NCBI GenBank assembly: GCA_041659365.1
Contig: JBAZYH010000004.1
Span: 164 to 64,163 of the forward strand
From: Minisyncoccota bacterium
GTDB taxonomy: Bacteria > Patescibacteriota > Minisyncoccia > Phycocordibacterales > GWA1-40-21
Direction: 5' to 3'
Length of the DNA stretch: 64,000 bases
The notes below the pieces were generated by a model, which saw only the letters and a list, made by a program, of their open reading frames with translations, was not told where the DNA came from and searched no databases. How positions within the stretch are numbered: the stretch's first letter is position 1; the number at the start of each line of letters is the position of its first letter. Made by a program: the position numbers and the translations under genes. Below are positions 1 through 64,000 of this stretch, piece by piece.

Positions 1-24
1 TACTCCGTCGCAATCCAGGTTAGT

Positions 25-175
25 ATTTATTTTTTTTGTATTGTCATTCCCGCGTAGGCGGGAATCCAGTATTATCGTATTTCCGTCTTTGCGAGGAACG
101 AAGCAATCCAGGTTTGTATTCAATTAATCATGGATTCCTGCCTACGCAGGAATGACACAATACATAGTTGTATTA
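25..175. repeat. Cluster of about 45-nt hairpin repeat units (types A and B, in inverted and direct orientation) at the window edge
   Basis: Units are tgtcattcccgcgtaggcgggaatccag, gtctttgcgaggaacgaagcaatccagg and tggattcctgcctacgcaggaatgacacaataca. The same termini (CTGGATT...GACAATACAAAA) recur at twelve or more loci. Confidence 0.8.
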
Positions 176-183
176 TTTTTGGG

Positions 184-268
184 GCTAAAACACTTTTAGT
201 AAAAAGTGTTCGCCCGAACTTTTTGGTACTATTGTAAAAAGTTATAGGGGGGGGTATAATTAAAACAT
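184..268 (+). promoter_or_regulatory. Promoter-associated element (GGGCTAAA-hairpin-TTCGCCCGAA), then a TATAAT box upstream of CDS 290
   Basis: gggctaaaacacttttagtaaaaagtgttcgcccgaac matches the elements upstream of tRNA-Val and tRNA-Trp. tataat lies at 263-268. Confidence 0.5.
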
Positions 269-289
269 TAGTAATTAATATATAAAAAT

Positions 290-556
290 ATGGGAGAAAT
301 ATTAAAAAATAGTGAACTAACAGACGAATCAAAAGTTGACGAATTTGAGTCTCAGAGAGATGAAAGATTAAAATATTTAAAATCACTTACAATCGAAGAT
401 TTAGAACAAGAACTAGAAGAGGTTAGTACAGCTCGTTATATACAGGGAGAAGAGAGAACCTTAACCCCAGAAACATCAGAACAATTTCATAAATATCTAG
501 CTATGATTGAAGAAGAGATAATATCGAAGAAAAAAGCAAAAAATCCTAAAAGTTAA
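290..556 (+). CDS. Hypothetical acidic protein (88 aa)
   Basis: ORF with a strong upstream promoter-like element. No recognisable domain. Confidence 0.4.
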   Translation: MGEILKNSELTDESKVDEFESQRDERLKYLKSLTIEDLEQELEEVSTARYIQGEERTLTPETSEQFHKYLAMIEEEIISKKKAKNPKS

Positions 557-618
557 TTTTCGGAGGTCGGACTTCAATTTCCGGAGGTCGAACTTCAGGG
601 TAAAAGTAGCTTATAAAA

Positions 619-648
619 TCAACCACTATTTGGTGGTTGATTTTGTTA
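619..648 (+). terminator. Rho-independent terminator hairpin
   Basis: aaatcaaccactatttggtggttgatttt: stem caaccac/gtggttg, then a T run. Confidence 0.6.
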
Positions 649-689
649 TTAAAAAACTTGGATTTTCGTTTAAAGGAATAATAATACAA

Positions 690-745
690 ATACGAACCTG
701 GATTGCCACAGGTGATTACACCTTCGCAAAGACGTGCAAAAAGGA
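690..745. repeat. B-type hairpin repeat unit
   Basis: cctggattgccacaggtgattacaccttcgcaaagacgtgcaaaaagg is nearly identical to 37196-37245. Confidence 0.8.
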
Positions 746-881
746 ATTGTATTTGAATTTTTACTAGCGAGCGAAGCTGAGTGTTTTGAAAGCCTTACGG
801 AGCAGAATTTTTAGTAAAAAATTTTGTGAGTAGAGAAAAACTGCCGTGACTGACGACAGTTTTATCCTTAATGTATTAACA

Positions 882-1000
882 TTAGCGAGCGAGTTTTCAC
901 TTTTTAAAACCATTTCGCAGTGCGACGGCATGAGAATAGCAGATTTCTAGCAAGAAATCATGCGCGGTTTTAAAAAGAGAAAAGGAGCGAGCCTCTACTT
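882..1000. repeat. About 118-bp structured element. An inverted copy lies at 60297-60415 (~95% identity).
   Basis: Direct comparison: ...gcgagcgagttttcactttttaaaaccatttcgcagtgcgacggcatgagaatagcagatttctagcaagaaatcatgcgcggttttaaaaagagaaaaggagcgagcc. Contains an internal hairpin ttttaaaacc...ggttttaaaa. Confidence 0.8.
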
Positions 1001-1158
1001 CCAGAATGGAGAATAAGCTATAACCATACTTATAATAATAAGTACTGCTACTACTGACCATGTAATTTTGATAACGTTTTTAGTTTTTTTGTTAAAAAGC
1101 ATGTTGTTATTATTCAATTATTCTTATAAAATACTATAAGGTTAAATATACATCAAAG

Positions 1159-1536
1159 ATGTTTGATTATCAACAGAAGAAAAAGATAAGGAAAGTTATA
1201 TATTCTAAAATTACTTTAGTAGTTCTATTTATTTTTATTATTATTCTTGCGAAGGCAAATTATGGTATATTTAAAAAAGAGAGGTTAAGTAGAGAAAATT
1301 ATAATATAGTAAAGGATGACTTCGATTCTTTAAAAGGAAGGAAAGTAGTGTTAGAATCTGAAATTAGTAGATTAAAAACAAGTGAAGGTGTAGAAGAAGA
1401 AATAAGGTCAAAGTTTGATGTTTCAAAACCAGGTGAAGTTGTAGTAAATATTATTGATTCTGGCAGTAGTACTTCTATAGAAGGTGAAGAAGTCGGTGTT
1501 GGTTTTTGGAATAAAATAATTAATTGGTTTAAATAG
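1159..1536 (+). CDS. FtsB/DivIC/FtsL-like septum formation initiator (N-terminal TM, then coiled coil)
   Basis: N-terminal hydrophobic helix (ITLVVLFIFIIILA) followed by a coiled-coil segment. Composition is typical of the FtsB/DivIC family. Confidence 0.5.
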   Translation: MFDYQQKKKIRKVIYSKITLVVLFIFIIILAKANYGIFKKERLSRENYNIVKDDFDSLKGRKVVLESEISRLKTSEGVEEEIRSKFDVSKPGEVVVNIIDSGSSTSIEGEEVGVGFWNKIINWFK

Positions 1537-1541
1537 TAATT

Positions 1542-1612
1542 GCGGGTGTAGTATAGTGGCAGTATGAGTGCTTCCCAAGCATTAGGCGTGAGTCCGATTC
1601 TCACTACCCGCA
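1542..1612 (+). tRNA. tRNA-Gly(CCC), probable. The D-arm does not pair canonically.
   Basis: Acceptor gcgggtg/tacccgc (one G-U). Anticodon stem agtgc/gcatt, loop ttCCCaa. T-arm gtgag-tccgatt-ctcac. The D-stem gtat/tatg is not complementary. Confidence 0.5.
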
Positions 1613-1705
1613 CAAATGTGACTTATTTTTTAGCTTTTGATATAATGTTTAATGTTATTAATTAATAGAGATGTCATATTTTAAAGAATATGTCTAAATA
1701 GAGTT

Positions 1706-1738
1706 TATGTCGTGTTTCAATGGACACTACGCGACATG
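1706..1738. promoter_or_regulatory. Hairpin motif GTCGYG-TTCAATGGAC-GCGAC just upstream of the glutaredoxin-like gene
   Basis: atgtcgtgtttcaatggacactacgcgacat. An inverted near-copy lies at 45988-46020. The same loop motif occurs in the tandem hairpins at 7331-7590. Confidence 0.5.
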
Positions 1739-1758
1739 ATTCTGCAGAATCAAATCAC

Positions 1759-1992
1759 ATGAAAAAAATAATAATGTATTCAACACCAACTTGTCATTAC
1801 TGTAATCTAGCCAAAGATTTTTTTGATGAACATAATGTAGAATATGATGTACATAATGTTTCTATCGATCTTGAAAAGAGAAAAGAAATGATGGATAAAA
1901 GTGGTCAAATGGGTGTGCCTGTAATATATATAGGCGATGATATGATACTTGGTTTTGACGAAGAAAAGATTAGAGATTTGTTAGGATTGTAA
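1759..1992 (+). CDS. Glutaredoxin/NrdH-like redoxin (CxxC = CHYC)
   Basis: MKKIIMYSTPTCHYCNLAKDFF...GVPVIYIGDDMILGFDEEKI is a thioredoxin-fold glutaredoxin signature. The start is placed at the internal ATG after the hairpin. Confidence 0.8.
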   Translation: MKKIIMYSTPTCHYCNLAKDFFDEHNVEYDVHNVSIDLEKRKEMMDKSGQMGVPVIYIGDDMILGFDEEKIRDLLGL

Positions 1993-2055
1993 TAAAAACA
2001 AAAACCACTTATAAGTGGTTTTTGTTTTTAGATGTGTTATATTTTACATGCATTT

Positions 2056-2127
2056 GCCTTTGTAGTTGAATGGATAGAACAATCCCGTCCTAAGGGATAG
2101 ATGTCAGTTCGATTCTGACCGAGGGCA
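2056..2127 (+). tRNA. tRNA-Arg(CCU)
   Basis: Acceptor gcctttg/cgagggc (two G-U). D-arm gttg-aatggata-gaac. Anticodon stem atccc/gggat, loop gtCCTaa. T-arm gtcag-ttcgatt-ctgac. Confidence 0.8.
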
Positions 2128-2160
2128 CATTTATTTTAGAAAAAGTGATATAATAAAAAC

Positions 2161-2427
2161 ATGGATCAAGAAGAAAAAGAAATTTTGCAAAAAACTTTTG
2201 AATTATCAGAAGAAAATAATAAAATTTTGCGTGGTTTAAGAAGTATTAATAGGTGGTCTTATGCTATGAAAATTATTTATTGGACATTTATTATCGTTGT
2301 TGCTTTTAGTGCATACTTTTTTGTTCAGCCTTATGTCGAAATATTAGATAATACATATAATAATATAAGAAATAACGTTAATACTATAAATAGTGTGGCT
2401 AAAAAGCTCCCTATGTCTTTTCAATAA
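2161..2427 (+). CDS. Hypothetical small membrane protein (88 aa)
   Basis: One predicted TM helix (IIYWTFIIVVAFSAYFFV). Confidence 0.4.
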   Translation: MDQEEKEILQKTFELSEENNKILRGLRSINRWSYAMKIIYWTFIIVVAFSAYFFVQPYVEILDNTYNNIRNNVNTINSVAKKLPMSFQ

Positions 2428-2506
2428 AAGGCTGGAAAAAAATATTAAAATAGTGTAATATGTTTGTTGTAGGAAACTACAACTGTCCTAAGACCTTTTA
2501 TTTTAA

Positions 2507-2565
2507 TAAAAGGTTCGGGCGAACATTTTGTTTTGTCAAAATGTTTTAGCCAAGATAGCTCAGTT
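2507..2565 (+). pseudogene. Decayed duplicate of the tRNA-Phe promoter plus the first 17 nt of tRNA-Phe
   Basis: gttcgggcgaac...tcaaaatgttttag, then gccaagatagctcagtt, identical to tRNA-Phe positions 1-17. Unrelated hairpins follow (tccgccagaggcgga, ccagcctattgaaagggctgg). Confidence 0.6.
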
Positions 2566-2658
2566 TCCGCCAGAGGCGGACCAGCCTATTGAAAGGGCTG
2601 GGGTAGAGATTTCGAGGTGGTTAGTATAGGGATGGTGTAAATTGTAAAATTTGTTTTT

Positions 2659-2734
2659 GCCAAGATAGCTCAGTTGGTAGAGCATTCCCCTGAAGAGGGA
2701 AGGGTCCCCAGTTCGAGCCTGGGTCTTGGCACCA
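2659..2734 (+). tRNA. tRNA-Phe(GAA), CCA encoded
   Basis: gccaaga-ta-gctc-agttggtag-agc. Anticodon stem ttccc/gggaa, loop ctGAAga. T-arm cccag-ttcgagc-ctggg. Acceptor 3' strand tcttggc, then acca. Confidence 0.9.
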
Positions 2735-2740
2735 AAATAA

Positions 2741-2790
2741 AAAATCGCAGTCTTTAAGACTGTGATTTTTTATTTTGGTGCCAAGAAGGA
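2741..2790 (+). terminator. Terminator hairpin followed by an inverted copy of the tRNA-Phe 3' end, forming an extended palindrome of about 60 bp
   Basis: cttggcaccaaaataaaaaatcgcagtctttaagactgtgattttttattttggtgccaag. Confidence 0.6.
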
Positions 2791-2919
2791 GTGAACTGCT
2801 TCACTCCGTCCCAGGCTCGAAAGACTTTTCAATATTTACGAAAGGTATTCTTTGAGTAAATCTGAAAGGTACCTGGCTACGTGGTAGCCGAGCTTGGGTC
2901 TGAAATTGTGTCATTACGA

Positions 2920-3010
2920 GAAGGTACTCCGACGTAGTAATCCAGGTTCATGTTTTATTTTAAAATTAATTCAACCTGGATTGCGACCACGTAAAAATGA
3001 TTACATTCAC
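2920..3010. repeat. Inverted pair of B-type hairpin repeat units
   Basis: tgtgtcattacgagaaggtactccgacgtagtaatccagg ... cctggattgcgaccacgtaaaaatgattacattcacgtggcacagcgtcaggatacttcctcgcaaagaca. Confidence 0.75.
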
Positions 3011-3121
3011 GTGGCACAGCGTCAGGATACTTCCTCGCAAAGACACTCAATAAACAACACAAATAAAAACACGAAGAATTTTCGCTTTGCGAAAATTCTT
3101 CGTGTTTTTACCTTATAAATT

Positions 3122-3574
3122 TTACGAACTTTTTACCTTCAACTTCGCCTGTCTGTTTTTGTCTAATTTTGGTAGTCTGATTGTTAGTAATCCATTTTTA
3201 TTTGTTGCTTCTGCTTCCTCAACCTCAATCTCTTGGGGAAGAATTATTGTTCTAGAAAAACAACCCCAATATAATTCTTTATGAAAAAAATCATCATCAT
3301 CTGAAGAATCAGATTCTTCTCTTTTTCCTTTAATAGTAACCATATCTCTAGTTATATTTATATCAAGATCGTCTGGTTTGGTACCAGCAACCATAGTTTT
3401 TATAATTATTTCACTAGGTGTTTGAAACATATCTATAGCAAGCTGGCCTTCTGTTTCGCATAGCATTTCTTCTGTTTCCTCATCTGAATCATCGTTTGAC
3501 GACTCTATTTCATTATAGTCATCATCAATTTTTACAATTCCTGTTAACCTCTCAAAAAAAGATTTCTTTTTCAT
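3122..3574 (-). CDS. Hsp20/alpha-crystallin family small heat-shock protein
   Basis: C-terminal GLLTIRLPK motif and ACD-like core, plus an acidic low-complexity insertion. Confidence 0.75.
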   Translation of the reverse strand: MKKKSFFERLTGIVKIDDDYNEIESSNDDSDEETEEMLCETEGQLAIDMFQTPSEIIIKTMVAGTKPDDLDINITRDMVTIKGKREESDSSDDDDFFHKELYWGCFSRTIILPQEIEVEEAEATNKNGLLTIRLPKLDKNRQAKLKVKSS

Positions 3575-3699
3575 CCCATTATAAATTTTAAAATTATTAA
3601 TTTGCGACTATTTTTAATTTAATATCAGTAATATTTATTCGTCGTTATTTTTTTATGTTAAATTTATAACGGGATAAATATTTTTTAACAAAAATAAAT

Positions 3700-4512
3700 T
3701 TAAATTTTTTCTAATTTTATTTTTTTAATTTTCTCAAAAGCTAGTAGTACTATTATAACAGCAACCCAGATTATTTCCAAAGCCATAAGAGATCCTCTTG
3801 CGTTACCAACCATAAAGAAATTAAATAGCGCATGTGTAATTATGGCGCAGACGAGTCCTGTGAGTGTCCATCCAAACCTACTCATTCTCTTGTTAAAGAA
3901 GTTAAAACCTATAAACATACCAACAGTCACAGATGATACGGTGTGAAGTAGTGTTGCTCCTATAAAGCGCATATTACCTGTAAGTACACTATTTGTAATC
4001 TGTCCTTTTGTTAGTGGGTCTATTAAAAAAAGCATATTTTCTACTGCAGCAAAACCAAGAGCAACAGTTATCATGTATATCATTGGATCTATTGCCTCGT
4101 CATCATCTTTTGATCTCAAAACAATAAAATAGGCTATTATAAATTTGAAAAACTCTTCTATTATTGGGGCAAAGAATATAACTATTATAAGTCTGTTTAA
4201 TATAATTTTTTCTTGTGAGGATATATGTTCAAGCCAAATTAGTAAGGGTTTTAAAAAATCTCCAGACAAAAGATTTCTAATATTTATTTCAGAAGAAAGT
4301 TTTTCAAAATATAAAGAACAAAAAACAGCAATAATACCTCCTATGAAAGCAATTATTATCATTAATTTTGGCTCAGGTTTCTCTTTGTCTTCTTTAAGCC
4401 AAAAAATAAGCCAGACAATCGCAGGTAAGATCCCGCCGATAAGGGCGTATATTAATGTTGTAATGTTTATGTCCACTAGTATTATTTTAACTCTTAATTG
4501 GCCAACTTTCAA
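3700..4512 (-). CDS. PrsW-like/CPBP-like intramembrane protease (multi-TM)
   Basis: Motifs EEFFK (EExxK), FIGATLLH and HALFN (HxxxN) in a polytopic membrane protein. Confidence 0.5.
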   Translation of the reverse strand: MKVGQLRVKIILVDINITTLIYALIGGILPAIVWLIFWLKEDKEKPEPKLMIIIAFIGGIIAVFCSLYFEKLSSEINIRNLLSGDFLKPLLIWLEHISSQEKIILNRLIIVIFFAPIIEEFFKFIIAYFIVLRSKDDDEAIDPMIYMITVALGFAAVENMLFLIDPLTKGQITNSVLTGNMRFIGATLLHTVSSVTVGMFIGFNFFNKRMSRFGWTLTGLVCAIITHALFNFFMVGNARGSLMALEIIWVAVIIVLLAFEKIKKIKLEKI

Positions 4513-6760
4513 TCATTAGTAGATTCTTTTTCTCGTCATTAATAGATGTCCATATTTCTTCTGTAAGAAATGGCATAAAAGGATGTAGGGAAGTAATAAT
4601 AATTCTAATAGTTTTTAATAGGAATTGTTTTCTAGATTCTATTTCCATTGACGCGGATTCTTGCGGACTAGACGCGGAAGATGCGGAATCTAATGCAAAT
4701 ATTTTTTTACTTTCCTCAAGTATTACATCAGCAAAATTCTTCCATGCGTATTGATATATTTTATCTCCAGCCATGTAGAACCTGTAGTCTTCCATATCTT
4801 TTGTTATATCGGATAGGAGAGATTCCCTTTCTTCTATAAGTTTTTTATCTACTTCAGAATATTTATCAAAATTTTCTGAATATTTTGTATCCTTTGTCGA
4901 TTCAAGGACAAATCTAGTAATATTCCAAACCTTATTTGCAAAGTTTTTATAACCTTTTATTTTATCTTCTGAAATGTTCATATCTGTGCCTGGAGTATTA
5001 CCAATAATAAGAGACATTCTTCCAGCATCAGTACCAAATTTTGCTGAAATATCTAATGGATCCATATTATTACCAAGAGATTTAGACATTTTTCTTCCTT
5101 TTGCATCCCTAATCATTCCATGAAAATAAACCGTTTCAAATGGAATTGTTCCAAGGTTGTATCCGGTCATCATTATCATTCTTGATACCCAGAAAGGTAA
5201 AATATCATAACCAGTTTCTAAAACATTTGTTGGGTGATAAAAACCAAGATCATTTGTTTTTTCTGGCCAACCTAAAGTTGAGAAAGTCCAAAGTGCAGAA
5301 GAAAACCAAGTATCCAAAGTATCTTCATCTTGTACCCACCCTTCACCTTTTGGATTTTCTATATCACAAAATGTTTCATTTCCTTTATAATAAACTGGAA
5401 TACGATGACCATACCAAATTTGTCTTGAAATACACCAATCTCTGAGATTATCTATCCAGTGAAAATAAACTTTTTCAAAGAAATCAGGAATCATCTTTAT
5501 TTGACCATTTTCTACAGATTTTTTCATTATTTCTTTTAGTGTGACAGTATCTCCAGACTCAATACCTTTTATTTCTGAGTGTTGTATTTTAAATGATTTG
5601 CTAACAGATATAAACCATTGAAGCTTTGGTAACGGTTCTATTATTCCGCCGGTCCTTTCTGCAGTTGAAATATTTTGTTTAACAGATTCTTCTTTTTCTA
5701 AAAGTCCTTCTGTTTTTAGCCATTCTACGATAATCTCTCGTGCTTCTGTTGTTTTCTTTCCTAAAATGTTTTCTCCACCAACTGTCATTTTTGCTACTTC
5801 ATTAATAACAATTTTATCTTTTGGAAGATTGTGTCTCTCAGCCATTTCCCAGTCGATTGTGCTATGTGCAGGAGTAACGCCTAGCGCACCAGTACCAAAT
5901 TCTTTATCTACTTCTTTATCCGCTATAATTTTAATATGAATAGAAACTCCACAAAAAATTGCGTCGTATTCTTTTCCTATATATTTTTGGTAACGTTCAT
6001 CTTCTGGATGCACAGCAACAGCAACATCACCAACTTTAGTTTCTGGTCTTGTTGTTGATATTGAAATAGGGAAGTCTTTTGAATATTTAAAGGTATAAAA
6101 TTTTGCATCTCTTTCCTCATAAACTATTTCGTCATCAGAAATAACAGTTTGGCCTTTCGGATCCCAATTAACAATCCTGTATCCTTTATAAATAAGTCCG
6201 TCATCATACATCTTTTTGAAAACTGTACGAACGGCAAGGTTTCTCTTTTCATCAAGAGTAAAAGCTTCACGAGACCAATCACAAGAAGCTCCCATAGTTT
6301 TTGTTTGGGAGATAATTGTATCGTGACTTTCTTTTGCAAATTCTTTAATCCTATGAACTAATTCTTCACGTCCCAAATCAAATCTAGATTTATTCTCATT
6401 CTTTTTTATTTCTTTCTCAACTTTTGATTGGGTAGCAATACCTGCATGATCTGTACCTGGAAGCCAAAGAGTTTTCTTACCACGCATTCTGTTATAACGA
6501 ATCATTACATCTTCAACTGTAAGGGTGAGTGCATGCCCCATATGAAGTTTGCCAGTTACGTTAGCTGGGGGCATCATTATTGAATATTTTTCTTTGTGTC
6601 TTTCTGGTAGATTATCAGGATTAAAATAACCAGATTCTTCCCATAGCTTATATATTCTAGGTTCAGTTTCTTGTGGGTTATATGGCTTTAAAAATTTGCT
6701 TGCCACGTTTGAATTTTCACTTTGTTCTTTATTTATCATATTTTTTTTGTTTAATTCCAT
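4487..6760 (-). CDS. valS: Valyl-tRNA synthetase (short form lacking the C-terminal coiled coil)
   Basis: PPANVTGKLHMGHALTLTVEDVMIRYNRMRGKKTLWLPGTDHAGIATQ (HIGH region) and KMSKSLGN. ValRS-type editing and anticodon domains. Confidence 0.85.
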   Translation of the reverse strand: MELNKKNMINKEQSENSNVASKFLKPYNPQETEPRIYKLWEESGYFNPDNLPERHKEKYSIMMPPANVTGKLHMGHALTLTVEDVMIRYNRMRGKKTLWLPGTDHAGIATQSKVEKEIKKNENKSRFDLGREELVHRIKEFAKESHDTIISQTKTMGASCDWSREAFTLDEKRNLAVRTVFKKMYDDGLIYKGYRIVNWDPKGQTVISDDEIVYEERDAKFYTFKYSKDFPISISTTRPETKVGDVAVAVHPEDERYQKYIGKEYDAIFCGVSIHIKIIADKEVDKEFGTGALGVTPAHSTIDWEMAERHNLPKDKIVINEVAKMTVGGENILGKKTTEAREIIVEWLKTEGLLEKEESVKQNISTAERTGGIIEPLPKLQWFISVSKSFKIQHSEIKGIESGDTVTLKEIMKKSVENGQIKMIPDFFEKVYFHWIDNLRDWCISRQIWYGHRIPVYYKGNETFCDIENPKGEGWVQDEDTLDTWFSSALWTFSTLGWPEKTNDLGFYHPTNVLETGYDILPFWVSRMIMMTGYNLGTIPFETVYFHGMIRDAKGRKMSKSLGNNMDPLDISAKFGTDAGRMSLIIGNTPGTDMNISEDKIKGYKNFANKVWNITRFVLESTKDTKYSENFDKYSEVDKKLIEERESLLSDITKDMEDYRFYMAGDKIYQYAWKNFADVILEESKKIFALDSASSASSPQESASMEIESRKQFLLKTIRIIITSLHPFMPFLTEEIWTSINDEKKNLLMIESWPIKS

Positions 6761-6956
6761 CGTAAGATTTTAACAGCGAACTATTCTCACAAAATTCTTT
6801 ACGTGGTCATTCACCCCATTAGAGTTTATATTTTGTGTTTTGTTTTCGTTCATTTTTTTATAATAAAATACACTTAGTTTTAGTGCTCCGTTTGATTAAA
6901 CTCTAACGAGGCAGGTTCTAAGATAATATCAGAAAAGAGTTATTTTTGAAAGAAAA

Positions 6957-6985
6957 AGAGGTCTCTTAGTGAGACCTTCTTTTTG
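6957..6985. terminator. Bidirectional terminator hairpin
   Basis: aagaggtctcttagtgagaccttcttttt. Confidence 0.6.
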
Positions 6986-6999
6986 GGTGACAAATAAAG

Positions 7000-7278
7000 T
7001 TAACTCCTGATAATTTTCCATTTTGTGGATGATCCTTTTCCTCTGAGCCTACAAACTTCAAGAAGTGTTTTGAGGGTTCGTGTTGTTCCACTATTGTCTA
7101 AGTTTGCAATCTTTGCAATTTGTTCGGTAGTGGCCGTACCACCAAGAGACTGTAGTGCATCAAAAACTCTTCTTTGACGCTCGTTCACTTTTTTGAGCCT
7201 TTCTTTGTTTGTGGTTTGCTTCTGGATATATAGTATTCTGATTTTGAGATAAGTAAAGAAAATTTTTACTTTATACAT
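7000..7278 (-). CDS. Small winged-helix DNA-binding regulator (start uncertain)
   Basis: RQRRVFDALQSLGGTATTEQIAKIANLDNSGTTRTLKTLLEV is a wHTH-like segment. The 5' part of the ORF overlaps a hairpin repeat, so the true start is probably internal or non-ATG. Confidence 0.45.
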   Translation of the reverse strand: MYKVKIFFTYLKIRILYIQKQTTNKERLKKVNERQRRVFDALQSLGGTATTEQIAKIANLDNSGTTRTLKTLLEVCRLRGKGSSTKWKIIRS

Positions 7279-7279
7279 T

Positions 7280-7312
7280 TGTCATTCCTGCGTAGGCAGG
7301 AATCCATAATTA
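7280..7312. repeat. A-type hairpin repeat unit
   Basis: tgtcattcctgcgtaggcaggaatccataat. Confidence 0.75.
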
Positions 7313-7330
7313 ATTCAATATCAATATATA

Positions 7331-7590
7331 AGGGAAGTTTTCTATTTTATTTGCGTCCCCCTAAAAGGACCCGCCCATTTTAATACAAATGTTTCGGGCA
7401 AGCAGTTGGGTGACGTGATTTTGCATTAAATATCTTAATAGATTAAAGGAAATATTCTATTTAGTTTGCGTCGCGCTTCAATGGACGATTGTGCGACGTG
7501 CTAATAAATTTAATAAATACATATATGGAAATTATCTATTAGTTTGCGTCCCCCCCAATTGGACAGTTGGGTGACGTGATCTTGCTAGAT
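7331..7590 (+). repeat. Three tandem copies of a hairpin-containing unit of about 80-120 bp (GGAAAtwTCTATTtAGTTTGCGTC ... GACGTG)
   Basis: Copies start near 7331, 7448 and 7528. Each has a conserved 5' box (ttctatt(t)agtttgcgtc), a GC stem (cgtcgc/gcgacg or cgtcccc/gggtgacg) and a GGAC-containing loop (ttcaatggac, caattggaca, aaaggaccc). Confidence 0.7.
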
Positions 7591-7860
7591 CAAAAAAGAC
7601 CGTGCCCGCAGTTGTACAAACGCTGGGGACACGGTCGAAATGAGAGAACAGGTGATAAAGATCACCCTTTTCTCTTGCGATACTTCGGATCTCTCATTTT
7701 ATCTCGATGAAGGGGTAAGGTGAGCCTTACTTTTACTCTTTCGCTCGCCACTACTTGAGTCCTTCTTTTTGTGACGGGCAATACCTTTCGGTGAGCCCGA
7801 GCTACAAACCGATGTCCGCAGATCTCACATTCACGGGTCAGTTTATTAGATTCTATACTT
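7590..7860. other. GC-rich (relative to the genome) structured non-coding segment of unknown function
   Basis: Multiple stable hairpins: gaccgtg...cacggtc, gtgataaagatcac, gagagaa...ttctctt. The minus strand carries caagtagtggcgagcgaaag, which resembles the conserved 23S rRNA motif CAGTAGCGGCGAGCGAA. Confidence 0.4.
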
Positions 7861-7989
7861 TTTATATATTAAGTCAAAGAGAATAGCCTTATTTTATCTA
7901 GCCCCTTGACCTGTTTTTATGATAGTTGTAAAATTTATATGGAATCGTAAATTAACAACACAATAGGTGGACAACCAAAGGAGGTCCTA

Positions 7990-8460
7990 ATGAATAAGGA
8001 AGTTCTTATAAAGATTGATTATTCTTTCAAAACTTTTTTTAGTAAAAAGAAAATCATTAGGAAGCTTTCTAATAAGAAAAAATGGTTAAGGAGGCGTTTA
8101 CTTGATAGAGTGAAGATGTTCTCTGATACTTTCAATGAGTCAACAGATGAACATAAAAGAGAGATGAATTTTTATCTCACCTATCTTTTTGAAGAGATTA
8201 CCTCTGAGCAAACTGTAAAAGAAATAGCTAACATGGGTTTTAGACCAGTCACTGCGTGGGAATTACAGTGTTTAGCTATTGAAGATGCTCGTTTGCCCGT
8301 GGAGTCTCATGTTCTGGCTCTCGGTTCTATTCATGAATATATTTTATCTGGTGGAAAACCAGAGATGTGTGTTGTTGGTTTTGTTAATTGTGAATTATGT
8401 ATAGAAAGGTGGAATGATAAAAGACAAACTGATCAGATTTTTGTTGTTACTGATATGTGA
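7990..8460 (+). CDS. Hypothetical protein (156 aa)
   Basis: ORF with a terminator hairpin at 8466-8492. No recognisable domain. Confidence 0.4.
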   Translation: MNKEVLIKIDYSFKTFFSKKKIIRKLSNKKKWLRRRLLDRVKMFSDTFNESTDEHKREMNFYLTYLFEEITSEQTVKEIANMGFRPVTAWELQCLAIEDARLPVESHVLALGSIHEYILSGGKPEMCVVGFVNCELCIERWNDKRQTDQIFVVTDM

Positions 8461-8557
8461 CAACAAAAGGGCGTCTCGCTTTGTAGACGCTCTTTTTAAA
8501 TTTTAAAAAGATAAAAACCACCATCTTTTTTAAGAGATGATGGTTCCATACAAATCT

Positions 8558-8911
8558 TCATTGAAACAGAGTATTTTGTCCCAAGAAGATTATTAAACTT
8601 GCTGTAATAATAGAGAAACCAAGAACTTCAGGAGTAATTTTGTTTAGGTTATTTTTTCTGAAGTTTAAATAACAAAGTACTACACAAGTGGTTATCATTA
8701 CAAAAGTAAGAGAAGTTGTTTTGAGTGATAATATCAAGCCTGCTTTTCTTGTAATAAAATCATCAGGCCTCATTACAATAAAAGCAAATTCTAGACTAAT
8801 CACCAGCCAGAAGGTGGCTAACATGATCCCATCGGTGAATCCTTTGAGTGATTTCATAGTAGCCTCCTTTATGAAGAGCGGATAACTTGTTAGGGAACTG
8901 TTCCCAAACAT
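8558..8911 (-). CDS. Hypothetical small membrane protein
   Basis: Three predicted TM segments. Confidence 0.35.
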   Translation of the reverse strand: MFGNSSLTSYPLFIKEATMKSLKGFTDGIMLATFWLVISLEFAFIVMRPDDFITRKAGLILSLKTTSLTFVMITTCVVLCYLNFRKNNLNKITPEVLGFSIITASLIIFLGQNTLFQ

Positions 8912-8968
8912 AATTAGCTTTTCCTTATATATAATATCACGCTTCGTATATAAAAAGTAAACAAATAA

Positions 8969-10261
8969 TTATAAACTCAAATTTCCATTGGCTTTAAAAT
9001 CTGTTTCTGGTTTTTTGCCAGATAAAATATTTAGATATCCCGCGACTGCTATCATAAAAGCATTGTCCGTAGAAGCACTAAATTCTGGAATCATAAGTTC
9101 AACATGAATATCTTCTGCGAGTTTTGCAAAATCACTTCTTATTTTTTTATTTGCACTTACACCACCACCGATTATTATAGTTTGTGCTCCGTATTGTTCA
9201 ACGGCTTGTTGGGTTTTTTTAATTATTACTTCTACTACAGCATCTTCAAATTCTCGAGCTATTTCTTGTTTGATAGAATCAGTTAATTTGGCTAAAACAT
9301 TTTTTTCAGAAAAATGTTCGCCCGACTCGTCTTTCTGTGAAGACGAGTTTAGGGTAATTTTTTGTACTGTATAAAGTACAGCAGTTTTTATTCCTGAGAA
9401 AGAAAAATTTAAATCATGAGAATGTATCATTGGACGAGGAAGAGGGAACGCGGATTTACGCGGACCAGACGCAGAATCATGCGGATGTTCAAGTCTATCC
9501 TTTTCTGCGAGTTTAGATATTTGTGGACCACCAGGATATGGTAGACCTAGTATTCTTGCAACCTTATCAAAAGCTTCTCCGATAGCATCATCTCTTGTGC
9601 TTCCAATTATTTCATATTTTTGGTTTTCTTTACTTAGGACAAGTTGGGTATGCCCACCGCTTATGAGGAGAGCAATGACGGGATAATTAGGGGATTGAAT
9701 GTTGAATGTTGGATGTTGAATATTAGTTTCTTTACATTCACTATTCAATATTCCACATTCTCGTTGTAGCATGGCTACAACGACATGTCCTTCCATGTGG
9801 TTTACAGGGATTATAGGGATGTTCCAGGCTTCTGATAATGCTTTTGCGAAGCATATACCAACCCAGAGTGCTGGTTCAAGCCCAGGGCCATTGGTGACCG
9901 CTATAGCATCTATGTCTGGTTTTTCTATTTTCTCAATGAGTTCAATTAAATCTTCAGATAGATCATTTTCTCTTGCTAGAATTTCTTTTATTCTTTCTTT
10001 TCTTGAATCTCGAATCATAAATCTTGAATCCTTTTTCATCCCGGCTTCCTCAAGACATTTTTCAAGTTGGGGAGTAAGGTTTAGAGCATGTTCCCTTTTT
10101 GCCATCATAGGATAAACACCACCATACTGTGCATGTATAGCTATTTGAGAATATAATTGGTTCCCAAGTATTTTTATTTTTGAACCAACAGAATCATTTT
10201 CTGTTTCAATAATACAAACCCCTGTTTCATCGCATGATGTTTCTATGCCTAAGATTTTCAT
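8969..10261 (-). CDS. tsaD: tRNA N6-adenosine threonylcarbamoyltransferase TsaD (Kae1/Gcp family) with lineage-specific insertions
   Basis: MKILGIETSCDETGVCII, HMEGHV, SGGHTQL, GEAFDKVARILGLPYPGGPQISKLAE, GGVSANKKIR. At 430 aa it is about 90 aa longer than typical, with inserted low-complexity segments. Confidence 0.9.
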   Translation of the reverse strand: MKILGIETSCDETGVCIIETENDSVGSKIKILGNQLYSQIAIHAQYGGVYPMMAKREHALNLTPQLEKCLEEAGMKKDSRFMIRDSRKERIKEILARENDLSEDLIELIEKIEKPDIDAIAVTNGPGLEPALWVGICFAKALSEAWNIPIIPVNHMEGHVVVAMLQRECGILNSECKETNIQHPTFNIQSPNYPVIALLISGGHTQLVLSKENQKYEIIGSTRDDAIGEAFDKVARILGLPYPGGPQISKLAEKDRLEHPHDSASGPRKSAFPLPRPMIHSHDLNFSFSGIKTAVLYTVQKITLNSSSQKDESGEHFSEKNVLAKLTDSIKQEIAREFEDAVVEVIIKKTQQAVEQYGAQTIIIGGGVSANKKIRSDFAKLAEDIHVELMIPEFSASTDNAFMIAVAGYLNILSGKKPETDFKANGNLSL

Positions 10262-10393
10262 AAGTTAAAGATTAACATTTTTTTGGGGAAAGGGAAGATG
10301 GCGAAAATTAAGGTGATATTTATTGTGTTTCTTTTCTGGACTTATTATTATAAAAGTGGTAGTTTTTGTTAAACAACAAGAAAGGAGTTCTTT

Positions 10394-10687
10394 ATGAGTT
10401 CAATCAGAATTATCTCAATCCCTCCTGGGCAAGCTCCGGAATGGGTTCGTAAAGAATGGATTGGAGTTGAAATCCCGCTTTCCGAACAGAAATCGAGTGG
10501 AATTCAGATGGGAGTTCGTGGTGGTGCAGCCAAAAATGTTGGTGGGTACCAGGTGGAAACTAGTAAGGCTATTGAAGCTTTGCAGAAGAAATCACCGATG
10601 GCCGCGAAGTGGTGGAAAGATAACGTACCGCTCGTCTCAATAGTACACCTTGTTTTTTCCAAAGAGGTGTGCGAGCTTGTATCGTAA
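10394..10687 (+). CDS. Hypothetical protein in a locally GC-rich (~50%) segment
   Basis: Composition differs from the flanks. Followed by terminators at 10712-10740 and 10932-10958. Confidence 0.35.
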   Translation: MSSIRIISIPPGQAPEWVRKEWIGVEIPLSEQKSSGIQMGVRGGAAKNVGGYQVETSKAIEALQKKSPMAAKWWKDNVPLVSIVHLVFSKEVCELVS

Positions 10688-11072
10688 CTGTCGTTTGAAT
10701 TTCAAAACTGCTGAACTAAAAATCCAGCAGTTTTTTTATATTAAATATTTTTACGGGGAAGTTCGACACTTACAGTGTCAGTACCTTCATTGGATATTTT
10801 TATTGGTATGCTTCGCATCTATAATAATGTGAGCCGCAATAATTTGTTCGTCGTCACTCACAAATTTTCCAGCCCCGGACTCAGCTTTTTTCCTACTGAA
10901 AAAATATGCTTCCGTCTTCACAAAAGCGAAAAAGACTGGAGAAGTCCAGTCTTTTTAAAATCCGCTTTTGTGAGCCTTCTCGAACTGTGACCTTGTGGTT
11001 CCTTACCCCATAATGTTATTTATAATGTTTTTAGTGTAACAGTTTAACCCTTCTCGTGAGACTATAAAATGG

Positions 11073-11390
11073 CTATTGTTTGTTTCCTATAATTATTTTG
11101 AAAGAGTCACTATCATCTTTGGGGTTTTCAATAATTTGACCGTTTATTGGCTGAGAATAAACAGCTTGATTAACTCCATTAACTTTATAGTTATTTCTAT
11201 CTAGATATTCTTTAATTTGGGATGCAAAATTATAAGCTTCACCATCACCTAATACAGAAGTTACATTAACAGAAGATCCAGTAGGAATTAATTGCTTGAG
11301 CTGTGTTTCTAGTGATGAATCTAATTTTCTTGGTTGGGGACCTAGATATACATTATTATTACCATTTATGTTGTTTTGATTGATATCCAT
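11073..11390 (-). CDS. Hypothetical N/Q-rich protein (105 aa). A 59-aa membrane-anchored ORF lies just upstream at 11400-11579 (-).
   Basis: ORF only. Confidence 0.3.
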   Translation of the reverse strand: MDINQNNINGNNNVYLGPQPRKLDSSLETQLKQLIPTGSSVNVTSVLGDGEAYNFASQIKEYLDRNNYKVNGVNQAVYSQPINGQIIENPKDDSDSFKIIIGNKQ

Positions 11391-11781
11391 ATATTTACTT
11401 TGTTAAGAATGCATAAATATAGTTAGCAACAATTGAAATTATAATTCCTATGATAAAACCTTCTCCGCGCATTTTCCAAGTAAACTTATTGTTTGTTTTT
11501 GTTTCATTACCTGAATCAGAAAGATGGGCGTTGTTCTCACCATTTGTATTATTTTGTTTTATATTTACAGACATAAATTTAAATATTACATATTTATAAT
11601 ACTTCTCGTGTTAGCACTTGTTGGTGACCCCTTTGTCCCTAGAATGGAACACCGTTCAAAGTGAAGTAAAACGATGGAATGAAGTATTTAATTTTTATAA
11701 AATAATTCCATCTTACTCAATATAAGCTTATAAATACGAATAATAAATAATATTTAATTACCGTTAAGGGTATAGAACACT

Positions 11782-12273
11782 ATGAATACTACATTTAAAC
11801 AATTAAATACTGAAACAGAAAAAATCAGCATTAAAGATTTTTTACTAAAACCATCAGCTTATTATCAAGTCGTTCCTAATCATTTTATAAAAATTGGTAG
11901 ACCAACATTTGATGGAAAAAATGAAAGTGAAGTAGTTGCGAAATTACAGTATGCCTTTTCTATAGGAGCAAAAGTCTCAGAAGCCTGTTGTTTTGCGGGT
12001 ATTTCAAAAGATTCATTCCATAGATATTGTAAAAGATATCCAGAGTTTCGCGACAAAATAGAGCTTTTACAAAACACACCAATTTTTATTTCTAGAGTTA
12101 TTATTTATAATGCAATATTAAATAATGATTTAAAAATATCCAAGTGGTATCTTGAAAAGAAATGTCCTGAAGAATTTTCTTACAATAGACCACTTATGAT
12201 TAAATTGAAACAAAAAGAAGAAAGAATAGAATATCTGGAAGGAATTTTAAAAAATAAGAAAATTTTGTTTTAA
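11782..12273 (+). CDS. HTH-domain protein (terminase small subunit-like or transposase-like HTH)
   Basis: AKVSEACCFAGISKDSFHRYCKRYPEF is a helix-turn-helix, similar to the TerS-like HTH of CDS 28182-28598. Confidence 0.45.
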   Translation: MNTTFKQLNTETEKISIKDFLLKPSAYYQVVPNHFIKIGRPTFDGKNESEVVAKLQYAFSIGAKVSEACCFAGISKDSFHRYCKRYPEFRDKIELLQNTPIFISRVIIYNAILNNDLKISKWYLEKKCPEEFSYNRPLMIKLKQKEERIEYLEGILKNKKILF

Positions 12274-12276
12274 TTA

Positions 12277-12771
12277 TTGGGATATAAAATTTGTGTTAAA
12301 ATTAGAATTATGAAAATAAAAGAAATTAAAAAAAGAATTAATAATGCATTAGATAGACTTTACGATGTTGATCAATTTATAATTGATAATGATCTCTGTG
12401 AAAGATGTATAAATTTTAGATTTGCTCTTCATTTGCAAAATAATTTTCCAGAATATTTTGTTGATTGTGAGTACAATAAATCTCATATTGGTTTAATTAA
12501 TGATCAAAAAAGAGTTTTGGATACAGGAAATGGTAACTTTATCGATATTATTATTGGAAAACGTTCTAGATCACCAAAAGATGATTTTATCTGTTTTGAA
12601 ACTAAAAAATCGAATAGTAATGATGTTTTAGGAATAGAGAACGATATTAATAAATTAAAAATATTAACAAGTGGTGGTCAATTTGATTATAAATATGGTT
12701 TTAAAATAGTTTTTTCATTATTAAGAAAAGATGTCATACTTGAAACTTATAAAAAAGCAAAGTTATTATAG
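12277..12771 (+). CDS. Putative PD-(D/E)xK-family nuclease
   Basis: FIDIIIG ...(17 aa)... ICFETKK fits the D...ExK spacing, with an upstream conserved E (ERCINF). Confidence 0.35.
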   Translation: MGYKICVKIRIMKIKEIKKRINNALDRLYDVDQFIIDNDLCERCINFRFALHLQNNFPEYFVDCEYNKSHIGLINDQKRVLDTGNGNFIDIIIGKRSRSPKDDFICFETKKSNSNDVLGIENDINKLKILTSGGQFDYKYGFKIVFSLLRKDVILETYKKAKLL

Positions 12772-12857
12772 AGTAATGGGCTATTTTGTGGACAATTACG
12801 GATTGCTTATAATAAAAAAATATCGTAATATGTAGATGTAAAGTTGTTGTTTTTAAA

Positions 12858-13997
12858 TTGTATTTTAAAATTACGAAAATGGCGTCCATAAATCTTATAG
12901 AAAAAATAACTAATCTTTTTGTAGAAGGTAAACATCAACAAATAATAGATGTTTTGAGTGAGGAATCTGTCAGATTAAAAAAAACTGGTAAAATGGTAGC
13001 CAGTAAAAAACTTCAAAACATTATTAAAAAAATACCTATTAATAAAAGTTCTTTTGTTGGAGCATCCTCTAATCATTCTGTAAAATCAATAGATATTTCA
13101 AATTATCGTGAAAATAATCTAGTAAAAAAATATTATTCTCAAGTTACACCAGAACAAGTGATTCTAAATATTTCTGCAAAAGATAAAATAGAAAATCTTT
13201 TTAAAGAATGGGAAGATTTTGATAGACTTTCTAAACATAATCTCTTCCCAACAAATAGAATTTTATTTTATGGTCCACCTGGTACAGGAAAAACTTTGTT
13301 AGCAAATGCAATTGCACAACACTTAGATTTTCCACTTGTTTTAGTTAGGTTGGATGAATTAATCTCTTCATTTTTAGGTGAAACTGGTAAAAATATTAGA
13401 GATATATTTGAAATTGCGTCAAAAGAACCCGTGGTGTTATTTTTAGATGAAATAGATACTATTGCTAAATTTAGATCTGATGAAAAAGAATTAGGTGAAT
13501 TAAAAAGAGTTGTTACAGTTTTGTTACAAAATATTGATTTTTTTCCAAATCAATCAATAATTATTGGCGCAACAAATCACGATGGTATTCTCGATAAAGC
13601 AATCTGGAGAAGATTTCCATTAAAATTGAAATTGGATTTACCCGATATTAATAGTAGAAAATTATTGTTTAAACTTTTTTTAAAAGGAACAGATCATAGT
13701 ATTGATTACGATTTAATAGCAAACATTACCGAAGGGTTAAACGGATCAGAGATTTTTGATATTGTTCAAAATGCAAAAAAACAATCAATACTTACAAACA
13801 GTAATAAGGTTACAAATATAATTATTGCCCAATCTTATCTAATAACATATAATATAGAAAAACCTCATATTGGATCGACTAAAAAAACAATATATGCTTT
13901 GTGTCAAAAACTCAAAGATTCTGGTTTAAAACTAAGAGAAATTGAAACTATATCTGGTATAGCATATACAACTCTTCGAGATAATTTAAAAAAATAA
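12858..13997 (+). CDS. AAA+ ATPase (classic AAA family), ietA-like
   Basis: Walker A ILFYGPPGTGKTLLANAIA, Walker B VLFLDEIDTI, second region of homology (IIGATNHDGILDKAIWRRF). Confidence 0.8.
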   Translation: MYFKITKMASINLIEKITNLFVEGKHQQIIDVLSEESVRLKKTGKMVASKKLQNIIKKIPINKSSFVGASSNHSVKSIDISNYRENNLVKKYYSQVTPEQVILNISAKDKIENLFKEWEDFDRLSKHNLFPTNRILFYGPPGTGKTLLANAIAQHLDFPLVLVRLDELISSFLGETGKNIRDIFEIASKEPVVLFLDEIDTIAKFRSDEKELGELKRVVTVLLQNIDFFPNQSIIIGATNHDGILDKAIWRRFPLKLKLDLPDINSRKLLFKLFLKGTDHSIDYDLIANITEGLNGSEIFDIVQNAKKQSILTNSNKVTNIIIAQSYLITYNIEKPHIGSTKKTIYALCQKLKDSGLKLREIETISGIAYTTLRDNLKK

Positions 13998-16354
13998 TGT
14001 ATACCTTACTTATTCCAAAAGAAAAAAGTAGACGGGAGAAAAAAACAGGTGGCGGACCATTCTGGAAAGCTTATTGGGAAAAAGAAGTTGAAAAAAATCC
14101 AACCTATTATGCTTCTCAGTACAGTAAGCGTATTTCAAATTTAGATTCTGCTATTGATGGTTTTAGAAATAAATATTCTAAAAAGGATAGGAGATATTAT
14201 GCTGAAATTAAATTAGACGAAAGAGTGTCGTCAAAATCTACTGAGCCAACGAAATTGTGGATAGAAGCAGGACTGACAGTTGTTGAAACCAAGGAGCGCA
14301 ATGGAGAAACTTTTTTTACGATAAGTGGATCACTCGAAGATTTTGCAAAATTTAAAAAAATTACAGGTTCTGCAACGTTCGATACTGCTCATAGTGGTAA
14401 AGGTAAGATTCAAGATATGTCTAGGCAGGTATTCGCTGTTACTGAAATCTATGATAAAAATGATTCAATTAATAACAGAATTTCTGTACATCTTAGAGAG
14501 TTGATAAAAGATAATTACTCTAAACAACTTGATTGTGTTATTACTATACATTATGAACGAAATATATCTGAATACGATATAATTTTTAATGAAATTGAGC
14601 AAAAAATTGGGGTTGGTAATCTTCATAAGAGAGACAAAGAATTTTTTATAAGTAATATGTCGTATCGTGCAAATGTTCATATCAAACAAATTATTGATTT
14701 ACTTACTGATTCAACGTACGGCTATATTGCCCGCATAAAAATAAATCCAGAATTTATTTTTCAAAGGTCTACTCCAAGTATAAATCTAACTTCAGTTCAA
14801 ATAGGTAAATTATTAACTGATGAAAAAGTTGTTTTTATTGATAGTGGAATAGATAATAAAGTAATAAATCCTTTTATTTCCCACTCAATGAATTTTTTGT
14901 CTGGTTCAGATATTCCTGACAAAAAACACGGCACAAGTGTGGCTAGTCGATTTTTATTTGGAAATAATTTTTTTGAAAAAGTATCAAAAGGAGAAAAAAT
15001 AGATCCAACTGCAAAAATTATTGATGTTCAGATTTTACATAAAGACCCTGATGGATCTTCATCTGTTGATCCTGATGTTTTAATGAAATCAATAAAAGAA
15101 TCAACAAATAAAATAGATGACGTCACTATATATAATTTATCAATTGCTTGTAAAGAGCCTATAAACGAACAAAATGATATTGATGATTCAACTGCTTTAA
15201 TCGATAGTATCTCGAGTAAAAAAGATATTCTCTTTATTACTGCAGTTGGAAATCAAAGTGGTAATTATACACTTGGTTACAAAGATATTTTTAAAGATGA
15301 ATCTTGTAATATATCATCACCTTCTGATGCAATAAATGCTCTTTCGGTTGGTTCTATATCTGAAATTGCTCATAAAGATACTTTGTGTGGCACTGTTGAT
15401 TACCCATCTCCTTTTACAAGAAAGGGTGGTTTTCGAAATGATATTAAAAAACCAGAACTTGTAGCGTATGGTGGTAACATCGAAAAAGATATAAATAATA
15501 AATATGATATAGCACATCTTATTACATCTACAAATAAATATGGCGTTGACATAATGAGCTTGGATGAATTTTCTAGAGATATTGGAACTAGTTTAAGTGC
15601 ACCATTAATTACAAGGAGTGCTACTCTAGTATTAGATTATTTAAAAAAATCAAATCTCTCACAACAAATTCCATTATTTAAATACAATAAAGCTAATCTA
15701 GTTAAGGCATTGCTGATACATTCAACCTCCAGAATTACTCAAGCAAAAATTAAAGACGATACTCTTAAAAGAGCGTATGGTTTTGGAAAAACAGATCATA
15801 TGTCAGCTCTGTTTGATGATACAGAGGATACAGTTACTATTACGTATGCTGATGCTATTAGTTTTTCAGAGAAAAAACAGAAAATTTTAATAAAACTGCC
15901 AGACTATCTTTTGGGTCAGAATATTGAGTTTGTCTTTACACTTGTTTATAATCCACCAGTTAATTCTAATTTTAAAGAATATAAAATGGTCAATCTTCAA
16001 GGTTCTGTTGGTCTTGTGTTTCCAAAAATGGAAAATGGAAAACCAAACGGAAAAATGGATGTAAAACCTTTAGCACCATCACATAGTTGGGATAATTATA
16101 AATCATCAGATTTTAATACAATTCACTATAAAAAAAATATTAAAAAATTAGATTATCTTGATTTACAAATTGGTATTCAAATGACAGTATCAAGTCAGCT
16201 TTTGAATGAAATACCAGAAGATAAAATTTTACAAAATTACGCAATCGTTCTTTCAATAAAAGATATGTCAAAAAAAGGTAAACTTAGAAGCCAGTTGCTT
16301 CTTAAAAATCAACTCGTTGAATTAATTGAAAATCAGGTAAAAATTACAATATAG
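13997..16354 (+). CDS. Subtilisin-like S8 serine peptidase with a long N-terminal domain, ietS-like
   Basis: Catalytic triad in D-H-S order: VVFIDSGID, HGTSVASR, GTSLSAPLITR. The start is adjacent to the ATPase stop. Confidence 0.8.
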   Translation: MYTLLIPKEKSRREKKTGGGPFWKAYWEKEVEKNPTYYASQYSKRISNLDSAIDGFRNKYSKKDRRYYAEIKLDERVSSKSTEPTKLWIEAGLTVVETKERNGETFFTISGSLEDFAKFKKITGSATFDTAHSGKGKIQDMSRQVFAVTEIYDKNDSINNRISVHLRELIKDNYSKQLDCVITIHYERNISEYDIIFNEIEQKIGVGNLHKRDKEFFISNMSYRANVHIKQIIDLLTDSTYGYIARIKINPEFIFQRSTPSINLTSVQIGKLLTDEKVVFIDSGIDNKVINPFISHSMNFLSGSDIPDKKHGTSVASRFLFGNNFFEKVSKGEKIDPTAKIIDVQILHKDPDGSSSVDPDVLMKSIKESTNKIDDVTIYNLSIACKEPINEQNDIDDSTALIDSISSKKDILFITAVGNQSGNYTLGYKDIFKDESCNISSPSDAINALSVGSISEIAHKDTLCGTVDYPSPFTRKGGFRNDIKKPELVAYGGNIEKDINNKYDIAHLITSTNKYGVDIMSLDEFSRDIGTSLSAPLITRSATLVLDYLKKSNLSQQIPLFKYNKANLVKALLIHSTSRITQAKIKDDTLKRAYGFGKTDHMSALFDDTEDTVTITYADAISFSEKKQKILIKLPDYLLGQNIEFVFTLVYNPPVNSNFKEYKMVNLQGSVGLVFPKMENGKPNGKMDVKPLAPSHSWDNYKSSDFNTIHYKKNIKKLDYLDLQIGIQMTVSSQLLNEIPEDKILQNYAIVLSIKDMSKKGKLRSQLLLKNQLVELIENQVKITI

Positions 16355-16624
16355 TGTTTGGTTTTCTGGGATTATTTTATATAAACCTTGCATTAAAAGT
16401 GTATATTGATATAATCAAATGACACAATTTAATAAGTAGAGACCTAACCCTTTTAAGATTTATTTTGAAAGGTATGGTCAAAAACGCACGATACAAAAAA
16501 CCCTCACATTAGGGCGTATCGTGCGTTGTATTGGGAAACTAATACAGAGGTTTAAAAACCTTCCTAGTGTGGGGCTTTTTCGTATCTACACACTAGACAT
16601 TATTAGTCTATTAACTTAAAAAAA

Positions 16625-17671
16625 ATGAAAGTGAAGCACGATATCACTCTCGGTGAATTAGGAGTAGTTTGTGGTTTAATTATTATTGTAATTTTTGCTA
16701 TTATTTATTGGTATATAGGAATACCTGCTTTAGTAATTTGGTATCTATTTAAAAAGAGAAAAAATAAATTTCCACTAAAAACAAATTTGATTATAGCTGG
16801 TGGCACTTTAGGTGTTGTATTTTCTGTCTTTTTCATAAATTTATATATTCATAGAACACCAAGTTTAACTATTTCTGAACCACAAGATTTAATAACTCTT
16901 CAGGTTGCAACCACTACGATTAAAGGGAAGGTTAGTCCGTCTTCAAGCAATTTAACTGTTAATGGTATAAGTATTAAGGCAAATTTCGGTGGACATTTCA
17001 TATATGAGGCTTCTTTAAAAAATGAAAATAATACCTATACTTTTATTGCAAATAATAAAGATAAAAGTCAAACACAAACACTAACAATTAAACGTATATT
17101 TACTGCAGATGAATTAGCTCAAATAGAACAAGCAAAAAAAGAGGCACTTGCTAAAGCGGAAAAAGATAAAGCAGATGAATTAAAAATAAGACTACAAAGA
17201 GAAATTGATAGTTTTAATAAGCCATTTGATAATAGTATTTATCGAAATGATATAACATCTCTTACTCTTGAAGTTATGTTATTTAGTGGTTGGGCAAAGT
17301 GGATTACAGAAGGAAAAGAATCTAATAATACAGAAGTTAAAAATTTAGCGAACCAATTAGAACAAAAGGTTTCCCAACGACAAATTAAAGAATTTCCTTT
17401 AATGAGAAAAACTTACGCTAAATTAATCGGAAATTTGTTATGGGAGCAAGATATATCAGTAGAAACACTTGGTGCTACAAATAAAACGATTCAACTTACA
17501 GGTGGAATTTTTGTGGCTAATAAAAGTAAATCAACGATTCAGGAACAATTATCTAAACAATTGAGGTTATTTAGATTTACAACAGCAAATTATAAGTGGT
17601 ATGAGTATGATGAAACATATACTTATTATGATATGGATAGTTACGTGGATAGTAAGGTAATTGAGTTATAA
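16625..17671 (+). CDS. Membrane-anchored protein with coiled coil (two N-terminal TM helices, lysine-rich coiled coil)
   Basis: TM helices at residues about 12-40 and 55-75. AKKEALAKAEKDKADELKIRLQREI coiled coil. Confidence 0.4.
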   Translation: MKVKHDITLGELGVVCGLIIIVIFAIIYWYIGIPALVIWYLFKKRKNKFPLKTNLIIAGGTLGVVFSVFFINLYIHRTPSLTISEPQDLITLQVATTTIKGKVSPSSSNLTVNGISIKANFGGHFIYEASLKNENNTYTFIANNKDKSQTQTLTIKRIFTADELAQIEQAKKEALAKAEKDKADELKIRLQREIDSFNKPFDNSIYRNDITSLTLEVMLFSGWAKWITEGKESNNTEVKNLANQLEQKVSQRQIKEFPLMRKTYAKLIGNLLWEQDISVETLGATNKTIQLTGGIFVANKSKSTIQEQLSKQLRLFRFTTANYKWYEYDETYTYYDMDSYVDSKVIEL

Positions 17672-17681
17672 AAAATAATTT

Positions 17682-18065
17682 ATGAATAATGTTATCTACA
17701 CTTATGGGCATAGTGCCCGTGCTTTTTCAGAGTTCTTAAAAGGGCTTAAAGAAAATAATATAGAAATATTAATAGATTGCAGAACTCACCCACATAGTCG
17801 CTTTTGCCCTTGGTTCAATCAAAAAGCCCTCTCAGAGGGTTTAAATAAGGAAAGTATCACTTATCTATTTAAAGGTAAAAACCTTGGTGGTATGGGGGAA
17901 AATATTGATTATGAAAAAACTATAGGCGAACTAGTAGAAATGGTTAAAAAGGGAAAGAAGGTTTGTGTTATGTGTAGTGAAAAAGATTATAGAAAATGTC
18001 ATAGATTTTTAATGCTCACTCCTTCATTTGAGACAATGGGTGTAAAAGTTGAACATATAGAGTAA
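17682..18065 (+). CDS. DUF488-family protein
   Basis: MNNVIYTYGHSARAFSEFLKGLKENNIEILIDCRTHPHSRFCPWFN matches the DUF488 N-terminal signature (IYTIGHS...LVDVR..P.SR). Confidence 0.6.
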   Translation: MNNVIYTYGHSARAFSEFLKGLKENNIEILIDCRTHPHSRFCPWFNQKALSEGLNKESITYLFKGKNLGGMGENIDYEKTIGELVEMVKKGKKVCVMCSEKDYRKCHRFLMLTPSFETMGVKVEHIE

Positions 18066-18075
18066 TATATATCTT

Positions 18076-18822
18076 ATGAAAGACAACTTCGTTAAAAAAT
18101 TACTTGAGCGATTAAGTCAAAAGCAAACCATTATAAAAAGAAATTATGGAGAAAATTTATATTTAGAAAATCGTAAAAAGTTAATATCTTTATTATTAAG
18201 TCACCCATATTATATTGAGGGAATTATTAAATTAAAAAATAGTATAAAAAATAGTAAAATTCCTGTTGGGGAAAGTAATGAAAAAGTATTTTTTTGGGAG
18301 CATTTCAATGATAATAATGTTCGTCTCATAAGAAAAAAGATTCAAAAATTAATATCAGAATTTAATTTTAATGTTTTATATATTAATGATATAGAACAAT
18401 TTACTTATGATTATATAATTTGTCCGTCTAGAATTGAAAAAATTTCAAAAGAGAATATACCCAGTTTGGTTATAGTTAATACAGACGAAGATAGAAAAAT
18501 TAATGCTCATTTATTTTCTTCAAATTCTCGATATATACAAATTTTTGACTGGACAACACTTAAAGATATACAAGAAAATTGGGATAAAATTAAAGAGGGT
18601 ATTTTAGAAAAATCTATAGAAATAGATGTGAGTGATGACCTTTCTAAACTTCTTTGGAAATTAAAATTAGAAGGAAAAAATATTAAAGAAATGACTTATG
18701 ACGTGAATACTAAATACAAATATTTGTTATCCAAAATAAAAGATAACCTCTTAGGCGAAGATAATACGAGGGTATATATACATCGCTATGAGACAAGGTT
18801 AAAAAAGTTAAAAGATTTTTAA
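18076..18822 (+). CDS. Hypothetical protein (248 aa)
   Basis: ORF only. Confidence 0.35.
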   Translation: MKDNFVKKLLERLSQKQTIIKRNYGENLYLENRKKLISLLLSHPYYIEGIIKLKNSIKNSKIPVGESNEKVFFWEHFNDNNVRLIRKKIQKLISEFNFNVLYINDIEQFTYDYIICPSRIEKISKENIPSLVIVNTDEDRKINAHLFSSNSRYIQIFDWTTLKDIQENWDKIKEGILEKSIEIDVSDDLSKLLWKLKLEGKNIKEMTYDVNTKYKYLLSKIKDNLLGEDNTRVYIHRYETRLKKLKDF

Positions 18823-19034
18823 AATATTACAGGTGACAATATCAACACCTGTAATATCGTAAAAAAGAATATTTTCCTAAGATATAAGAATGATATCTAA
18901 GGAAGATTTTAAAAAAGCTCTCGGAGAAAAGATTCATTCTATTTCAGAAGAAGATATAGAAAAACTGAGAATTGGAATGGATGAAATGGCGGAAATCCTT
19001 TTTGATATTTGGAATGATAAAATAATTAAATTAG

Positions 19035-20756
19035 ATGAAGGAAAAACAATTTCAACAACAAAAAATATGTAGTTTTGGAGTTGCTAGAGTTAGTTCTGAT
19101 AAACAAGCCCAAGAAGGTGAAAGTTTTGACGACCAAAGAGATGCGATTTCTCGCTTTGCTGAAAAGAAAGGTTGGGATAATGTTTGCACTTTTCAGTTTT
19201 CTCTTTCAGGTAGAACTGAGGTTGCCGAGCTTATTAAAAGAATAGTTGATTTTTTAGAGAAAACTCCACATAAAATAAAATACTGTATATTTAAAAAAAT
19301 TGACCGCATAACTAGAGCTGGAACTGATGGGTATTCTGAGATAAAAATAGCTCTCGAAAAATATGGTGTAGAAATAATTGATACTTACGAAATAATTCAA
19401 CCAGAAAGAAACACTCTGGAACATTTAGGTTTTGATTATGATTGGAGTCATTATTCTCCTACAGGGACAGCAATTTTAATGGAAGTTAATAGAGCCAAGG
19501 ATGAAACGCGGGATATTTTAACTAGGATGATTGGACAGGAAATAAGTCTTGTTCAACAAGGATATCGAGTCCGACAAGCTCCTGACGGTTTTAAAAATGA
19601 AACGATATATGTTAATGGTAAGAAAAAATGCATAATCGTTCCTAACTCACCAAGATGTGATTATTATCTAAAAATATTTGAATTGAGGGTTCAAGGAAAT
19701 CTCACTGATGAGGAAATTGTAAAACATATAAACGCTATCGGTTTTAAATCAAGACAAAAAATTATTTGGAATATTCACAGAAACCCTATCGGAAAAACTG
19801 AAGGGACGGCTTTAACAGTTAAGCAATTACAAAGAATTGTTCAACGTCCCGTTTATGCTGGTTTTAATTATGAAAAATGGACGCATTATAAGCTTATCAA
19901 GGGTCAATACGATGGAATTGTGTCAATTGATACTTTTAATAGAGCAAATCGTGGAAAAGTTTTTATTAAGGAAAATAATGATAAAAGTTATGAATTAATT
20001 CATAATTACTCAGCAATAAGACAATCTTCAAGAAACAAAAATAATCCATTATTTCCTTTTAAATGGGTATGCTGTGATAAATGTAAAAAACCATTTTTAG
20101 CAAGCTCTCCAAAAGGTAAATCTGGGGAGGGGTTTCCTGTATATCATTGTGGTGTAAAAAATAATTTATCTAGAAATCACAAATATTATGGTATACCAAA
20201 AGATGTTTTAGATTCAAATGTTGAAATCTTACTTAAATCTTTAGAGTTTAATGATGAATATCTAGATGTATTTGAAAAAGTTCTTATAAATAAATATAGA
20301 GAACGAGAAAAAGAAGTGGTTCAAGACTCATCAAATATAAATAGAAATATTTCTAATCTACAAAGTGAACAAGTAAATTTAATAAATCAATTAATTAATA
20401 TTGAGAGCAAGATTGCTCGTAAAAATATTGAAGAAAGGATTGAGAGACTAGAAATTGATATTAATAAAGCTCGTTCGCAGAGAGATGAAATGGAAATAAA
20501 AGAGCACGATATTAAATCTTATATTAGAAGTGCAAAATATTTAATGGAACACCCAAGAGAATTGCTTATAGAACCTGATGATTTTAATATTCAGAAAGCT
20601 TTAATGAACTTAGTTTTTGATACTATGCCGACCTACTCTGAAATAATCAATGGAACACCCAAATTAGCTTTAATTTTCAAGCTATCAGAACAATTTAAAA
20701 TAAACAAAAACCTATTGGTGACCTTACGGGGAATCGAACCCCGATTACAGCCTTGA
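19035..20756 (+). CDS. Large serine recombinase (integrase). Its 3' end overlaps tRNA-Glu.
   Basis: N-terminal resolvase catalytic domain (GVARVSSDKQAQEGESFDDQRDAI), recombinase domain, zinc ribbon (CDKCKKPF...YHCG), coiled coil. The last about 40 nt are the tRNA-Glu 3' part. Confidence 0.85.
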   Translation: MKEKQFQQQKICSFGVARVSSDKQAQEGESFDDQRDAISRFAEKKGWDNVCTFQFSLSGRTEVAELIKRIVDFLEKTPHKIKYCIFKKIDRITRAGTDGYSEIKIALEKYGVEIIDTYEIIQPERNTLEHLGFDYDWSHYSPTGTAILMEVNRAKDETRDILTRMIGQEISLVQQGYRVRQAPDGFKNETIYVNGKKKCIIVPNSPRCDYYLKIFELRVQGNLTDEEIVKHINAIGFKSRQKIIWNIHRNPIGKTEGTALTVKQLQRIVQRPVYAGFNYEKWTHYKLIKGQYDGIVSIDTFNRANRGKVFIKENNDKSYELIHNYSAIRQSSRNKNNPLFPFKWVCCDKCKKPFLASSPKGKSGEGFPVYHCGVKNNLSRNHKYYGIPKDVLDSNVEILLKSLEFNDEYLDVFEKVLINKYREREKEVVQDSSNINRNISNLQSEQVNLINQLINIESKIARKNIEERIERLEIDINKARSQRDEMEIKEHDIKSYIRSAKYLMEHPRELLIEPDDFNIQKALMNLVFDTMPTYSEIINGTPKLALIFKLSEQFKINKNLLVTLRGIEPRLQP

Positions 20757-20790
20757 AAAGGCCGTGTCCTAACCGTTAGACGATAAGGCC
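20716..20790 (-). tRNA. tRNA-Glu(UUC), CCA encoded
   Basis: Minus-strand read: ggcctta-tc-gtct-aacggtta-ggac. Anticodon stem cggcc/ggctg, loop ttTTCaa. T-arm cgggg-ttcgatt-ccccg. Acceptor 3' strand taaggtc, then acca. Confidence 0.85.
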
Positions 20791-20796
20791 AAACTA

Positions 20797-20970
20797 TTTA
20801 AATACCAAACAAATCAAACCCCGAATTTACCTTCTTACAGAAGCAGTATACCTGTTCTGTTTTTTATTTCACTATCGTTCATATAAAACTATCACAGGTT
20901 TTGAATTGCTCCATGTATTCGCAATTCAACCTCTCAAAGGCCCGTCTTCTAACCGTTAGACGATAAGGCC
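20797..20970 (-). pseudogene. Degenerate tandem pseudo-tRNA-Glu. The 5' 30 nt are about 90% identical, then an insertion of about 95 nt (hairpin), then a degenerate T-arm.
   Basis: + strand 20941-20970 cccgtcttctaaccgttagacgataaggcc against the tRNA cognate gccgtgtcctaaccgttagacgataaggcc. Downstream aattcggggtttgattt against aatcggggttcgattcc. Confidence 0.6.
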
Positions 20971-21086
20971 AATAATCTTTATTTTAGTATACGGTGTATT
21001 GTATAAAGTATAAAAAAATAAATTTCAAATACCGAAAAAATATAACATTTTTTTGTAAAAAAAGCAAAATAATGATAACCTTTATT

Positions 21087-21183
21087 AGTCAAATTTGGAG
21101 AGGTGGCTGAGTGGTTGAAGGCACCGCATTCGAAACGCGGCAAGCTCGAAAGGGTTTCGGGAGTTCGAATCTCCCTCTCTCCG
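21087..21183 (+). tRNA. tRNA-Ser(CGA), class II with a long variable arm
   Basis: ggagagg-tg-gct-gagtggttgaa-ggc. Anticodon loop ttCGAaa. Variable arm caagctcgaaagggtttcgg. T-arm gggag-ttcgaat-ctccc. Acceptor 3' strand tctctcc. Confidence 0.8.
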
Positions 21184-21197
21184 CAGAGTCGTGATAG

Positions 21198-21258
21198 CAC
21201 GAGATACATACTAAGAAACATCCTGGCTAGGATGTTTCTTAGTATGTATCTCGCGTAC
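21198..21258. terminator. Perfect inverted repeat of about 26 bp, a bidirectional terminator
   Basis: gcacgagatacatactaagaaacatcctggctaggatgtttcttagtatgtatctcgcg. Confidence 0.75.
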
Positions 21259-21271
21259 AATAAATATTTAT

Positions 21272-21934
21272 CTATTCCTCATCCTTAATCAATCCATCCT
21301 TAAGCCAGATAACCCGATCTACATATTTTTTATCTTCTGGTTCGTGTGTCACAACAAGAATCGTTTGTTTTAATTCTTTATTAAGTTTTTGAAAAAGTTT
21401 GAAAACAACTTCCGAAGAAACAGTATCAAGATTGGCAGTAGGTTCATCAGCAAAAAGAACTTTAGGATTATTAATTAAAGATCGTGCAATAGCTACTCTT
21501 TGTTGTTCTCCTCCAGACATCTCATTTGGGTAATGATTCATTCTATCTTTCAATCCAACTAAATCCAAAAGATGTTCTGCTCTTTCTTTTGCACTATCAT
21601 CACCAAAAGCCATAGCTGGGAAAGAAACATTCTCAAGTGCTGTAAATTCAGCAATTAAAGCATATTCTTGAAAGACATAACCTAAATACTGAAGTCTAAA
21701 TCTTGTTCTTTCTGAATCTGATAAAGTTAAAACATTAAATTTATTAATTACAACACTACCACTTGTTGGCATATCAAGTAACCCTAATTGATGTAACAAT
21801 GTTGATTTTCCAGATCCACTTCTGCCCATGAGTGCCACAAATTCTCCTTCAGCGATTTCAAGGGACACACCCTTTAATGCTAATGTTGGAACTTCTCCTG
21901 GATATGTTTTTATAAGATTTTCTACTTTAATCAT
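21272..21934 (-). CDS. ABC transporter ATP-binding protein (MacB/LolD/FtsE type)
   Basis: Walker A GRSGSGKST, ABC signature LSGGEQQRVAIAR, Walker B ILFADEPT. Confidence 0.85.
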   Translation of the reverse strand: MIKVENLIKTYPGEVPTLALKGVSLEIAEGEFVALMGRSGSGKSTLLHQLGLLDMPTSGSVVINKFNVLTLSDSERTRFRLQYLGYVFQEYALIAEFTALENVSFPAMAFGDDSAKERAEHLLDLVGLKDRMNHYPNEMSGGEQQRVAIARSLINNPKVLFADEPTANLDTVSSEVVFKLFQKLNKELKQTILVVTHEPEDKKYVDRVIWLKDGLIKDEE

Positions 21935-21944
21935 AATATTTTAA

Positions 21945-23177
21945 TTAGCCCCAGATTGATTTAAGAATATCTTCTCTTGCTACTATTTTAGCAGGAATAT
22001 ATCCAGCTAAAATTCCAGCAATGATAAGACTACTAATGTTTATAATAATTCCAAAAGATGTATAAACTAAAACTGCATCTCCAAATGGCATAGTAATAGG
22101 TTTAACTGCCATTATAGGAATGACTACAAAATATATAATTATTAACCCTCCAATGATTCCTAGTGCAGAATAAAATATTGATTGAATAATATATGATACT
22201 TCAATAATACTTTCTTTTATTCCAATAGCTTTTAAAATACCAATCTGTCTACGCTTGCTAACCGCATTAACGTAGATCATAACAAAGATAGTTATAGCTG
22301 AAACAATAATACTAATAACACTTACTATAACAGCGATAAGATTAAAAGCTGTAACAAGTATGCCAACAGTTGATAATCTAGATGTGTATTTTTCAAGCTT
22401 AAGATTAGGAATCATCTGGCTAATTTTATTGGTATATTCATCAAGTGTATTTTTCTCTAGATCAACTTTCACCATAATTTCTGAAGCACTATTGTAAGTA
22501 GATAGTAAACTTTCTGCTTCAGAGGTTGAAATAAAAGCAGCACTAGCAACAGATCCAACCATAGAAAGTTTGAATATGCCTACTATTGTATAAGTTCTAG
22601 TAATTCCATTTGAATAATTTATTTGTATTTTACTTCCAACAGTTGCACCTCCTAGGTCTTTGGTTTGTTTTGTGCCAAAACCACCCGATAGATTTGCCCC
22701 TAAAACTATTTCATCATCTTTTAAATTATCTGGAAATTTTCCAGATACCATATATTTATTTATAGTTAAAATATTTTTTTCCTCAGATTGAGTTACTCCA
22801 ATTATTTGGGCAGAAGTATATTTAAAATTACCATCTCTTTCTTTATCGTAGGATAAAGTACCCCCAAGTTGATAGTGTCTTGCAGTTCCAACAACCCCAG
22901 GAATTGTTTCAATTTCCGCACGTACTCTATCTTGATCGAAAACAAAAGGTTTAATGGTTGGTTCTTCTTGTGGCATAACAATAATATGTGCTGTTGAATT
23001 ATCTATCATTGATTTCATTACTCCATCAGAAAAACCATAAAGAAAACCCGAAACAAACATAAGGTTAAAAAAGGAAAGCGATAAAATAAAGATAATAAGA
23101 GCAATTGTAGATTTATGACCCTTTGTTATAGTTTTATATGCAATAAAGAATGCTGTTTTTAAATCAGTACTATTCAT
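21945..23177 (-). CDS. ABC transporter permease, FtsX/MacB-like (four TM, large periplasmic domain)
   Basis: N-terminal TM, periplasmic domain of about 220 aa, C-terminal three-TM FtsX-like region. Confidence 0.7.
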   Translation of the reverse strand: MNSTDLKTAFFIAYKTITKGHKSTIALIIFILSLSFFNLMFVSGFLYGFSDGVMKSMIDNSTAHIIVMPQEEPTIKPFVFDQDRVRAEIETIPGVVGTARHYQLGGTLSYDKERDGNFKYTSAQIIGVTQSEEKNILTINKYMVSGKFPDNLKDDEIVLGANLSGGFGTKQTKDLGGATVGSKIQINYSNGITRTYTIVGIFKLSMVGSVASAAFISTSEAESLLSTYNSASEIMVKVDLEKNTLDEYTNKISQMIPNLKLEKYTSRLSTVGILVTAFNLIAVIVSVISIIVSAITIFVMIYVNAVSKRRQIGILKAIGIKESIIEVSYIIQSIFYSALGIIGGLIIIYFVVIPIMAVKPITMPFGDAVLVYTSFGIIINISSLIIAGILAGYIPAKIVAREDILKSIWG

Positions 23178-23179
23178 AT

Positions 23180-24640
23180 CTATTTTTTACTTTGTGTAGA
23201 AACCATTACCTGTTCTCCCTCTTCGAGACCTGATATTATTTCTATCATACCTGCTGAATTTTTAATTCCAGTAGTCACATCTCTGTTGATTGTTTTTTTA
23301 TTTTCTAAAATCTGCACATATTTTTTATTATCTTTAATTCGTATTGCACTTACGGGAATAAATAGTGCATTCTCTTTAACATCTGTTCTAATTAAAACAT
23401 TAGCTGTCATTCCAGATTTAATATGTTCATCAACCTTATCAAATATAATTGTTGTCTCGTAATAGACCGCACCCTGAATTTCAGTCTCAGCTGGATCAAT
23501 AGAAACTATTTTCCCACTAAATTTCTGATTCTCAATTGCATCAAATGTAATCTCTGCTTCTTGTCCAACCTTAACATTGATAATTTTATCCTCTATAATA
23601 TTTAATTTAATTTGAAGAACATTTTCAGCAACAAATGATACAACTGGCTTATCTGGATTTATAATTTCTCCAATCTCGCCATTAATTTTAGTTATTAACC
23701 CAGATGATGGAGCTAAAATAATTAGTTCATTTCTTTGTGATTGAATTTTTTGAAGTAAGGCCTTAGCTTGATTAACTTGTGCTTGATATACAGCAATATC
23801 TAAAGATCTTGCAGGGGCTTTTTTTAATGCTAGTTCGGCAGTACGTTGATCTATTAAAGATTTTGCTTGTGAAAGAGCAGATTGATACGCATTATAATTA
23901 GCTAGATAATTAGAGGCTTTTTTATTTGGAATTTCAATAACCCAGTTGGTCGACAAAGTACTTGGATCTGATGGAAATTTAATATATAAGCCTGAATTAC
24001 CAAGTGGTTGCGGGGTAATAGTATTTGCTAACCCTGTTCCAGTGGTTAATCCTGACAAAGTATAGCTTGTTCCACCTGAGCTGTTGTATGTTTCTATTGT
24101 TATCTTACCCTCTTTACCAATATTGTATGTTCCGCTAATTGTCGGGGCAATATAATTATCTTCTTCTTCCTCAGGAACTGCTTCGGGGGTAGAATTTAAT
24201 AGATTTTGATAAGCATTATTAATCAGAGTTTCTTGTGTGTTTTTAGTCTGTTCAAGTGTAATTTGAGAAAGTGAGACTTCTTCATCAGAGGCTCCACCCA
24301 AAAGTTGATCTAGTTTTGCTTGTTGCAATTCAATACCTGCTTTCATCTCTGAAACTTGAGCGTCAAGCTCCGCAGTATCTTGTTTAGCAAGAATTTGACC
24401 AGCTAAAACCTTTTTTCCTGTTCCCGTATTAATTGATACCAATTTACCACTATTTTTAAAATGTAGATCTATTTTAGTGGGAAATTCAACTTTACCAGTC
24501 GCAGAAACATCTTGTACTAAAGTACCTCTTTTAACTGAAATTAATTCAGATGGAATATTATTATTCTTCCAAATAATAAAACCTATAATACTAATAATAA
24601 CTATAGCTCCTATGGTAATAAATAAAGTTTTTTTTCTCAT
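23180..24640 (-). CDS. Periplasmic adaptor (HlyD/MacA family membrane-fusion protein)
   Basis: N-terminal TM, long coiled coil (LDAQVSEMKAGIELQQAKLDQL...), beta-barrel and lipoyl-like regions typical of MFPs. Same operon as the ABC permease and ATPase. Confidence 0.7.
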   Translation of the reverse strand: MRKKTLFITIGAIVIISIIGFIIWKNNNIPSELISVKRGTLVQDVSATGKVEFPTKIDLHFKNSGKLVSINTGTGKKVLAGQILAKQDTAELDAQVSEMKAGIELQQAKLDQLLGGASDEEVSLSQITLEQTKNTQETLINNAYQNLLNSTPEAVPEEEEDNYIAPTISGTYNIGKEGKITIETYNSSGGTSYTLSGLTTGTGLANTITPQPLGNSGLYIKFPSDPSTLSTNWVIEIPNKKASNYLANYNAYQSALSQAKSLIDQRTAELALKKAPARSLDIAVYQAQVNQAKALLQKIQSQRNELIILAPSSGLITKINGEIGEIINPDKPVVSFVAENVLQIKLNIIEDKIINVKVGQEAEITFDAIENQKFSGKIVSIDPAETEIQGAVYYETTIIFDKVDEHIKSGMTANVLIRTDVKENALFIPVSAIRIKDNKKYVQILENKKTINRDVTTGIKNSAGMIEIISGLEEGEQVMVSTQSKK

Positions 24641-24766
24641 AAAATAAAATAATTGGACTTTTTTTAATAATACTGATACATTAAGTTAATGATTACATCA
24701 TGTTTCTTTATTGTAAACTATCTTAATCATAAAGTAATTCTATTAATAATGCAACCATACTAAATT

Positions 24767-25279
24767 ATGTCTCCTCTAAAATTAGAAACACGTGAGCAAA
24801 TAGTCAATAATTTGATGGTCTCAATTCGTAAAGAGATTCGTGCAGCTACCCTTTTTGTACACACAATGTCTGAAATTACAGGAATGCACCCTACAGATAT
24901 AAAATGTCTAGATTTTTTGAGTGATGTTAAATTCGCAACAGCTGGAGAATTAGCCAAAATTACAGGACTTACAACTGGTGCAATTACAGCAGTCATAGAT
25001 AGATTGGAAAAAATAGGTTTTGTAAAACGCGAGGCAGATAGTAAAGATAGAAGAAAAATTATAGTTAGAATAGTAGCAGAACATCCAAATAACCTAGAAC
25101 TAGTAAGAAATATTTTTGCAGATAAATTACCTAATAATTTATCTGAATACAAAGATGAAGAACTTAATCTAATTACAAATTGGAACAAAAAACTATCTGA
25201 TATTTTCCACAGTGAAATAGAAAAAATAAAAACTTCAAAGAAGGAATTAAACCCTAAATTAAAATCTAACAGTTTTTAA
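24767..25279 (+). CDS. MarR-family transcriptional regulator
   Basis: GELAKITGLTTGAITAVIDRLEKIGFVKREADSKDRRKIIVRI is a MarR winged helix. Confidence 0.75.
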   Translation: MSPLKLETREQIVNNLMVSIRKEIRAATLFVHTMSEITGMHPTDIKCLDFLSDVKFATAGELAKITGLTTGAITAVIDRLEKIGFVKREADSKDRRKIIVRIVAEHPNNLELVRNIFADKLPNNLSEYKDEELNLITNWNKKLSDIFHSEIEKIKTSKKELNPKLKSNSF

Positions 25280-26588
25280 AACTAATCTTCTTTTTACTCA
25301 AACAAATCCTGCTTTTCAAACACCCCAATAATTCTCTCTTTTCCAAATCACTCCCTTCCCTCAATACATATCTAGCATATCCTCGTATATCAACACTTGG
25401 TATACTAACTTTTTCTTTAGTTCCCAAAAAGAATTTTTGTAAGTTGGTAAATTTCTCAACATCCGTTTTAATTTTTTCTTTAATCTGAATCTCATTTATA
25501 TTAATCTTTTCAATTAATTCTTCGAACTGTTTGAGAATATCTTTTTCTTCTGTATAACCACATTTGCAGTCGGTGCCTCGTGCCTTGGTGCAACCATAAT
25601 AGACGTATCTTGTAATTGTTCCGTTCTTATATTTCTTAAATTTTTCATCAGCACATATACCCGATCCACAAAGTCCGCAGGTCATCATTTTGGTGAAAGC
25701 AAATTCTTTGTTTTCGATCCTTAAAACATTACTTTTTATTTGCTCTTGGACTAAATTAAATAACTCTTTCGTAATTAGCGGTTCATGCTTTCCTGTATAC
25801 CAATTACCAGATTTTTTGGGATATTCAAATACCCCATAATAGAATGGATTATCTAAAATTTTATAAAGATTACCTAAACTTAGATGTTTCTTACCAACTG
25901 CCGTTCTGAAGTTTAACTCAAACCTCAACCAGTTGTATATCTTCCTCCCACTCCAATGTTCATATGCTACTTTCTCAAACATTTTTTTGATAGTTGATGC
26001 TCTTTCTGGGTCAACCAACACTTCACATTTTTTATTTGTCATTTTTTGGTTTAAATAACCAGTAGGTGCTACCCCTGGCCTTAGTCCCATTTCACATCTA
26101 GTTCTCAATCCTCGTTTAACATTTACACTTTTATTATCATTTTCAAGTTTTGCTTGAGAACATAGAATCATTAATAGAAACTTTTCATTTGGTGAGTTCT
26201 TAAAGTGTTGTCCGTAAGTTCGTATCTCTAAAAGTAATTGTTGATCCATTAAATCAACCACACTCCCTAGGTCGCCTGCATTACGAGATAGACGATCTGG
26301 TGCCCAAGTTAATATCCCATTAAATCGTCCTCGTCGTATGTCTTCCAGTATTTCTTTGTATACTGGTCGTTGTCCTGATTCTTTAGCTGAATGAGATTCT
26401 TTTCTGATTTCAACTACTTCCAAGTCCTCACGTTCAGCAAGTTGTAACATTTCCTTAACCTGTGAATCAATTGAAAGAACCTGACGTTCTTCTGACTCAG
26501 TTGATTTTCTTGCATACAATACATATTTAATTTTCTCTACTTGGCTAATAATGGGATGGTTAAACTGTGCTGTTGTATATGTTTCCAT
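25266..26588 (-). CDS. Large serine recombinase (second copy)
   Basis: YARKSTESEERQ...(resolvase catalytic Ser), recombinase domain, zinc ribbon CGLCGSGICADEK...YYGCTKARGTDCKCGY. Confidence 0.85.
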   Translation of the reverse strand: METYTTAQFNHPIISQVEKIKYVLYARKSTESEERQVLSIDSQVKEMLQLAEREDLEVVEIRKESHSAKESGQRPVYKEILEDIRRGRFNGILTWAPDRLSRNAGDLGSVVDLMDQQLLLEIRTYGQHFKNSPNEKFLLMILCSQAKLENDNKSVNVKRGLRTRCEMGLRPGVAPTGYLNQKMTNKKCEVLVDPERASTIKKMFEKVAYEHWSGRKIYNWLRFELNFRTAVGKKHLSLGNLYKILDNPFYYGVFEYPKKSGNWYTGKHEPLITKELFNLVQEQIKSNVLRIENKEFAFTKMMTCGLCGSGICADEKFKKYKNGTITRYVYYGCTKARGTDCKCGYTEEKDILKQFEELIEKININEIQIKEKIKTDVEKFTNLQKFFLGTKEKVSIPSVDIRGYARYVLREGSDLEKRELLGCLKSRICLSKKKISFKNC

Positions 26589-26680
26589 ATACCAATGGTG
26601 TCAGAGAAAGAGTCTTTTGCTAAGTCTATGCAGAACTATGAATACGTAGTATGGTCGCGAGTATCTTTTTAATGATTTTA

Positions 26681-28243
26681 TTAACCCACATCTACATAAT
26701 CGCCGTAAAAAACGATATCATCGTCAGATACTCCACGTCTGTTCATATCAAACCAAGCCATAAGAATTGTTCCTTCGTTTGAATGTTTATCAAGAGTAGA
26801 ATTAATAAGTAGTGAAAATGCGTCAGCTATGTCGTCATGTTTCTCCACTCCAAATTCAACTAGTTGTTCGATAAGTTCCTCACATCCTTGTCTTGGAAAT
26901 TTAATAACTCCAGACTTTATTGACGTTGATGTTAAAGATAATCTAGTTCTTTTATCTCCCTTTGGTTTAACTGATTCAGCTTTGATCCCATGCAACTCAA
27001 GCATTTGAGGTAGTGCTTCTTGGTAAGCAACACTTTCAACAAACAATGTATCTTGAGACCTAGGCATTTGAGTATTCTTAAAGTTTTTCATTAGCTCAAC
27101 TTGATCGGGGAAATTTATTTTCTTAACAATTGGATTAGGAAGAATATAAATTTTCATTTTCTCCCTACGACCATACACATGAGCCGAGACAATTGCAGTG
27201 AAGTCGGCAGAATCTTTAGAAGATATAGCGAGGTCAACTCCTGCATAAGTGCCACGATATGCTTTATGTTTTGTCCCAGGTAATTCATCGTAGTATTGAA
27301 TCCACTCAGGATAAATAACTTGATCATCGCTTGGAATAATACGAAGTAGATATTCTCGTTGCCATGATATTTCACTAGCAACTTTCATTTTTTCATCTTC
27401 TATATCTTTTACATCTGGATACTTCCCAGGCCATAAACAAATATTGTCTTCATCGAGTAATGGGTATTGTTTAAAAATACCTTTTGATCTTTTATTTTCT
27501 ATATCTTCCCTTATTCTCATTAGTAATGAATCTTCGTGCAAAAGGTTACCAACAGCGATAAGTCTGGTTTTACGATCTCCTGCGGGGATTACTTCGCCAT
27601 ATAGCCATTGGTACGTCTTATCTCGTCCCTCACGAGTTTTGGTTGATTGTACGTCTTCTACGTCGTCACAGATTATCAGATCAGGTCTATGCTCATTGTG
27701 TCTAATTCCTCGTATACTCTGCTCTGTTGAGGCAACAGTAATACGAGCATTACTTTTATTAAATACCAAGGAATATGAACCCCATTCATCACTCTGTTCT
27801 TGGAATGGTCCCAAATCCCTTTTTAATAAATCATTACCCTCAAGTTCACTTCTAATATTCATCATATGTTGCTTTGCTTGTGTCCTTGTCTGACAGAAAA
27901 TTAAACAAAATTTCTTTTGTTGTTTTCCAAGTATTGCCCATATTGGGTAGGCAGTTGTAACCATTGTGGATTTACCAGATCCACGAAAAGCAACTACATA
28001 CAAATTCTCTGTGTCGCTACTTTCTAAATGGTGAATTATTTCTTTCTGAAAATCTGCTGTTTCGTATTTTACATAATGGGCATAATAGAAATGGAAAAAA
28101 TATAAGAAACTATCTCTTGTGATAGATGTTCTTACGAGCCTATCTTTCATCATCTTATTTACTAAACTATTTTCAATGATTTTAGTCATGGTTTTTCTTT
28201 TCGTTAATATTTTTAATAGATTTCGACTTAGTAATTGAGGCAA
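26681..28243 (-). CDS. Phage terminase large subunit-like protein
   Basis: Walker A VVAFRGSGKST, Walker B-like LIICDDVEDV, and a C-terminal RNaseH-like nuclease with acidic residues (AGVDLAISSKDSADFTAIV). Confidence 0.7.
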   Translation of the reverse strand: MPQLLSRNLLKILTKRKTMTKIIENSLVNKMMKDRLVRTSITRDSFLYFFHFYYAHYVKYETADFQKEIIHHLESSDTENLYVVAFRGSGKSTMVTTAYPIWAILGKQQKKFCLIFCQTRTQAKQHMMNIRSELEGNDLLKRDLGPFQEQSDEWGSYSLVFNKSNARITVASTEQSIRGIRHNEHRPDLIICDDVEDVQSTKTREGRDKTYQWLYGEVIPAGDRKTRLIAVGNLLHEDSLLMRIREDIENKRSKGIFKQYPLLDEDNICLWPGKYPDVKDIEDEKMKVASEISWQREYLLRIIPSDDQVIYPEWIQYYDELPGTKHKAYRGTYAGVDLAISSKDSADFTAIVSAHVYGRREKMKIYILPNPIVKKINFPDQVELMKNFKNTQMPRSQDTLFVESVAYQEALPQMLELHGIKAESVKPKGDKRTRLSLTSTSIKSGVIKFPRQGCEELIEQLVEFGVEKHDDIADAFSLLINSTLDKHSNEGTILMAWFDMNRRGVSDDDIVFYGDYVDVG

Positions 28244-28598
28244 GCTTGAGTGCCTGTTTTACTATTTTTGCTTGTGATGGAGTAAGTTCTTCCTTATCTT
28301 CTTTTGTAGTAATTTCTATCTTATCTCTGTAATTATCATTTCGGTGTTTCAACCAGAAAGAAATAGCCGACCAGTTCTTTTCTTTGATCATAGTAAGCAA
28401 TTGACTTTCGCTCATATCATTTACAAAAGCAACACCTTCAGACATAGCTTTATCCATTTTTGCAGAGAAAGATTTATCATCTTTTTTCCAACGATATACA
28501 CTATTTCTAGATACTCCTGTTTTTTCACATGCTACTTGCACGATAGGAACTTTCTTCAACTCTTCAAAGAATTGATCTTGTGATTTATTTTTCTTCAT
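28182..28598 (-). CDS. Terminase small subunit-like HTH protein
   Basis: VACEKTGVSRNSVYRWKKDD is an HTH. Located immediately upstream of TerL and overlapping it. Confidence 0.55.
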   Translation of the reverse strand: MKKNKSQDQFFEELKKVPIVQVACEKTGVSRNSVYRWKKDDKSFSAKMDKAMSEGVAFVNDMSESQLLTMIKEKNWSAISFWLKHRNDNYRDKIEITTKEDKEELTPSQAKIVKQALKLASITKSKSIKNINEKKNHD

Positions 28599-29868
28599 AA
28601 GATTTTATCTGGGCTTTTTTACCAGTAAATAATTCATAACGTTTTATAATCAAATCACAAAACTTTGGCTCTAGCTCTAAGCCATATACTCTTCGACCTA
28701 ATTGTTCACCTGCAAGGAGAGTGCTACCTGAACCCAAGAAACTATCTAAGATAATGTCATTTGGTTTTGTACATCGTTTTATAGCCTTCTCATGAAGAGT
28801 TATCGGTTTAGAAGTCGCATGTTCATAGTCCTTAGCTGAAAGCCTTTTAGCTGTCCATATCTCAAGAAAATCATCAACTTGTGCTACAAGTTCATTTCCT
28901 GTTCCGAATTCTTTGTTTAATACCTCATTAAGAGTTGTGATTGATTCTGCAAGGTATGGTCGTCCACGAATACCATAGACCGCAGGTTCATATGCTTTAT
29001 TGCAGAATATTTTAGGCACGGGGTTTTGTGAATTTTTCAGCCATAAGCAAACTCGTTTATTAGACACACCAAGTGATCTGTATATGTCCTGAATTAATCC
29101 TATATACACCTGATCGCAATAATAGAAAACGTGCGTACTAGGGTTAGATACTGCAAGTGCTGACTCTAAACTTTCTCGAATAAATGTTTTATATTCTTCA
29201 AAAGTTCTAGAATCTTTTACACTTCCTCCGTACTCTTTATTTCCACCAATTCCACCATCATAGTCTATATCTAGGTTATACACTGGGTCCGAATAGATCA
29301 TCGAAACTTTCTCTTCGCCTAACAGTCTTTTTAGATTTTCAGGTTTAGTTGAATCACCACAAAGAATTTTGTGTTTACCGAGAATAATAATATCTCCTAA
29401 TTTTGTTTTAGGTTCTGTTATTTTTTTGATTTCTTTTTCGATATCGAAATTATCTTCTTTAACTTCCTGATCTTCATCCCAGAATTTTGCAATTTCCATA
29501 TCTTCAAACCCCGCGAGTTGAAGAAGCTCCATGTCAAAAGATCTAAGGAGATCATAATCCCAGTCACCACCTAATTTATTTGAAGCAATTAGATATTGTT
29601 TCGATTCTATTTCTGTAAGCTTTCTATTTGGAATCCTTACGTCAATTATTTCTTCTCCACGATCTAATAACTGCAAAGCCCTAATCCTTTGGTGTCCTGC
29701 CAAAATAACTCCTGTTTTATCAATAGCAGGAATCTCAACTAAATTATACTTCTGCAAACTTTTCTTAATATCTGACATTTGCTTATCTGATATTTTGCGA
29801 GGATTGATCTTTTGAGGAATAAGATCATTAACATTTCTTTGGACCGTAGTCCATATGAGTTTACTCAT
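28585..29868 (-). CDS. ParB-like nuclease domain fused to a DNA methyltransferase (beta class, N6A/N4C)
   Basis: N-terminal ParB/Srx-like region (VEIPAIDKTGVILAGHQRIRALQLL). Methyltransferase motif IV SDPVYN (DPPY-type) precedes motif I ILDSFLGSGSTLLAGEQLGRRVYGLELE. Confidence 0.75.
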   Translation of the reverse strand: MSKLIWTTVQRNVNDLIPQKINPRKISDKQMSDIKKSLQKYNLVEIPAIDKTGVILAGHQRIRALQLLDRGEEIIDVRIPNRKLTEIESKQYLIASNKLGGDWDYDLLRSFDMELLQLAGFEDMEIAKFWDEDQEVKEDNFDIEKEIKKITEPKTKLGDIIILGKHKILCGDSTKPENLKRLLGEEKVSMIYSDPVYNLDIDYDGGIGGNKEYGGSVKDSRTFEEYKTFIRESLESALAVSNPSTHVFYYCDQVYIGLIQDIYRSLGVSNKRVCLWLKNSQNPVPKIFCNKAYEPAVYGIRGRPYLAESITTLNEVLNKEFGTGNELVAQVDDFLEIWTAKRLSAKDYEHATSKPITLHEKAIKRCTKPNDIILDSFLGSGSTLLAGEQLGRRVYGLELEPKFCDLIIKRYELFTGKKAQIKSYEEK

Positions 29869-30038
29869 ATTATTTTATTAATAAATTTAATAAAATGTAT
29901 AGATATAGAAAAAGCCTATTCCGTACACGAAATAAAAGAAGTTTGACTAAACTCAATTTATTTCTTGCGCGGAATAGGCATGGCTTTGAAGCGATACACT
30001 ATTCTACTTTTTACTACGCATTAACTAACATTTGTATT

Positions 30039-30461
30039 TTAATCCGTAGGTTTATTTTTTGCAAGCCCACGAATAATTCTTTGTCCATTTTTACTTTTTA
30101 TAAATTCGACCATATCTTTTCCAGCAACAATGGGAAGTCCTGCTTTTGGTATCTGTATTACGACTTCAAATCCATTTTTACGCTCTTCTTCTACGTACTT
30201 TACAAATGCAGGATCATTCTGTAATTGAGTAAGAATTTCCATTTTGAAAGTATTTGTATTTTCTACAATGGGTTCAGGTTTATTTATATGTTGATATATT
30301 CTACCTGGTTGCCCAATTGCATTAAAAGCTTTTTTAAGTTTACTTCCAAATGTACTGGGTCGTTTTGGACTAGCATGCAACATAATATCCGTTAAAAGAA
30401 TATTCTTATATTTTACTCCTTCTTTTCTTGCTGTTGGCTTAAATTCTAATTTGTATTCCAT
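30039..30461 (-). CDS. Hypothetical protein (140 aa), divergent from the repressor gene
   Basis: ORF only. Sits in a lysogeny-switch-like position. Confidence 0.35.
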   Translation of the reverse strand: MEYKLEFKPTARKEGVKYKNILLTDIMLHASPKRPSTFGSKLKKAFNAIGQPGRIYQHINKPEPIVENTNTFKMEILTQLQNDPAFVKYVEEERKNGFEVVIQIPKAGLPIVAGKDMVEFIKSKNGQRIIRGLAKNKPTD

Positions 30462-30492
30462 AGCTTTTTACACTTGCTTAAATTTATACTTA

Positions 30493-30518
30493 GGTGTATA
30501 CTATTGTATACTATTATG
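30493..30518. promoter_or_regulatory. Candidate operator: tandem GTATAC palindromes in the divergent region
   Basis: ttaggtgtatactattgtatactatt between the divergent gene 30039-30461 and the repressor gene. Confidence 0.4.
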
Positions 30519-31133
30519 AATAAAAACACAAGAGACAAAGATATATCAGTGCTTAAATTTATAAGAAATACGTTCATTAACAGCGGTACGGGTCCTTCCC
30601 TAAGAGAGATAAATGAGGTTACAGGAGGTAAATCTCCTCGATCTGCCAGTATCATTTTAGACAGACTTGAAAAAGATGGTTTTATAAAAAGACAGAATGG
30701 AAAAATAATTTCTATTGCTTTTGAAAAACCAAATTCTGTTTCAACGATTAATATACCATTAGTGGGAGCTGTACCCTGTGGTGCACCAATGTTGGCAGAA
30801 CAAAATATTGAAACTTATATTCCTGTTTCAACTGCTTTAGCAAAGAAAGGGTCAAATTATTTTCTTTTAAGAGCAACTGGGGATTCTATGAATCTAGCAG
30901 GGATAAATGATAAAGATATTCTTTTAGTTAGGCAACAAGAAACTGCTGATAATGGAGAAAAAGTTGTAGCTTTAATTGATGAAGAAGCTACTGTAAAAAT
31001 TTTAGATAAAAAAGACGATGTTGTAATTTTAAGACCAAAATCTTCAAATTCTTCACACAAGCCAATTATATTATCAAATAATTGTCAGATTCAGGGAGTC
31101 GTCGTGGCTGTACTTCCATCTGACTTATATTAA
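30516..31133 (+). CDS. LexA/CI-like repressor (wHTH plus S24 self-cleaving peptidase domain)
   Basis: SLREINEVTGGKSPRSASIILDRLEKDGFIKRQ. PLVGAVPCGAP cleavage region. GDSM catalytic Ser and a downstream Lys (VKIL). Confidence 0.75.
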   Translation: MNKNTRDKDISVLKFIRNTFINSGTGPSLREINEVTGGKSPRSASIILDRLEKDGFIKRQNGKIISIAFEKPNSVSTINIPLVGAVPCGAPMLAEQNIETYIPVSTALAKKGSNYFLLRATGDSMNLAGINDKDILLVRQQETADNGEKVVALIDEEATVKILDKKDDVVILRPKSSNSSHKPIILSNNCQIQGVVVAVLPSDLY

Positions 31134-31136
31134 AAT

Positions 31137-31415
31137 ATGAATACAATACTTATTTCATATGACCTAAATGGTCACGAAGATAGTGAGTCTTATAAAAAAC
31201 TCATAGAAAAAATTAAAGAATATCCAAGTTGGGCAAAACCTTTGGAGTCTTTTTTCTTAGTAAAAACAGATAGCAGTTCCTCTGAAGTACGAGATAATTT
31301 AACCCCATATATAGATTCAAACGACGAGCTCTTAACTATAAACGTTACTAATCGTGGTTGGGCTAGTAGGGGTATATCAACAAAAGTAAATGATTGGTTA
31401 AAGACAAACATGTAA
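31137..31415 (+). CDS. Hypothetical small protein with a weak Cas2-like/ferredoxin-fold N-terminal pattern
   Basis: MNTILISYDLNG...PLESFFLVKT weakly resembles the Cas2 beta1/beta3 pattern (VLVSYDI...SVFEC). No CRISPR array is present. Confidence 0.3.
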   Translation: MNTILISYDLNGHEDSESYKKLIEKIKEYPSWAKPLESFFLVKTDSSSSEVRDNLTPYIDSNDELLTINVTNRGWASRGISTKVNDWLKTNM

Positions 31416-31440
31416 TATTAAAAATTAATTTATAAAAAAT

Positions 31441-31647
31441 ATGTTACCAAAATATATAAAAAATTCGGGGAAACAATGGACACCCTCAGAAGAAAAACAA
31501 TTAAAATCATTAGCAAAAGACAATACACCCACTCGTGTAATTGGTCTTAAATTAGGTCGACCAGTAGGAGGAGTGCAAAATAAAGCATCAGAGCTAGGTG
31601 TAAGTTTAAAACCTACAAATCAAGCACCATATAATCGTAAAAAATAG
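31441..31647 (+). CDS. Hypothetical small basic protein (68 aa)
   Basis: ORF in the operon. Possible DNA-binding. Confidence 0.3.
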   Translation: MLPKYIKNSGKQWTPSEEKQLKSLAKDNTPTRVIGLKLGRPVGGVQNKASELGVSLKPTNQAPYNRKK

Positions 31648-31648
31648 C

Positions 31649-32041
31649 ATGGAAGCGAAATTAAAACATTTGGAATTTATCCAAGCAACAATTAATCGTA
31701 TGTCCAGTAATTCTTTTCTCTTAAAAGGATGGGCTATAACAATTATTGGTGGACTTTTTGCACTAACATTCAAAGAAACAAATTGCACCTATATTTATTT
31801 TTCTTCCATGCTTTTAATATTTTTTGCATTATTAGATTCATATTACCTATCAAGAGAAAGACTTTTTATTAAACTTTATAATCAGGCAAGAAAAGAGGAG
31901 GAACCTGATATAAAATTTTCTATGGACATTAGTAAATTTAAATCTGGATGTGATTGGTGTGATGCTCTCTTTTCTACCACTACAGGTTTATTTTATGGTG
32001 GACTACTTATTACTCAGTTTCTAATAATCTATTTTATTTAA
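31649..32041 (+). CDS. Small three-TM membrane protein (130 aa) immediately upstream of ThsB. Candidate effector.
   Basis: TM helices WAITIIGGLFALTF, IYFSSMLLIFFALLDSYYL and GLFYGGLLITQFLIIYFI. The stop abuts the ThsB start. Confidence 0.45.
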   Translation: MEAKLKHLEFIQATINRMSSNSFLLKGWAITIIGGLFALTFKETNCTYIYFSSMLLIFFALLDSYYLSRERLFIKLYNQARKEEEPDIKFSMDISKFKSGCDWCDALFSTTTGLFYGGLLITQFLIIYFI

Positions 32042-32042
32042 T

Positions 32043-33002
32043 ATGGCAAGATATGTATTTTTCAGCTTTCATCATGGGGGCGATTCAAAAAGAATAGGTG
32101 TTGTTAGAAATCATAATGTTACCAAGGATGATTATCAAGAGGCTGGATATATTGATTCTGCTGATTGGGAAAAGATTAAACTTCAAGGTAAAGATTCCGT
32201 AAAAAAATGGATCAATACTCAACTAAATGGGACATCTGTTACAGTTGTACTGATTGGTGCTAAAACCTCAGAACGAGAATGGGTTAATTATGAAATTCAA
32301 GAAAGTTTTAACAGGGGGAATGCATTACTTGGTGTTTATATACACAATATAAAAGGACTCGACCAGGTTACTACACCTAAAGGAGAAAATCCTTTTGATA
32401 ATTTTTCAATAGATGAAAATGGGAAACCTCTTAGTAGTATTGTTTCTACATATGATTGGGTAAATAATGATGGATATAATAATTTTAGTGAATGGGTAGA
32501 ATCAGCATATAAAAATTGGCAAAAACCAGAAAATTCTGTTTTAAAAAGTATTACTAAAATATCTACCGTAAACACAAATCTTGAAACACCACAAACAAAA
32601 ATATTAAGTCGTGATCAAGGTGAACAGTTTATTGAGGATATTGGGATTAAAACAAATTTAATATACAGAGTAGGACTTGACTGCGAAGTTAAACAGGATG
32701 GGTTTAGACCTTTTTTTCTTAAGAGTTCGAGTAATCCTTTGAAGAAAAAACGCTCTTTAGAATTTTTTATTAATTCTTGTACAGTTCCAAAACCGTATTC
32801 AATAAAATGGAAAGTAAAAAATACAGGGAGTGAAGCTTCCTCATTAAGTGCACTTAGAGGAGAAATAACTGACGATGCTGGTTTTGAAAGAAAAAAGGAA
32901 AATACCTTATATACAGGGACTCATTATGTTGAATGTTATGTGATAAAAGATAATCAATGTGTTGCTAAGGATAAAATTAATGTTCCCATATCATCTTATT
33001 AA
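32043..33002 (+). CDS. thsB: Thoeris ThsB-like TIR-domain protein with a C-terminal beta-rich extension
   Basis: RYVFFSFHHGGDSKRIGVVRNHNVTK, GTSVTVVLIGAKTSEREWVNYEI, GVYIHNIKG...KGENPFD and TYDWVNNDGYNNFSEWV. These closely follow the Bacillus cereus ThsB pattern (RVFFSFHY...VVRNHWVTK, NTSVTCVLIGS...RWVRYEI, GIHIN...GPNPFD, VYDWVADDGYNKFSSWV), recalled from memory and not searched. Confidence 0.8.
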   Translation: MARYVFFSFHHGGDSKRIGVVRNHNVTKDDYQEAGYIDSADWEKIKLQGKDSVKKWINTQLNGTSVTVVLIGAKTSEREWVNYEIQESFNRGNALLGVYIHNIKGLDQVTTPKGENPFDNFSIDENGKPLSSIVSTYDWVNNDGYNNFSEWVESAYKNWQKPENSVLKSITKISTVNTNLETPQTKILSRDQGEQFIEDIGIKTNLIYRVGLDCEVKQDGFRPFFLKSSSNPLKKKRSLEFFINSCTVPKPYSIKWKVKNTGSEASSLSALRGEITDDAGFERKKENTLYTGTHYVECYVIKDNQCVAKDKINVPISSY

Positions 33003-33018
33003 CTAATAATAAATAATT

Positions 33019-33510
33019 ATGAAAAGACAAGTTTTTTATAGTTTCCATTATGACAATGACCACTGGAGGGCATCTCAAGTCCGAAACATCGGAGCAATTG
33101 AAGGTAATAGACCTGCTCCAGATAATGATTGGGAGACAGTTAAAAAAGGTGGAGATCAAGCTATTGAACGCTGGATTAATGAACAAATGAAATATCGTTC
33201 TTGTACGATTGTTTTAATCGGATCAAAAACCGCTGATAGAAAATGGATAAAACATGAAATAAAGAAATCTTGGGAAAATGGAATGGGGTTAGTTGGCATA
33301 TATATTCATAACTTAAAAAATAGTGTTGGGTCACAGGGATATCAAGGGAGTAATCCTTTTGATAGTTTTAATCATAATGGAACACCATTAAATCAAATAA
33401 TTAAAACTTATAATCCTCCATACAATGACAGTAAACAAGTTTATGCTTATATAAGCAATAATATAGGTGCATGGGCTGATGAAGCAGTTTTAATTCGTCA
33501 AAAATACTAA
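33019..33510 (+). CDS. thsB: Second, shorter ThsB-like TIR-domain protein
   Basis: KRQVFYSFHYDNDHWRASQVRNIG, SCTIVLIGSKTADRKWIKHEI, GIYIHNLKN...GSNPFD. Confidence 0.75.
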   Translation: MKRQVFYSFHYDNDHWRASQVRNIGAIEGNRPAPDNDWETVKKGGDQAIERWINEQMKYRSCTIVLIGSKTADRKWIKHEIKKSWENGMGLVGIYIHNLKNSVGSQGYQGSNPFDSFNHNGTPLNQIIKTYNPPYNDSKQVYAYISNNIGAWADEAVLIRQKY

Positions 33511-33522
33511 TCAAATATCTAT

Positions 33523-34191
33523 ATGGATTTTGATGTTGCTATTTTAAATCTAAATAAAATTTTAGAAGAAAAACAACCATCAAAAATTAGTCCATCTTGG
33601 ATTTTTCAAAACTCTCCCCGTGTATATCGTTATATTTGGAAAAATATCAGGACCGAAAATAATGAAATTGACTGGGATATTGTTACTGATTCTTTAGATA
33701 GATCATTTCAGAAATGTTGGACTAGATACAGGTATAAAAAAGCCAAACTTTACGAGAAGCAGTCTGAAGTTGATCTAATCATAAATAAGTATAAAGATAA
33801 ACTTTATACATTTTTAACAGTTACAAATGAAAAAGATAAACATATTCAAGACAGAATGGTTATAAGCTTAGTTAGACTTGGACAAAAAGGAAATGTTTGT
33901 GCTCAAGAAGAGTTGATTAAATGGGTAACTTTTATTACTGACGACTGGATTGATCGTTACCCACAGATGTGCAGATGGAAAGGATATACAGATGAAGTAC
34001 CAGATAAGATTAGAGGATGTATCCGTTGTTATAGATATACAGGGTCTTTTCTTGGGTATCTTTTTAGAACTCTTGAATATTCAGTAAGGGGTAAACCTCC
34101 TTTGGTGTCTTTGAATGACAAGATTTTTGATGGTAGTAAAACCCTAGAAGAATATGCGAGGGTGGAGGAAGATTGGCAGATATATAAATAA
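33523..34191 (+). CDS. Hypothetical soluble protein (222 aa; W/R/Y/C-rich). Weak sigma-70 region 2-like pattern.
   Basis: No SIR2, SLOG or Macro signature. Co-oriented, with a 12-nt gap after the second TIR gene. Confidence 0.35.
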   Translation: MDFDVAILNLNKILEEKQPSKISPSWIFQNSPRVYRYIWKNIRTENNEIDWDIVTDSLDRSFQKCWTRYRYKKAKLYEKQSEVDLIINKYKDKLYTFLTVTNEKDKHIQDRMVISLVRLGQKGNVCAQEELIKWVTFITDDWIDRYPQMCRWKGYTDEVPDKIRGCIRCYRYTGSFLGYLFRTLEYSVRGKPPLVSLNDKIFDGSKTLEEYARVEEDWQIYK

Positions 34192-34196
34192 AGGAC

Positions 34197-34463
34197 TTGC
34201 TATATATTCAAATAATTGTAATATCTAGCGATATGAGAAGAAGATGGCAAAAAGATTATATATCTAAGAATGGTTATTCACCAGAAACCAACAGATTAGT
34301 GGGAAGCTTATCTTATGTTATTTTTTATTCAATTATATTTTATATAGCCTTTAAGGTATGGGGAATGGATGTTTTAGATGATGTTTGGTTCTGGGTTTTT
34401 AACGTTATATCTTATCCGTTTGTTGGTTGGTTTCTAAGAAAAATTAAGTTCTGGGTTTATTAA
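34197..34463 (+). CDS. Small two-TM membrane protein (88 aa) at the operon end
   Basis: LSYVIFYSIIFYIAFKVWG and FWVFNVISYPFVGWFL helices. Confidence 0.4.
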   Translation: MLYIQIIVISSDMRRRWQKDYISKNGYSPETNRLVGSLSYVIFYSIIFYIAFKVWGMDVLDDVWFWVFNVISYPFVGWFLRKIKFWVY

Positions 34464-34689
34464 AAGTTACAGTTGAATGTAACCTTTAACCTCAATCCCG
34501 TGTCACTTTTGTCACTTTTTTAATTCGCACGAGATACGTCGTTATGGTAATATAAAATTATTAGAAATAACGTTACAGGGCTTGTCATCGAAAGGTCCTA
34601 ACACGAGTGTCCCCGCATTTAAAAATCCACTGGAAACAGTGTGTTTTTTATACGGGGAGAAACGAGCAAACTTCTTTGCTCGTGTGTGA

Positions 34690-34772
34690 GATTCGAAAGA
34701 TTTTTCCATACGAGCTTTTGCGAGGAGGAAAAATACCTGGCTATGTGATAGCCGAATCTCCCCCTCTCCGCA
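34690..34772 (+). repeat. attR-like site: 20-nt near-identical direct copy of the tRNA-Ser 3' end, preceded by a module also found downstream of tRNA-Phe
   Basis: 34753-34772 cgaatctccccctctccgca against tRNA-Ser 21166-21185 cgaatctccctctctccgca (19/20). Upstream tacctggctatgtgatagccga matches 2868-2890 tacctggctacgtggtagccga. Confidence 0.65.
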
Positions 34773-34869
34773 AAATATATTATTGTTAAAATATAATATC
34801 CATGTTATAATTAACAAGGTTTAGTTTGGATTAACCATGAAGGTTATTCCTTAACAAAAGGAGTTTGAG

Positions 34870-35160
34870 ATGAAGAATGAGATGAATTTTCGTACTGCAT
34901 TTTGGGGACATGGAGCACCTTTCGGGTTTGTCTTTTTTGTTCTCATTGTGTGTATTTTATTGGTAACCGCTTCTAACTCTCAGCAGTTTTGTGAACCTGA
35001 GGGAGATTTCACGAAGTATCTTTATATAGCGAATGAGATTAACTACCAATTCATTTTGGTTTGTTCATCTCTAGTTTCGTTTATTATTTGTTTAATGATC
35101 ACTTTCTGGAAGATGAAAATCCGTCCGATTTTGGGTGTGGAGGATTATTTAATTCCGTGA
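34870..35160 (+). CDS. Hypothetical small membrane protein (96 aa)
   Basis: Two or three TM helices. Terminator hairpin at 35164-35190 (gaggccagcgacaagtcgctggcctc). Confidence 0.4.
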   Translation: MKNEMNFRTAFWGHGAPFGFVFFVLIVCILLVTASNSQQFCEPEGDFTKYLYIANEINYQFILVCSSLVSFIICLMITFWKMKIRPILGVEDYLIP

Positions 35161-35215
35161 GTTTGAGGCCAGCGACAAGTCGCTGGCCTCTTAATTTGTT
35201 TTTCGGTATTTTTGT

Positions 35216-35284
35216 GATAATATCTTGATTATAAATAAGGGCTAAACAATTTTTAAATTGTCGCCCGAATATTTTTATATTTTA
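35216..35284 (+). promoter_or_regulatory. tRNA promoter element (GGGCTAAAC - hairpin - TGTCGCCCGAA - TATATTTTAG)
   Basis: gggctaaacaatttttaaattgtcgcccgaatatttttatattttag ends immediately before tRNA-Val +1. Homologous to 60556-60619 and 184-225. Confidence 0.6.
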
Positions 35285-35357
35285 GGGCGGTTAGCTCAGT
35301 TGGTAGAGCATTTCTTTGACGTAGAAAGGGTCACAGGTTCGAATCCTGTACCGCCCA
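35285..35357 (+). tRNA. tRNA-Val(GAC)
   Basis: gggcggt-ta-gctc-agttggtag-agc. Anticodon stem tttct/agaaa, loop ttGACgt. T-arm acagg-ttcgaat-cctgt. Acceptor 3' strand accgccc. Confidence 0.85.
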
Positions 35358-35693
35358 CAAACGTTAATAAAACCTGAACCGCTTCAGGTTTTTAGTTTGT
35401 GGGAAGCGCAGTGATATTTTGTTAGCAAACAAAATCACGAGCTGGGGTCACGAGTACTTACGTAGAATTTGAGCATAGCGAAAAATTATACTTAGTAACT
35501 CGTGTACACACCAAATAGAGATCCTTTAAAAAATGAGTGACGACGAACAAAAAACTCGTGACCGATCCCTGCACTTCTAAATTAAATCTTACAGAATAAG
35601 AGTCCTTGTCTTTACTATATTTCCCCTTGACCTTCCCTTACAAAAGTCTAATATTACTTATAGAGAAGTTCAAACTAAAGGAAAGGAATTCTT

Positions 35694-36209
35694 ATGGAAA
35701 AAGAAGAGGAAAAAACATTAAATATAGCGGTGGTTGTTTTTATCACCTTTGGTGATTTTGTCTTATTGGCTAAAAAAACGAAAAAAATAGGAAAAGGACT
35801 TTGGAGTGGCTATGGTGGTGGTATTGAAGAAGGGGAAACCCCAGAAGATACTGCTGTTAGAGAAACTTCTGAGGAAACTAAACGTGGTATCACAATAAGA
35901 AAAAAAAGTTTGACTAGAGTTGCTGATACATACTTTCATAATACAAAGGAAGATGGAAGTACTTTTGACCTTAATGTTATTGTTTTCTTGGCAGATAAAC
36001 ATGAAGGTACTCCAAATCCATCAGATGAAATGTCAGATCCCACTTGGTTTAATAAGAAAAACCTTCCCTTAGATAAAATGTTTCCGGCAGATAAATTTTG
36101 GGTTCCACAAGTATTGGCTGGTAAAAAATGTATAGTAAAAGCAAGCTACGGTCCACATCAAGCTTATATGATTGGTGAGCCGGAAATAGAATATGTAGAT
36201 TCATTTTAA
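35694..36209 (+). CDS. NUDIX hydrolase
   Basis: Nudix box GGGIEEGETPEDTAVRETSEETK. Confidence 0.75.
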   Translation: MEKEEEKTLNIAVVVFITFGDFVLLAKKTKKIGKGLWSGYGGGIEEGETPEDTAVRETSEETKRGITIRKKSLTRVADTYFHNTKEDGSTFDLNVIVFLADKHEGTPNPSDEMSDPTWFNKKNLPLDKMFPADKFWVPQVLAGKKCIVKASYGPHQAYMIGEPEIEYVDSF

Positions 36210-36232
36210 AAAGAGGGGAAAACCCCTCTTTT

Positions 36233-37165
36233 TTACTTTGTCTTTAACCACTTATAGATATCTTCTAGGGCTTTTATTGCATCTCCAACAGCAATGTTAT
36301 TTTGTTTGTATAATCCATCTGTACAATCACCAGCAGACCAAATACCTTCCTCAGAAGTTTTTTGTGTTTTAGGATCTACTATTATTTCTTCTTTATCATT
36401 TAATTTTACCAAACCATTTTTAATATATTCTACAGACGGATTTGCTCCAATCTCAACAAAAATTCCTTGTACTGGTAATTCTTTTTCTTCCCCAGTCACC
36501 TTATCTTTATAAATTATTCCTGATACAAATTTGTCTCCTTTAACTTCGAGTAGATCTATATTTGTTACTCCTTTAATCTTTGGATCGGAGAGGACTTTTT
36601 TGATCGTTATAGGGTCAGCTTTAAAATCACTTCTTTGTAATATTGCTACACTTTTTGCGTATGTTAAAAGTTGGGTTGCTGATTCAAAAGCACTATTTCC
36701 TCCACCTATGACAGCCACATCCATGTCTGCAAACATCGGGGCATCACAAGTCGCACAGTAAGTAATGCCTTTTCCTTCAAATTCTTCTGCACCCTTTATT
36801 TTTATTTTTCTTCGAACACTTCCAGAAGCAATCAAAATTGTTTTTGCAGTATATTTATTTTTGTTTGTTGTAATTGTAAAAGAACCGTCTTCATTTTTAA
36901 TTAAATCTAAGACAGTTTCTTTTTCTTTTATTTCAACAGTATCGCTAGAGTAAGCTTTAAGATGTTTTTCTAGATTTGAGGCTAGTTCTTCTCCTTTGAT
37001 AGAGACAGTCCCTATCCAGTTTTGTATATTTTCAGAAACTACACTTTGATTACGAAAATTTTCTGTTATAAAAACAGTTTTTATTTTTTTTCTGGCAGCA
37101 TAAACTCCTCCAGCTACTCCAGCTGGTCCACCACCGATGATACAGAGGTCAAAGATTGATTCCAT
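36233..37165 (-). CDS. trxB: Thioredoxin-disulfide reductase
   Basis: FAD site CIIGGGPAGVAGGVYAARK, redox-active CATCDAPMF, NAD(P)H site AVIGGGNSAFESA. Confidence 0.85.
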   Translation of the reverse strand: MESIFDLCIIGGGPAGVAGGVYAARKKIKTVFITENFRNQSVVSENIQNWIGTVSIKGEELASNLEKHLKAYSSDTVEIKEKETVLDLIKNEDGSFTITTNKNKYTAKTILIASGSVRRKIKIKGAEEFEGKGITYCATCDAPMFADMDVAVIGGGNSAFESATQLLTYAKSVAILQRSDFKADPITIKKVLSDPKIKGVTNIDLLEVKGDKFVSGIIYKDKVTGEEKELPVQGIFVEIGANPSVEYIKNGLVKLNDKEEIIVDPKTQKTSEEGIWSAGDCTDGLYKQNNIAVGDAIKALEDIYKWLKTK

Positions 37166-37189
37166 AAAATATTTTTAATTTTGATAAGA

Positions 37190-37250
37190 ATAATTAAACC
37201 TGGATTGCCACAGGTGATTACACCTTCGCAAAGACGCACAAAAAAATTGG
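37190..37250. repeat. B-type hairpin repeat unit between trxB and ftsZ
   Basis: aacctggattgccacaggtgattacaccttcgcaaagacgcacaaaaaaa. Confidence 0.8.
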
Positions 37251-37273
37251 CATTTACGATAATGAGTGAGTCT

Positions 37274-38467
37274 TTATTTCTTGTTACGTCTCAAGAAAGC
37301 TGGAACAGCACCCCAATCATCCTCATCTTCTATTTTGGAGTCACTTTTCAATTCGTTAATATTTATTGGTTCTGGCTTTGTTTCTTTTTCTTGTTCAGAA
37401 GATGAACTAAAAATACTAGTTTTCTTTTCTTCTTCAATCTTTGGTGATGCTCCTACCATTGATTGGAATAAGGTTTTCTTTGCTGGTGCATCTGTAAAAC
37501 CGGAGGCAATAACCGTTATTTTGATTTCTCCCTTTTTAAGTTTATCACTATATACTGTACCAAAAATAACTTTTGCATTTGGATCAATCGATTCTGTAAT
37601 AATTTTTGCTGCATCTTGTATTTCAAAAAGAGTTAGGTCGTCACCTCCTGCTATAGAAAAGAGAACTCCTTTTGCGCCATTTATTGAGACTTCAAGGAGG
37701 GGTGAGTTGATAGCCATTTTTGCTGCTTCTTCTGCTCTTTTTTCTCCTGATGCAAAACCAATACCCATAAGTGCTGAACCTGCATTTTCTATGACAGCTC
37801 TTATATCTGCGAAGTCTATATTTATGGTTCCTGGTGTCGTAATTAAGTCTGAGATACCCTCAACTGCTTGTTTTAATATATCATCACAAATTGCGAAAGC
37901 TGACTTTGCTGTTGTATCCTTTGTAACCATAGTCATAAGTCTGTCGTTTGGTACTACTATGATAGCGTCAACATTATTTCTAAGTTCATCTATAGCTTGA
38001 CTTGCTATTCTGTTTCTCTGTAAACCTTCAAACATAAAAGGTCTTGTAACTACAGCGATAGTAAGTATTCCAAGTTCTTTTGCAATTTTTGCTATGATAG
38101 GGGCAGCACCACTGTATGTTCCTCCACCAGCTCCACCAGCAACAAAAACCATATCAGCACCTTTTAGCGCTTCTTGTATTTCTTCTTTTGTTTCTTCCGC
38201 AGCTCTTTTACCGAGTTCAGGGTTCATTCCTGTACCGAGTCCTTTCGTAAGATTTTTTCCTATATGAATTTTTCTTGGTGATAGGGAATTGTGAAGATCT
38301 TGTGCGTCTGTATTTACTGCAATAAACTCAACACCTTTAACCTTTGAGTTAATCATGTGATTGAGTGCATTTTTTCCTGAACCTCCTGTTCCTATTACCT
38401 TTATTCTTGCAAAAGTTTCTACATCTGGTTTGATTTGTGGCATTTTTTTCTGATTGGCTTTCAGCAC
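37274..38467 (-). CDS. ftsZ: Cell division GTPase FtsZ
   Basis: IKVIGTGGSGKNALNHMI and GLGTGMNPELG (tubulin signature GGGTGTG-like), with a C-terminal acidic tail. Confidence 0.9.
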   Translation of the reverse strand: MLKANQKKMPQIKPDVETFARIKVIGTGGSGKNALNHMINSKVKGVEFIAVNTDAQDLHNSLSPRKIHIGKNLTKGLGTGMNPELGKRAAEETKEEIQEALKGADMVFVAGGAGGGTYSGAAPIIAKIAKELGILTIAVVTRPFMFEGLQRNRIASQAIDELRNNVDAIIVVPNDRLMTMVTKDTTAKSAFAICDDILKQAVEGISDLITTPGTINIDFADIRAVIENAGSALMGIGFASGEKRAEEAAKMAINSPLLEVSINGAKGVLFSIAGGDDLTLFEIQDAAKIITESIDPNAKVIFGTVYSDKLKKGEIKITVIASGFTDAPAKKTLFQSMVGASPKIEEEKKTSIFSSSSEQEKETKPEPININELKSDSKIEDEDDWGAVPAFLRRNKK

Positions 38468-38729
38468 AAGTTATTTTTTCTACTGGAAAAATCCATTAGA
38501 TGCAACAACTTTTTGCATTGAGCAAAAATTAATAACTAATCCCGTTTAAAGTCCATGCAAACTTTTTTACGGGTACTAATAAAAACGAACTTATTTCTTT
38601 CTTAGCCTCAATAATAACAGAATATTCAAAAAAAAGAAAACAGTTGTCACTAGGCACTTTTTGTGCTCAAAAAGTGCCTAAATAAGTGGAAAGTTTGTAA
38701 AGTTTATAAAGTAAAAAGTAATGAAAAAT

Positions 38730-38780
38730 ACTGGATTCCCCCTCTTAAGGCGGGCAGGCTGTCTGCACGGGAATGACAAT
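38730..38780. repeat. A-type hairpin repeat unit
   Basis: ctggattccccctcttaaggcgggcaggctgtctgcacgggaatgacaatacaaaaac. Confidence 0.75.
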
Positions 38781-38832
38781 ACAAAAACATAAAAAAAGGA
38801 TCCCCGTGGTGAGGACCCTTGTTTGAAAGTGT

Positions 38833-39057
38833 TTATTTCTTCCTTAAAATTGCTATGATGCCAATCAGGATGAAGAAACACTCTAATACGATTACTGGCC
38901 ATGCTTTTGCGGGCAGGAGACTGATGGCGATTGCTGCGGCTGCAATAATCTGAACCAGATTATACAACCTGCCTGTTGCCTCAATCTTCTTGTTAACGAC
39001 CAACGCGTAGTTGACCAGAAACATTACCATGCCAACCCAACCGATGATAGTGAACAT
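38833..39057 (-). CDS. Small two-TM membrane protein (about 75 aa)
   Basis: MFTIIGWVGMVMFLVNYALVV...IIAAAAIAISLLPAKAWPVIVLECFFILIGIIAIL. Higher GC than the flanks. Confidence 0.4.
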   Translation of the reverse strand: MFTIIGWVGMVMFLVNYALVVNKKIEATGRLYNLVQIIAAAAIAISLLPAKAWPVIVLECFFILIGIIAILRKK

Positions 39058-39264
39058 GTGAAGCTCCTTTTGTTGAAAAAATCGAAGTTGCTTATCCTTA
39101 TAAAGTATAGCACATATGATTATAAAAGTCAAGTATTTTGTATTTTCTTTATTTAATTAACAAGATAGGCTTATAAAATAAGGATATATTTAGATAGAAT
39201 ATTGAATGTTGAATGTAGAAGAATAAAAAACAGATATGGACCCCATTCCTCAATAGTATAATAG

Positions 39265-39315
39265 AAAATTCTGGATTCCCGTCTGCACGGGAATGACACA
39301 ATACATAGTTGCATT
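39265..39315. repeat. A-type hairpin repeat unit
   Basis: ctggattcccgtctgcacgggaatgacacaatacatagttgcatt. Confidence 0.75.
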
Positions 39316-39365
39316 ATTTTCAGGGGGGGGGTAAAATTATGGTATTAGTAAAGTAATTATATTTT

Positions 39366-39737
39366 ATGGAAAAAATACCACAAAATCAAACAGATGTTCC
39401 AGTGGCTGAAACAAAAGCTGAAGAACAGAAATTAGAATGGGGACCAGAACTTGGTAGAATGTCTTGGTACGACGCTGAAAATAAGATTGCAGAATTAAAT
39501 GCAGGTTTATTAGAAGGAGAAAAGCCATGGCGATTACCGACAAAAGATGAATTAGTTGCTGAGTTTAACAAAGCAGGTAAAACCCCTATCGATTTCCAAG
39601 ACGACTACTATTGGTCTGGTACCGCACTTACATATGATTTGGAAGATAGCGACCATTTTCATATAGTCAGTATGGACAAGGCCTATGTGTACCACGACGA
39701 AAAGGGTGTCGAATACTATATTCGTTTGGTTCGTTAG
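39366..39737 (+). CDS. DUF1566-like (Lcl C-terminal domain-like) protein in a GC-richer segment
   Basis: WRLPTKDELVAEF and YWSGT motifs are typical of DUF1566. Flanked by hairpin repeats on both sides. Confidence 0.45.
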   Translation: MEKIPQNQTDVPVAETKAEEQKLEWGPELGRMSWYDAENKIAELNAGLLEGEKPWRLPTKDELVAEFNKAGKTPIDFQDDYYWSGTALTYDLEDSDHFHIVSMDKAYVYHDEKGVEYYIRLVR

Positions 39738-39839
39738 TATTTATCTTTTATTGTATTCACACTAGCGAGAGAAGCTGAACATTTTGAATTCACCAAGGTC
39801 CCACCTTGTCAAAAAATAGCCTTGCGGGAGCAGGGTTAT

Positions 39840-39900
39840 TTTTGTGTATAAATACAAACCTGGATTGCCACGCTTCGCTCGCAATGACAATACAAAAAAG
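39840..39900. repeat. B-type hairpin repeat unit
   Basis: aacctggattgccacgcttcgctcgcaatgacaatacaaaaaag. Confidence 0.75.
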
Positions 39901-39952
39901 TAAGAAGATTTTACTTTATGAACTTTACAAACTTTATGAACTTTCTACTTAA

Positions 39953-41179
39953 CTAGGGGAGAAACTGCTGACACCACCCACTAACTCCTTTGTAAAGATT
40001 TTTGACAGAGATACCTAAACCAAAAGATGTGTTGGGTAATGAATTGTCTTTATTTTTTAGTCCAAACATTGATAGACCATATGCAACTGACCAAGTGGAA
40101 TCTTTTAACTCACTATTTTTAATGTTACTTATTAGATTAATAGATGCAATTTTTGATGGGAGTTTAAGTGAAGCTCTAGCGATATCTTCTATTGTTTCTA
40201 TTCCAGAACCACCACCAGTAAGAATAATACCAGCTGGCAAAAGGCCACTTCTTCCAATCTTTTTTAGATGAGACTCTATCAAATCAAAAATATCAGAAAG
40301 TCTTGCTAATATAATTTCATCAAGTTTCTTTTTAGGATACTGCATTTCACTGGCTGTTCCGATTTTGATATTTTCGGCTTCATTTATTGGGATTCTAAAA
40401 CCAAGAGCAATGTCATTTGTTATGTCGTTGCTTCCTATAGGGAATACCTCAAGTGATATTGGTATGTTGTTTTCAAATACAACTAGAGATACTGTTTCTG
40501 ATCCAATATTTGCAAGTACACAGCCAGCTATTTTTTGGGTCTTTGTAAGATTCACTATACTAGCCGCTATAGGCGAGGCAATTACATCGATTACATCTAT
40601 ACCAGCTTCTTCTACTGCTTTAACTAAGTCATTTAGATGTTGTTCAAGACAAACAATAAATAATACTCTCGCTTCGAGTTTTGTTCCGTGCATTCCAGCT
40701 GGTCTTCCCATGAGTAGCTGGCCATCAATCTTGTAGGCTATTGGAATAGAATAAACAATTTTTTTGTTTATTAATATATTTTGAGGGAGCTCACTTTCTA
40801 CTACAGCAAGTACATTTCTAACATCGAGGTCTGTAATTTCAGAATCTGCTTTTGATATCATTACTGAACCCTTACCTATAACTGAACTTAGGCTGATACC
40901 TCCTATAGATATATAGGCTTTCTTGATTTTGATTTTTGACTCTCTTTCTGCTTGTTTAACGGCGGTATTAATACATTTTGTAACATCATCCATATTAATG
41001 ATGTATCCATGCCTTAAACCTTTTGATTCTGCATATCCAGTACCTATTATGTTTGAAGAATATGAGTTGTCTTCTTGTTTGATACTTTCAGTAACAACCA
41101 CTTTTATTTGGTATGTTCCTATATCTATTCCTACTGAAATTTTTCTTGACATAATATTATTAGTAAAAACTTTTACCAT
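39953..41179 (-). CDS. ftsA: Cell division protein FtsA (actin-like ATPase)
   Basis: ISVGIDIGTYQIKVVV (phosphate-1) and LTGGGSGIETIEDIA (adenosine motif). Confidence 0.8.
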   Translation of the reverse strand: MVKVFTNNIMSRKISVGIDIGTYQIKVVVTESIKQEDNSYSSNIIGTGYAESKGLRHGYIINMDDVTKCINTAVKQAERESKIKIKKAYISIGGISLSSVIGKGSVMISKADSEITDLDVRNVLAVVESELPQNILINKKIVYSIPIAYKIDGQLLMGRPAGMHGTKLEARVLFIVCLEQHLNDLVKAVEEAGIDVIDVIASPIAASIVNLTKTQKIAGCVLANIGSETVSLVVFENNIPISLEVFPIGSNDITNDIALGFRIPINEAENIKIGTASEMQYPKKKLDEIILARLSDIFDLIESHLKKIGRSGLLPAGIILTGGGSGIETIEDIARASLKLPSKIASINLISNIKNSELKDSTWSVAYGLSMFGLKNKDNSLPNTSFGLGISVKNLYKGVSGWCQQFLP

Positions 41180-41290
41180 TTAATTATATCAAAGACATTT
41201 TTTAATAGCGAGAGAAAATTATAAAAAACTGTTTATTACTTATTTTAATTAAGTTTTTAGGTTATAGGTTTTAGGTTCAAGAAAAAAACT

Positions 41291-41432
41291 GGATTGCTTC
41301 GCTTTGCTCGCAAAGACAATAAAAAACACGAAAGAGTTTTATAAAACTCTTTCGTGTGTCTTTGCGAGCAAAGCGAAGCAATCCAGGGTTGTATTTAATG
41401 AATCATGGATTCCGGTCTTCACCAGAACAACA
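41291..41432. repeat. Perfect 100-bp palindrome built from two inverted B-type units around a central hairpin, plus an A-like unit
   Basis: ctggattgcttcgctttgctcgcaaagacaataaaaaacacgaaagagttttataaaactctttcgtgtgtctttgcgagcaaagcgaagcaatccag. Confidence 0.85.
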
Positions 41433-41441
41433 CAAGAAAAA

Positions 41442-41834
41442 CTAAATCTTAAAAAATTTTCTATATTTAATTTCTTCTTTTTCCATTTCTTCACCATGGT
41501 CGTATCCCTTGAGGTGAACTAATCCGTGTATAAATAAGAATGGTAGGAAATTAATATATGTCCTTTCAAATTTCGGAGCCTTCTTTTTTGCAATTTCTTG
41601 GCAAATAAATATTTCACCGACTTCTTTTTCTATAGGAAAACTCAAAATATCAGTAGGGGAATCTACTTTTCTGTATGTTTTGTTTAGAGAATGAATTTTT
41701 TTCTTTCCAATAAAAGTAAGGTTTAATTCATACTTCTTTCCTAATATCTTTTCTTTGAACTCGACAAAAGGCAAGCTTGGAAGCTTGCCTTTTGTTTTAT
41801 TAATTATTGAAAATTTTTCAGAACTCCCTGACAT
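41442..41834 (-). CDS. ybeY: rRNA maturation endoribonuclease YbeY
   Basis: HGLVHLKGYDH metal-binding motif (HxxxHxxxxxH). Confidence 0.8.
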   Translation of the reverse strand: MSGSSEKFSIINKTKGKLPSLPFVEFKEKILGKKYELNLTFIGKKKIHSLNKTYRKVDSPTDILSFPIEKEVGEIFICQEIAKKKAPKFERTYINFLPFLFIHGLVHLKGYDHGEEMEKEEIKYRKFFKI

Positions 41835-42082
41835 TATTTTCTTTTTTGTTGATTCTCTCTTTCTACCATCTTTCCCATCTTTATAAGATTTTCTACTTCG
41901 GCTTTTTTACCAAGTGCAGATAGTTTGTTTATCTTTGTTTTATATGGAGAAAGTTTTCTACCAGAGTATCTTATAGATCTTACTCTTGGAAGTATTCCTG
42001 AACCCTGAACCTTTTTGGTAAAGCGTCTAAGTATACTTGCGTTACTTTCATTACTATTTTTTTCTACCTCAATATTTATCAT
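41834..42082 (-). CDS. rpsU: 30S ribosomal protein S21
   Basis: ASILRRFTKKVQGSGILPRVRSIRYSGRK and a basic C-terminus. Confidence 0.7.
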   Translation of the reverse strand: MINIEVEKNSNESNASILRRFTKKVQGSGILPRVRSIRYSGRKLSPYKTKINKLSALGKKAEVENLIKMGKMVERENQQKRK

Positions 42083-42129
42083 ATGTGTTTAGGATATTAA
42101 CATTTTTAAATTGAAAAAGCAACAGTCTT

Positions 42130-43338
42130 TTATTCAGATAATTTTTTGATATATTCTGCTAAATCTTTTATTGGTATTGTTTTCTGTGTCCTAGTTGAAT
42201 TTTCTCTTACCATTACTGAATTTTCTAATGACTCTTTTTTACCCATTATTATTACATAAGGTACTTTTGTCTTTTCAACTAATGCAAACTGACTTCCAAA
42301 CTTATCTCTACCAAGCATGTGGTGTACAAAAACTTTTTCTTTTTTTAGTGTTTCTATAACATCAAGGCTTTTGTGTTTTGCCTCATCACCAAGCTGTATG
42401 TAAAAGGCGATTGGTTTTGTAATTTTTGATATTTTTTTAATTGTTGCCTTTTTCTTTAAAAATATTTTTATTCCTGCACATGGTATGTCTTTTTTGTTTC
42501 CTATTTTTTGTGCAAAACCATCATTTCTAAAACCAACAGCAAGTATTTCTTCATTTGATGCATCTTTTATTTTATATATGGTACCAAAACAGTATTTTTT
42601 ATCTGGGACGAGACAGTTGTTTATTTTATAAGGAATTTCCATTGTCTCTATATATTCTAAAATTTCTTTGAAATGTAATCTGCTTTCATCAGATAAACAA
42701 CTTATGGATGTCGGTGACGCGTCCTTTATCTTGGCACAATCACATTCTTCACATGACAAAACATAAAAAGGATCTTTTTTAAAATTCTGTCTACAATGTG
42801 CTGGTAGTGAGTTTAGATTTTTTTTAAAATAATTTACTAATTCTTTTGAAAATTTATTTACTGATTCTTTGTCACCAATAGTATTGATTTCTATTGAGAA
42901 ATCTTTGTAGCCATTGTCTTTAAGTATAGATAAAGTTGTTTTGATAAGAAGTGCTTCGGCTATACTCTTTTCTGTACCCATCACTTCAAGGTTTATAGTG
43001 TCTTTTGCACGCTCTTTAATATTTGTACTTTCATGCATAAGCATTATTGGTTGTGACTGAGAAGACATTTCATTTTCAATGTACCATCTTATTAGAGAAG
43101 CTCTTTCTTCTGCAAAAGTTTGTGAGAATATCCAAGACAAATCATTGTTTTTTGAAAAGCTGTCTTTTAGGGGTGATACTTTGTTTATGTCCTCTTTGGA
43201 TATTTGAAGATTTTTTATTGGTGTAAAACCGTAGTAGATTACAGCTTCTGAGTTTTTATTTATAGGAAGAAACTCGATAAACTTTGATGAGTCTTTTTCT
43301 TTTTTGAGTTTTTTTTCTGCTTTTTTATCTTTTTTCAT
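42130..43338 (-). CDS. HisRS-like class II aminoacyl-tRNA synthetase paralog (HisZ-like; catalytic motifs unclear)
   Basis: C-terminal class II anticodon-binding domain (VPYVIIMGKKESLENSVMVRENSTRTQKTIPIKDL). The N-terminal core is divergent with Cys-rich insertions. Confidence 0.4.
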   Translation of the reverse strand: MKKDKKAEKKLKKEKDSSKFIEFLPINKNSEAVIYYGFTPIKNLQISKEDINKVSPLKDSFSKNNDLSWIFSQTFAEERASLIRWYIENEMSSQSQPIMLMHESTNIKERAKDTINLEVMGTEKSIAEALLIKTTLSILKDNGYKDFSIEINTIGDKESVNKFSKELVNYFKKNLNSLPAHCRQNFKKDPFYVLSCEECDCAKIKDASPTSISCLSDESRLHFKEILEYIETMEIPYKINNCLVPDKKYCFGTIYKIKDASNEEILAVGFRNDGFAQKIGNKKDIPCAGIKIFLKKKATIKKISKITKPIAFYIQLGDEAKHKSLDVIETLKKEKVFVHHMLGRDKFGSQFALVEKTKVPYVIIMGKKESLENSVMVRENSTRTQKTIPIKDLAEYIKKLSE

Positions 43339-43396
43339 TTGATCTTGTAAGATTATTTGGAACGCGACATAAACTAAATTAATTTCTTTATTTTTA

Positions 43397-44005
43397 TTAA
43401 TAATTATTGTGTTCTCCTGGTAGTATTGAAATATTTGTTAAGGGAAAAAGTCTGACGAGAGCTCTTCCTTTTATATTTTCTTCTGGAAGGGTGCCCCAAA
43501 ATCTTGAGTCTGAACTATTGTGTCTGTTGTCTCCCATAACAAAGTATTCGTTTGCCCCCAATTCATTTTTTTGATTAATTTCTGAAAAGATCTCTGAGTT
43601 TGGTGATAATTTATCTATATATGCATATGGCTCGTCTAGTAGCATCCCTTCGGGATTTTTGTCATTATAAATCTTTACCGTGTCTCCAACTATCTCGACA
43701 GTTTCTCCAGGTAAACCTATTATTCTCTTGATAAAATAAACTGTCTTGTTTGTATCGTAATGTGATGTTTCTAGCCCTCTAGGTGGAACTTTAAATACGA
43801 TTACATCTCCTCTTTGTGGTATATCAAATCTGTAAGATACCTCGTCTACTATTAGGTAGTTTCCATCACTAAAAGTTTGACTCATTGATTCTCCAGATAC
43901 GACAAAAGGCTGTGCTATAAAAACCCTAATAGGAATAACTATTGCGAGAGAAAGGGCAACTACGCTCACTATCTCTTGAAAAGACTTTTTTATTGATGAT
44001 TGCAT
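43397..44005 (-). CDS. lepB: Signal peptidase I
   Basis: SGESMSQTF (catalytic Ser), GDNRHNSSDSRFWG box E. Confidence 0.85.
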   Translation of the reverse strand: MQSSIKKSFQEIVSVVALSLAIVIPIRVFIAQPFVVSGESMSQTFSDGNYLIVDEVSYRFDIPQRGDVIVFKVPPRGLETSHYDTNKTVYFIKRIIGLPGETVEIVGDTVKIYNDKNPEGMLLDEPYAYIDKLSPNSEIFSEINQKNELGANEYFVMGDNRHNSSDSRFWGTLPEENIKGRALVRLFPLTNISILPGEHNNY

Positions 44006-44114
44006 TTGAATGTTATTCTATTACTAAAAACCGTTTGACACAAGCTATTTTTATATTTTATAATTTTATGGTCTATTTTACACTTTTATCTTTTTACCTT
44101 AATATATACCTTAT

Positions 44115-44741
44115 ATGAACTATATAATTGTTGGTCTTGGTAACCCAGGACAAGAATATGAAGATACAAGGCATAATACTGGCTGGATGGCGGTAGATGC
44201 TCTAGTCAAAAGAATTTCCGCCAAAGGCGGATCCGCCTCTGGCGGAGGTGCGGAAGAATGGAAAGAAGATAAGAAAATTAAATCTGAAACGGCAAAAGCA
44301 AAAATAGGTAAAAATACTGCTTTACTTATAAAACCAAAAACTTTTATGAATAAGTCGGGCGATGCTGTAAGAAGTTTGGTAAAAACAAAAAAAGTGGCAG
44401 AGACTTTGGTAGTTGTTCATGATGATATGGATATACCTTTTGGTAAGATTAAATTATCTTTTAATAAAAGTTCTGGTGGGCACAGGGGAGTCGAGTCTAT
44501 TATAAAAGCTGTAAAGACGGAAGGTTTTATAAGGATGAGAGTTGGTATCTGTCCGACTACCGCGAGTGGTAAATTAAAAAAGCCACAAGGAGAAGAGGCT
44601 GTGATAAAACTTATTCTTGATAAAATTAAAGCAAAGGATTTGGATGATTGGAAGAAAATAATGAAAAGAGCAGGTGAGGGGCTTGAACTTATAGTTAGTG
44701 AGGGGAAGGATAAGGCGATGGGTTATATAAATAGTTTATAA
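44115..44741 (+). CDS. pth: Peptidyl-tRNA hydrolase with a Gly/Lys-rich insertion
   Basis: MNYIIVGLGNPGQEYEDTRHNTGWMAVDAL. The catalytic His is in the RHN motif. Confidence 0.85.
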   Translation: MNYIIVGLGNPGQEYEDTRHNTGWMAVDALVKRISAKGGSASGGGAEEWKEDKKIKSETAKAKIGKNTALLIKPKTFMNKSGDAVRSLVKTKKVAETLVVVHDDMDIPFGKIKLSFNKSSGGHRGVESIIKAVKTEGFIRMRVGICPTTASGKLKKPQGEEAVIKLILDKIKAKDLDDWKKIMKRAGEGLELIVSEGKDKAMGYINSL

Positions 44742-44859
44742 AGTTAAAAGTTCATAAAGTTCATAAAGTAAATAGAAAAGGGGTTTTCGCTTTGCGAAAA
44801 CCCCCTTTTGTATTTAATAAAACTAAGGTGAGGCCTTGAATCTTTAAAAAGGCGTCTCC

Positions 44860-45065
44860 TTAGTTTTATGTATTGTCATTCCCTTGAAGAAGGGAATCCA
44901 TTGCGCGTCATTGCGAGGTACGAAGCAATCCAGGTTTAATTAATTAGTCTCGTTTTTCAAAAAAAATAACACACAATTTTAACCTGGATTGCGACGTCAG
45001 AGTACTTCCTCGCAAAGACATACAAAAAAATGGATTCCTGCCTACGTGGGAATGATAAATCTAAT
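44860..45065. repeat. Composite hairpin-repeat element with terminal inverted repeats (inverted A, inverted B, spacer, B, A)
   Basis: tattgtcattccc... ...gggaatgataaat termini. Internal gtcattgcgaggtacgaagcaatccagg and cctggattgcgacgtcagagtacttcctcgcaaagaca. Confidence 0.8.
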
Positions 45066-45227
45066 ACATTGACAAATTACAATACAGCGTGTATAATTAT
45101 ATATAATATAGTTCTTTAATAAAAACAGTTAGTCATAGCCAAAAGTCTTTAGAATATTGAGGTCTCTTGGCTATGACTACTACTGTTGTAGATCAAGCAA
45201 AACACAAAAAAGAAAGGATGATGACAA

Positions 45228-45902
45228 GTGAAAAACACACTCGTTACATCTCTGAATGGTCAAGTGCAAGCGATCATTGATATGGTCGGCATTGCAGCGA
45301 TGAACACGGTTAGAATCCGAAGTGAAGAACTCACTACGGCAGCTCGTCAGCGAGTGCTCGCTCAAGGTGACAAGTTTACCATTGAGCTATCAGCGTTTAT
45401 CACTGCCAAGATGGCTGAACTCGCCGAACAAGTTATTGGCTATCTCAAACTCATCTCCGGCGACGAAACCATCATAATCGGCGAAACCGATGGCACAGAC
45501 ACAATCGCTCTTGCGAGGGACGTGTTTACAGGTTGGGTTGACCCTGACTTCGTGAACTACGGTACAGACGTCAAAGGCCAACCGACCAAGGAAACGAAAG
45601 TACAAGTTCTAGAGATGATCAAGGACGGCAACCTCGCTCAGATCTTTGGTGGTTTTGGTGAGAATCTCGACCGCTTATGCTTGTCGCAAAGTCAAATTAT
45701 CCGTTTTGTGAAGGATCACAGTAAGTGGCTCCTCACGGGTAGTAATCATGGAACTTTCTTTTTATTCAAGGTACAAGGAGAGTTCTTTATCGCGGACGTG
45801 CTTTTGGGTGAGAGTATTATCGGTGTAGATGCTCGACATTTGTTGGATGGCGTTGTCTGGGATGCTGATCGTCGCCGTCGTGTTGTGGTTCCACAATTGT
45901 GA
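45228..45902 (+). CDS. Hypothetical protein in a GC-rich (~50%) segment, probable GTG start
   Basis: Compositionally foreign ORF bracketed by hairpin-repeat elements. Terminator cagctcgtttatc...gataaacgagctg at 45926-45968. Confidence 0.45.
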   Translation: MKNTLVTSLNGQVQAIIDMVGIAAMNTVRIRSEELTTAARQRVLAQGDKFTIELSAFITAKMAELAEQVIGYLKLISGDETIIIGETDGTDTIALARDVFTGWVDPDFVNYGTDVKGQPTKETKVQVLEMIKDGNLAQIFGGFGENLDRLCLSQSQIIRFVKDHSKWLLTGSNHGTFFLFKVQGEFFIADVLLGESIIGVDARHLLDGVVWDADRRRRVVVPQL

Positions 45903-46089
45903 CACTCAGTCACTTTTCTTGTACAGCTCGTTTATCTTTCTACTTCGGTGGACTGATAAACGAGCTGTTTTTGCTTCTGCAGAAGCATGTCGCGTAGTGT
46001 CCATTGAAACGCGACATAAATTAATAGACAATTTCCTTATATAAATTTTATACTCATCTACGCCATGGCGTAGATGAGCATTTTTGTTT

Positions 46090-46200
46090 GAGTTGTCTTT
46101 GCGAGCGAATGCGAAGCAATCCAGGATTGTATTTTATTTTAAATTAATTAATTAACCTGGATTGCTACGGGGTACCTCGCAATGACAATACAAAAGTGGA
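46090..46200. repeat. Palindromic pair of B-type hairpin units
   Basis: tgtctttgcgagcgaatgcgaagcaatccagg ... cctggattgctacggggtacctcgcaatgacaatacaaaag. Confidence 0.8.
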
Positions 46201-46310
46201 TTATTTTTTTATCAAAATTTTAATTTTTAAGATAAATTACAAAAGGCGCGCCCCGAAGGGGCGCGTCTTTTAGTTTGTATTTACTTTATAAACTTTCTAC
46301 TTTTAACTTT

Positions 46311-47450
46311 TTACTTCTTTGTTTCTTCTTTATTTTCAAAACTCAATCCCATCTTTTGATTCTTTGGTTCAAAGACGTTTATTTTGAAAGAATAGTTTTT
46401 ACCCAAACTTATTTTTTCTTTCATCTTTGCTTCAGAACCGAAATCTGATACGTGTACAAGTCCTGCTACTCCTTCTTCGATACTTGCAAGCGCACCGTAT
46501 TTATTGAATTTGATAACAACAGCTTCAACAACATCTCCTTTCTTATACTTCTTTTCTGCTTCAAGCCAAGGGTTTGTCTTAAGTGCTTTTATAGATAGGG
46601 ATATTTTACCATCTTTGATATCTATAACTTTGACTTTTACTTTGTCTCCGATTTTGAATAGTGTTCTTGGGTCTTCAACAAGTATCCAATCTATTTCTGA
46701 AATATGTACAAGTCCTTCAAGTCCATCTTCAATTTTTACGAATACTCCGAAGTCTACAGCACCAGTGATTTCTCCTTCAAAAGTATCTCCAACTTTGTAT
46801 TTATCTGTAGCCTTTTGTTTCTCTTTCTTTTCAAGATTCTTTTCTGAGAATATTAGCTTACCTTCTTTTGGTGAAGCTGTAATCATTGCAACAGAAATTT
46901 TCTGTCCAACAAGTTTTTTAAGTTCTTCAAGAATTCTATCTTTGTCTCCATCTTCAACTTTAGGATAATGTTCAGAACCAAGTTGTGATGCTGGTAGGAA
47001 ACCGATAATACCTTGCCATGTGATAATAAGACCTCCTTTGTTTGCTTCCTGAACTGGAAGTTCAAAAATTCTTTTATCTCTAATAGCCTTTTCTGCTTCA
47101 TCCCAAATAAGAGCTTGTCTCGCTTCTTTAAGAGAAAGTTCTATATAACCTTCATCGTTTATGGTGCTTACTATTTTAGCTGAAACTGTATCTCCAATAT
47201 TTATTTTTCTTATAACATCTCTTGCTGTTATAAATTCCTTTCCATATATAAGACCAGTACCGTATGGTTGTAAGTCTACATATACTCTTGATTTTTCTAT
47301 ACCAATAACGGCACCTTCAATAACTTCTCCGCTCATTGGAGGGTTTTTTGTATCATTGAAAATCTTTGCCATTAAGCTATCTTTTTTAGCTTTAGCTTTT
47401 TCTTCTGATATAGAATCTACTTCTGTTGATTTAATTTCTTTATCTTTCAT
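46311..47450 (-). CDS. rpsA: 30S ribosomal protein S1 (four S1 domains)
   Basis: Repeated S1 OB-fold motifs (GxV.G.V..I...G.FV). 379 aa. Confidence 0.8.
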   Translation of the reverse strand: MKDKEIKSTEVDSISEEKAKAKKDSLMAKIFNDTKNPPMSGEVIEGAVIGIEKSRVYVDLQPYGTGLIYGKEFITARDVIRKINIGDTVSAKIVSTINDEGYIELSLKEARQALIWDEAEKAIRDKRIFELPVQEANKGGLIITWQGIIGFLPASQLGSEHYPKVEDGDKDRILEELKKLVGQKISVAMITASPKEGKLIFSEKNLEKKEKQKATDKYKVGDTFEGEITGAVDFGVFVKIEDGLEGLVHISEIDWILVEDPRTLFKIGDKVKVKVIDIKDGKISLSIKALKTNPWLEAEKKYKKGDVVEAVVIKFNKYGALASIEEGVAGLVHVSDFGSEAKMKEKISLGKNYSFKINVFEPKNQKMGLSFENKEETKK

Positions 47451-47691
47451 AATTAAAATAATCCGCTCGAGGCGGACAATGTTTGTACGCCAAAAAGTTT
47501 CGTGGTTTTTAATAAAATTAAAACACTACGAGGTTAGCTTTTTGTGCAACCTAATAACAGAATTGAGTTTACTATACTAATTTATTATTGTAAAGGTTCG
47601 CTCGCTGATACAAATATGATAAAAAACGAGGAGACACCTTTTTGAGGATTTAAGGTCTCACCTCGTTTTTATTAGTTTATTAATAATTTCA

Positions 47692-48369
47692 TTGATTCGG
47701 CTCGTGTTATTTGATACAATAATCGACATTATGATAATCACTTACCAAGGAGTTGAATTTTTTAAGGTCCAGTTTGGAGATACTGTTCTTGCTTTTAATC
47801 CAATATCAAAAGAATCAAAATTTAAAAATACTAGATTTTTTGCTGACATAGCTCTTGTTAGTCTTAATCATCTCGATATGAATGGTACTGAGAATCTTTC
47901 ATACAACGGCAAGGAACCTTTTGTTATTTCTGGTCCAGGAGAATATGAAGTTAAAGATGTTTTTATAAAAGGTTTTGCTTCCAAGAGTATGTATGATGGA
48001 AAAGAAAGAGTAAATACTATTTATTCTGTGACTCTTGAAAATATGAACCTCTGTTTCTTAGGAGCTATTTCTGATATAAATCTTTCGAAAGAGGTTAAAG
48101 AGTCTTTAGGTGATGTTGATATACTTTTTGTTCCTATTGGAGATGATGGTGTTTTGGATGCTGCGAAAGCAGAAAAGCTTTCTGTTGAAATAGAGCCTAA
48201 AATTATTATTCCAATGCATTATGGTGAGATCGGTACTAAAGATGCTTTAAAGAGATACCTAAAGGAAGCTGGAGAAGATAATGTTAAACCAATAGATAAG
48301 TTGACCGTAAAGAGGAAGGATCTTGATGGTAAGTTAGGAGAGTCAGTAGTTCTTTCTTGTGGTGAATAG
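47692..48369 (+). CDS. MBL-fold metallo-hydrolase (UPF0173-like)
   Basis: Beta-lactamase fold pattern with ...SLNHLD... and ...IPMHYGE. Confidence 0.45.
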   Translation: MIRLVLFDTIIDIMIITYQGVEFFKVQFGDTVLAFNPISKESKFKNTRFFADIALVSLNHLDMNGTENLSYNGKEPFVISGPGEYEVKDVFIKGFASKSMYDGKERVNTIYSVTLENMNLCFLGAISDINLSKEVKESLGDVDILFVPIGDDGVLDAAKAEKLSVEIEPKIIIPMHYGEIGTKDALKRYLKEAGEDNVKPIDKLTVKRKDLDGKLGESVVLSCGE

Positions 48370-48393
48370 TTTTATTAATTTAATTTAAAAGAA

Positions 48394-50844
48394 ATGGCAG
48401 AAGAAAAAGAAATCAAAATTGAAGCTAAAACTTTAACGAATAGAAACATTTCAGCAGAAATGAAAGAATGTTATTTGGATTATGCTATGTCTGTTATTAC
48501 ACAGAGAGCTCTTCCTGATGTACGTGATGGATTAAAACCTGTTCATAGAAGGATTCTTTTTGCTATGCATCAAATGGGTCTTACCGCTGGAGGAAAAACA
48601 AGAAAATCTGCTGCAGTAGTGGGAGAAGTTTTAGGTAATTACCACCCACACGGTGATACTTCTGTTTATGAGGCAATGGTGAAGCTTGCTCAAGATTTTG
48701 CGCATAGATATCCAATGGTTATTGGACAGGGAAACTTTGGTAGTATCGATGGAGATTCTCCTGCTGCTATGAGGTATACTGAGGCAAAGATGTCTAAGAT
48801 TGCTGGTGAAATGCTCAAAGACCTCGACAAAGAAACTGTAGACTGGAGACCAAACTATGACAACACAAAGAAAGAGCCTGAAGTTCTTCCATCTGCTGTA
48901 CCAAACCTACTTTTAAATGGAACACTTGGTATTGCTGTTGGTATGGCTACAAACATACCCCCACATAATTTGGGCGAAGTTATTGATGCGACTCTTCATT
49001 TGGCAGATAATCCCGAAGCAACCACAGAAGATCTTTTGCAGTTTATAAAAGGGCCAGATTTTCCAACAGGAGGAACTATATATAATCAAGTGGATATACA
49101 GCACGCTTACTCTACAGGAAGAGGCGGTGTTGTAACTAGAGGTCAAGCAGAAATTATCGAAGACAAGAAAGGTATGTTTCAGATAATAATTACTTCTATT
49201 CCTTATAGAGTAAATAAAGCAGAGCTTATTATGTCTATTGCTGACCATGTTCGAGAGAAAAGAGTTGAAGGTATAAAAGGTCTTCGTGACGAGTCTTCAA
49301 AAGATATAAGAATCTCTATAGATTTAAAAAATGGAGTACAACCTCAAAGTATTTTAAATTATTTATATAAACATACCCAGCTTGAGGATACTTTTCACTT
49401 TAACCTCGTTGCTCTTATAGAAGGTATTCCAAAAACACTTTCACTTAAAACATTTTTAGATGAATTTCTTATCCACAGAAAAATAGTTATAAAAAGAAGA
49501 ACTGAATTTGATTTGAGAAAGGCTGAAGCCAGAGAGCATATTCTTCTTGGTTTGAAAAAAGCACTTGATCATATAGACGAAATAATTAAGCTTATTAAGA
49601 AGTCTAAAGATGTAGATGAAGCAAGAGCTCAGCTTATGAAAGTTTTTAAGTTTTCTGAACTTCAAGCAAACGCTATTCTTGAGATGAAGCTTCAAAAGCT
49701 CGCTGGTCTTGAAAGAAAGAAAATTGAGGATGAATTAAATGCAATTCAAGCTCTTATTAAAGATTTGAAGGATATACTTTCTAAACCAAAGAGAATTCTT
49801 CAAATTATTAAGGATGAACTTATTGAAATTAAACAGAAATACGGTGATGAAAGAAGAACGAAAGTCGTAAAAGGTGGAGTTAAAAATCTTTCAGAAGAGG
49901 ATCTTATTGCCGATGAACCAAGTATGCTCGTGCTTACTGCTGGAGGCTATGTAAAAAGAACAAATCCAGATGAATATAAAAAGCAAAAGAGAGGTGGGGT
50001 GGGTGTTATAGATCTCGACACAAAAGATGAGGATTTTATAACTCATTTCTTAACTGCCACAAATCACAATGATATTTTATTCTTTTCAGATAAAGGTAAG
50101 GCTTATCAGATTAAAATGTATGATCTACCAGAAGGTAAGAGGGCCACAAAGGGTAAGGCGATTGTAAATTTCTTGGCTGTATCAGGTGAAGAAAAGATTA
50201 CTTCAGTACTTGCGATGCCAAAAGAATTAAAGAACCTTAAACTTTCATTAATACTCGTTACAAAGAATGGTACAGCAAAAAGAGTAGATGCTGACGGTTT
50301 TAAAGACGTAAGGAGGAATGGTCTTATTGCTATAACTTTAGATAAAGGAGATGAGCTTAGATCCGCCCTGTTTATGTCAGAGGGAGATGAAGTAATACTT
50401 TCAACAGCAAAGGGTCAATCTATAAGATTTAAAGATAAAGATGTAAGAGTTATGGGTAGAAATGCTTCTGGTGTAAGGGGAATGAAACTTGGGAAAGGCG
50501 ATTATATTGTTGGTACAGATATTGTCAGAAAAGGAATGCAGAATCCAGAATTATTGGTTATAAGCTCAAATGGTTACGGTAAGAAAACTCCACTTGATGA
50601 ATATAAAGTTCAAGGAAGGGGAGGTTCTGGTATTAAGACTATGAAAGTCACTCCAAAGACAGGTGAAATTATTTCTTCTAAAGTTGTCACAGATGAAGAA
50701 GACGAAATTGCAGCTATTTCAAAAAAGAGTCAGGTCATAAGAGTCGGTGTAAAAGAAATTCCAAGTCTTGGAAGACAAACACAAGGAGTAAGAATAATGA
50801 AACTTAGAGAAGGAGATTCGATTGCATCGATTACTTGTATCTAA
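48394..50844 (+). CDS. gyrA: DNA gyrase subunit A
   Basis: [26 protein letters not shown] with the active-site Tyr region, and C-terminal beta-pinwheel repeats. Confidence 0.95.
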
Positions 50845-51220
50845 GAAAAATAAAGAGAGAAACGATTATATTTTTCTAGACCCCGTGAAATATTTTGTTA
50901 ATACAAAATAAAACAACTGAGCTTAATTTTGTTCAGTTGTTTTATTTCACTGGGGTAGAGTAAGTAAGGTTTAATATGGAGCACGCGAAACCCCTTTTTC
51001 TTTTCCACATTTTTTATTAGCTTGTTTTTGGATATAGGTTTATAATAAGAGATAGTACGGAGAACCCAGTCATTTTTTTAAAGTTAATAAGGGTAATGTT
51101 TGGCTTTCGAAATTTACCCCGGTGAAATATCCGCCAAAGGCGGAGAAGACTTAAAAAAGTCTTCCTTTCATGGGGTGATGATTTTCTAAAGCTCATTATT
51201 ATTCGCTAAGAAAATCAATC

Positions 51221-51724
51221 ATGTTTTCAGACCCAGAAGAAATTATTCAACGATTTGAATTAATAAAAGCTAGTCATGTTGCTGACTTTGGTTCAGGATC
51301 AGGTTTTTATTCTTTTGCTGCAGCTGAAGCTGTTGGTGAAAATGGAGTAGTTTATTCTATAGATGTACAGAAAGATTTACTTCAAAAACTTAAAAATGAA
51401 GCAAGAAATGTTAGACATCTAACAAATATAGAAATAATTTGGGGAGATGTAGATAATATTGGTGGTACTAAGCTTAAAGAAGGTTCTATAGATGCAGTAA
51501 TTGCCGCAAACATATTTTTTCAACTTGAAAATAAAGAAAATGCCTGTTTAGAAATAAAAAGAATTCTTAAAAGTAAAGGCAGGGTACTTTTAGTAGATTG
51601 GATCAATGCCAACTCTTTTAATAAAGAAGAAGCACGAAAATTATTTATTAAGAATGGTTTTGCTGAGGAGAGAGAAATAGATGCTGGTGTTAAGCATTAT
51701 GGTTTAATTTTTATTAAAATATAA
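51221..51724 (+). CDS. Class I SAM-dependent methyltransferase
   Basis: Motif I VADFGSGSGFYSFAAA. Confidence 0.7.
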   Translation: MFSDPEEIIQRFELIKASHVADFGSGSGFYSFAAAEAVGENGVVYSIDVQKDLLQKLKNEARNVRHLTNIEIIWGDVDNIGGTKLKEGSIDAVIAANIFFQLENKENACLEIKRILKSKGRVLLVDWINANSFNKEEARKLFIKNGFAEEREIDAGVKHYGLIFIKI

Positions 51725-51727
51725 AAT

Positions 51728-53026
51728 ATGGATAATCTAAGTAATTTTGAAAAGATATTGTTGGTTGTTTTTGGCTTTCTCGCTGCTCTAGGTTTATTGG
51801 CTTTTTCTACTTACAAGACAAATAATAGTGGAGGTAGTGATATCGAAGTTGTTGTTTGGGGTAATTTAGATAAAATGTCTTTTGATAATTTTATTAGTAC
51901 TGTTATGGATGAACAGAATAAGAAATTAAATATAAAATATGTCCAGAAGAATTATGATACCTTAGACAATGATTTACTAGAATCCATAGCTTCTGGTGTT
52001 GCACCAGACACTGTTATATTATCTAATGAATTTATAAAGAAATATTCAGACAAGATTTATCCAATATCATACGAGACATTACCAGAAAGGACTTTTAAGG
52101 ATACTTATATTCAAGAGGCAGAATTACTTTTAAGACAGGATGGTATCTTTGGAGTTCCTTTTTTTGTTGATCCTCTTATTATGTATTGGAACAGAGATAT
52201 GTTTGCAAGCGCGGGTATAGCAAACCCTCCAGAGAAATGGTCCGAGTTCCCACTTTTAGCAAGTAAGCTTTCAAAGACTGATAGTAATGCAAATATCATT
52301 AAAAGCTTTGTTTCTTTTGGTGAATATAGAAACGTAAATAATATTAAGGGGTTATTGAGTTCTTTAATAATTCAGACTGGTAATCCGATTGTTAATTATA
52401 AAGATGGTAAATTTAAATCTTATCTTTTAAGTGAATCTTCAAATAGTAACTTCGGTGATGTAAGTTCTGCTATTAGTTTCTTTACTGAATATTCTAACCC
52501 TAAAAAGTCTGTCTATTCCTGGAATAGATCATTGCCGTTTTCTAAACAATCTTTCTTGAGTGAAGATCTGTCAATTTATTTTGGTATGTCATCTGAATAC
52601 AATAGTATAAAACAAAAGAATCCAAATCTTAATTTTGATATTTCCTTATTGCCTCAAGTTGTTGATACTAAAGCGAAGTCTACTTTTGGTGATTTTTATT
52701 CTTTTATATTTTTGAAGAATTCAAAGAATTTGTTAAATACTTACAATGTAGTTTCTTATATTACAGGCTCCGAATCGATAAAGGTCTTTCTTAAAAATTT
52801 TGATTTAGCTCCAGCGAGAAAGGATATTATTTCTTTGGGTACAAACGACCCAGTTAAAAATATTTTTTATAAGTCAGCTCTTATATCAAAGGGGTGGATA
52901 GATCCTGATACAAAAAAGACAGACCAAATATTTCAAAATATGATAGAAGATATAACTACAGGTAAACTGCAAGTGTCTGATTCTGTAAAAAAGGCGGGCA
53001 CAGAAATGAATTATTTGTTACAATAG
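51728..53026 (+). CDS. Extracellular solute-binding protein-like protein (ABC SBP family 1-like) with an N-terminal anchor
   Basis: N-terminal TM, then an SBP-like region (LESIASGVAPDTVILSNEFIKKY...YWNRDMF). Confidence 0.45.
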   Translation: MDNLSNFEKILLVVFGFLAALGLLAFSTYKTNNSGGSDIEVVVWGNLDKMSFDNFISTVMDEQNKKLNIKYVQKNYDTLDNDLLESIASGVAPDTVILSNEFIKKYSDKIYPISYETLPERTFKDTYIQEAELLLRQDGIFGVPFFVDPLIMYWNRDMFASAGIANPPEKWSEFPLLASKLSKTDSNANIIKSFVSFGEYRNVNNIKGLLSSLIIQTGNPIVNYKDGKFKSYLLSESSNSNFGDVSSAISFFTEYSNPKKSVYSWNRSLPFSKQSFLSEDLSIYFGMSSEYNSIKQKNPNLNFDISLLPQVVDTKAKSTFGDFYSFIFLKNSKNLLNTYNVVSYITGSESIKVFLKNFDLAPARKDIISLGTNDPVKNIFYKSALISKGWIDPDTKKTDQIFQNMIEDITTGKLQVSDSVKKAGTEMNYLLQ

Positions 53027-53030
53027 ATTT

Positions 53031-53399
53031 ATGAGAAAAATTTTATTAAATTTATTTTTGGGTTTTATTATATTGTTACCTGTTTTATCTCATTCTGCTT
53101 TGATTAATAGTGGAGACCCAGAAACTTATAATCTAGATTCTATAAAAGGTATAATAAAGGAAGGTGTAAAATGGTTTTTTGGTATTGCAGCTTCAATAGC
53201 AGCAATAGGTTTTGCAGTTGCTGGAATAAAGATTTTGATTAACCCTGGTAGTAGTTCAGAAAGAGAGGCTGCAAAAGAGGTGTTTAAGAAGACGGCTATA
53301 GGTTTATTAATTGCTGTTGTTGGACCAGCTATCGTTGTGGCGATTATTAGAGAGTTCGTTAGTGATGGAACGAATCCTCTAAGGTTTTTTAATTTTTAA
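53031..53399 (+). CDS. TrbC/VirB2-like pilin family protein (paralog 1)
   Basis: N-terminal signal/TM plus two hydrophobic helices separated by a small polar loop (GSSSEREAAKE). Confidence 0.6.
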   Translation: MRKILLNLFLGFIILLPVLSHSALINSGDPETYNLDSIKGIIKEGVKWFFGIAASIAAIGFAVAGIKILINPGSSSEREAAKEVFKKTAIGLLIAVVGPAIVVAIIREFVSDGTNPLRFFNF

Positions 53400-53408
53400 A
53401 TAAAATAA

Positions 53409-53744
53409 ATGAAAAAAATAACAATTAATTTATTATCGATCATTATATTATCTTTTGTATTTATTCCTTTAATTTCCTCTGCTATTGGATTAACTGATCC
53501 TTTGGGGGGGATTGATATAAAAGATTTTATATCAAAAATTCTTAGTTATATCGTTAAGGTTGGTGGTGTCGTTGCGACCTTTGCTTTTATTTATACAGGT
53601 TTTCTGTTTGCTTTTGCAAAAGGTAATTCTGGAGCTTTAGAAAAAGCAAAAAGTGCTTTGATAGGTACGGTCATAGGTATGGCTATATTGTTGGGCGCGG
53701 AGCTTATAGGTAGTATGATTATGGATACTGTTTCTAGTATTTAA
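53409..53744 (+). CDS. TrbC/VirB2-like pilin family protein (paralog 2)
   Basis: Signal peptide. Mature region VGGVVATFAFIYTGFLFAFAKGNSGALEKAKSALIGTVIGMAILLGA. Confidence 0.6.
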   Translation: MKKITINLLSIIILSFVFIPLISSAIGLTDPLGGIDIKDFISKILSYIVKVGGVVATFAFIYTGFLFAFAKGNSGALEKAKSALIGTVIGMAILLGAELIGSMIMDTVSSI

Positions 53745-53748
53745 TAAA

Positions 53749-54093
53749 ATGAATATTTCAAATATATATAAAAAGAATAAAATGAATTCCTTAAATCGTA
53801 TTTTTTTATTTTTTATTTTAATATTTTCTTTTTACTTTAAAACATCTTTTGCGGCTGAAACTTTTAGGGATATGGTAGAAAGGATTATTAGTACAATAAT
53901 AAAACCAGTAGGTGGTTTATTTGTTTCTGCCGCTTTGGTTGCTTTTGTTTGGGGTATAACAAAGTATATGAAGGGTGGTGGAATGGAAAAAGATGATGCG
54001 AAACAACTTATGTTTTGGGGGTTGATAGGTTTAACTGTAATTTCAGCAGTCGGTGCTTTTGTTGCTGCTTTTAAAAACACATTAGGTGTTTAA
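53749..54093 (+). CDS. TrbC/VirB2-like pilin family protein (paralog 3)
   Basis: VAFVWGITKYMKGGGMEKDDAKQLMFWGLIGLTVISAV. Confidence 0.6.
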   Translation: MNISNIYKKNKMNSLNRIFLFFILIFSFYFKTSFAAETFRDMVERIISTIIKPVGGLFVSAALVAFVWGITKYMKGGGMEKDDAKQLMFWGLIGLTVISAVGAFVAAFKNTLGV

Positions 54094-54183
54094 AAGTGTT
54101 TATAACTTATACATTGATAAATATACGTATAAGTATTATAATTTATTAGAAGTTAGAGGTCGTTAATTTATTTTTAAAAAAAG

Positions 54184-54495
54184 ATGAAAAAAGTATTAAT
54201 ATGGACTTTGTCTACGAGTACTCCGTTATTTGTTCTTGCTGAAGGTGGAGGTGTGGCGGATATGATTACGGCTGTTGGTACTGTTATAAATGCAATTTTA
54301 CCTGTTTTGGTGTCTCTTGCTGTTGTGTATTTTATTTATCAGGTTATACAGTATACTATTGCAGATGGTAGTGGTAAGGATACAAAGGGTATAGTTTGGG
54401 GGTTGATAGGTTTGACAATAATTGTAGGAGTTTGGGGATTTGTTAATGCTATTATGTCTACGTTAAGTATTAGTAGTATGGATCAATTGAATTGA
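54184..54495 (+). CDS. TrbC/VirB2-like pilin family protein (paralog 4)
   Basis: AVVYFIYQVIQYTIADGSGKDTKGIVWGLIGLTIIVGVWGF. Confidence 0.6.
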   Translation: MKKVLIWTLSTSTPLFVLAEGGGVADMITAVGTVINAILPVLVSLAVVYFIYQVIQYTIADGSGKDTKGIVWGLIGLTIIVGVWGFVNAIMSTLSISSMDQLN

Positions 54496-54568
54496 TATAA
54501 TTATTATAGTTTTTATTGTATAATTTAATAGTCGTTTATTTATTAGAAATAATTAAAAATTTGTTTTT

Positions 54569-54907
54569 ATGAAAAAAATTTTAATAGGTTCGGGTGTGGC
54601 TCTGTTTCCATTATTAACTCTCGCTGCTGGTCTTACTGATTTAGCTGATAAGGTTTCTGAACTCTTTAATAAAGCTTTACCTTTGTTAATTAGTTTTGCT
54701 GTTATTTACTTTGCATGGCAGGTTATTCAATATACTATTGCTGGAGATGAAGGTAAGAAAGAAAATGCAAAGATGGGTATCCTTTGGGGTATTGTTGGAC
54801 TTTTCGTTATTGTTTCTGTTTGGGGTTTGGTAGGATTCTTAGGAGACACCCTTGATATAGAGGCTGGTGGTGGTATTTCTTTGCCTGAATTACCACAAGG
54901 AGAATAA
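54569..54907 (+). CDS. TrbC/VirB2-like pilin family protein (paralog 5)
   Basis: AVIYFAWQVIQYTIAGDEGKKENAKMGILWGIVGLFVIVSVWGL. Confidence 0.6.
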   Translation: MKKILIGSGVALFPLLTLAAGLTDLADKVSELFNKALPLLISFAVIYFAWQVIQYTIAGDEGKKENAKMGILWGIVGLFVIVSVWGLVGFLGDTLDIEAGGGISLPELPQGE

Positions 54908-54909
54908 AA

Positions 54910-55215
54910 ATGTTTTCTTTATTTGTTCAAAAAGTATATGCACAGGGTGGTAATTTTGGTGGATCATCTGGATCAAACTTTGATTCAATCCTAACTAATA
55001 TCGCGACAAATATCGTTGAGCCAATAAACATGTTTCTTGCTGCCGCTGCTCTGATGTATTTTTTATGGGGTGTTTTTAACTTCATTAAAGGCGCTGATAA
55101 TTCTGGTAAAAGAGAAGAGGGTATTCAACATATAATGTGGGGTTTGTTTGGTTTAGTTCTTACAATCTCTGTAGAGGGTTTTATATCAGTGATCAAGAAT
55201 ACTTTAGGTGTATAA
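54910..55215 (+). CDS. TrbC/VirB2-like pilin family protein (paralog 6)
   Basis: ALMYFLWGVFNFIKGADNSGKREEGIQHIMWGLFGLVLTIS. Confidence 0.55.
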   Translation: MFSLFVQKVYAQGGNFGGSSGSNFDSILTNIATNIVEPINMFLAAAALMYFLWGVFNFIKGADNSGKREEGIQHIMWGLFGLVLTISVEGFISVIKNTLGV

Positions 55216-55297
55216 GATAAACAAATATTAAAATAAAAAAAACGGGATGCGCCACAGAGACCAGAGGTCTAAGGGTGCATCCCGTTTTTGTCATCAT

Positions 55298-56110
55298 TCA
55301 TTCTTGAAAGATGACAAAACTGATCATTTTATTACATTTGTACTGCGGTTCGAGGGAGACTTTTCCAAAGTATTCTACCTCGTTACCTTTTTGTCTTTTG
55401 TTGAGGAACACTTTTCCTGTCCCCCCACTTCTCCTGTTCTTGTATGAACCGCTCCACCTCCACAACTCACTTTCATCTGTTAGTGCGTAGAGTTTTTCCC
55501 CATTGAACGTGCCATAACATTCTCTTGAACCTGTTACTGGTCCTAGTTTGTATCGGGCACCTTTTTCTGGTATTTGATCGTCGTTCGACAAATCAAATTC
55601 AATGGATGAATCTTCTCGTGTAATGAAGTGTACTTTAAACGTACCTCCAGGTATGTGAGGGTAGCCACTTGTGATACCCTCTGGTCTTTCCCACCTTAGT
55701 CGCCAGACCTTTTGCCTGACTTCTTTGGTGGGTTTTACCAGATTTGCTCCCTGTTGTATCCCTACACACTTAACGTACCCAGGCTTTCTCTCCATAATCC
55801 ATGGTATATAGCTATCCCAGATTGGATGCCAGAACCACCAGACTAGGATAACAGATCCGAGTATGATAACCCATTTAAGTATCTTTTTAATGGTATTATT
55901 CCAGAATATTTTTATTCGTATTCTGGGTATTTTGAAAGACGGGAAATATTTTCTAATAAACACACACAATATTATAACTACCAATATAATCCCAACTCCA
56001 AATATTCCCCATGTTGAATATGATAGATTTTCTTTTTTCCCTATTGTGAGGAAAAGAAGAATAACTACTGACCCAATCATAGATAATACTTTGATGATAT
56101 AGAGTATCAT
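55298..56110 (-). CDS. Membrane protein with a C-terminal beta-rich soluble domain (possible NfeD-like partner of the SPFH protein)
   Basis: Four N-terminal TM helices, then a C-terminal domain of about 150 aa. Co-transcribed downstream of the SPFH gene. Confidence 0.35.
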   Translation of the reverse strand: MILYIIKVLSMIGSVVILLFLTIGKKENLSYSTWGIFGVGIILVVIILCVFIRKYFPSFKIPRIRIKIFWNNTIKKILKWVIILGSVILVWWFWHPIWDSYIPWIMERKPGYVKCVGIQQGANLVKPTKEVRQKVWRLRWERPEGITSGYPHIPGGTFKVHFITREDSSIEFDLSNDDQIPEKGARYKLGPVTGSRECYGTFNGEKLYALTDESELWRWSGSYKNRRSGGTGKVFLNKRQKGNEVEYFGKVSLEPQYKCNKMISFVIFQE

Positions 56111-56119
56111 TTGACCTCC

Positions 56120-57193
56120 TTATGGTCCTGGAATAACAACATTAGCTGCATTACCACCGAGGCTAAGGTATTTTAATTCCTTATTCTCCGAGATAGATTG
56201 CGCTGTTAATACACCAACGAAGGTTTCACCTTTACCTCCGAGCGAATCAAGTTTTTGCTTCAGTACTTTTGCTTCAGCTTGACCCGTCCTCTCTTTAGCT
56301 TTTGCTATACCCTCTGCTGTTATCTCAGCTGTCTTTGCTTTTATTGCTGCAACTCTTTGTTCCTTTTCTGCTGCTGTGATATCTGCATCTCCTAACAATT
56401 CTTTATCTGATTTAGCTTTGAGTACTTTTTGAAAGTCCTCTTCAGGTTCTATATCCATGATGTCGACAGTGCGTATTTCTATACCTGCGACACTTTTAGG
56501 ATCACTATGTAAAAGTACTGCTTTTTCTATCTTTGCTTTTATTGCCCCAGTACTTTTTTGTGTCATTACGCTCATTGGTTTAATACCACCAACAACACCA
56601 CGTAATGAGTCTTTTGCAGGATTGATAAAATATGAAGGCCAATTTGGTCCTAGTGATATTGTTTTCGCCGGGTCCATTATTTCAATTCCAATTCTTGTTT
56701 TGAAATTAAATTTAATTGTTCCTCTTGATTCTACATCCCTATATTCAACAGGATATGCTGATCTAAAAAACATTGATTCAGCAGTTACAGTTTCTCCTTC
56801 AGGTGAAGTACCATCTATAAGTCTCTTTGGAAACTCGTATTTATAAATGGAACATAAACCTATCCATCTTACGCCGAACAGTTGCCAAAATATACTGCCC
56901 CTATTTCCTTGGTGAAATTTTTCTTCACCATTTTCAATCAGTCCGGTTTCTTCGTTAATATGTTTACCAAGACCTTTTAGGTTGGCAAGATATTGAACCA
57001 CTGGACCACCAATAGTCTTTATAACGAACTTAATACGTCCGTTTTTTATACTCGTAACCAGGATGTTTTTTTCTGCTAAAGCAGAAAAGCTCAACCGAAG
57101 TCCAAGATATAAAACAGATAATAAGAATACAATACTCAAGAAGAACAACATGATATACCTCCTTGCACTTTGTGGGTGCGATTCATTTGTCAA
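56120..57193 (-). CDS. SPFH/band-7 (flotillin/YqiK-like) domain protein
   Basis: N-terminal TM, SPFH core, C-terminal Ala/Lys/Glu-rich coiled coil (EKEQRVAAIKAKTAEITAEGIAKAKERTGQAEAKV). Confidence 0.6.
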   Translation of the reverse strand: MTNESHPQSARRYIMLFFLSIVFLLSVLYLGLRLSFSALAEKNILVTSIKNGRIKFVIKTIGGPVVQYLANLKGLGKHINEETGLIENGEEKFHQGNRGSIFWQLFGVRWIGLCSIYKYEFPKRLIDGTSPEGETVTAESMFFRSAYPVEYRDVESRGTIKFNFKTRIGIEIMDPAKTISLGPNWPSYFINPAKDSLRGVVGGIKPMSVMTQKSTGAIKAKIEKAVLLHSDPKSVAGIEIRTVDIMDIEPEEDFQKVLKAKSDKELLGDADITAAEKEQRVAAIKAKTAEITAEGIAKAKERTGQAEAKVLKQKLDSLGGKGETFVGVLTAQSISENKELKYLSLGGNAANVVIPGP

Positions 57194-57334
57194 TGATCAG
57201 TCGAAAAGGGGAAAGCACACGCTTTCCACCAGACTTATCTCTGTCTATAATGATAGCATATTTAGAAAGAAAAGTCAATAATGATGTTGCCTATTTTTAT
57301 GGCTTATTGTATACTTGTTTTGCCTTTATATCGG

Positions 57335-57665
57335 GTAGCTACTCCAATCGTAAGGTTGGGGAGGAAAGTCCGAACACAGCCATTCTTTTGAGTGGAGTAG
57401 GGTAGCGGGTAACGCCCGTCTAGAGTAATCTAAGAGGTGCGAACAGTGACGCCAATGCCGAAAGGCTAGGGTTCCTTCGGGAATAATCTTATTGGAAAAT
57501 AAGAGTGCAACGGCAAAATTCCTTACCTCTGTGCAAGGCCGTGTCCGCTTTATGCGGAAGTGCCGCTTGAGCTAAATAGTAATATTTAGCCCAGATAAAT
57601 GGTTATCCGATTGTAGTAATACAGTCGACAGAATTCGGCTTATAGATGTAGAGGTTATGGGAGGG
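57335..57665 (+). ncRNA. rnpB: RNase P RNA (bacterial type A), approximate ends
   Basis: P4 5' strand gaggaaagtccgaacacagcc (consensus GGAAAGUCCGGGCUCCA) and 3' strand acagaattcggcttata (consensus ACAGAACCCGGCUUA). Recognised by eye against the P4 consensus. A GC terminator hairpin follows (ggggcgcgcctaacggcgcgtccc at 57660-57690). Confidence 0.8.
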
Positions 57666-57781
57666 GCGCGCCTAACGGCGCGTCCCTTTCTCTTTGTATT
57701 TATTGTTTATAAAAATTGAAAATTTTTAATTATATCAATTTTAATCTATACTTCTTTTTTTACTAGAATGATAATATAAAT

Positions 57782-57813
57782 TTACACATATACGCTATAG
57801 CGTATATGTGTAA
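57782..57813. promoter_or_regulatory. Perfect 28-32-bp palindrome next to the -10 of gene 57832. An identical copy lies downstream at 58214-58247.
   Basis: ttacacatatacgctatagcgtatatgtgtaa. tataat at about 57818. Confidence 0.7.
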
Positions 57814-57831
57814 AAAGTATATAATATATAA

Positions 57832-58215
57832 ATGAGCAAATATAATTATAAAGGAATATGGGTTAACTCTTTTGGTATTCCGACAAGTAGTCCTGATTTC
57901 AATAGAAGAAAAAATACAATCGATAGAACAAGGGATATTTATAATATGTCTTTTTCATCTAATTTTAAAAAAGATTCGCCAAAGAACCTAATAGTTGTTT
58001 ATGATATTCCTGAAGAAAAGAAGAAGGAAAGAGACTGGTTCCGTCGTAATTTAAAAAGGCTCGGTTTTATAATGATTCAAAGAAGTATCTGGGTTGGGCC
58101 TTCACCACTACCAAAAAGTTTCGTTGATTATGTTAAATCAATAGGATTAAAAGATAAAGTAAAAATCTTTAGATTAGCAAAAGAATATTCAGAAAAAAAT
58201 AATAATTTTAATTAA
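57832..58215 (+). CDS. Hypothetical protein with a weak Cas2-like/ferredoxin-fold pattern, flanked by identical palindromes
   Basis: LIVVYDIPEEKKKERDWFRRNLKRLGFIMIQRSIWV. Confidence 0.35.
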   Translation: MSKYNYKGIWVNSFGIPTSSPDFNRRKNTIDRTRDIYNMSFSSNFKKDSPKNLIVVYDIPEEKKKERDWFRRNLKRLGFIMIQRSIWVGPSPLPKSFVDYVKSIGLKDKVKIFRLAKEYSEKNNNFN

Positions 58216-58247
58216 TACACATATACGCTATAGCGTATATGTGTATT
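58214..58247. repeat. Second copy of the 28-bp palindrome
   Basis: taatacacatatacgctatagcgtatatgtgtatta. Confidence 0.7.
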
Positions 58248-58347
58248 AATTAGTCACACTTTGTAGTAAATTGATTATAAATAATACTATTTTATTAACA
58301 GTTTTATTTTAACACCTAATCTTGTATACTAGAATAAATATAAAATA

Positions 58348-60018
58348 ATGGTTAAAAGAATCTTCGATCTTTTTTATAAGGAGATAAAGGGGTTGCACGA
58401 AGCGGCTTATCTTTTGGCGTTCTTTGCTTTTCTTTCACAGCTCCTTGCTTTATTGAGAGATAGAGTGCTTGCTTCAACTTTTGGTGCAAGTAATACTCTT
58501 GATATATACTATTCTTCTTTTAGGATTCCAGATTTTATATTTGTAACGGTTGCTTCTATTGTTTCTATCTCGGTCCTTGTTCCTTTTATTACTGATAAAC
58601 TTGATAAGTCTGAAGAAGAAGGAAAGAAATTTATAAATAGTGTCTTCTCATCTTTTTCAATTATTATTTTTATAACAAGTATTATATTTTATTTTTTAAT
58701 TCCTTATTTAGTACCTTTTATTTTCCAAGGAATGTCAGATACAACTGAGATAGTAAAAATGTCTAGAATACTTTTATTTTCTCCTATATTACTTGGTTTT
58801 TCAAATTTCTTTGCAAGCATTACACAGGTAGGTAAAAGATTTTTGATCTATGCTTTAAGCCCACTTTTTTATAACATCGGAATAATATTAGGGGTATTAT
58901 TTTTCTATCCAGTTTTTGGAATATATGGATTAGCTTACGGAGTAATTCTTGGTGCATTAATGCATTTATTCATACAAGTTCCTTTTGTTGTGGAAAGTAA
59001 ATTATTTAGAATGTTTCCGATTAATTTTGATTTTAGTTCAGTAAAAAAGGTTATACTTATTTCTATACCAAGGACTATTACTTTGGGTATGACACAAATA
59101 TCAATAATAGTTTTGCTTGGTATTGCTTCACTTATGAAAGAGGGAACAATCTCTATTTTTAATTTTGCCTATAATCTTCAGTCCGTACCACTTTCTATAA
59201 TAGGTGTAAGCTATTCTGTTGCAGCTTTTCCTACACTTTCAAAATTCTTTTCTGGGGGTAAGAGGGATGAATTTTTATCACACATAGTTTCTGGTGCCCG
59301 ATATATTCTTTTTTGGTCTATACCTATAACAATTCTTTTTGTTGTTTTGCGTGCTCAGATAGTTAGAACTGTTTATGGCGCGGGGGAGTTTAGTTGGGCT
59401 AATACGAAACTTACTGCGGCAGCTCTCGCAATCTTTGCTTTCTCTGTAGTTGCACAGTCGCTCGTGTTACTTTTTATAAGAGGATTCTATGCTATGGGAA
59501 ATACAAAGAAATCACTTTATGCAAGTTTATTGACAGGATTGCTTTCCATTGGATTTTCATTTTTATTTATAAGATTATTTGAACATTTTTATATATTTAA
59601 ATATTTTATTGAAAATTTATTTAGAATAGATGATACTGCTGGAAGTGAGGTACTTATGATAGCTTTAGGGTTTACATTGGCACAGATTGTTAATTGTGCC
59701 GTACTGTGGATTTCCTTTGAGAAAGAATTTAAAGGATTTTCAGTCCCGTTACTTAATACGTTTTTTCAGAGTTTTTCTGCCTCAGTAATAATGGGATTTG
59801 TTGCTTATATGGGATTAAATATATTTGATAATATTTATAACATCAATACTTTAATTGGTATTTTTTTACAAGGTTTTTCTGCCGGTGTTTTGGGTATTAT
59901 TTCAGCTCTGGTTGTGTTAAAACTGCTCGGTAGTGTAGAGTTAGATGAAATATGGAAAGCTTTCCATAAGAAGTTTTGGAAGGCAAAGACGACTATTCCA
60001 GATACAAATCAGCTATAG
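58348..60018 (+). CDS. murJ: Lipid II flippase MurJ (MviN family)
   Basis: About 14 TM helices. N-terminal RDRVLASTFGASNTLDIYY is typical of MurJ. Confidence 0.8.
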   Translation: MVKRIFDLFYKEIKGLHEAAYLLAFFAFLSQLLALLRDRVLASTFGASNTLDIYYSSFRIPDFIFVTVASIVSISVLVPFITDKLDKSEEEGKKFINSVFSSFSIIIFITSIIFYFLIPYLVPFIFQGMSDTTEIVKMSRILLFSPILLGFSNFFASITQVGKRFLIYALSPLFYNIGIILGVLFFYPVFGIYGLAYGVILGALMHLFIQVPFVVESKLFRMFPINFDFSSVKKVILISIPRTITLGMTQISIIVLLGIASLMKEGTISIFNFAYNLQSVPLSIIGVSYSVAAFPTLSKFFSGGKRDEFLSHIVSGARYILFWSIPITILFVVLRAQIVRTVYGAGEFSWANTKLTAAALAIFAFSVVAQSLVLLFIRGFYAMGNTKKSLYASLLTGLLSIGFSFLFIRLFEHFYIFKYFIENLFRIDDTAGSEVLMIALGFTLAQIVNCAVLWISFEKEFKGFSVPLLNTFFQSFSASVIMGFVAYMGLNIFDNIYNINTLIGIFLQGFSAGVLGIISALVVLKLLGSVELDEIWKAFHKKFWKAKTTIPDTNQL

Positions 60019-60086
60019 TTGTGGGTTGAAAAGAGTTGCTTTTTTAATTATTTTAAGATATACTCATAAAACTAATTTAAATAGAT

Positions 60087-60245
60087 ATGTCACAAGACCA
60101 ATTAATAAAACTTGCTTGTAAAGACTGTAAAAGAGTCAATTACTGGAGCAGAAAAAACAAAAAGAAAGTTGAGCGCAAAATTGAGCTCAAGAAGTATTGT
60201 AAATGGTGTAAAAAGAACACTATTCACAAAGAAGTAAAAAAGTAA
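60087..60245 (+). CDS. rpmG: 50S ribosomal protein L33 (52 aa; below the ORF-track threshold)
   Basis: MSQDQLIKLACKDCKRVNYWSRKNKKKVERKIELKKYCKWCKKNTIHKEVKK with a C4 zinc ribbon. Terminator agtaatccccctaaggattact+T6 at 60241-60275. Confidence 0.8.
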   Translation: MSQDQLIKLACKDCKRVNYWSRKNKKKVERKIELKKYCKWCKKNTIHKEVKK

Positions 60246-60296
60246 TCCCCCTAAGGATTACTTTTTTTCTTCTTTTTCTTTTTGCACCATTTACTA

Positions 60297-60415
60297 AAGG
60301 GGGGTCGAGGAAAAGGCTCGCTCCTTTTCTTTTTTTAAAACCGCACATGATTTCTTGCTAGAAATCTGCTATTCTCGTGCCGTCGCACTGCGAAATGGTT
60401 TTAAAAAGAGAAAAC
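60297..60415. repeat. Inverted copy of the 882-1000 structured element
   Basis: The reverse complement aligns at about 95% identity over about 118 bp with 882-1000. Confidence 0.8.
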
Positions 60416-60454
60416 TCGCTCGCAATTGTAAATGCAGGATACCTTTTAATATAT

Positions 60455-60510
60455 TTTGTATGTCTTTGCGAGAAGGTACTCCGACGTGGCAATCCAGGTT
60501 AGTATTAATA
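60455..60510. repeat. B-type hairpin repeat unit (inverted)
   Basis: tgtctttgcgagaaggtactccgacgtggcaatccaggttagtat. Confidence 0.75.
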
Positions 60511-60555
60511 GTTTTTGAGTTTTATTTTTATATTATTATATGCTATATTAGCTCG

Positions 60556-60619
60556 GTAAGGGCTAAACCATTCGCTCGTGGCGAATGGTCGCCCGAAACA
60601 TTTATTAAAATGTTTTTAG
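60556..60619 (+). promoter_or_regulatory. tRNA promoter element (GGGCTAAACC - hairpin - GGTCGCCCGAA - TAAAAT - gtttttag)
   Basis: gggctaaaccattcgctcgtggcgaatggtcgcccgaaacatttattaaaatgtttttag ends immediately before tRNA-Trp. Confidence 0.6.
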
Positions 60620-60690
60620 GGGCCTATAGTTCAGTGGTAGAATAATCGTCTCCAAAACGATTGACCGAGGTTCAAATCCTCGTGGGCCCG
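60620..60690 (+). tRNA. tRNA-Trp(CCA)
   Basis: gggccta-ta-gttc-agtggta-gaat. Anticodon stem atcgt/acgat, loop ctCCAaa. T-arm cgagg-ttcaaat-cctcg. Acceptor 3' strand tgggccc. Confidence 0.85.
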
Positions 60691-60760
60691 CAATGATTCG
60701 CAAAAATGGCTATAATGCCATTTGAGCGAATTATCATTGCAAGCCCACGGGGATTTGAAA
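60691..60760 (+). terminator. Long hairpin, then an inverted degenerate copy of the tRNA-Trp 3' end
   Basis: gcaatgattcgc...gcgaattatcattgc, then aagcccacggggatttgaaa, the reverse complement of caaatccccgtgggctt (tRNA 3' end caaatcctcgtgggccc). Confidence 0.55.
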
Positions 60761-60883
60761 GACGGAGCGCGACGGCGCGAGTCGGGGTCGAGAGTTTTTC
60801 TAGCAAGAAAAAACTCGTGACCTAATCCTCGTGGAAGTTGTATTGATTCTGTAAGGTTCGAAACTCCTCGTGAACTCGTTTAC

Positions 60884-60910
60884 TTAAAAGTCTCTAATTC
60901 CTTTTAAATA
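60884..60910. repeat. 27-bp hairpin (ttaaaagtctctaattccttttaaata). A direct copy lies at 61963-61989 on the other side of the APH-like gene.
   Basis: Direct sequence identity at 26/27 bp. Confidence 0.7.
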
Positions 60911-60935
60911 AAAAATTAATGTTATAATTAGATTA

Positions 60936-61931
60936 TTGGAATTCAAAACAGAAAAACATTCATCAATGATACATTTTAAAAATCAACCGAAACTTTCTGG
61001 TGTAGAAATCGACCAGAAGCGAGATGAAAGACGTTTAATACTCATTCCACAAATTGAGATTTTTTTATCCACAGATGACTTGTTTAAAGGGAAAGAAATT
61101 GAAGTTGAATTTTCTCACGAAGGTATTTCTTCTTTAGTTTGTTTTATTGAAATGGAAGAAGAAAAATTTGTTCTAAAAATCGCATTAAATAATACTGTGT
61201 CGGAAGGTAGTGAAGCTTTATTTCTTAAGACTTGGGAAAATGCTGGAATCTCAACACCGCATGTGTTTAAAGAGGGTAAAATTGCTGACAATTCATATGT
61301 TTTGATGGAATATATTGATGCTCCCACCGCAGAGGCAAAATACAAAGATGATGAAAGTGCAAAAGAAAATATGTATTTCGAGGCGGGTAAAATTTTGCGA
61401 AATATGCATAAACCAGAATCTGTTGGTTTTGGTAAGGTTACGGATGGCGAAGGTGAGTATTCCTCGTTTAAAGAATGGATTGACTCTCCAGATATGGAAA
61501 ATAGAGTAAAGTACGTAGAAGATAATAATTTAATAAATTCAGAGTACGGTACTTTTTCTCAGGCTAGAGATATTCTTGTAAAATATGTTGGAGATAGTAA
61601 TAAAAGTAGTTATTGTCATTTTGACTATAGTGCTGGACATCTTTTTGCTACAGAACCTTTAACAGTATTTGATCCAAATCCATTATTTAATAATGGATAT
61701 ATAGATTTGGGACGAACCTTGGTAAACTATATTGCAGTTTCTGGACTTTATCCAAAATCATTTGTTGAGGGTTATAGTGGAGAAAGTGGATTAGATGAAA
61801 AAGTTTTGCATGCTGCAATATTTCTCAATATTATTTATAAACTTCCATATCAACATCAAAAAGGAAAAATACATGTCATACAAAATTTTCAAAATTATCT
61901 AAGTAAGAATAAATTTTTGTTGGAAAAGTAG
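60936..61931 (+). CDS. Phosphotransferase (APH/choline-kinase-like protein kinase fold) family protein
   Basis: Kinase-like catalytic loop YCHFDYSAGHL and DxG-like IDLGRT. Confidence 0.45.
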   Translation: MEFKTEKHSSMIHFKNQPKLSGVEIDQKRDERRLILIPQIEIFLSTDDLFKGKEIEVEFSHEGISSLVCFIEMEEEKFVLKIALNNTVSEGSEALFLKTWENAGISTPHVFKEGKIADNSYVLMEYIDAPTAEAKYKDDESAKENMYFEAGKILRNMHKPESVGFGKVTDGEGEYSSFKEWIDSPDMENRVKYVEDNNLINSEYGTFSQARDILVKYVGDSNKSSYCHFDYSAGHLFATEPLTVFDPNPLFNNGYIDLGRTLVNYIAVSGLYPKSFVEGYSGESGLDEKVLHAAIFLNIIYKLPYQHQKGKIHVIQNFQNYLSKNKFLLEK

Positions 61932-62003
61932 TTTTGGTAGGCTCGTCTGTGCCGCCCTTTATTTAAAAGTCTCTAATGCCTTTTAAATAAGATATTGTAT
62001 TTC

Positions 62004-62915
62004 CTAAATCTTACTTTTCAAATATCTCATCACTTTCTCATCTTCCTTCGGCTTAAACCACTTAATATTCTTATTACGTTTAAACCACGTCCTCTGCCTC
62101 TTCACAAACTGCCATATCTCTCTATTAAGATTATCTATCATTTCTTCCTTACTTATTTTCTTCTGTAAAAATAAAGCTGTATTTTTATATTCAAGTCCAA
62201 AAGACTCAAGCCTTTTCCATGTTGTACCTTTATCGTGTATTCTTTGAATTTCTTCTATCATTCCAATTTTGATACGTTTAATAAGTCTTAAAGCTATTCT
62301 ATCTTTTAGTATTTGATCTTTTGTATCAAGTCCAATAAAAACAAAATCATATTCACTTGGTTTTTCTACAACAGTAGGAACACTTCCAAGCTCTTTTGCA
62401 ATCTCTAAAGCTCTTACAAGGCGAACTTTATTGTTTTTATCAATAGTTTTTGCTCTTTCTGGAGAAAGTTTCTTTAATAATTCAAAAAGTTTTTCTGTAG
62501 ATTTGTTTTCTAATTCTTTTCTATATTTTAAATTTAATTTAACTTCTGGAAGTATAATATTTTTCACCACACTATCTATGTAGTATCCTGTACCGCCACA
62601 TATTATTGGAGTTTTTCCTTTTGAAATAATTTCTTTTATTTTCTTATCAGCAAGTTCTTTGTATTTTGCCATTGAGAAAAAAGTACTTGGTTTAACTACA
62701 TCAAGTAAATAATGGGGAATACCCAGCATCTCTTTTTTAGTGATTTTACCACTACCAAGATCCATGCCTTTAAAGACTTGTCTAGAATCAGCAGAGATTA
62801 TTTCTCCGTTGTATTTTTTAGCTATGTTTACGGCTAGGTCACTTTTACCTGTGGCTGTAGGGCCGAGGACTACTATAACTTTGGGCTTATTAGTTGTTTT
62901 TTGTAAAATTTTCAT
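62004..62915 (-). CDS. miaA: tRNA dimethylallyltransferase
   Basis: P-loop VIVVLGPTATGKSDLAV and ISADSRQVFKGMDLGSGKIT. Confidence 0.85.
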   Translation of the reverse strand: MKILQKTTNKPKVIVVLGPTATGKSDLAVNIAKKYNGEIISADSRQVFKGMDLGSGKITKKEMLGIPHYLLDVVKPSTFFSMAKYKELADKKIKEIISKGKTPIICGGTGYYIDSVVKNIILPEVKLNLKYRKELENKSTEKLFELLKKLSPERAKTIDKNNKVRLVRALEIAKELGSVPTVVEKPSEYDFVFIGLDTKDQILKDRIALRLIKRIKIGMIEEIQRIHDKGTTWKRLESFGLEYKNTALFLQKKISKEEMIDNLNREIWQFVKRQRTWFKRNKNIKWFKPKEDEKVMRYLKSKI

Positions 62916-63564
62916 AAATTTCTCTTTTTCTTGATAAGGTTGGTAATTTCTTAGAATAGTATATTTTAGGAAGTAATTCTAGTGATTTCTTTTTCATAAA
63001 TTTAATTGTATACAAATCAGACCGATTATCTATTTTTGATTTTGTTGTATGTATTCTACCCAGTATTTTTGTGTTTTCATATATCTTATTTGATAACCAT
63101 TCTATATGAGGCCTACTGACAGAAATAAATCTCACAAATAATCTTTTATAAATATATTTAATATTTTTACGTGTATTATATTTATCTAAGTAAGTCGTAA
63201 TAGAGCCATCACCATCTAAATGTCCTCTTAGAAAATCTATAAAAAATTTATCAGGAATTTTTATCTCTCCTAAAATTTTACTCTTATTAGACATTAAACC
63301 AATACTTACTAACCATTTATAAAAAACAATATCACCAAATTGTACTCGATGGGAGATAATACCTTTATAATTTTTGGTTATACCTATTTTGTTTTTAATC
63401 TTTAGACATTTTTTAAAATTCTCTAATTGTTCAATATCTGACGATGTCATTATTATGTGACGCTTATCAGGTGACAAACAACCATCTGTTGTCAATAAAC
63501 CAACGATATATGCCAAATCAGGCGTCCATTTTAACGCTTTTGTTTGTATTTTTATTCCTGCCAT
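62890..63564 (-). CDS. Free-standing LAGLIDADG homing endonuclease (two motifs)
   Basis: LAYIVGLLTTDGCL and FLRGHLDGDGSI. Overlaps the miaA start by 26 nt and lies directly downstream of tRNA-Leu. Confidence 0.75.
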   Translation of the reverse strand: MAGIKIQTKALKWTPDLAYIVGLLTTDGCLSPDKRHIIMTSSDIEQLENFKKCLKIKNKIGITKNYKGIISHRVQFGDIVFYKWLVSIGLMSNKSKILGEIKIPDKFFIDFLRGHLDGDGSITTYLDKYNTRKNIKYIYKRLFVRFISVSRPHIEWLSNKIYENTKILGRIHTTKSKIDNRSDLYTIKFMKKKSLELLPKIYYSKKLPTLSRKREIYENFTKNN

Positions 63565-63571
63565 AATTTTG

Positions 63572-63653
63572 TGGGCGTGGTGGGACTCGAACCCACATGA
63601 GTTTCCTCACACGATTTTGAGTCGTGCGCGTAGACCAATTCCGCCACACGCCC
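63572..63653 (-). tRNA. tRNA-Leu(CAA), class II
   Basis: Minus-strand read: gggcgtg-tg-gcg-gaattggtcta-cgc. Anticodon stem cacga/tcgtg, loop ctCAAaa. Variable arm tgaggaaactcat. T-arm gtggg-ttcgagt-cccac. Acceptor 3' strand cacgccc. Confidence 0.85.
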
Positions 63654-63752
63654 TACTTTTTTATTGTATACAATTTATGAACAAAAATCAATTTTTTAAT
63701 ATTATACTAATGTGATAAAATACATAAATAATTAAGTTAATAAAATAAATAA

Positions 63753-64000
63753 ATGACACAATTTTACGGAGATTCAATATTTTGGGTTGAGGCAGATAAA
63801 ATAAAACCAAACCCATTTCAGCCGAGAAAAGAATTTGACGAAGCTAGATTAAAAGACTTGTCTGAATCCATAAGACAATATGGTGTTTTGCAGCCCCTAG
63901 TTGTCACCAGAAGGGAGTATCAGACGGAAGATGGTGGACTTGCTGTAGAATATGAACTTATTTCAGGAGAGAGAAGGCTTAGGGCTTCTAAGATGGCGAA
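63753..64000 (+). CDS. parB: Chromosome partitioning protein ParB, N-terminal part (truncated by the window end)
   Basis: QPRKEFDEARLKDLSESIRQYGVLQPLVV and LISGERRLRASKMA (ParB box). Confidence 0.75.
   Translation, partial: MTQFYGDSIFWVEADKIKPNPFQPRKEFDEARLKDLSESIRQYGVLQPLVVTRREYQTEDGGLAVEYELISGERRLRASKMA

Follow-up and report, generated by a model that had tools for sequence, protein, structure and literature searches.

Intergenic repeats of a Minisyncoccota bacterium with the features of CGTC-tagged REPs and Ssn-related motifs

We identified 22 copies of a short repeat unit, of two subtypes (A and B), at 12 loci in a 64-kb stretch of DNA, hereafter the window, from a Minisyncoccota bacterium. 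As judged from their sequence, the units are CGTC-tagged REPs or Ssn-related motifs (SRMs); type A corresponds in essence to the Neisseria Transformation Sequence (NTS). We consider it probable that they are bound and nicked by a cognate Ssn nuclease encoded elsewhere in the genome. The likeness in sequence, the covariation, the insertion polymorphism and the gene association in other loci are shown below, whereas the existence of such an enzyme in this organism, its cleavage of the units and their function are inferred from work on Neisseria and Wolbachia.

In the window the 9-mer CTGGATTSC is present in 16 copies where 0.48 would be expected, a number that not one of 100 shuffled sequences attained. 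Sequence reading combined with regular expressions gives the total of 22 units, eight of type A and 14 of type B, where chance would supply fewer than one; the count takes in U0 (1-18), which is truncated by the start of the window, and, among the type A units, two that are degenerate (41405-41432 and 45030-45057). A pattern-free repeat search recovered matching families (D1, D3, D4, D7, D9-D12 and D16; I3-I9 and I14-I18), and a covariance model built on type A, a follow-up proposed in the initial annotation of this DNA, detects 12 units in the window at E<0.05. All 22 units are intergenic, and none is overlapped by a real open reading frame (ORF). The initial annotation had described a strictly intergenic repeat family with units of about 45 nt at these 12 loci, and the present counts bear this out; its consensus sequences for both subtypes are correct as written.

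Oriented by the published convention, tag first, the full unit of about 45 nt opens with a T-rich leader, in many copies TTTTGTAT, which is followed by the unpaired tag YGTC, then by a hairpin whose stem starts with AT, and lastly by a CCAG(G) tail. Its extent is clear from U4 (698-734) and U8 (37200-37236), which lie at unrelated loci and are 96% identical over 48 nt, with no similarity beyond (family D3). Because the likeness spans 48 nt and then stops, we conclude that leader and tail belong to the repeated unit. The leader is TTTTGTAT in the best copies. Of the conserved termini reported previously, the ...GACAATACAAAA end is exact in only four units, and the remaining units have a T-rich variant of the leader. 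Among the 21 complete units the tag is TGTC in 15, CGTC in four and degenerate in two, and it is unpaired in the folds; the tail is CCAG or CCAT in all 21. GTC precedes the stem in 19 of the 21 and C follows it in every one, a conservation due in part to how the units were found, and the pattern-free families show the same ends.

Type A units have the form TGTC-ATTCCCGC-GTAG-GCGGGAAT-CCAG, with an 8-bp stem (ATTCCNNN) and a 4-nt G-N-A-R loop. As single-stranded DNA they fold far better than shuffled sequences (DNA z -3.2 to -4.7). We examined covariation in a set of 61 different 28-nt cores, taken from the window and from other organisms, for which only the tag, the outer stem and the tail had served as selection criteria. 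In 40 of these cores all four inner stem pairs are Watson-Crick, and in another 10 one of them is G-T; at least nine different complementary inner stems occur, among them CCGC/GCGG, CCGT/ACGG, CGGC/GCCG, CTGC/GCAG and CGTT/AACG. The first loop position is G in at least 90% of the cores and the third is invariably A. A filtered alignment (A1) gave a similar picture, which is partly circular because its sequences were pre-filtered for pairing; the unfiltered 61-core count supersedes it.

Type B units (ATTGCGAG...) share the leader, tag and tail of type A and have an outer stem of 4-7 bp, (A/T)TTGCGA...TCGCAAT, around a variable interior of 10-19 nt (up to 50 nt). A compensated stem variant, ATTAC/GTAAT, also exists. 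The interior at times forms a hairpin of its own, as in U4 and U8 (z -3.1). When folded with standard DNA parameters, most type B units are not more stable than shuffled sequences (DNA z -1.6 to +1.1), suggesting that what is conserved in them is sequence and not structure. The earlier description of the family as hairpin repeats therefore fits type A and a few type B units, but most type B units are thermodynamically unconvincing. Many type B interiors contain GCGAAGC, reported to be an unusually stable DNA mini-hairpin that nearest-neighbour parameters miss.

At the left end of the window, U0 (1-18, plus strand; family D4) is the 3' part of a type B unit (..TACTCCGTCGCAATCCAGG). It is followed by a cluster of three units: U1 (42-69, plus strand), a type A unit (TGTCATTCCCGCGTAGGCGGGAATCCAG, leader TTTTTTGTAT) that scores 56.2 bits and has a DNA z of -4.7, and a head-to-head heterodimer in which U2 (84-111, plus strand; type B, CGTCTTTGCGAGGAACGAAGCAATCCAG; D11, D12) and U3 (130-157, minus strand; type A, TGTCATTCCTGCGTAGGCAGGAATCCAT; 46.7 bits) are separated by an 18-nt spacer. 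U4, on the minus strand, is of type B (CGTCTTTGCGAAGGTGTAATCACCTGTGGCAATCCAG) and contains a 5-bp hairpin in its interior. U5 (2909-2945, plus strand; D16), a type B unit with the ATTAC/GTAAT stem variant, forms a head-to-head dimer across a 30-nt spacer with U6 (2976-3045, minus strand), a type B unit whose interior carries a 32-nt hairpin insertion. U7 (7280-7307, plus strand) is a single type A unit of 47.7 bits. U8, a type B unit on the minus strand recovered by regular expression, lies between ftsZ and trxB, which are both on that strand. U9 (38731-38778, minus strand), a type A unit with a 20-nt insertion in its loop, stands just beyond the terminator of ORF 38833-39132. U10 (39271-39298, minus strand; type A, TGTCATTCCCGTGCAGACGGGAATCCAG; 50.9 bits) has identical counterparts in the Saccharibacteria MAG CAYZNH01, and U11 (39860-39889, minus strand; type B, TGTCATTGCGAGCGAAGCGTGGCAATCCAG, leader TTTTTTGTAT) was found by both the covariance model and a regular expression.

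The remaining units form more elaborate arrangements. U12 (41289-41318, minus strand) and U13 (41357-41386, plus strand) are the two type B arms of a tail-to-tail dimer (I16) whose tags point inward and which encloses a ybeY-like terminator hairpin (41326-41357). The segment 41289-41386 had been called a perfect palindrome; it consists of two perfectly complementary 30-nt arms around a terminator hairpin of 30 nt, is asymmetric by 6 nt, and is self-complementary in register at only 70 of 98 positions. U13 (also D11) takes part in a head-to-head heterodimer with U14 (41405-41432, minus strand; 27.7 bits), a degenerate type A unit (TGTTGTTCTGGTGAAGACCGGAATCCAT), and this dimer is 82% identical to that of U2 and U3. 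Four units make up a nested composite A-B...B-A: its outer arms are the type A units U15 (44874-44901, plus strand; 46.3 bits) and U18 (45030-45057, minus strand; 29.1 bits), the latter with the degenerate tag TATC, and its inner arms are the type B units U16 (44906-44933, plus strand; D12) and U17 (44984-45020, minus strand), whose interior is identical to that of a unit in CAYZNH01. U18 adjoins the -35 box of a perfect promoter, TTGACA-17-TATAAT (45069-45097). The type B units U19 (46094-46124, plus strand; I7) and U20 (46157-46187, minus strand; covariance model and regular expression) form a head-to-head dimer with a 32-nt spacer between two convergent terminators. Finally, U21 (60461-60497, plus strand; I3, D16) is a single type B unit next to a 130-nt structured element (60307-60436). 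In total, six pairs are arranged head to head, with their tags on the outer sides and AT-rich spacers of 18-50 nt between them, namely U2/U3, U5/U6, U13/U14, U16/U17 nested in U15/U18, and U19/U20, and one pair, U12/U13, is tail-to-tail; seven units are single.

The anatomy of these units agrees with that of the CGTC-tagged REPs, surveyed by Di Nocera et al. (2013, BMC Genomics 14:522) in five phyla that do not include the CPR (PMC3733652). Those REPs have an unpaired CGTC tag (TGTC in many), stems of 8-9 bp that nearly always start with A-T, loops of 4-5 nt and a CCA tail; they occur mainly as head-to-head dimers, rarely tail-to-tail, and have no adjacent transposase (PMC3733652). The family CGTC-1 comprises dRS3 of Neisseria and RPE-6 of Rickettsia, and CGTC-4 comprises RPE-4 and Wolbachia repeats (PMC3733652). 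Type A shares every defining feature: the tag, the 8-bp stem with its AT start, the 4-nt loop, the tail and the dimers. Type B shares tag, stem start, tail and dimers, but not the sizes of stem (4-7 bp) and loop (10-19 nt, up to 50 nt).

The closest likeness is to the NTS (CGTCATTCCCGCGMAVGCGGGAATCYRG in its oriented 28-nt form), described by Chenal et al. (2025, Nat Commun 16:2388; PMC11893778), whose main text does not mention CPR bacteria. SsnA, a 94-aa single-domain GIY-YIG nuclease, binds and cuts the NTS solely in single-stranded form and in a strand-specific manner, just upstream of the motif, and its gene is typically flanked by the motif (PMC11893778). The three bases before the palindrome are most critical for cleavage and the C after it for binding (PMC11893778). 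U1 matches the NTS at 26 of 28 positions and shares its tag, its 8-bp ATTCCCGC stem, its G-N-A-R loop and its C-Y-R-G tail, and the other type A units differ from it chiefly through compensated changes in the stem. Like the NTS and the wider class of SRMs, the units are also oriented, clustered, intergenic and situated around accessory genes. When the published SRM string HGTCWYN(0-2)YYVSBRHN(0-5)WNVSBRGN(0-2)RNCYNB was applied, only U1 and U10 matched among the 21 complete units (0.04 expected); the remaining type A units are one position off, and no type B unit matched. The present family departs from the NTS and SRMs in that type B lies outside the search string and this window has no ssn gene; in addition, the flank upstream of the motif is described as variable in Neisseria, but the leader TTTTGTAT is a conserved part of the units here. 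A string search of the literature for type B returned only chance matches to primers.

We considered whether the units act at the RNA level, as parts of untranslated regions or small RNAs, or as terminators, attenuators or mRNA stabilizers. The Rfam family WsnRNA46 (RF02625) is a Wolbachia head-to-head dimer of the same superfamily, although the Wolbachia stems differ (CCGAGTGGC), and it aligns end to end with positions 24-174 of the minus strand, spanning the U1-U3 cluster, at E ~1e-6; its 40.3 bits are, however, below the gathering threshold of 65.3. Otherwise an Rfam scan of the window at permissive thresholds gave only spurious matches to microRNA precursors on the long palindrome. Some stems contain G-T pairs, as an RNA-level role would allow, and many REPs have been argued to be transcribed, yet the RNA form of the motif is not bound by SsnA (PMC3733652; PMC11893778).

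Genomic placement bears on the same alternative. The units, which can face either way, lie in intergenic regions of all three kinds: convergent, co-directional and divergent. Typically they stand between the canonical terminator that a neighbouring gene has of its own and the next promoter, most of them beyond the terminator, which argues against a primary role in termination and fits settlement where they do least harm. We rejected terminator function as the main role, as canonical terminators stand beside the units and not in them. The hairpin is followed by no U-run in one orientation and by a weak one in the other. U8 is an exception to the typical placement: located between the co-oriented ftsZ and trxB, with its tail caught by the terminator scan, it is probably within the ftsZ-trxB transcript, suggesting that some copies are transcribed. 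The initial suggestion of a transcribed small-RNA family may apply to part of the copies; the majority, however, are located past canonical terminators, and we regard action at the RNA level as an unlikely explanation of the family. Recognition of the units as single-stranded DNA by an Ssn-type enzyme is the reading that we prefer.

We searched for such an enzyme and detected no GIY-YIG ORF in the 64-kb window, either with a motif expression or with a profile hidden Markov model (HMM) of four Ssn proteins run against the six-frame translations. A 12-bit match of this HMM in one related locus, L169, is not credible, and a PDB sequence search with an Ssn protein yielded spurious WD40 matches and borderline matches to UPF0213 GIY-YIG proteins. 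Six other repeat-bearing loci, which had been fetched solely because they contain the repeat pattern, do encode small GIY-YIG ORFs (PF01541; L134, L140, L152, L163, L139 and L080). Each start codon is preceded, at a distance of 9-36 nt, by a unit in the orientation of the gene, and in most cases a second unit lies just downstream of the gene. The six ORFs are 78-114 aa as translated, two of them as stop-to-stop frames, and their assignment is at the level of PF01541. The L140 protein is 94 aa long and has Y7, Y18 and E65 where the catalytic residues mutated by Chenal et al. are Y6, Y17 and E64 (PMC11893778). In L139, from a Candidatus Saccharibacteria MAG, the upstream unit is type B-like; in L163, from a MAG designated "Patescibacteria group", type A lies upstream and type B downstream of the gene; and the L080 gene is on a viral contig.

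These flanked nuclease genes also bear on whether the units are classical REPs or REPINs mobilized by a RAYT, a Y1 transposase of the IS200/IS605 superfamily. The overall anatomy is common to both: short imperfect palindromes with a 4-nt unpaired tag, inverted dimers with spacers of 18-50 nt, intergenic location and expansion in a lineage. The REP/REPIN-RAYT systems of Gammaproteobacteria further resemble the Ssn system in their single-copy partner gene flanked by repeats, recognition of single-stranded DNA and vertical persistence, but their tag is GTAG or GTGG and their partner is an HUH Y1 transposase, unrelated to GIY-YIG. Here the tag is YGTC, and GTAG is confined to the loops of certain type A units. 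RAYT genes were never flanked by CGTC repeats in the 2013 survey (PMC3733652), whereas the six GIY-YIG genes are flanked by units. The initial annotation had proposed an IS200/IS605 TnpA or TnpB as the partner; we found neither of them, nor any Y1-like ORF, in the window or in about 1.4 Mb of related, unit-bearing loci, in a weak test that used an HUH/Y regular expression and phmmer with a single IS200 TnpA query. We therefore consider mobilization by a RAYT highly improbable, and a cognate Ssn nuclease remains the favoured partner.

Origin from an insertion sequence, as MITEs or PATEs moved by a transposase that acts on terminal inverted repeats, was also weighed. The inverted ends of the head-to-head dimers and of the nested A-B...B-A composite would suit such an origin. 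Single units are nevertheless as common as dimers, no target-site duplications or direct repeats were found flanking the dimers, insertion-sequence ends are lacking, and the 28-nt core is common to several phyla, unlike the ends of an insertion sequence, which are specific to it. The window has no transposase; Pfam scans of ten unit-adjoining ORFs returned housekeeping proteins only (FtsZ, FtsA, Pth, S1 and TrxB). Of the likenesses first drawn to REP, MITE and PATE elements, that to REPs stands and the other two do not, and we find an insertion-sequence origin hardly credible. The window encodes a single recombinase, of the serine type, which is located at a tRNA-Glu island and has no connection with the units.

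Comparison with relatives shows that the units are independent intergenic insertions. In 21 metagenomic loci syntenic with the ftsA region (FtsA 65-87% identical), the order rpsA-pth-...-ybeY-ftsA-ftsZ-trxB is kept, and the orthologous intergenic regions consist of conserved promoters beside non-homologous filler. Upstream of ftsA there are three units in the window and none in L169 or L170. The four-unit composite upstream of ORF 45228 stops exactly at a -35 box shared with L172, where unrelated elements are found instead. At the ftsZ-trxB site, by comparison, L172 possibly retains an old orthologous type B unit. Since the flanks of the units differ everywhere and the orthologous intergenic regions of relatives lack them, the earlier view that they are independent insertions and not parts of one duplicated segment is upheld. 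The covariance model detects 12 units (E<0.05) in the 64-kb window versus four (E<1) in 177.5 kb of the syntenic relatives, and regular expressions detect 19 versus six. This roughly tenfold lower density in the relatives suggests expansion in the present lineage. The window has a GC content of 0.32 ± 0.04 and carries T4SS-pilin genes.

The core motif is common in IMG/VR contigs and is found across many phyla. Its extended form with the ATACAAAA flank occurs at 46 genome loci, from Saccharibacteria, other CPR, Nitrospirota, Planctomycetota, Bdellovibrionales, Gammaproteobacteria and others; as the scan itself required the flank, this figure is uninformative about how general the flank is. Exact variants of the window units recur in the MAGs CAYZNH01 (Saccharibacteria, 32% GC) and JBAYAG01 (named Paceibacterota). 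These shared variants, the T4SS-pilin genes and the GC content of the window together suggest that it comes from a CPR/Patescibacteria genome.

Another reading is that the units are decaying relics of an earlier expansion, with no sequence-specific partner in this genome, and persist as neutral filler that serves occasional homologous recombination. The window has no ssn gene, four units (U6, U9, U14 and U18) are degenerate or interrupted, a second, unrelated repeat family occupies the same intergenic niche in the relatives, and CGTC families have been proposed to be heading for extinction (PMC3733652). Against this, the 96% identity of U4 and U8 over 48 nt and the 100% complementarity of the tail-to-tail arms indicate recent copying, the positions critical for binding and cutting by Ssn are conserved, and identical variants are present in other CPR MAGs. 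We thus judge decay with no partner to be very unlikely.

Under the Ssn reading, the strand that runs from tag to tail would fold when the DNA becomes single-stranded, during replication, repair or uptake, and the cognate nuclease would bind the folded strand and introduce a nick upstream of the tag, at a distance of a few nucleotides. The units may thereby mark loci where incoming or exposed single-stranded DNA is cut, modulating recombination and transformation. In Neisseria meningitidis, the only organism in which a role in transformation has been demonstrated, the SsnA/NTS pair limits the integration of transforming DNA (PMC11893778). Spread of the units probably depends on an element of the form motif-ssn-motif, because the head-to-head dimers look like such an element minus its gene.

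Three ORFs of higher GC content are flanked by units and break the conserved gene order, echoing the NTS-gene-NTS pattern of Neisseria: ORF 38833-39132 (a CBU_0592-family membrane protein, GC 0.40), ORF 39366-39737 (an Lcl_C-domain protein, GC 0.39) and ORF 45228-45902 (no assigned function, GC 0.48). The last is present in L172 at the equivalent site, with the same promoter and leader, and there it has no units. We conclude that the units at this ORF are later additions or have been lost in L172, and that they need not have brought the genes in; the idea of gene cassettes bracketed by the motif is weakened accordingly. The intergenic mosaic elements of Neisseria (NIMEs) are likewise mixed repeat arrays bounded by dRS3-type hairpins beside variable or surface-protein genes; the companion repeats here, by contrast, belong to another, undescribed family of 110-135 nt, and no role in phage integration was seen. 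It is conceivable, but in our view quite unlikely, that the Ssn-type motifs, the undescribed type B variant included, have a part beyond that of marking where single-stranded DNA is restricted, and together with this structured family form composite mobile units that set the insertion sites of horizontally acquired genes. Were this true, it would amount to control of gene capture and recombination through single-stranded DNA in bacteria that depend on DNA uptake, and the three ORFs would be the candidates to consider.

The assignment places these repeats in a system for which the partner enzyme became known as recently as 2025, and extends the Ssn-motif system to uncultured CPR bacteria as well as to numerous viral contigs. 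The element is of a known kind, and the novelty is accordingly modest: the host lineage, a type B variant beyond the published search motif, and a conserved leader. Because type B (ATTGCGAG...) has the same tag, tail and nuclease genes but escapes the search motif, published SRM counts may be underestimates. For annotation, the units should be treated neither as IS200/IS605 relics nor as terminators, and short spurious ORFs that arise from them should not be translated. Some Saccharibacteria-type bacteria are reportedly naturally transformable. If the lineage studied here is transformable as well, a nuclease that cuts single-stranded DNA at these units would bear on gene flow and on attempts at genetic manipulation.

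We identified a second repeat family in the window, distinct from the CGTC-tagged hairpin units, with a length of ~110-135 nt and the ends TAGCGAGCGAG ... GGAGCGAGCC. Copies lie at 754-866, 872-1001 and, on the minus strand, at 60307-60436; the two full copies are 92% alike, and one of these two is 96% identical to a copy in the MAG JBAYAG01. Copies were also found at 908-1033 of the locus L158 and in intergenic regions of three syntenic relatives (L169, L171 and L172), and in the relatives they start directly 3' of the stop codons of ybeY, ftsA, ftsZ and pth. Its fold is a long hairpin with branches (RNA z -4.2), and the repeat has no match in Rfam. It is often followed by a spacer of ~30 nt and then by a type B unit.

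The type A units U3 and U10 share ~30 nt of additional leader (ACAATACATAGTTGYATTATTTT), extending over 126-184 and 39267-39325. Both have plus-strand ORFs downstream, the -10 box of each being preceded by a G-run (GGGGGGGGTATAAT / GGGGGGGGGTAAAAT), which at the first copy (U3) is split by an insertion of ~60 nt. Two other units carry short insertions within the loop or interior, at 2976-3045 (32 nt, itself a hairpin) and 38731-38778 (20 nt), which points to the exposed loop of the units as a target site of other small insertions.

NTS-type hairpins are also frequent in the IMG/VR contigs classified as viral (L002-L121). Examples include L026, with five units in 10 kb, as well as L091, L072, L111 and L080, the last of which encodes a unit-flanked GIY-YIG nuclease gene at 922-1263.

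Several other structured elements occur in the window. A hairpin motif, TTTGCGTC...CAATGGAC...GACGTGAT, is found as three tandem copies at 7340-7590, within an ORF-free stretch (7308-7989), and as an inverted pair with 94% complementarity, one member upstream of a glutaredoxin-like gene (1704-1754) and the other downstream of the unit-flanked ORF 45228-45902 (45970-46020). These motifs may be operators or small RNAs. Between the same ORF and its perfect promoter (TTGACA-17-TATAAT) lies a conserved leader of ~110 nt (45100-45227), which contains the hairpin GTCATAGCCAAAAG...CTCTTGGCTATGAC. The same leader is present in L172 (reverse complement of 171-330), and a similar one precedes a different ORF in L181 (~6500-6640); it is possibly a cis-regulatory RNA. 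The RNase P RNA (57323-57658) is followed immediately downstream by ORF 57832-58215, bracketed by near-identical 30-nt perfect palindromes (TACACATATACGCTATAGCGTATATGTGTA; 57783-57819 and 58209-58245), which look like operators.

The region from ~11700 to 20800 is a low-GC island (25-30% GC) that terminates at a tRNA-Glu gene (20716-20790, minus strand) and has the appearance of an integrated element. As judged by eye from the translations, it encodes an AAA-ATPase-like protein (12858-13997), a subtilase-like protein (13997-16354) and a large serine-recombinase-like protein (19035-20756), the ORF of the last overlapping the tRNA-Glu end. The island also contains a LOOT RNA (16441-16562), which scores 83.8 bits in Rfam, where the gathering score is 46.4.

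Six small ORFs, paralogous to one another, follow in a row at 53031-55215, and T4SS_pilin/TrbC domains are present in four of the six; two more copies, at 54009-54090 and 54390-54471, show 71% DNA identity. The pattern is typical of conjugation-like or pilus loci of the CPR.

Follow-up and report, generated by a model that had tools for sequence, protein, structure and literature searches.

The question raised by this locus is what kind of element is formed by the three tandem hairpins that lie at 7332-7591 of the window (the whole 64-kb stretch of DNA that we analyzed), next to a gene for a small wHTH protein. The initial annotation of the sequence had offered three roles, namely an operator array for the adjacent wHTH protein, iteron-like replication or partition sites, or a family of small structured RNAs. 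Our analysis considered the predicted fold, the recurrence of the motif in this and other genomes and the corresponding intervals of close relatives. The explanation we prefer, to which we would assign a probability of roughly one half, is that the array is a cluster of three subtypes of previously undescribed, REP/BIME-like or otherwise non-autonomous, structured extragenic repeats of Patescibacteria, with a repeat unit of ~70-105 nt. At the level of sequence and predicted fold, the idea of a structured family is supported, while the specific regulatory interpretations of the array (operator, iteron) are not, and the analysis brings no new regulatory circuit to light here.

Architecture and covariation of the repeated module

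Direct reading of positions 7280-7600 bore out the three tandem hairpin modules, all co-oriented on the plus strand, at 7332-7434, 7448-7499 and 7527-7591. The module consists of a semi-conserved leader, a 9-bp hairpin (P1) and, directly after P1, a 5-bp hairpin (P2) with the consensus GAUYY-UGCA-RRAUC. The P1 loop contains an invariant GGAC, usually within UUCAAUGGACA, and the P1 stem takes the form GCGUCGCGC/GUGCGACGU or GCGUCCCCC/GGGUGACGU, the second of which carries a conserved C.U mismatch. The common leader noticed earlier is indeed present in all three units, as GGAAATnTCTATT(T)AGTTTG, and the stems given earlier, CGTCGC/GCGACG and CGTCCCC/GGGTGACG, were found as parts of the 9-bp P1. 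The second hairpin, P2 (GATYYTGCARRATC), had been missed.

Unit 1 (7332-7434) is of the long CCCC type, with a leader at 7332-7352, P1 at 7353-7416 including the conserved C.U mismatch at 7358/7411, and a degenerate P2 at 7417-7434. Its P1 loop comprises AAAAGGAC and an optional 33-nt domain at 7371-7403; the insertion had been put at 45 nt, and the entire loop measures 46 nt. The closest relative of this unit is found at 403-509 of L011 (L numbers refer to fetched loci), and the 33-nt domain is confined to P1 loops of this repeat family, namely those of unit 1 and of two copies in L011. Unit 2 (7448-7499) is of the GCGC type, with a leader at 7448-7467, P1 arms at 7468-7476 and 7491-7499, the loop UUCAAUGGACGAUU and no P2. 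Unit 3 (7527-7591), of the short CCCC type, has its leader at 7527-7545, P1 arms at 7546-7554 and 7569-7577 enclosing the loop CCAAUUGGACAGUU, and P2 arms at 7578-7582 and 7587-7591 with the loop UGCU. When plus-strand folding was compared with shuffled sequences, units 2 and 3 folded better (z=-2.55 and z=-2.59, respectively), while unit 1 did no better than its shuffles (z=-0.05). The complements folded (n=2) were weaker in one case (z=-1.6) and at background in the other (z=-0.6). A covariance model built from 16 copies recovered 7444-7519 with 61.6 bits (E=1.4e-12) and 7523-7596 with 77.5 bits (E=1.4e-16), and unit 1 scored low with this model because of its loop insert. The 10-mer TTCAATGGAC by itself was not significant.

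Covariation was assessed on 22 copies from 15 sources and 13 distinct loci, mostly Patescibacteria MAGs. Across these copies, 94.8% of cells are paired, and changes on both sides were seen in 9 of 14 pairs, four of them in P1 and the other five making up the whole of P2. None of 500 shuffles attained the observed pairing and covariation values, and shifting the register by 1-3 columns lowered pairing to 16-52%. The pattern used for the genome scan fixed only the end of the leader, the 5' arm and the loop. All true copies have a P2 and a 3' arm, left free by the pattern, that pairs with the 5' arm, and this pairing should be considered an independent result. The pairing, the covariation and the shuffle and register controls together argue that the hairpins have been selected as hairpins. 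Conservation of sequence as such is seen in the GGAC-containing P1 loop and in the GUC/GAC base of the stem, while the helices are kept through compensatory changes. The initial annotation had regarded a lack of compensatory change as fatal to its proposal; both helices, however, covary across the 22 copies.

The copies fall into subtypes according to the stem (GCGC or CCCC), the presence or absence of the 33-nt loop domain, and the leader, which may be of type A, of type B (with a further covarying hairpin, P0) or missing. These subtypes are common to several genomes and are mixed inside one array. Several further features were tried and rejected. A pseudoknot between leader and loop (UCUAUU with AAUGGA) is 76% paired but shows zero compensatory change; P0 is not conserved in the common leader type, the genuine cases being limited to leaders of type B (window 1675-1692, L007 and L039); and a short peptide starting at the loop ATG is contradicted by frames and stops that disagree between copies.

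Recurrence, insertion sites and turnover

In the 64-kb window, the covariance model yielded five full copies and one decayed copy, all of them extragenic. Four of these copies scored 61.6-94.5 bits (E from 1e-12 to 1e-20) in the covariance-model search that the initial annotation had proposed; beyond unit 1 and the decayed copy, the remaining matches in the window were noise. The dispersed copy at 1667-1751 (plus strand; 76.7 bits for 1681-1756) is an insertion within the glutaredoxin 5' UTR, between a TATAAT box and the ATG at 1759. Its P1 (1707-1715/1729-1737) corresponds to the hairpin reported earlier at 1706-1738, which is followed by P2 (1738-1742/1747-1751) and preceded by a third hairpin, P0 (CATATT/AATATG, 1675-1680/1687-1692), that the earlier reading had overlooked. 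The best score, 94.5 bits, belongs to 45968-46040 on the minus strand, and direct reading agreed with the related hairpin noted at 45988-46020 after a GC-rich ORF, which it placed at 45987-46018. The P2 end of this copy adjoins the A-run of the terminator at 45928-45972 of that convergent ORF (45228-45902). The decayed copy at 43336-43393 (minus strand, 22.7 bits, E=0.007) retains the leader, the 5' arm of P1 and a partial loop, followed by P2, with the remaining loop and the 3' arm deleted, and it takes up the spacer that separates a signal-peptidase gene from the gene that follows (ATG at 43338).

The surroundings of these copies deserve a brief description. The window is AT-rich (~32% GC) and holds tRNAs, an RNase P RNA and a match to the LOOT RNA at 16441-16562 (plus strand, 83.8 bits). 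The ORF at 45228-45902 (plus strand, 224 aa, no Pfam match) has 46-50% GC, as compared with 32% for the genome, a perfect TTGACA-17-TATAAT promoter (~45070-45098), its own terminator and stacks of hairpin repeats on its flanks, and was probably acquired horizontally. Other hairpin-repeat families share the intergenic regions, one with 6 copies in the window (TCATYCC...GGRAT; GTCATTCC...GGAATCC), to which the hairpin at 7281-7304 belongs, and one with 13 copies (CTGGATTGC; CCTGGATTGC...CGCAAAGAC). Copies of these families, of which there are at least two, were seen at 44-155, 698-733, 2976-3044, 37200-37235, 39275-39296, 39860-39868, 41289-41386, 44741-45060, 46095-46165 and 60462-60497; several of them often occupy adjacent positions in one spacer, and their Rfam matches (FtrB, rpsL_ricks and a Wolbachia sRNA) are weak.

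A scan of 185,579 species genomes with ARTTTRYGTCNNNNTTCAATGGAC returned 12 loci. Seven are true copies, found in MAGs labelled Paceibacterota, Minisyncoccia, Saccharibacteria and, in one case, just "bacterium", and the remaining loci reflect a coding coincidence in a flavoprotein motif. A metagenome scan added ~10 copies and loci fetched via ValRS homologues another 6, whereas viral contigs gave two chance matches and no true copy. Over all scans and relatives, the source labels are mostly Paceibacterota/Minisyncoccota, with two labelled Saccharibacteria; NCBI now treats Candidatus Paceibacterota as phylum Minisyncoccota. The motif thus recurs at unrelated loci and in other lineages, a point on which the initial annotation had staked its proposal. 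The module is nearly identical in MAGs with different phylum labels, which needs either strong selection or horizontal spread. Rfam left the module unmatched at gathering cut-offs over the whole window, as did a permissive search (E<=10) of 7250-7990, L007 and 45900-46300, and our literature searches on hairpin repeats and structured RNAs in Patescibacteria returned no description of this element.

Comparison among relatives revealed considerable turnover. The site in the glutaredoxin 5' UTR is filled in the window and in L039, with the same left junction, carries a remnant in L020 and is empty in L031, L034, L036, L037 and L038. Upstream of a DivIC-like gene, the site is filled in L020 and L039 and empty in the window. 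The hsp20-purA spacer is filled by a copy in L041 and is empty in L042, where it contains a hairpin and the ATG is preceded at 7 nt by a TATAAT box; this arrangement (7020-7056) suggests a leaderless purA mRNA in L042. Relatives carry different P1 subtypes between similar flanks at two syntenic sites, which points to exchange between copies. Conservation of module versus flank was uninformative, as the syntenic pairs L031/L034 and L020/L039 are 97-98% identical throughout. Truncated copies with breakpoints inside the P1 loop were found in the window (43336-43393), in L003 (4406-4458) and in L007, duplicated P2 ends in L014, L007 and L028, and tandem clusters, all of direct repeats, in the window, L003 and L007. 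The hairpin CATCTACGCCATGGCGTAGATG precedes the module both at 46053-46078 of the window and at 4385-4412 of L020, which means that some copies travel within a larger composite.

Relative to the flanking genes, copies are found in both orientations, and at five loci, the focal array included, both neighbors are on the other strand. An A-run of at least four starts no more than 14 nt from the P2 end in 14 of 21 copies, as compared with a background of 20% (p=4e-6), and in ~11 copies this run corresponds, on the other strand, to the terminator T-run of a convergent gene. Six copies in sense orientation are followed, 2-7 nt after P2, by a start codon; four of these six lie before genes that start with ATGAAAAAA (Met-Lys-Lys), so that targeting of A-runs would explain them. 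Neither a target-site duplication nor an exact 5' boundary could be defined among the copies, apart from a possible AAAA duplication seen in a homopolymer. When ORFs of at least 90 aa with ATG starts only were considered, four of 25 tabulated copies lay within 15 nt of an ORF, and existing gene calls overlap copies in the case of glutaredoxin in L039 and purA in L041.

The tsaD-valS interval and the competing explanations

The array lies between a terminator and the next promoter. The terminator, at 7592-7636, is intrinsic and belongs to a small RNA on the minus strand; it comprises a hairpin (7598-7636) and T6 (7597-7592). The small RNA gene (7592-7877, minus strand, ~240 nt, with a GC-richer stretch at 7592-7835) lies between tsaD and wHTH/valS and has a sigma-70-type promoter, TTGACT-16-TAGAAT, at 7877->7850, several hairpins and a strong terminator. 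The gene is conserved, with compensatory changes at four pairs, in L031 (~9410-9655), L041 (~8840-9095) and, at reduced length, L034; neither strand has an Rfam match. The reverse complement of unit 3 directly follows T6, the next base being the insertion junction, and after it come units 2 and 1, the hairpin at 7281-7304, which is of a different interspersed family (GTCATTCCTGCGTAGGCAGGAATC), and then wHTH upstream sequence like that of L031 and L041. Rfam gave a weak, partial FtrB match on the hairpin at 7281-7304 only. In L031 and L041 the order is tsaD, small RNA, terminator, ~70 nt without a module, a 63-aa wHTH gene and valS, so that the window carries ~310 extra nt. Taken together, the order of the modules and the sequence of the relatives place units 1-3 in a ~310-nt insertion that separates the terminator from the wHTH upstream region. 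The T-run was present before the insertion, as the empty site in L031 has it.

Ten relatives were fetched (L031-L042; ValRS 75-83% identical), and none of the ten has a module between tsaD and valS. The wHTH homologue, of 63 aa, is kept in three of them (L031, L041 and L042; ValRS 81-82% identical), the small RNA being absent from L042, and in none of the three does a module lie beside it. The window protein and its L031 homologue are 39% identical (E=4e-12). These homologues came through synteny, as a word index of 5.8 billion proteins returned only the query itself. The wHTH ORF, which had been given as 7000-7278 (it lies on the minus strand), is probably over-extended; its start is most likely GTG 7182 rather than ATG 7278, because the alignment with the 63-aa homologues, L031 among them, begins there (MNERQRRVFDALQSLGG...). 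The interval as a whole is a variable hotspot, measuring 173 nt in L040 (1532-1705), ~680 nt in L031 (9321-10001) and 2.2 kb in the window (6760-8969), where ORFs 7990-8460 and 8558-8911 are added; L042 has two membrane ORFs resembling 8558-8911.

With no module at this interval in the ten relatives, the operator and the iteron proposals both fail. Three relatives keep the wHTH gene with no module adjacent, and modules occur at unrelated loci; copies are dispersed, lie in either orientation to genes and occupy UTRs and the sides of terminators, whereas iterons or partition sites would be direct repeats gathered at a single replication or partition locus beside rep or par genes. That the array is a set of operators or iterons specific to the wHTH gene, or else a guide-RNA array of the TIGR-Tas or CRISPR-like kind, is accordingly very improbable. 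The former has in its favor that the array adjoins the small wHTH gene, and against it the three homologues in L031, L041 and L042 that lack an array. The latter could draw on the presence, in a Patescibacteria genome, of tandem stem-loops whose palindromic stems vary; the loops, however, are 13-14 nt long and conserved across genomes, which leaves no space for a pair of variable spacers of 8-12 nt each, the "spacers" between units consist of the shared leader, neighboring ORFs are without any Pfam match and thus have no Nop domain, and single copies are dispersed. Resemblances to parS, attC, dif, an oriT nic-site and the CRISPR I-C repeat amount to partial words, and all were dropped.

One might also consider the module as DNA, that is, as a promoter and operator on the opposite strand, in which the reverse complement of the loop would serve as -35 (TTGAAG/TTGAAA), the reverse complement of the leader, 16-17 bp apart from it, as -10 (TAGAAT/GACAAT/GATAAT), and P1 as an operator over the -35. 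The module would then follow a terminator and precede the next gene (wHTH, lepA or a 221-aa gene), an order that is in fact seen on the other strand at five or six loci, and a consensus scan does give TTGAAG-16-TAGAAT at 7481->7454 (minus strand) and TTGAAA-17-GACAAT at 46004-46032 (plus strand). We nonetheless find this unlikely, although such a promoter (TTGAAR, 16-17 bp, GAYAAT) may exist in some copies. The -35 is lost in variants (TTAAGG, TTGGGG, TTTAGG) while GGAC is invariant; TCTAT, the part of the leader that is conserved best, lies in the spacer and outside the hexamers; and a dimeric regulator that reads sequence would not yield covariation between half-sites. No such promoter or target exists in copies with the 33-nt insert or in leaderless copies (L004, L006, L009, L041), nor do copies that face gene ends or tRNAs have such a target, and the stretch of wHTH upstream sequence with homology to L031 and L041 is located downstream of the modules. 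Two other promoter types were rejected, a sigma-54 promoter (GG...TTGCA) for its spacing of 22 rather than 12, and a forward-strand sigma-70 promoter (TGGACA, 18-19 bp, CARRAT) for a spacing that is too long and is broken by the loop insert.

A more serious, though still tentative, alternative is that the module acts as RNA, being a protein-recognized hairpin in UTRs and intercistronic spacers, transcribed from the plus strand, that would form a processing or stabilizing point. An RNA-binding protein or a nuclease would recognize the GGAC loop that P1 displays, and P2 would stand before starts that have no Shine-Dalgarno sequence; several genes of this lineage have none, including the glutaredoxin gene with or without the module (1640-1761). 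By analogy, the tandem array could act as a sponge like CsrB/RsmZ, with GGA in each leader and loop, and single modules might be compared to tRNA punctuation. The covariation of both helices around a conserved loop sequence fits this explanation, as do the better folding of the plus strand than of its complement, a P1 base pair that is G.U or A-U in 22 of 22 copies, a second GGA in 17 of 22 leaders and the direct, rather than alternating, arrangement of units. The six sense copies 2-7 nt before an ATG, at starts that lack a Shine-Dalgarno sequence, include two spacers that consist wholly of the module and could reflect an RNA-level role in translation or processing, and the copy at 403-509 of L011 lies in a 3' UTR ahead of a bidirectional terminator. 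In addition, ultra-small prokaryotes from groundwater have been reported to have csrA among their highly expressed genes (PMC9938205).

Several observations, however, weigh against a role as RNA. The five loci with both neighbors on the other strand, the focal array among them, are difficult to reconcile with it, and no canonical promoter or terminator was found around the units on the plus strand; the structured RNA family of the initial annotation is supported in part, through its recurrence and covarying helices. The ATG-adjacent copies are mostly those at ATGAAAAAA starts, and the module is dispensable at those genes that relatives have without it. The pair next to the P1 base is C.A in 4 copies, a mismatch that would be a G.U wobble on the opposite strand. 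No CsrA or Hfq gene was found within the ~440 kb searched, and the surroundings of GGAC, with an invariant C after GGA and an extra base before it, are a poor fit to the CsrA consensus. A bolder version, in which a dedicated protein would read the GGAC loop of a Patescibacteria-wide recognition element, cut or anchor by P2 and be titrated by arrays, seems doubtful to us. If true, such punctuation would release or mark mRNAs with a start codon 2-7 nt downstream, in genomes where many genes have no Shine-Dalgarno sequence, and modules adjoining terminators would protect 3' ends.

To return to the extragenic-repeat explanation that we prefer, new copies are placed with the P2 end against an oligo-A run, whether the complement of a terminator T-run or the A-run of a Met-Lys-Lys start. 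At the focal locus, a block of three subtypes with a hairpin of another family (7281-7591) was inserted exactly after the T-run of the small RNA terminator and before the wHTH upstream region. Spread may be due to a trans-acting enzyme or a recombination process that recognizes the folded hairpin with its conserved loop; recognition of the folded strand by such a mobilizing activity would account for the conservation of fold and loop even where the spacer is not transcribed. The cluster would have no specific regulatory tie to the wHTH gene, and modules would exert at most generic effects on neighboring transcripts, such as stabilizing hairpins or insulation. Searches with tblastn, using the IS608 and IS200 TnpA proteins and the E. 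coli RAYT, found no mobilizing gene in the window or in ~377 kb of loci, and it should be noted that the ~440 kb searched for enzyme genes are a small part of these genomes. What counts against a REP/BIME-like nature is that the units are direct and that the loop is the most conserved part, features that are more typical of an RNA hairpin recognized by protein or RNA.

Whichever explanation holds, the family is well defined, with two covarying helices and an invariant loop, and is absent from Rfam. Patescibacteria genomes are tiny and have little spare DNA, yet the window holds at least three interspersed hairpin-repeat families. Recognizing the family averts mis-annotation, such as glutaredoxin and wHTH ORFs that are falsely extended at the N-terminus, and accounts for intergenic length variation between close relatives. 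For an uncultivated group, it also offers a handle on a hairpin-recognizing activity, which could reside in a mobilizing enzyme or in an RNA-binding protein.

Relation to known repeat and RNA systems

TIGR-Tas stem-loop arrays have been described in Patescibacteria (Faure et al. 2025, PMC12045711), each unit being defined by two variable 8-12-nt spacers and box C/D motifs inside the loop. The array under study resembles them in its tandem stem-loops with variable palindromic stems and in its host lineage. Its loops of 13-14 nt, however, are near-identical across genomes and too short for dual spacers, and a Pfam scan of the wHTH ORF and of ORFs 7990-8460 and 8558-8911 gave no Nop domain, so that a TIGR-Tas array was excluded. 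A CRISPR array is not supported either, as the segments between hairpins are the shared leader, the hairpins differ among units and solitary copies occur elsewhere. The same applies to iterons or partition sites, given copies at six places in 64 kb in unrelated contexts; no rep or par Pfam domains were found in the array neighbors scanned.

Among RNA systems, CsrB/RsmZ and CsrA-bound leaders likewise have repeated hairpins with GGA in the loop, GGA in linkers and, in some cases, a location in 5' UTRs. The present array differs in that no canonical promoter or terminator was found to frame it on the plus strand, its core is longer than ANGGA and has an invariant C, the sequence searched contains no csrA gene, and many copies are antisense to both neighbors. 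The TwoAYGGAY RNA motif (Rfam RF01731), reportedly described in Weinberg et al. 2010, is similar in its AYGGAY hairpin loops (AUGGAC in the common subtype here) and in having no fixed gene association. It has two AYGGAY hairpins, whereas here such a loop is present in P1 only, P2 having the loop UGCA, and other subtypes carry UUGGAC, UCGGAC or AAGGAC; the lineage is also different, and cmscan gave no match to this motif at E<=10 in the three regions searched permissively.

IS200/IS605-derived palindrome-associated elements and class C group II introns insert beside terminator hairpins. With these the family shares orientation-specific insertion directly beside a terminator T-run, subterminal hairpins, and a lack of terminal inverted repeats and of a clear target duplication; in contrast to them, its units are ~70-105 nt long and contain no transposase, reverse transcriptase or intron domains. 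REP/BIME elements are repetitive extragenic palindromes mobilized by RAYT Y1 transposases, and classic REPs form clusters in alternating orientation with variable loops. Here, by contrast, clustered units are direct (the array and the pairs in L003 and L007), conservation is highest in the loop, a leader and two or three distinct hairpins make up each unit, and no RAYT gene was found in the window and ~377 kb of loci, copy density being derived from fragments alone. The likeness nonetheless extends to short imperfect palindromes that are extragenic only, both dispersed and locally clustered, often just past terminators or between convergent genes, with subtypes that coexist in one genome, a hairpin kept by compensatory change and a conserved stem mismatch in one subtype.

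Follow-up and report, generated by a model that had tools for sequence, protein, structure and literature searches.

A 9.1-kb island of predicted defence genes at the 3' end of tRNA-Glu in a Minisyncoccota bacterium, very probably inserted by a serine integrase with attP in its own gene

SSV1-type archaeal integrases are tyrosine recombinases with attP located within int; integration into a tRNA gene partitions int and excision restores it, and the split costs the integrated copy much of its protein and leaves it inactive. Serine recombinases acting at the 3' end of a tRNA gene are found in phiRSM1 (tRNA-Ser), whose enzyme is reportedly a small resolvase-type protein, and in actinomycete ICEs of Mycobacterium (tRNA-Leu); no split of the recombinase gene was found reported in the literature on either. 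Integration of serine recombinases into tRNA genes has been called rare (PMC3218068). Mycobacteriophage BPs and its relatives display integration-dependent immunity, with attP in the 3' part of the repressor gene and a tyrosine integrase (PMC4557955). In the model for the LI integrase, the zinc-ribbon-domain motif occupies half-site positions 11-19 in attB and 16-24 in attP (PMC3783163). No direct report of serine recombinases of the Candidate Phyla Radiation (CPR) at tRNA genes, or of a serine integrase gene that contains attP, emerged from the literature searched.

The window analyzed here (the whole 64-kb stretch of contig JBAZYH010000004.1) contained an integrative element of 9,094 bp (11630-20723) at the 3' end of an intact tRNA-Glu(UUC) gene (20716-20790, minus strand; ARAGORN ttc; Rfam tRNA 61.6 bits), which was its integration target. 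The evidence set out below makes it very probable that this defence-gene island was inserted by a serine integrase with attP in its own gene. The element was bounded by two exact plus-strand copies of the core TTGGTGACC: (i) the attL core at 11621-11629, with the B arm on its left and the P' arm on its right, and (ii) the attR core at 20715-20723, composed of tRNA nucleotides 69-76 in antisense plus one flanking base. Homology with the related island L001 began exactly at 11621, and of 20 positions compared between the chromosomal flank 11596-11620 and the sequence 3' of tRNA-Glu in L090, where the site is unoccupied, 18 agreed. The G+C content was 0.23-0.30 in the region 11-19 kb versus 0.33-0.38 in the flanks. 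Compared to L126, the window had about 640 additional bases (10979-11620, with two small ORFs) that were unexplained by the element. A tRNA-Glu-like fragment at 10973-11040 (plus strand) had a top local score of 18, was homologous to the integrase junction of L015, and showed no stable fold (z 0.44).

The recombinase gene in its integrated form (19035-20756, plus strand; Pfam PF00239 and PF07508) encoded a 573-aa large serine recombinase with the following modules: (i) a resolvase catalytic domain (PF00239, E 3.8e-9, residues 15-118) with S20 invariant in 26 sequences; (ii) a recombinase domain (PF07508, 20.0 bits, slightly below the 21.1-bit cut-off); (iii) a zinc ribbon, of which C347, C350, H371, C372, and H382 were invariant; and (iv) an embedded coiled coil, with helices at 398-446 and 450-477 in the AlphaFold2 model of the homolog P0111. 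phiC31, Bxb1, and the Listeria A118/LI integrase have the same domain make-up, with long helices forming the coiled coil and Cys and His residues in the zinc ribbon. The protein matched phrog_95 (integrase; E 1.7e-28), and an exact-protein look-up in the assembly index returned no record.

The recombinase ORF ran antisense into the 3' part of tRNA-Glu, with an overlap of 41 nt, and ended at a TGA opposite the anticodon loop. Codons 1-563 were native, and the last 10 (LRGIEPRLQP, followed by the stop) came from tRNA-Glu antisense; beyond the core, the 33 tRNA nucleotides covered by the ORF were chromosomal, and the element gave at most the 9-bp core. The displaced integrase 3' end, which was also the P' half-site, lay at the far left of the island (11630-11725, plus strand) and was composed of 31 codons (PLSLEWNTVQSEVKRWNEVF...; PLSLEWNTVQSEVKRWNEVFNFYKIIPSYSI; 11630-11722) plus a stop. 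A hidden Markov model of the tail scored 52.8 bits at 11618-11701 on the plus strand of the window. Joined in frame to this tail, 19035-20723 encoded a 594-aa protein, and WNT-type tails matching this one were present in about 18 homologs. The tail had the motif L.WNT...V..W(N/K)..F and was predicted to form an amphipathic helix; in the AlphaFold2 model of full-length P0111, a disordered linker (552-559) covered the attP-encoded residues and was followed by a helix (560-576). The tail block 11630-11725 was kept in L001, L025, L005, L023, and L034.

The original prediction had described a serine-recombinase island at tRNA-Glu, a 573-aa recombinase ending inside that tRNA, and a weakly marked left boundary with a 9- to 10-nt core near 11619; these parts held, with coordinates correct to within a few bases. 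It had also taken attP to supply the last 40 nt or so of the tRNA, and this part did not survive: attL and attR shared TTGGTGACC alone, identity ending after 9 bp, and the true C-terminus was coded at the opposite end of the island. Behind this lies the model of a classical integration that restores the tRNA: attP brings along roughly 40 nt from the tRNA 3' part, the stretch beneath the ORF end belongs to the element, and the displaced original 3' part has degenerated at the left end. The 41-nt overlap between ORF and tRNA, the T-loop-like GAATGGAAC after the left core, and the 15-19 nt of tRNA 3' end at the distal site in L007, L038, and L032 would all fit that model; however, besides the 9-bp limit of junction identity, the left block was an in-frame coding tail conserved across elements with integrases 39-79% identical, it was contiguous with the ORF in free forms, and the true tail junction of L007 and L038 was about 170 nt inward of the longer tRNA fragment. 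A distal repeat of a tRNA 3' segment from attP, typically tens of nucleotides in classical islands, was thus not what the window contained, and classical integration is very improbable here. A crossover in the T-loop, first hinted at by L007, L032, and L038, was dropped after the tail junctions were aligned. The island and 50 loci were also searched for long direct repeats of the tRNA, and most of what was found were chance 8- to 12-mers.

The split of the integrase ORF was general in the family. There were 493 integrase homologs, mostly from CPR, and among the 68 genome loci whose homolog had its stop codon on the contig, 53 had the ORF end inside a convergent tRNA (35 Glu, 5 Lys, 4 His, 2 Arg, 2 Val, and single others). 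C-termini in tRNA antisense, e.g., G[IVF]EP, were carried by about 95 of 120 homologous proteins; the conserved LVTLRGIEP-type ends were likewise tRNA antisense, and hundreds of database recombinases end in "...LVTLRGIEPRF" because the ORF runs into it. In the window and 20 loci, the tail model matched the integrase strand at a distance of 3.1-9.2 kb upstream of the gene; opposite-strand matches were few and all at most 5 bits. In L081, L082, and L083, small contigs that lack a tRNA, the ORF ran on into the tail without a break; the ends of L083 (6.5 kb) overlapped by 25 nt, as would be expected of a circle. The tail was also contiguous with the ORF in L018, L029, L039, and L051, whose uninterrupted integrases lay in long contigs binned as non-CPR and were either integrated elsewhere or mis-binned. 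The two parts of the integrase ORF were accordingly at opposite ends of the integrated element and in one ORF in free forms, as in the SSV1-type layout. Among 2.9 million viral contigs of IMG/VR, a single integrase homolog was found.

Could the upstream tails instead be relics of older, decayed tandem copies of the integrase? Tandem integrations at one tRNA are known to happen, and the tail match of L028 lay in a 552-aa open frame that was possibly a second integrase. Against this origin, the tail was present alone in the 20 loci and the window; it began at the core in the junctions read by eye (in L007 the core was broken by a 4-nt insertion); a stop or terminator usually preceded it (frame segments of 35-98 aa); its coding conservation was retained (25-53 bits); and tblastn for further integrase fragments within the window returned none. 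A relic origin is hence highly unlikely.

The related island L001, with an integrase 79% identical, was homologous from 11621 to 20792 and differed in its middle cargo. The relatives L126, L117, and L133 had tRNA-Ser, a structured RNA (see below), tRNA-Glu, and tsaD without any integrase, L090 had the reconstructed attB uninterrupted, and the site was unoccupied in these four relatives, which shared the tRNA-Ser/tRNA-Glu/tsaD neighbourhood. It is scarcely credible, then, that no mobile element exists and that the overlap of ORF and tRNA is a chance run-on with a coincidental 9-mer repeat: ORFs antisense to tRNAs are common artefacts, and a third, chance copy of TTGGTGACC occurred at 9891 within tsaD (three copies in the 64-kb window versus 0.19 expected), but the overlap recurred in 53 of the 68 homologous loci, the relatives had empty sites, L001 had both island ends in common with the window, and the displaced tail, the G+C drop, and the defence cargo all spoke against such a coincidence.

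An insertion by the serine integrase at its own attP would proceed as follows. The recombinase would insert the element at the extreme 3' end of tRNA-Glu(UUC), with attP located within the 3' end of the recombinase gene and strand exchange inside TTGGTGACC; as both partners have the same core, integration would leave the tRNA unaltered. As attP lies inside the integrase gene, integration would cut the ORF after codon 563 and swap the last 31 aa for 10 from the tRNA, i.e., 10 tRNA-antisense codons would replace the 31-codon tail. The native tail would be left 9.1 kb away, at attL, and excision would bring back the 594-aa protein. Judged from sequence, recombination of attP with attB by this enzyme is predicted, and the element may still be mobile.

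The predicted attP was …AACCTATTGGTGACCCCTTTGTCCCTAGAATGGAAC… and the predicted attB was …GCACTTGTTGGTGACCTTACGGGGAATCGAAC…; in longer form, the predicted junctions were AAACAAAAACCTATTGGTGACCCCTTTGTCCCTAGAATGGAAC for attP and GTGTTAGCACTTGTTGGTGACCTTACGGGGAATCGAAC for attB. The central dinucleotide was probably G20720-A20721 (GA), which corresponds to acceptor-stem positions 71-72 of the tRNA, and the implied attP was an imperfect dyad, CAATTGG/CCCATTG, centred on GA. Across the family, the junction consensus was TTT-GTGA-GCCCATTGT.CCT.GAATGGAAC for attL and CAATTG-GTGA-CCCTAC.GGGAATCGAAC for attR, GTGA being the core part common to the family. In the B' half-site, the antisense of the universal T-loop (GAATCGAAC, 20731-20739) occupied positions 11-19, while in the P' half-site GAATGGAAC (11642-11650), which also supplied Glu-Trp-Asn codons of the tail, occupied positions 16-24. 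The predicted attP and attB were of short identity and had the motif GAAT(G/C)GAAC shifted by 5 bp between them. The B' half-site would consist of the acceptor 3' strand and the T-arm, with the T-loop antisense as the distal motif, and the 5-bp offset would be the one that distinguishes attB from attP for serine integrases. The symmetry of the att sites was weak because the 9-bp motif was limited to the P'/B' pair; it was absent from the P arm, which was coding, and from the B arm, which was the tRNA 3' flank. The use of tRNAs for Glu, Lys, His, Arg, Val, Gly, and others by relatives would be explained by the reading of a universal tRNA feature.

The cargo of the island, all on the plus strand, was predicted to serve anti-phage defence by way of IetAS, a PD-Lambda-3-like gene, and a DUF488 gene. 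The first island gene (11782-12273) encoded a 163-aa terminase small subunit-like protein with a helix-turn-helix (phrog_4102, E 4.9e-12) and had a homologous block in L001. It was followed by a candidate defence gene for a PD-Lambda-3_A-like protein (12277-12771; PADLOC PDLC03986, E 3.3e-16) and by two genes overlapping by one base (13997), for the AAA ATPase IetA (12858-13997; PADLOC E 5e-95; Pfam AAA) and the S8 subtilase IetS (13997-16354; PADLOC E 1e-64; Pfam Peptidase_S8). Being adjacent, the latter two made up an IetAS pair with predicted defence activity. A LOOT RNA motif (RF03000) at 16441-16562 scored 83.8 bits in Rfam versus a gathering score of 46.4; the main text of the paper from which this motif comes does not discuss it. 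Three further ORFs (16625-18822; assigned from Pfam, PADLOC, or L001 homology) encoded (i) a membrane protein of 348 aa that has a domain resembling Glucodextran_B, (ii) a DUF488 protein (17682-18065), PDC-M45B-like and also present in L001, and (iii) a 248-aa protein, also present in L001, to which the searches assigned no function.

A 'pseudo-tRNA' (20796-20972, minus strand) adjoined the target tRNA and was composed of a tRNA-Glu-like 5' half (20936-20972; 37 nt, 33 identical), an RNA core (20820-20910), and a partial T-arm, the T-arm-like stretch lying at about 20800-20830 past an insertion with hairpins. The degenerate tRNA-Glu copy with a hairpin insertion that the original prediction had described was thus present. 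The same prediction had read it as a disrupted original gene or a duplicate and had proposed a check of relatives for an empty tRNA-Glu locus; empty sites were found, and the 'pseudo-tRNA' was there too, 85-93% identical in the island-free L090, L117, L126, and L133, which overturned that reading. For a by-product of integration, either a disrupted target or the scar of an earlier element, one could point to the duplicated tRNA 5' half next to the target tRNA and to an equal arrangement beside an integrase in L003. Yet the copy persisted in those island-free relatives, its core recurred in 50 metagenome loci without integrases (the empty-site relatives among them), it showed covariation, and the island crossover was at the tRNA 3' end, on the opposite side of the gene, all of which makes a by-product quite implausible. 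The covariance model R1 scored 93.1 bits on the window RNA; among 41 sequences, 95.7% of pair cells held standard pairs, with two-sided changes in 108 cells versus 34 in shuffles, and the fold had z = -2.69. Conservation and structure thus extended beyond the residual tRNA similarity expected of a tRNA pseudogene, and the 'pseudo-tRNA' is a chromosomal, conserved structured RNA outside the island and unrelated to integration. A permissive E-value search of the window region and 14 loci returned no Rfam family for it, and no copy was found in the viral collection. An intron-containing tRNA, a tRNA-Gln/Ser, and a two-piece tRNA with the left block were rejected on inspection, since no acceptor 3' strand or anticodon stem could be formed.

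Compared with the known systems, the present family resembled (i) the phage-type integrases in a short common core (9 bp here) and in the motif positions of the LI model (16-24 in the element half-site and 11-19 in that of the host), but differed in its CPR/Patescibacteria hosts and its 5- to 11-kb islands; (ii) phiRSM1 and the Mycobacterium ICEs in having a serine recombinase at a tRNA 3' end, but spanned at least 10 tRNA species; (iii) the SSV1-type integrases in having attP in the integrase ORF and the gene partitioned at a tRNA, but with a serine recombinase in which the last 31 of 594 residues were exchanged and the catalytic and DNA-binding domains stayed intact; and (iv) BPs (PMC4557955) in that integrated and free states encoded different C-termini, but the split gene was the serine integrase itself and not a repressor.

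The tail swap may have a functional effect. One tentative reading, which we consider possible but doubtful, is that the C-terminal exchange acts as a sensor of the integration state and that the universal T-loop, read as the distal motif, eases target switching. If so, activity, stability, or directionality would not be the same in the 594-aa free form and the 573-aa integrated form; the tail might, for example, be needed for synapsis of attP with attB, or its loss might permit or block recombination of attL with attR, giving a switch without a separate directionality factor. With the T-loop as distal motif, tRNA targets would be switched easily, which may be usable in engineering.

A supposed pseudogene has here become a candidate for a new class of structured RNA linked to tRNA genes, and small IetAS carriers have gained exact boundaries in organisms with a little-known mobilome. 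A large CPR family of serine integrases targeting tRNA 3' ends is now defined, with predicted att sites; these are compact integrases that would have a universally conserved tRNA feature as the host half-site, and their attP inside the integrase ORF, with the C-terminus set by the integration state, is an arrangement of which no description was found for serine integrases.

The tRNA-Glu(UUC) gene (20716-20790, minus strand; ARAGORN and Rfam) and the 573-aa integrase ORF (19035-20756, plus strand; matches to Resolvase PF00239 and Recombinase PF07508) overlapped, the final 41 nt of the ORF being antisense to the 3' part of the tRNA. TTGGTGACC was found at both 11621-11629 and 20715-20723, with three copies in the window versus 0.19 expected; the third copy, within tsaD, was due to chance. 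A 37-nt copy of the 5' part of tRNA-Glu (20936-20972; 33/37 identical) was followed by a hairpin-containing insertion and a stretch resembling a T-arm, and G+C was reduced across 11-19 kb of the window. The tRNA-Glu, overlapping integrase ORF, 5' copy, and left core described in the original prediction were all present.

Translated in frame from the left core, 11621-11725 gave LVTPLSLEWNTVQSEVKRWNEVFNFYKIIPSYSI, ending at a stop codon, and joining of 19035-20723 with 11630-11725 yielded a 594-aa protein with the canonical integrase tail. A tail HMM scored this fragment at 52.8 bits and also matched 20 genome loci, in each case 3.1-9.2 kb upstream of where the integrase ORF starts and on the same strand as that ORF; opposite-strand matches were few, and all scored at most 5 bits. 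The tail was contiguous with the integrase ORF in (i) genome loci L018, L029, L039, and L051 and (ii) the small tRNA-free contigs L081 (8.3 kb), L082 (8.7 kb), and L083 (6.5 kb), the last having ends that overlapped by 25 nt, as those of a circle would. Because the tail was displaced to the left island end and contiguous in tRNA-free contigs, attP lies inside the integrase ORF and the integrase gene is split by integration, a structural model in which we place high confidence. The AlphaFold2 model of full-length homolog P0111 (mean pLDDT 86) displayed a disordered linker (552-559), whose residues are encoded by the attP core, and then a helix (560-576; pLDDT ~69).

The aligned attL junctions read TTT-GTGA-GCCCATTGT.CCT.GAATGGAACAC, and the aligned attR junctions read CAATTG-GTGA-CCCTAC.GGGAATCGAACC; attL/attR identity amounted to 9 bp in the window and went down to GTGA alone in some relatives. 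The shared core spanned tRNA positions ~69-76, and cores likewise lay at the tRNA end for tRNA-Lys (L009), tRNA-Gly (L034), and a tRNA-like target (L012). The implied attP, CAATTGG-TGAG-CCCATTG, was an imperfect dyad centered on GA, and half-sites were numbered from G20720-A20721 (and G11626-A11627) as the center. GAATCGAAC (20731-20739, antisense of the T-loop) occupied half-site positions 11-19, and GAATGGAAC (11642-11650, Glu-Trp-Asn codons) occupied positions 16-24; the LI integrase model puts its zinc-ribbon-domain motif at these respective positions in attB and attP, with a 5-bp offset between the two sites (PMC3783163). Since no zinc-ribbon-type motif was seen in the remaining two half-sites, the sequences were only suggestive of an LI-like motif arrangement.

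SSV1-type tyrosine integrases have attP within the gene, and their product is altered by integration. An attP within a gene was common to these, to the repressors of integration-dependent immunity, and to the island, whose gene was a serine integrase. Phages with integration-dependent immunity have attP within the repressor gene, and integration changes the product (PMC4557955). tRNA genes have been called rare targets of serine recombinases, the known cases being phiRSM1 and certain integrative conjugative elements of mycobacteria (PMC3218068). In the literature, no serine integrase was found with its own C-terminus exchanged upon integration, and this CPR (Candidate Phyla Radiation) integrase family was not found described.

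The 493 detectable integrase homologs belonged mostly to CPR bacteria (Paceibacterota, Saccharibacteria, Gracilibacteria, and others). Eighty genome loci were retrieved and scanned, 68 of them with the integrase stop codon on the contig; in 53 of these 68, the ORF terminated inside a convergent tRNA (35 Glu, 5 Lys, 4 His, 2 Arg, 2 Val, and one each of Gly, Ser, Tyr, Leu, and Asp), with an overlap of typically 39-41 nt for tRNA-Glu. The extreme C-terminus LVTL(R/P)G(I/V)EP(R/G)F.P, conserved in an alignment of 26 homologs (43-79% identity), was the antisense translation of the tRNA acceptor strand plus T-arm. Such tRNA-antisense ends were found in ~95 of 120 homologous proteins, and the alternative conserved tail ..LV.....(L/F).WN(T/A)(I/L)E.T(V/I)..W(K/N)..F ended ~18 of the 120.

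The unbroken tail-bearing homologs of L018, L029, L039, and L051 lay within long contigs binned as Verrucomicrobiia, Alphaproteobacteria, Saprospiraceae, and Gemmatimonadaceae, reflecting either integration at another type of site or mis-binned contigs. L028 carried a tail match (2097-2168) inside a 552-aa open frame upstream of its tRNA-linked integrase; this frame may encode another complete integrase, arranged in tandem with the first. Many contigs, including L011, L021, L026, L027, L035, and L059, stopped within ~100 nt past the integrase/tRNA junction, suggesting that assemblies often break there through island polymorphism in the population or the repeated tRNA sequence.

The L001 island, whose integrase was 79% identical, was homologous to the window over exactly 11621-20792, with different middle cargo. 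Metagenome contig L126, in which no integrase was found, matched the window at tRNA-Ser (92%) and at the structured RNA (see below) plus tRNA-Glu (93%), and right after tRNA-Glu it continued with window 10978-10803 (84%) and then tsaD; L117 and L133 resembled it at this locus. L090 contained ATGCTTCTCGTGCTAGCACTAAATGGTGACCTTACGGGG, the reconstructed attB (window 11598-11629 plus 20724 onwards), with a flank 18/20 identical. The island-free locus that the original prediction had proposed seeking in relatives was thereby found in L126, L117, L133, and L090, and the island was 11630-20723 (9,094 bp).

Beyond the island, ~640 bases (10979-11620) also differed from L126, containing two minus-strand small ORFs absent from it: one of 105 aa (11073-11390) and a membrane-peptide-like one of ~58 aa (~11400-11575). 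At this position, L126 instead carried a terminator together with a tRNA-like RNA, whose acceptor-like stem was GTGACCTTA/TAAGGTCAC. Window 10968-11070 (plus strand; no significant fold, z 0.44) was 73% homologous to the junction at the integrase gene end of L015, whose integrase ended in tRNA-like, non-tRNA sequence (…LVSLLVIEPTG…); the window copy started TTTTGTGA|GCC, resembling an unoccupied target. L007 (2470-2645) and L038 (4756-4928) had an extra exact 15-16-nt copy of the tRNA-Glu 3' end ~170 nt outside the tail junction, possibly left behind by earlier events at this tRNA, and in L038 the structured RNA recurred within the spacer (4768-4854, 33 bits). Between tRNA-Ser(CGA) and the ABC-transporter operon, just past the tRNA gene, lay an inverted repeat with perfectly matching 25-nt arms and a 4-nt loop (21200-21253), which probably terminates transcription in both directions.

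The island encoded IetA (12858-13997; PADLOC, E 5e-95), IetS (13997-16354; PADLOC, E 1e-64), PD-Lambda-3_A-like and DUF488/PDC-M45B-like proteins (PADLOC), and, as its first gene, one similar to a small terminase or helix-turn-helix protein. A LOOT RNA motif (RF03000; 16441-16562, plus strand; Rfam, 83.8 bits) was located between the IetS gene and the gene for a 348-aa membrane protein, and L038 8797-8967 weakly resembled this region in reverse orientation. Since IMG/VR had only one integrase homolog and related islands spanned ~4.8-10.7 kb, the family was one of small integrative islands, not recognizable phages.

The degenerate tRNA-Glu copy, taken in the original prediction for a disrupted original gene or a duplicate, corresponded to a structured RNA of ~90-170 nt (20796-20972, core 20820-20910, minus strand), occurring within tRNA-like scaffolds or next to tRNA genes. 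In order, it comprised hairpin P1, CCUGUGAUAG, an AU stem containing the internal motif GAG..CGAA, AACAGAACAGG, and a hairpin whose loop was CUGUAAG. The structure also occurred next to the tRNA-Glu of L003, where two hairpins showed compensatory changes. Scanning of metagenome contigs for CCTGTGATAGTTTT-N10-40-AACAGAACAGGT gave 50 loci, none with an integrase; where the contig had a tRNA gene, the motif usually lay within ~100-200 nt of it in the same orientation. Seventeen loci (including the window and L003) displayed the order tRNA-Glu 5' half, RNA, partial T-arm, and intact tRNA-Glu, and others stood alone, some as tandem copies, and had terminators and a closing stem resembling an acceptor stem. 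Among 41 sequences, whose two flanking motifs were invariant by search design, standard pairs made up 95.7% of pair cells (84% shuffled, ~45% slid), and both-side changes occurred in 108 pair cells versus 34 in shuffles. The window copy scored 93 bits with the covariance model, and no match was found among Rfam 15 families. Because of the integrase-free loci, the covariation, and the covariance-model score, the copy is a conserved structured RNA of the chromosome, and neither a product of island integration nor a decaying gene. In L100, a group I intron (RF00028, 89.8 bits; 445-723) lay ~130 nt upstream of an RNA copy.

A regulatory role of the C-terminal tail swap is possible, if rather unlikely. 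The attL tail fragments retained coding conservation, with DNA identity between the window and L001 of 87% in the tail versus 73% in the remaining shared island, which suggests that these elements still cycle via a free form.
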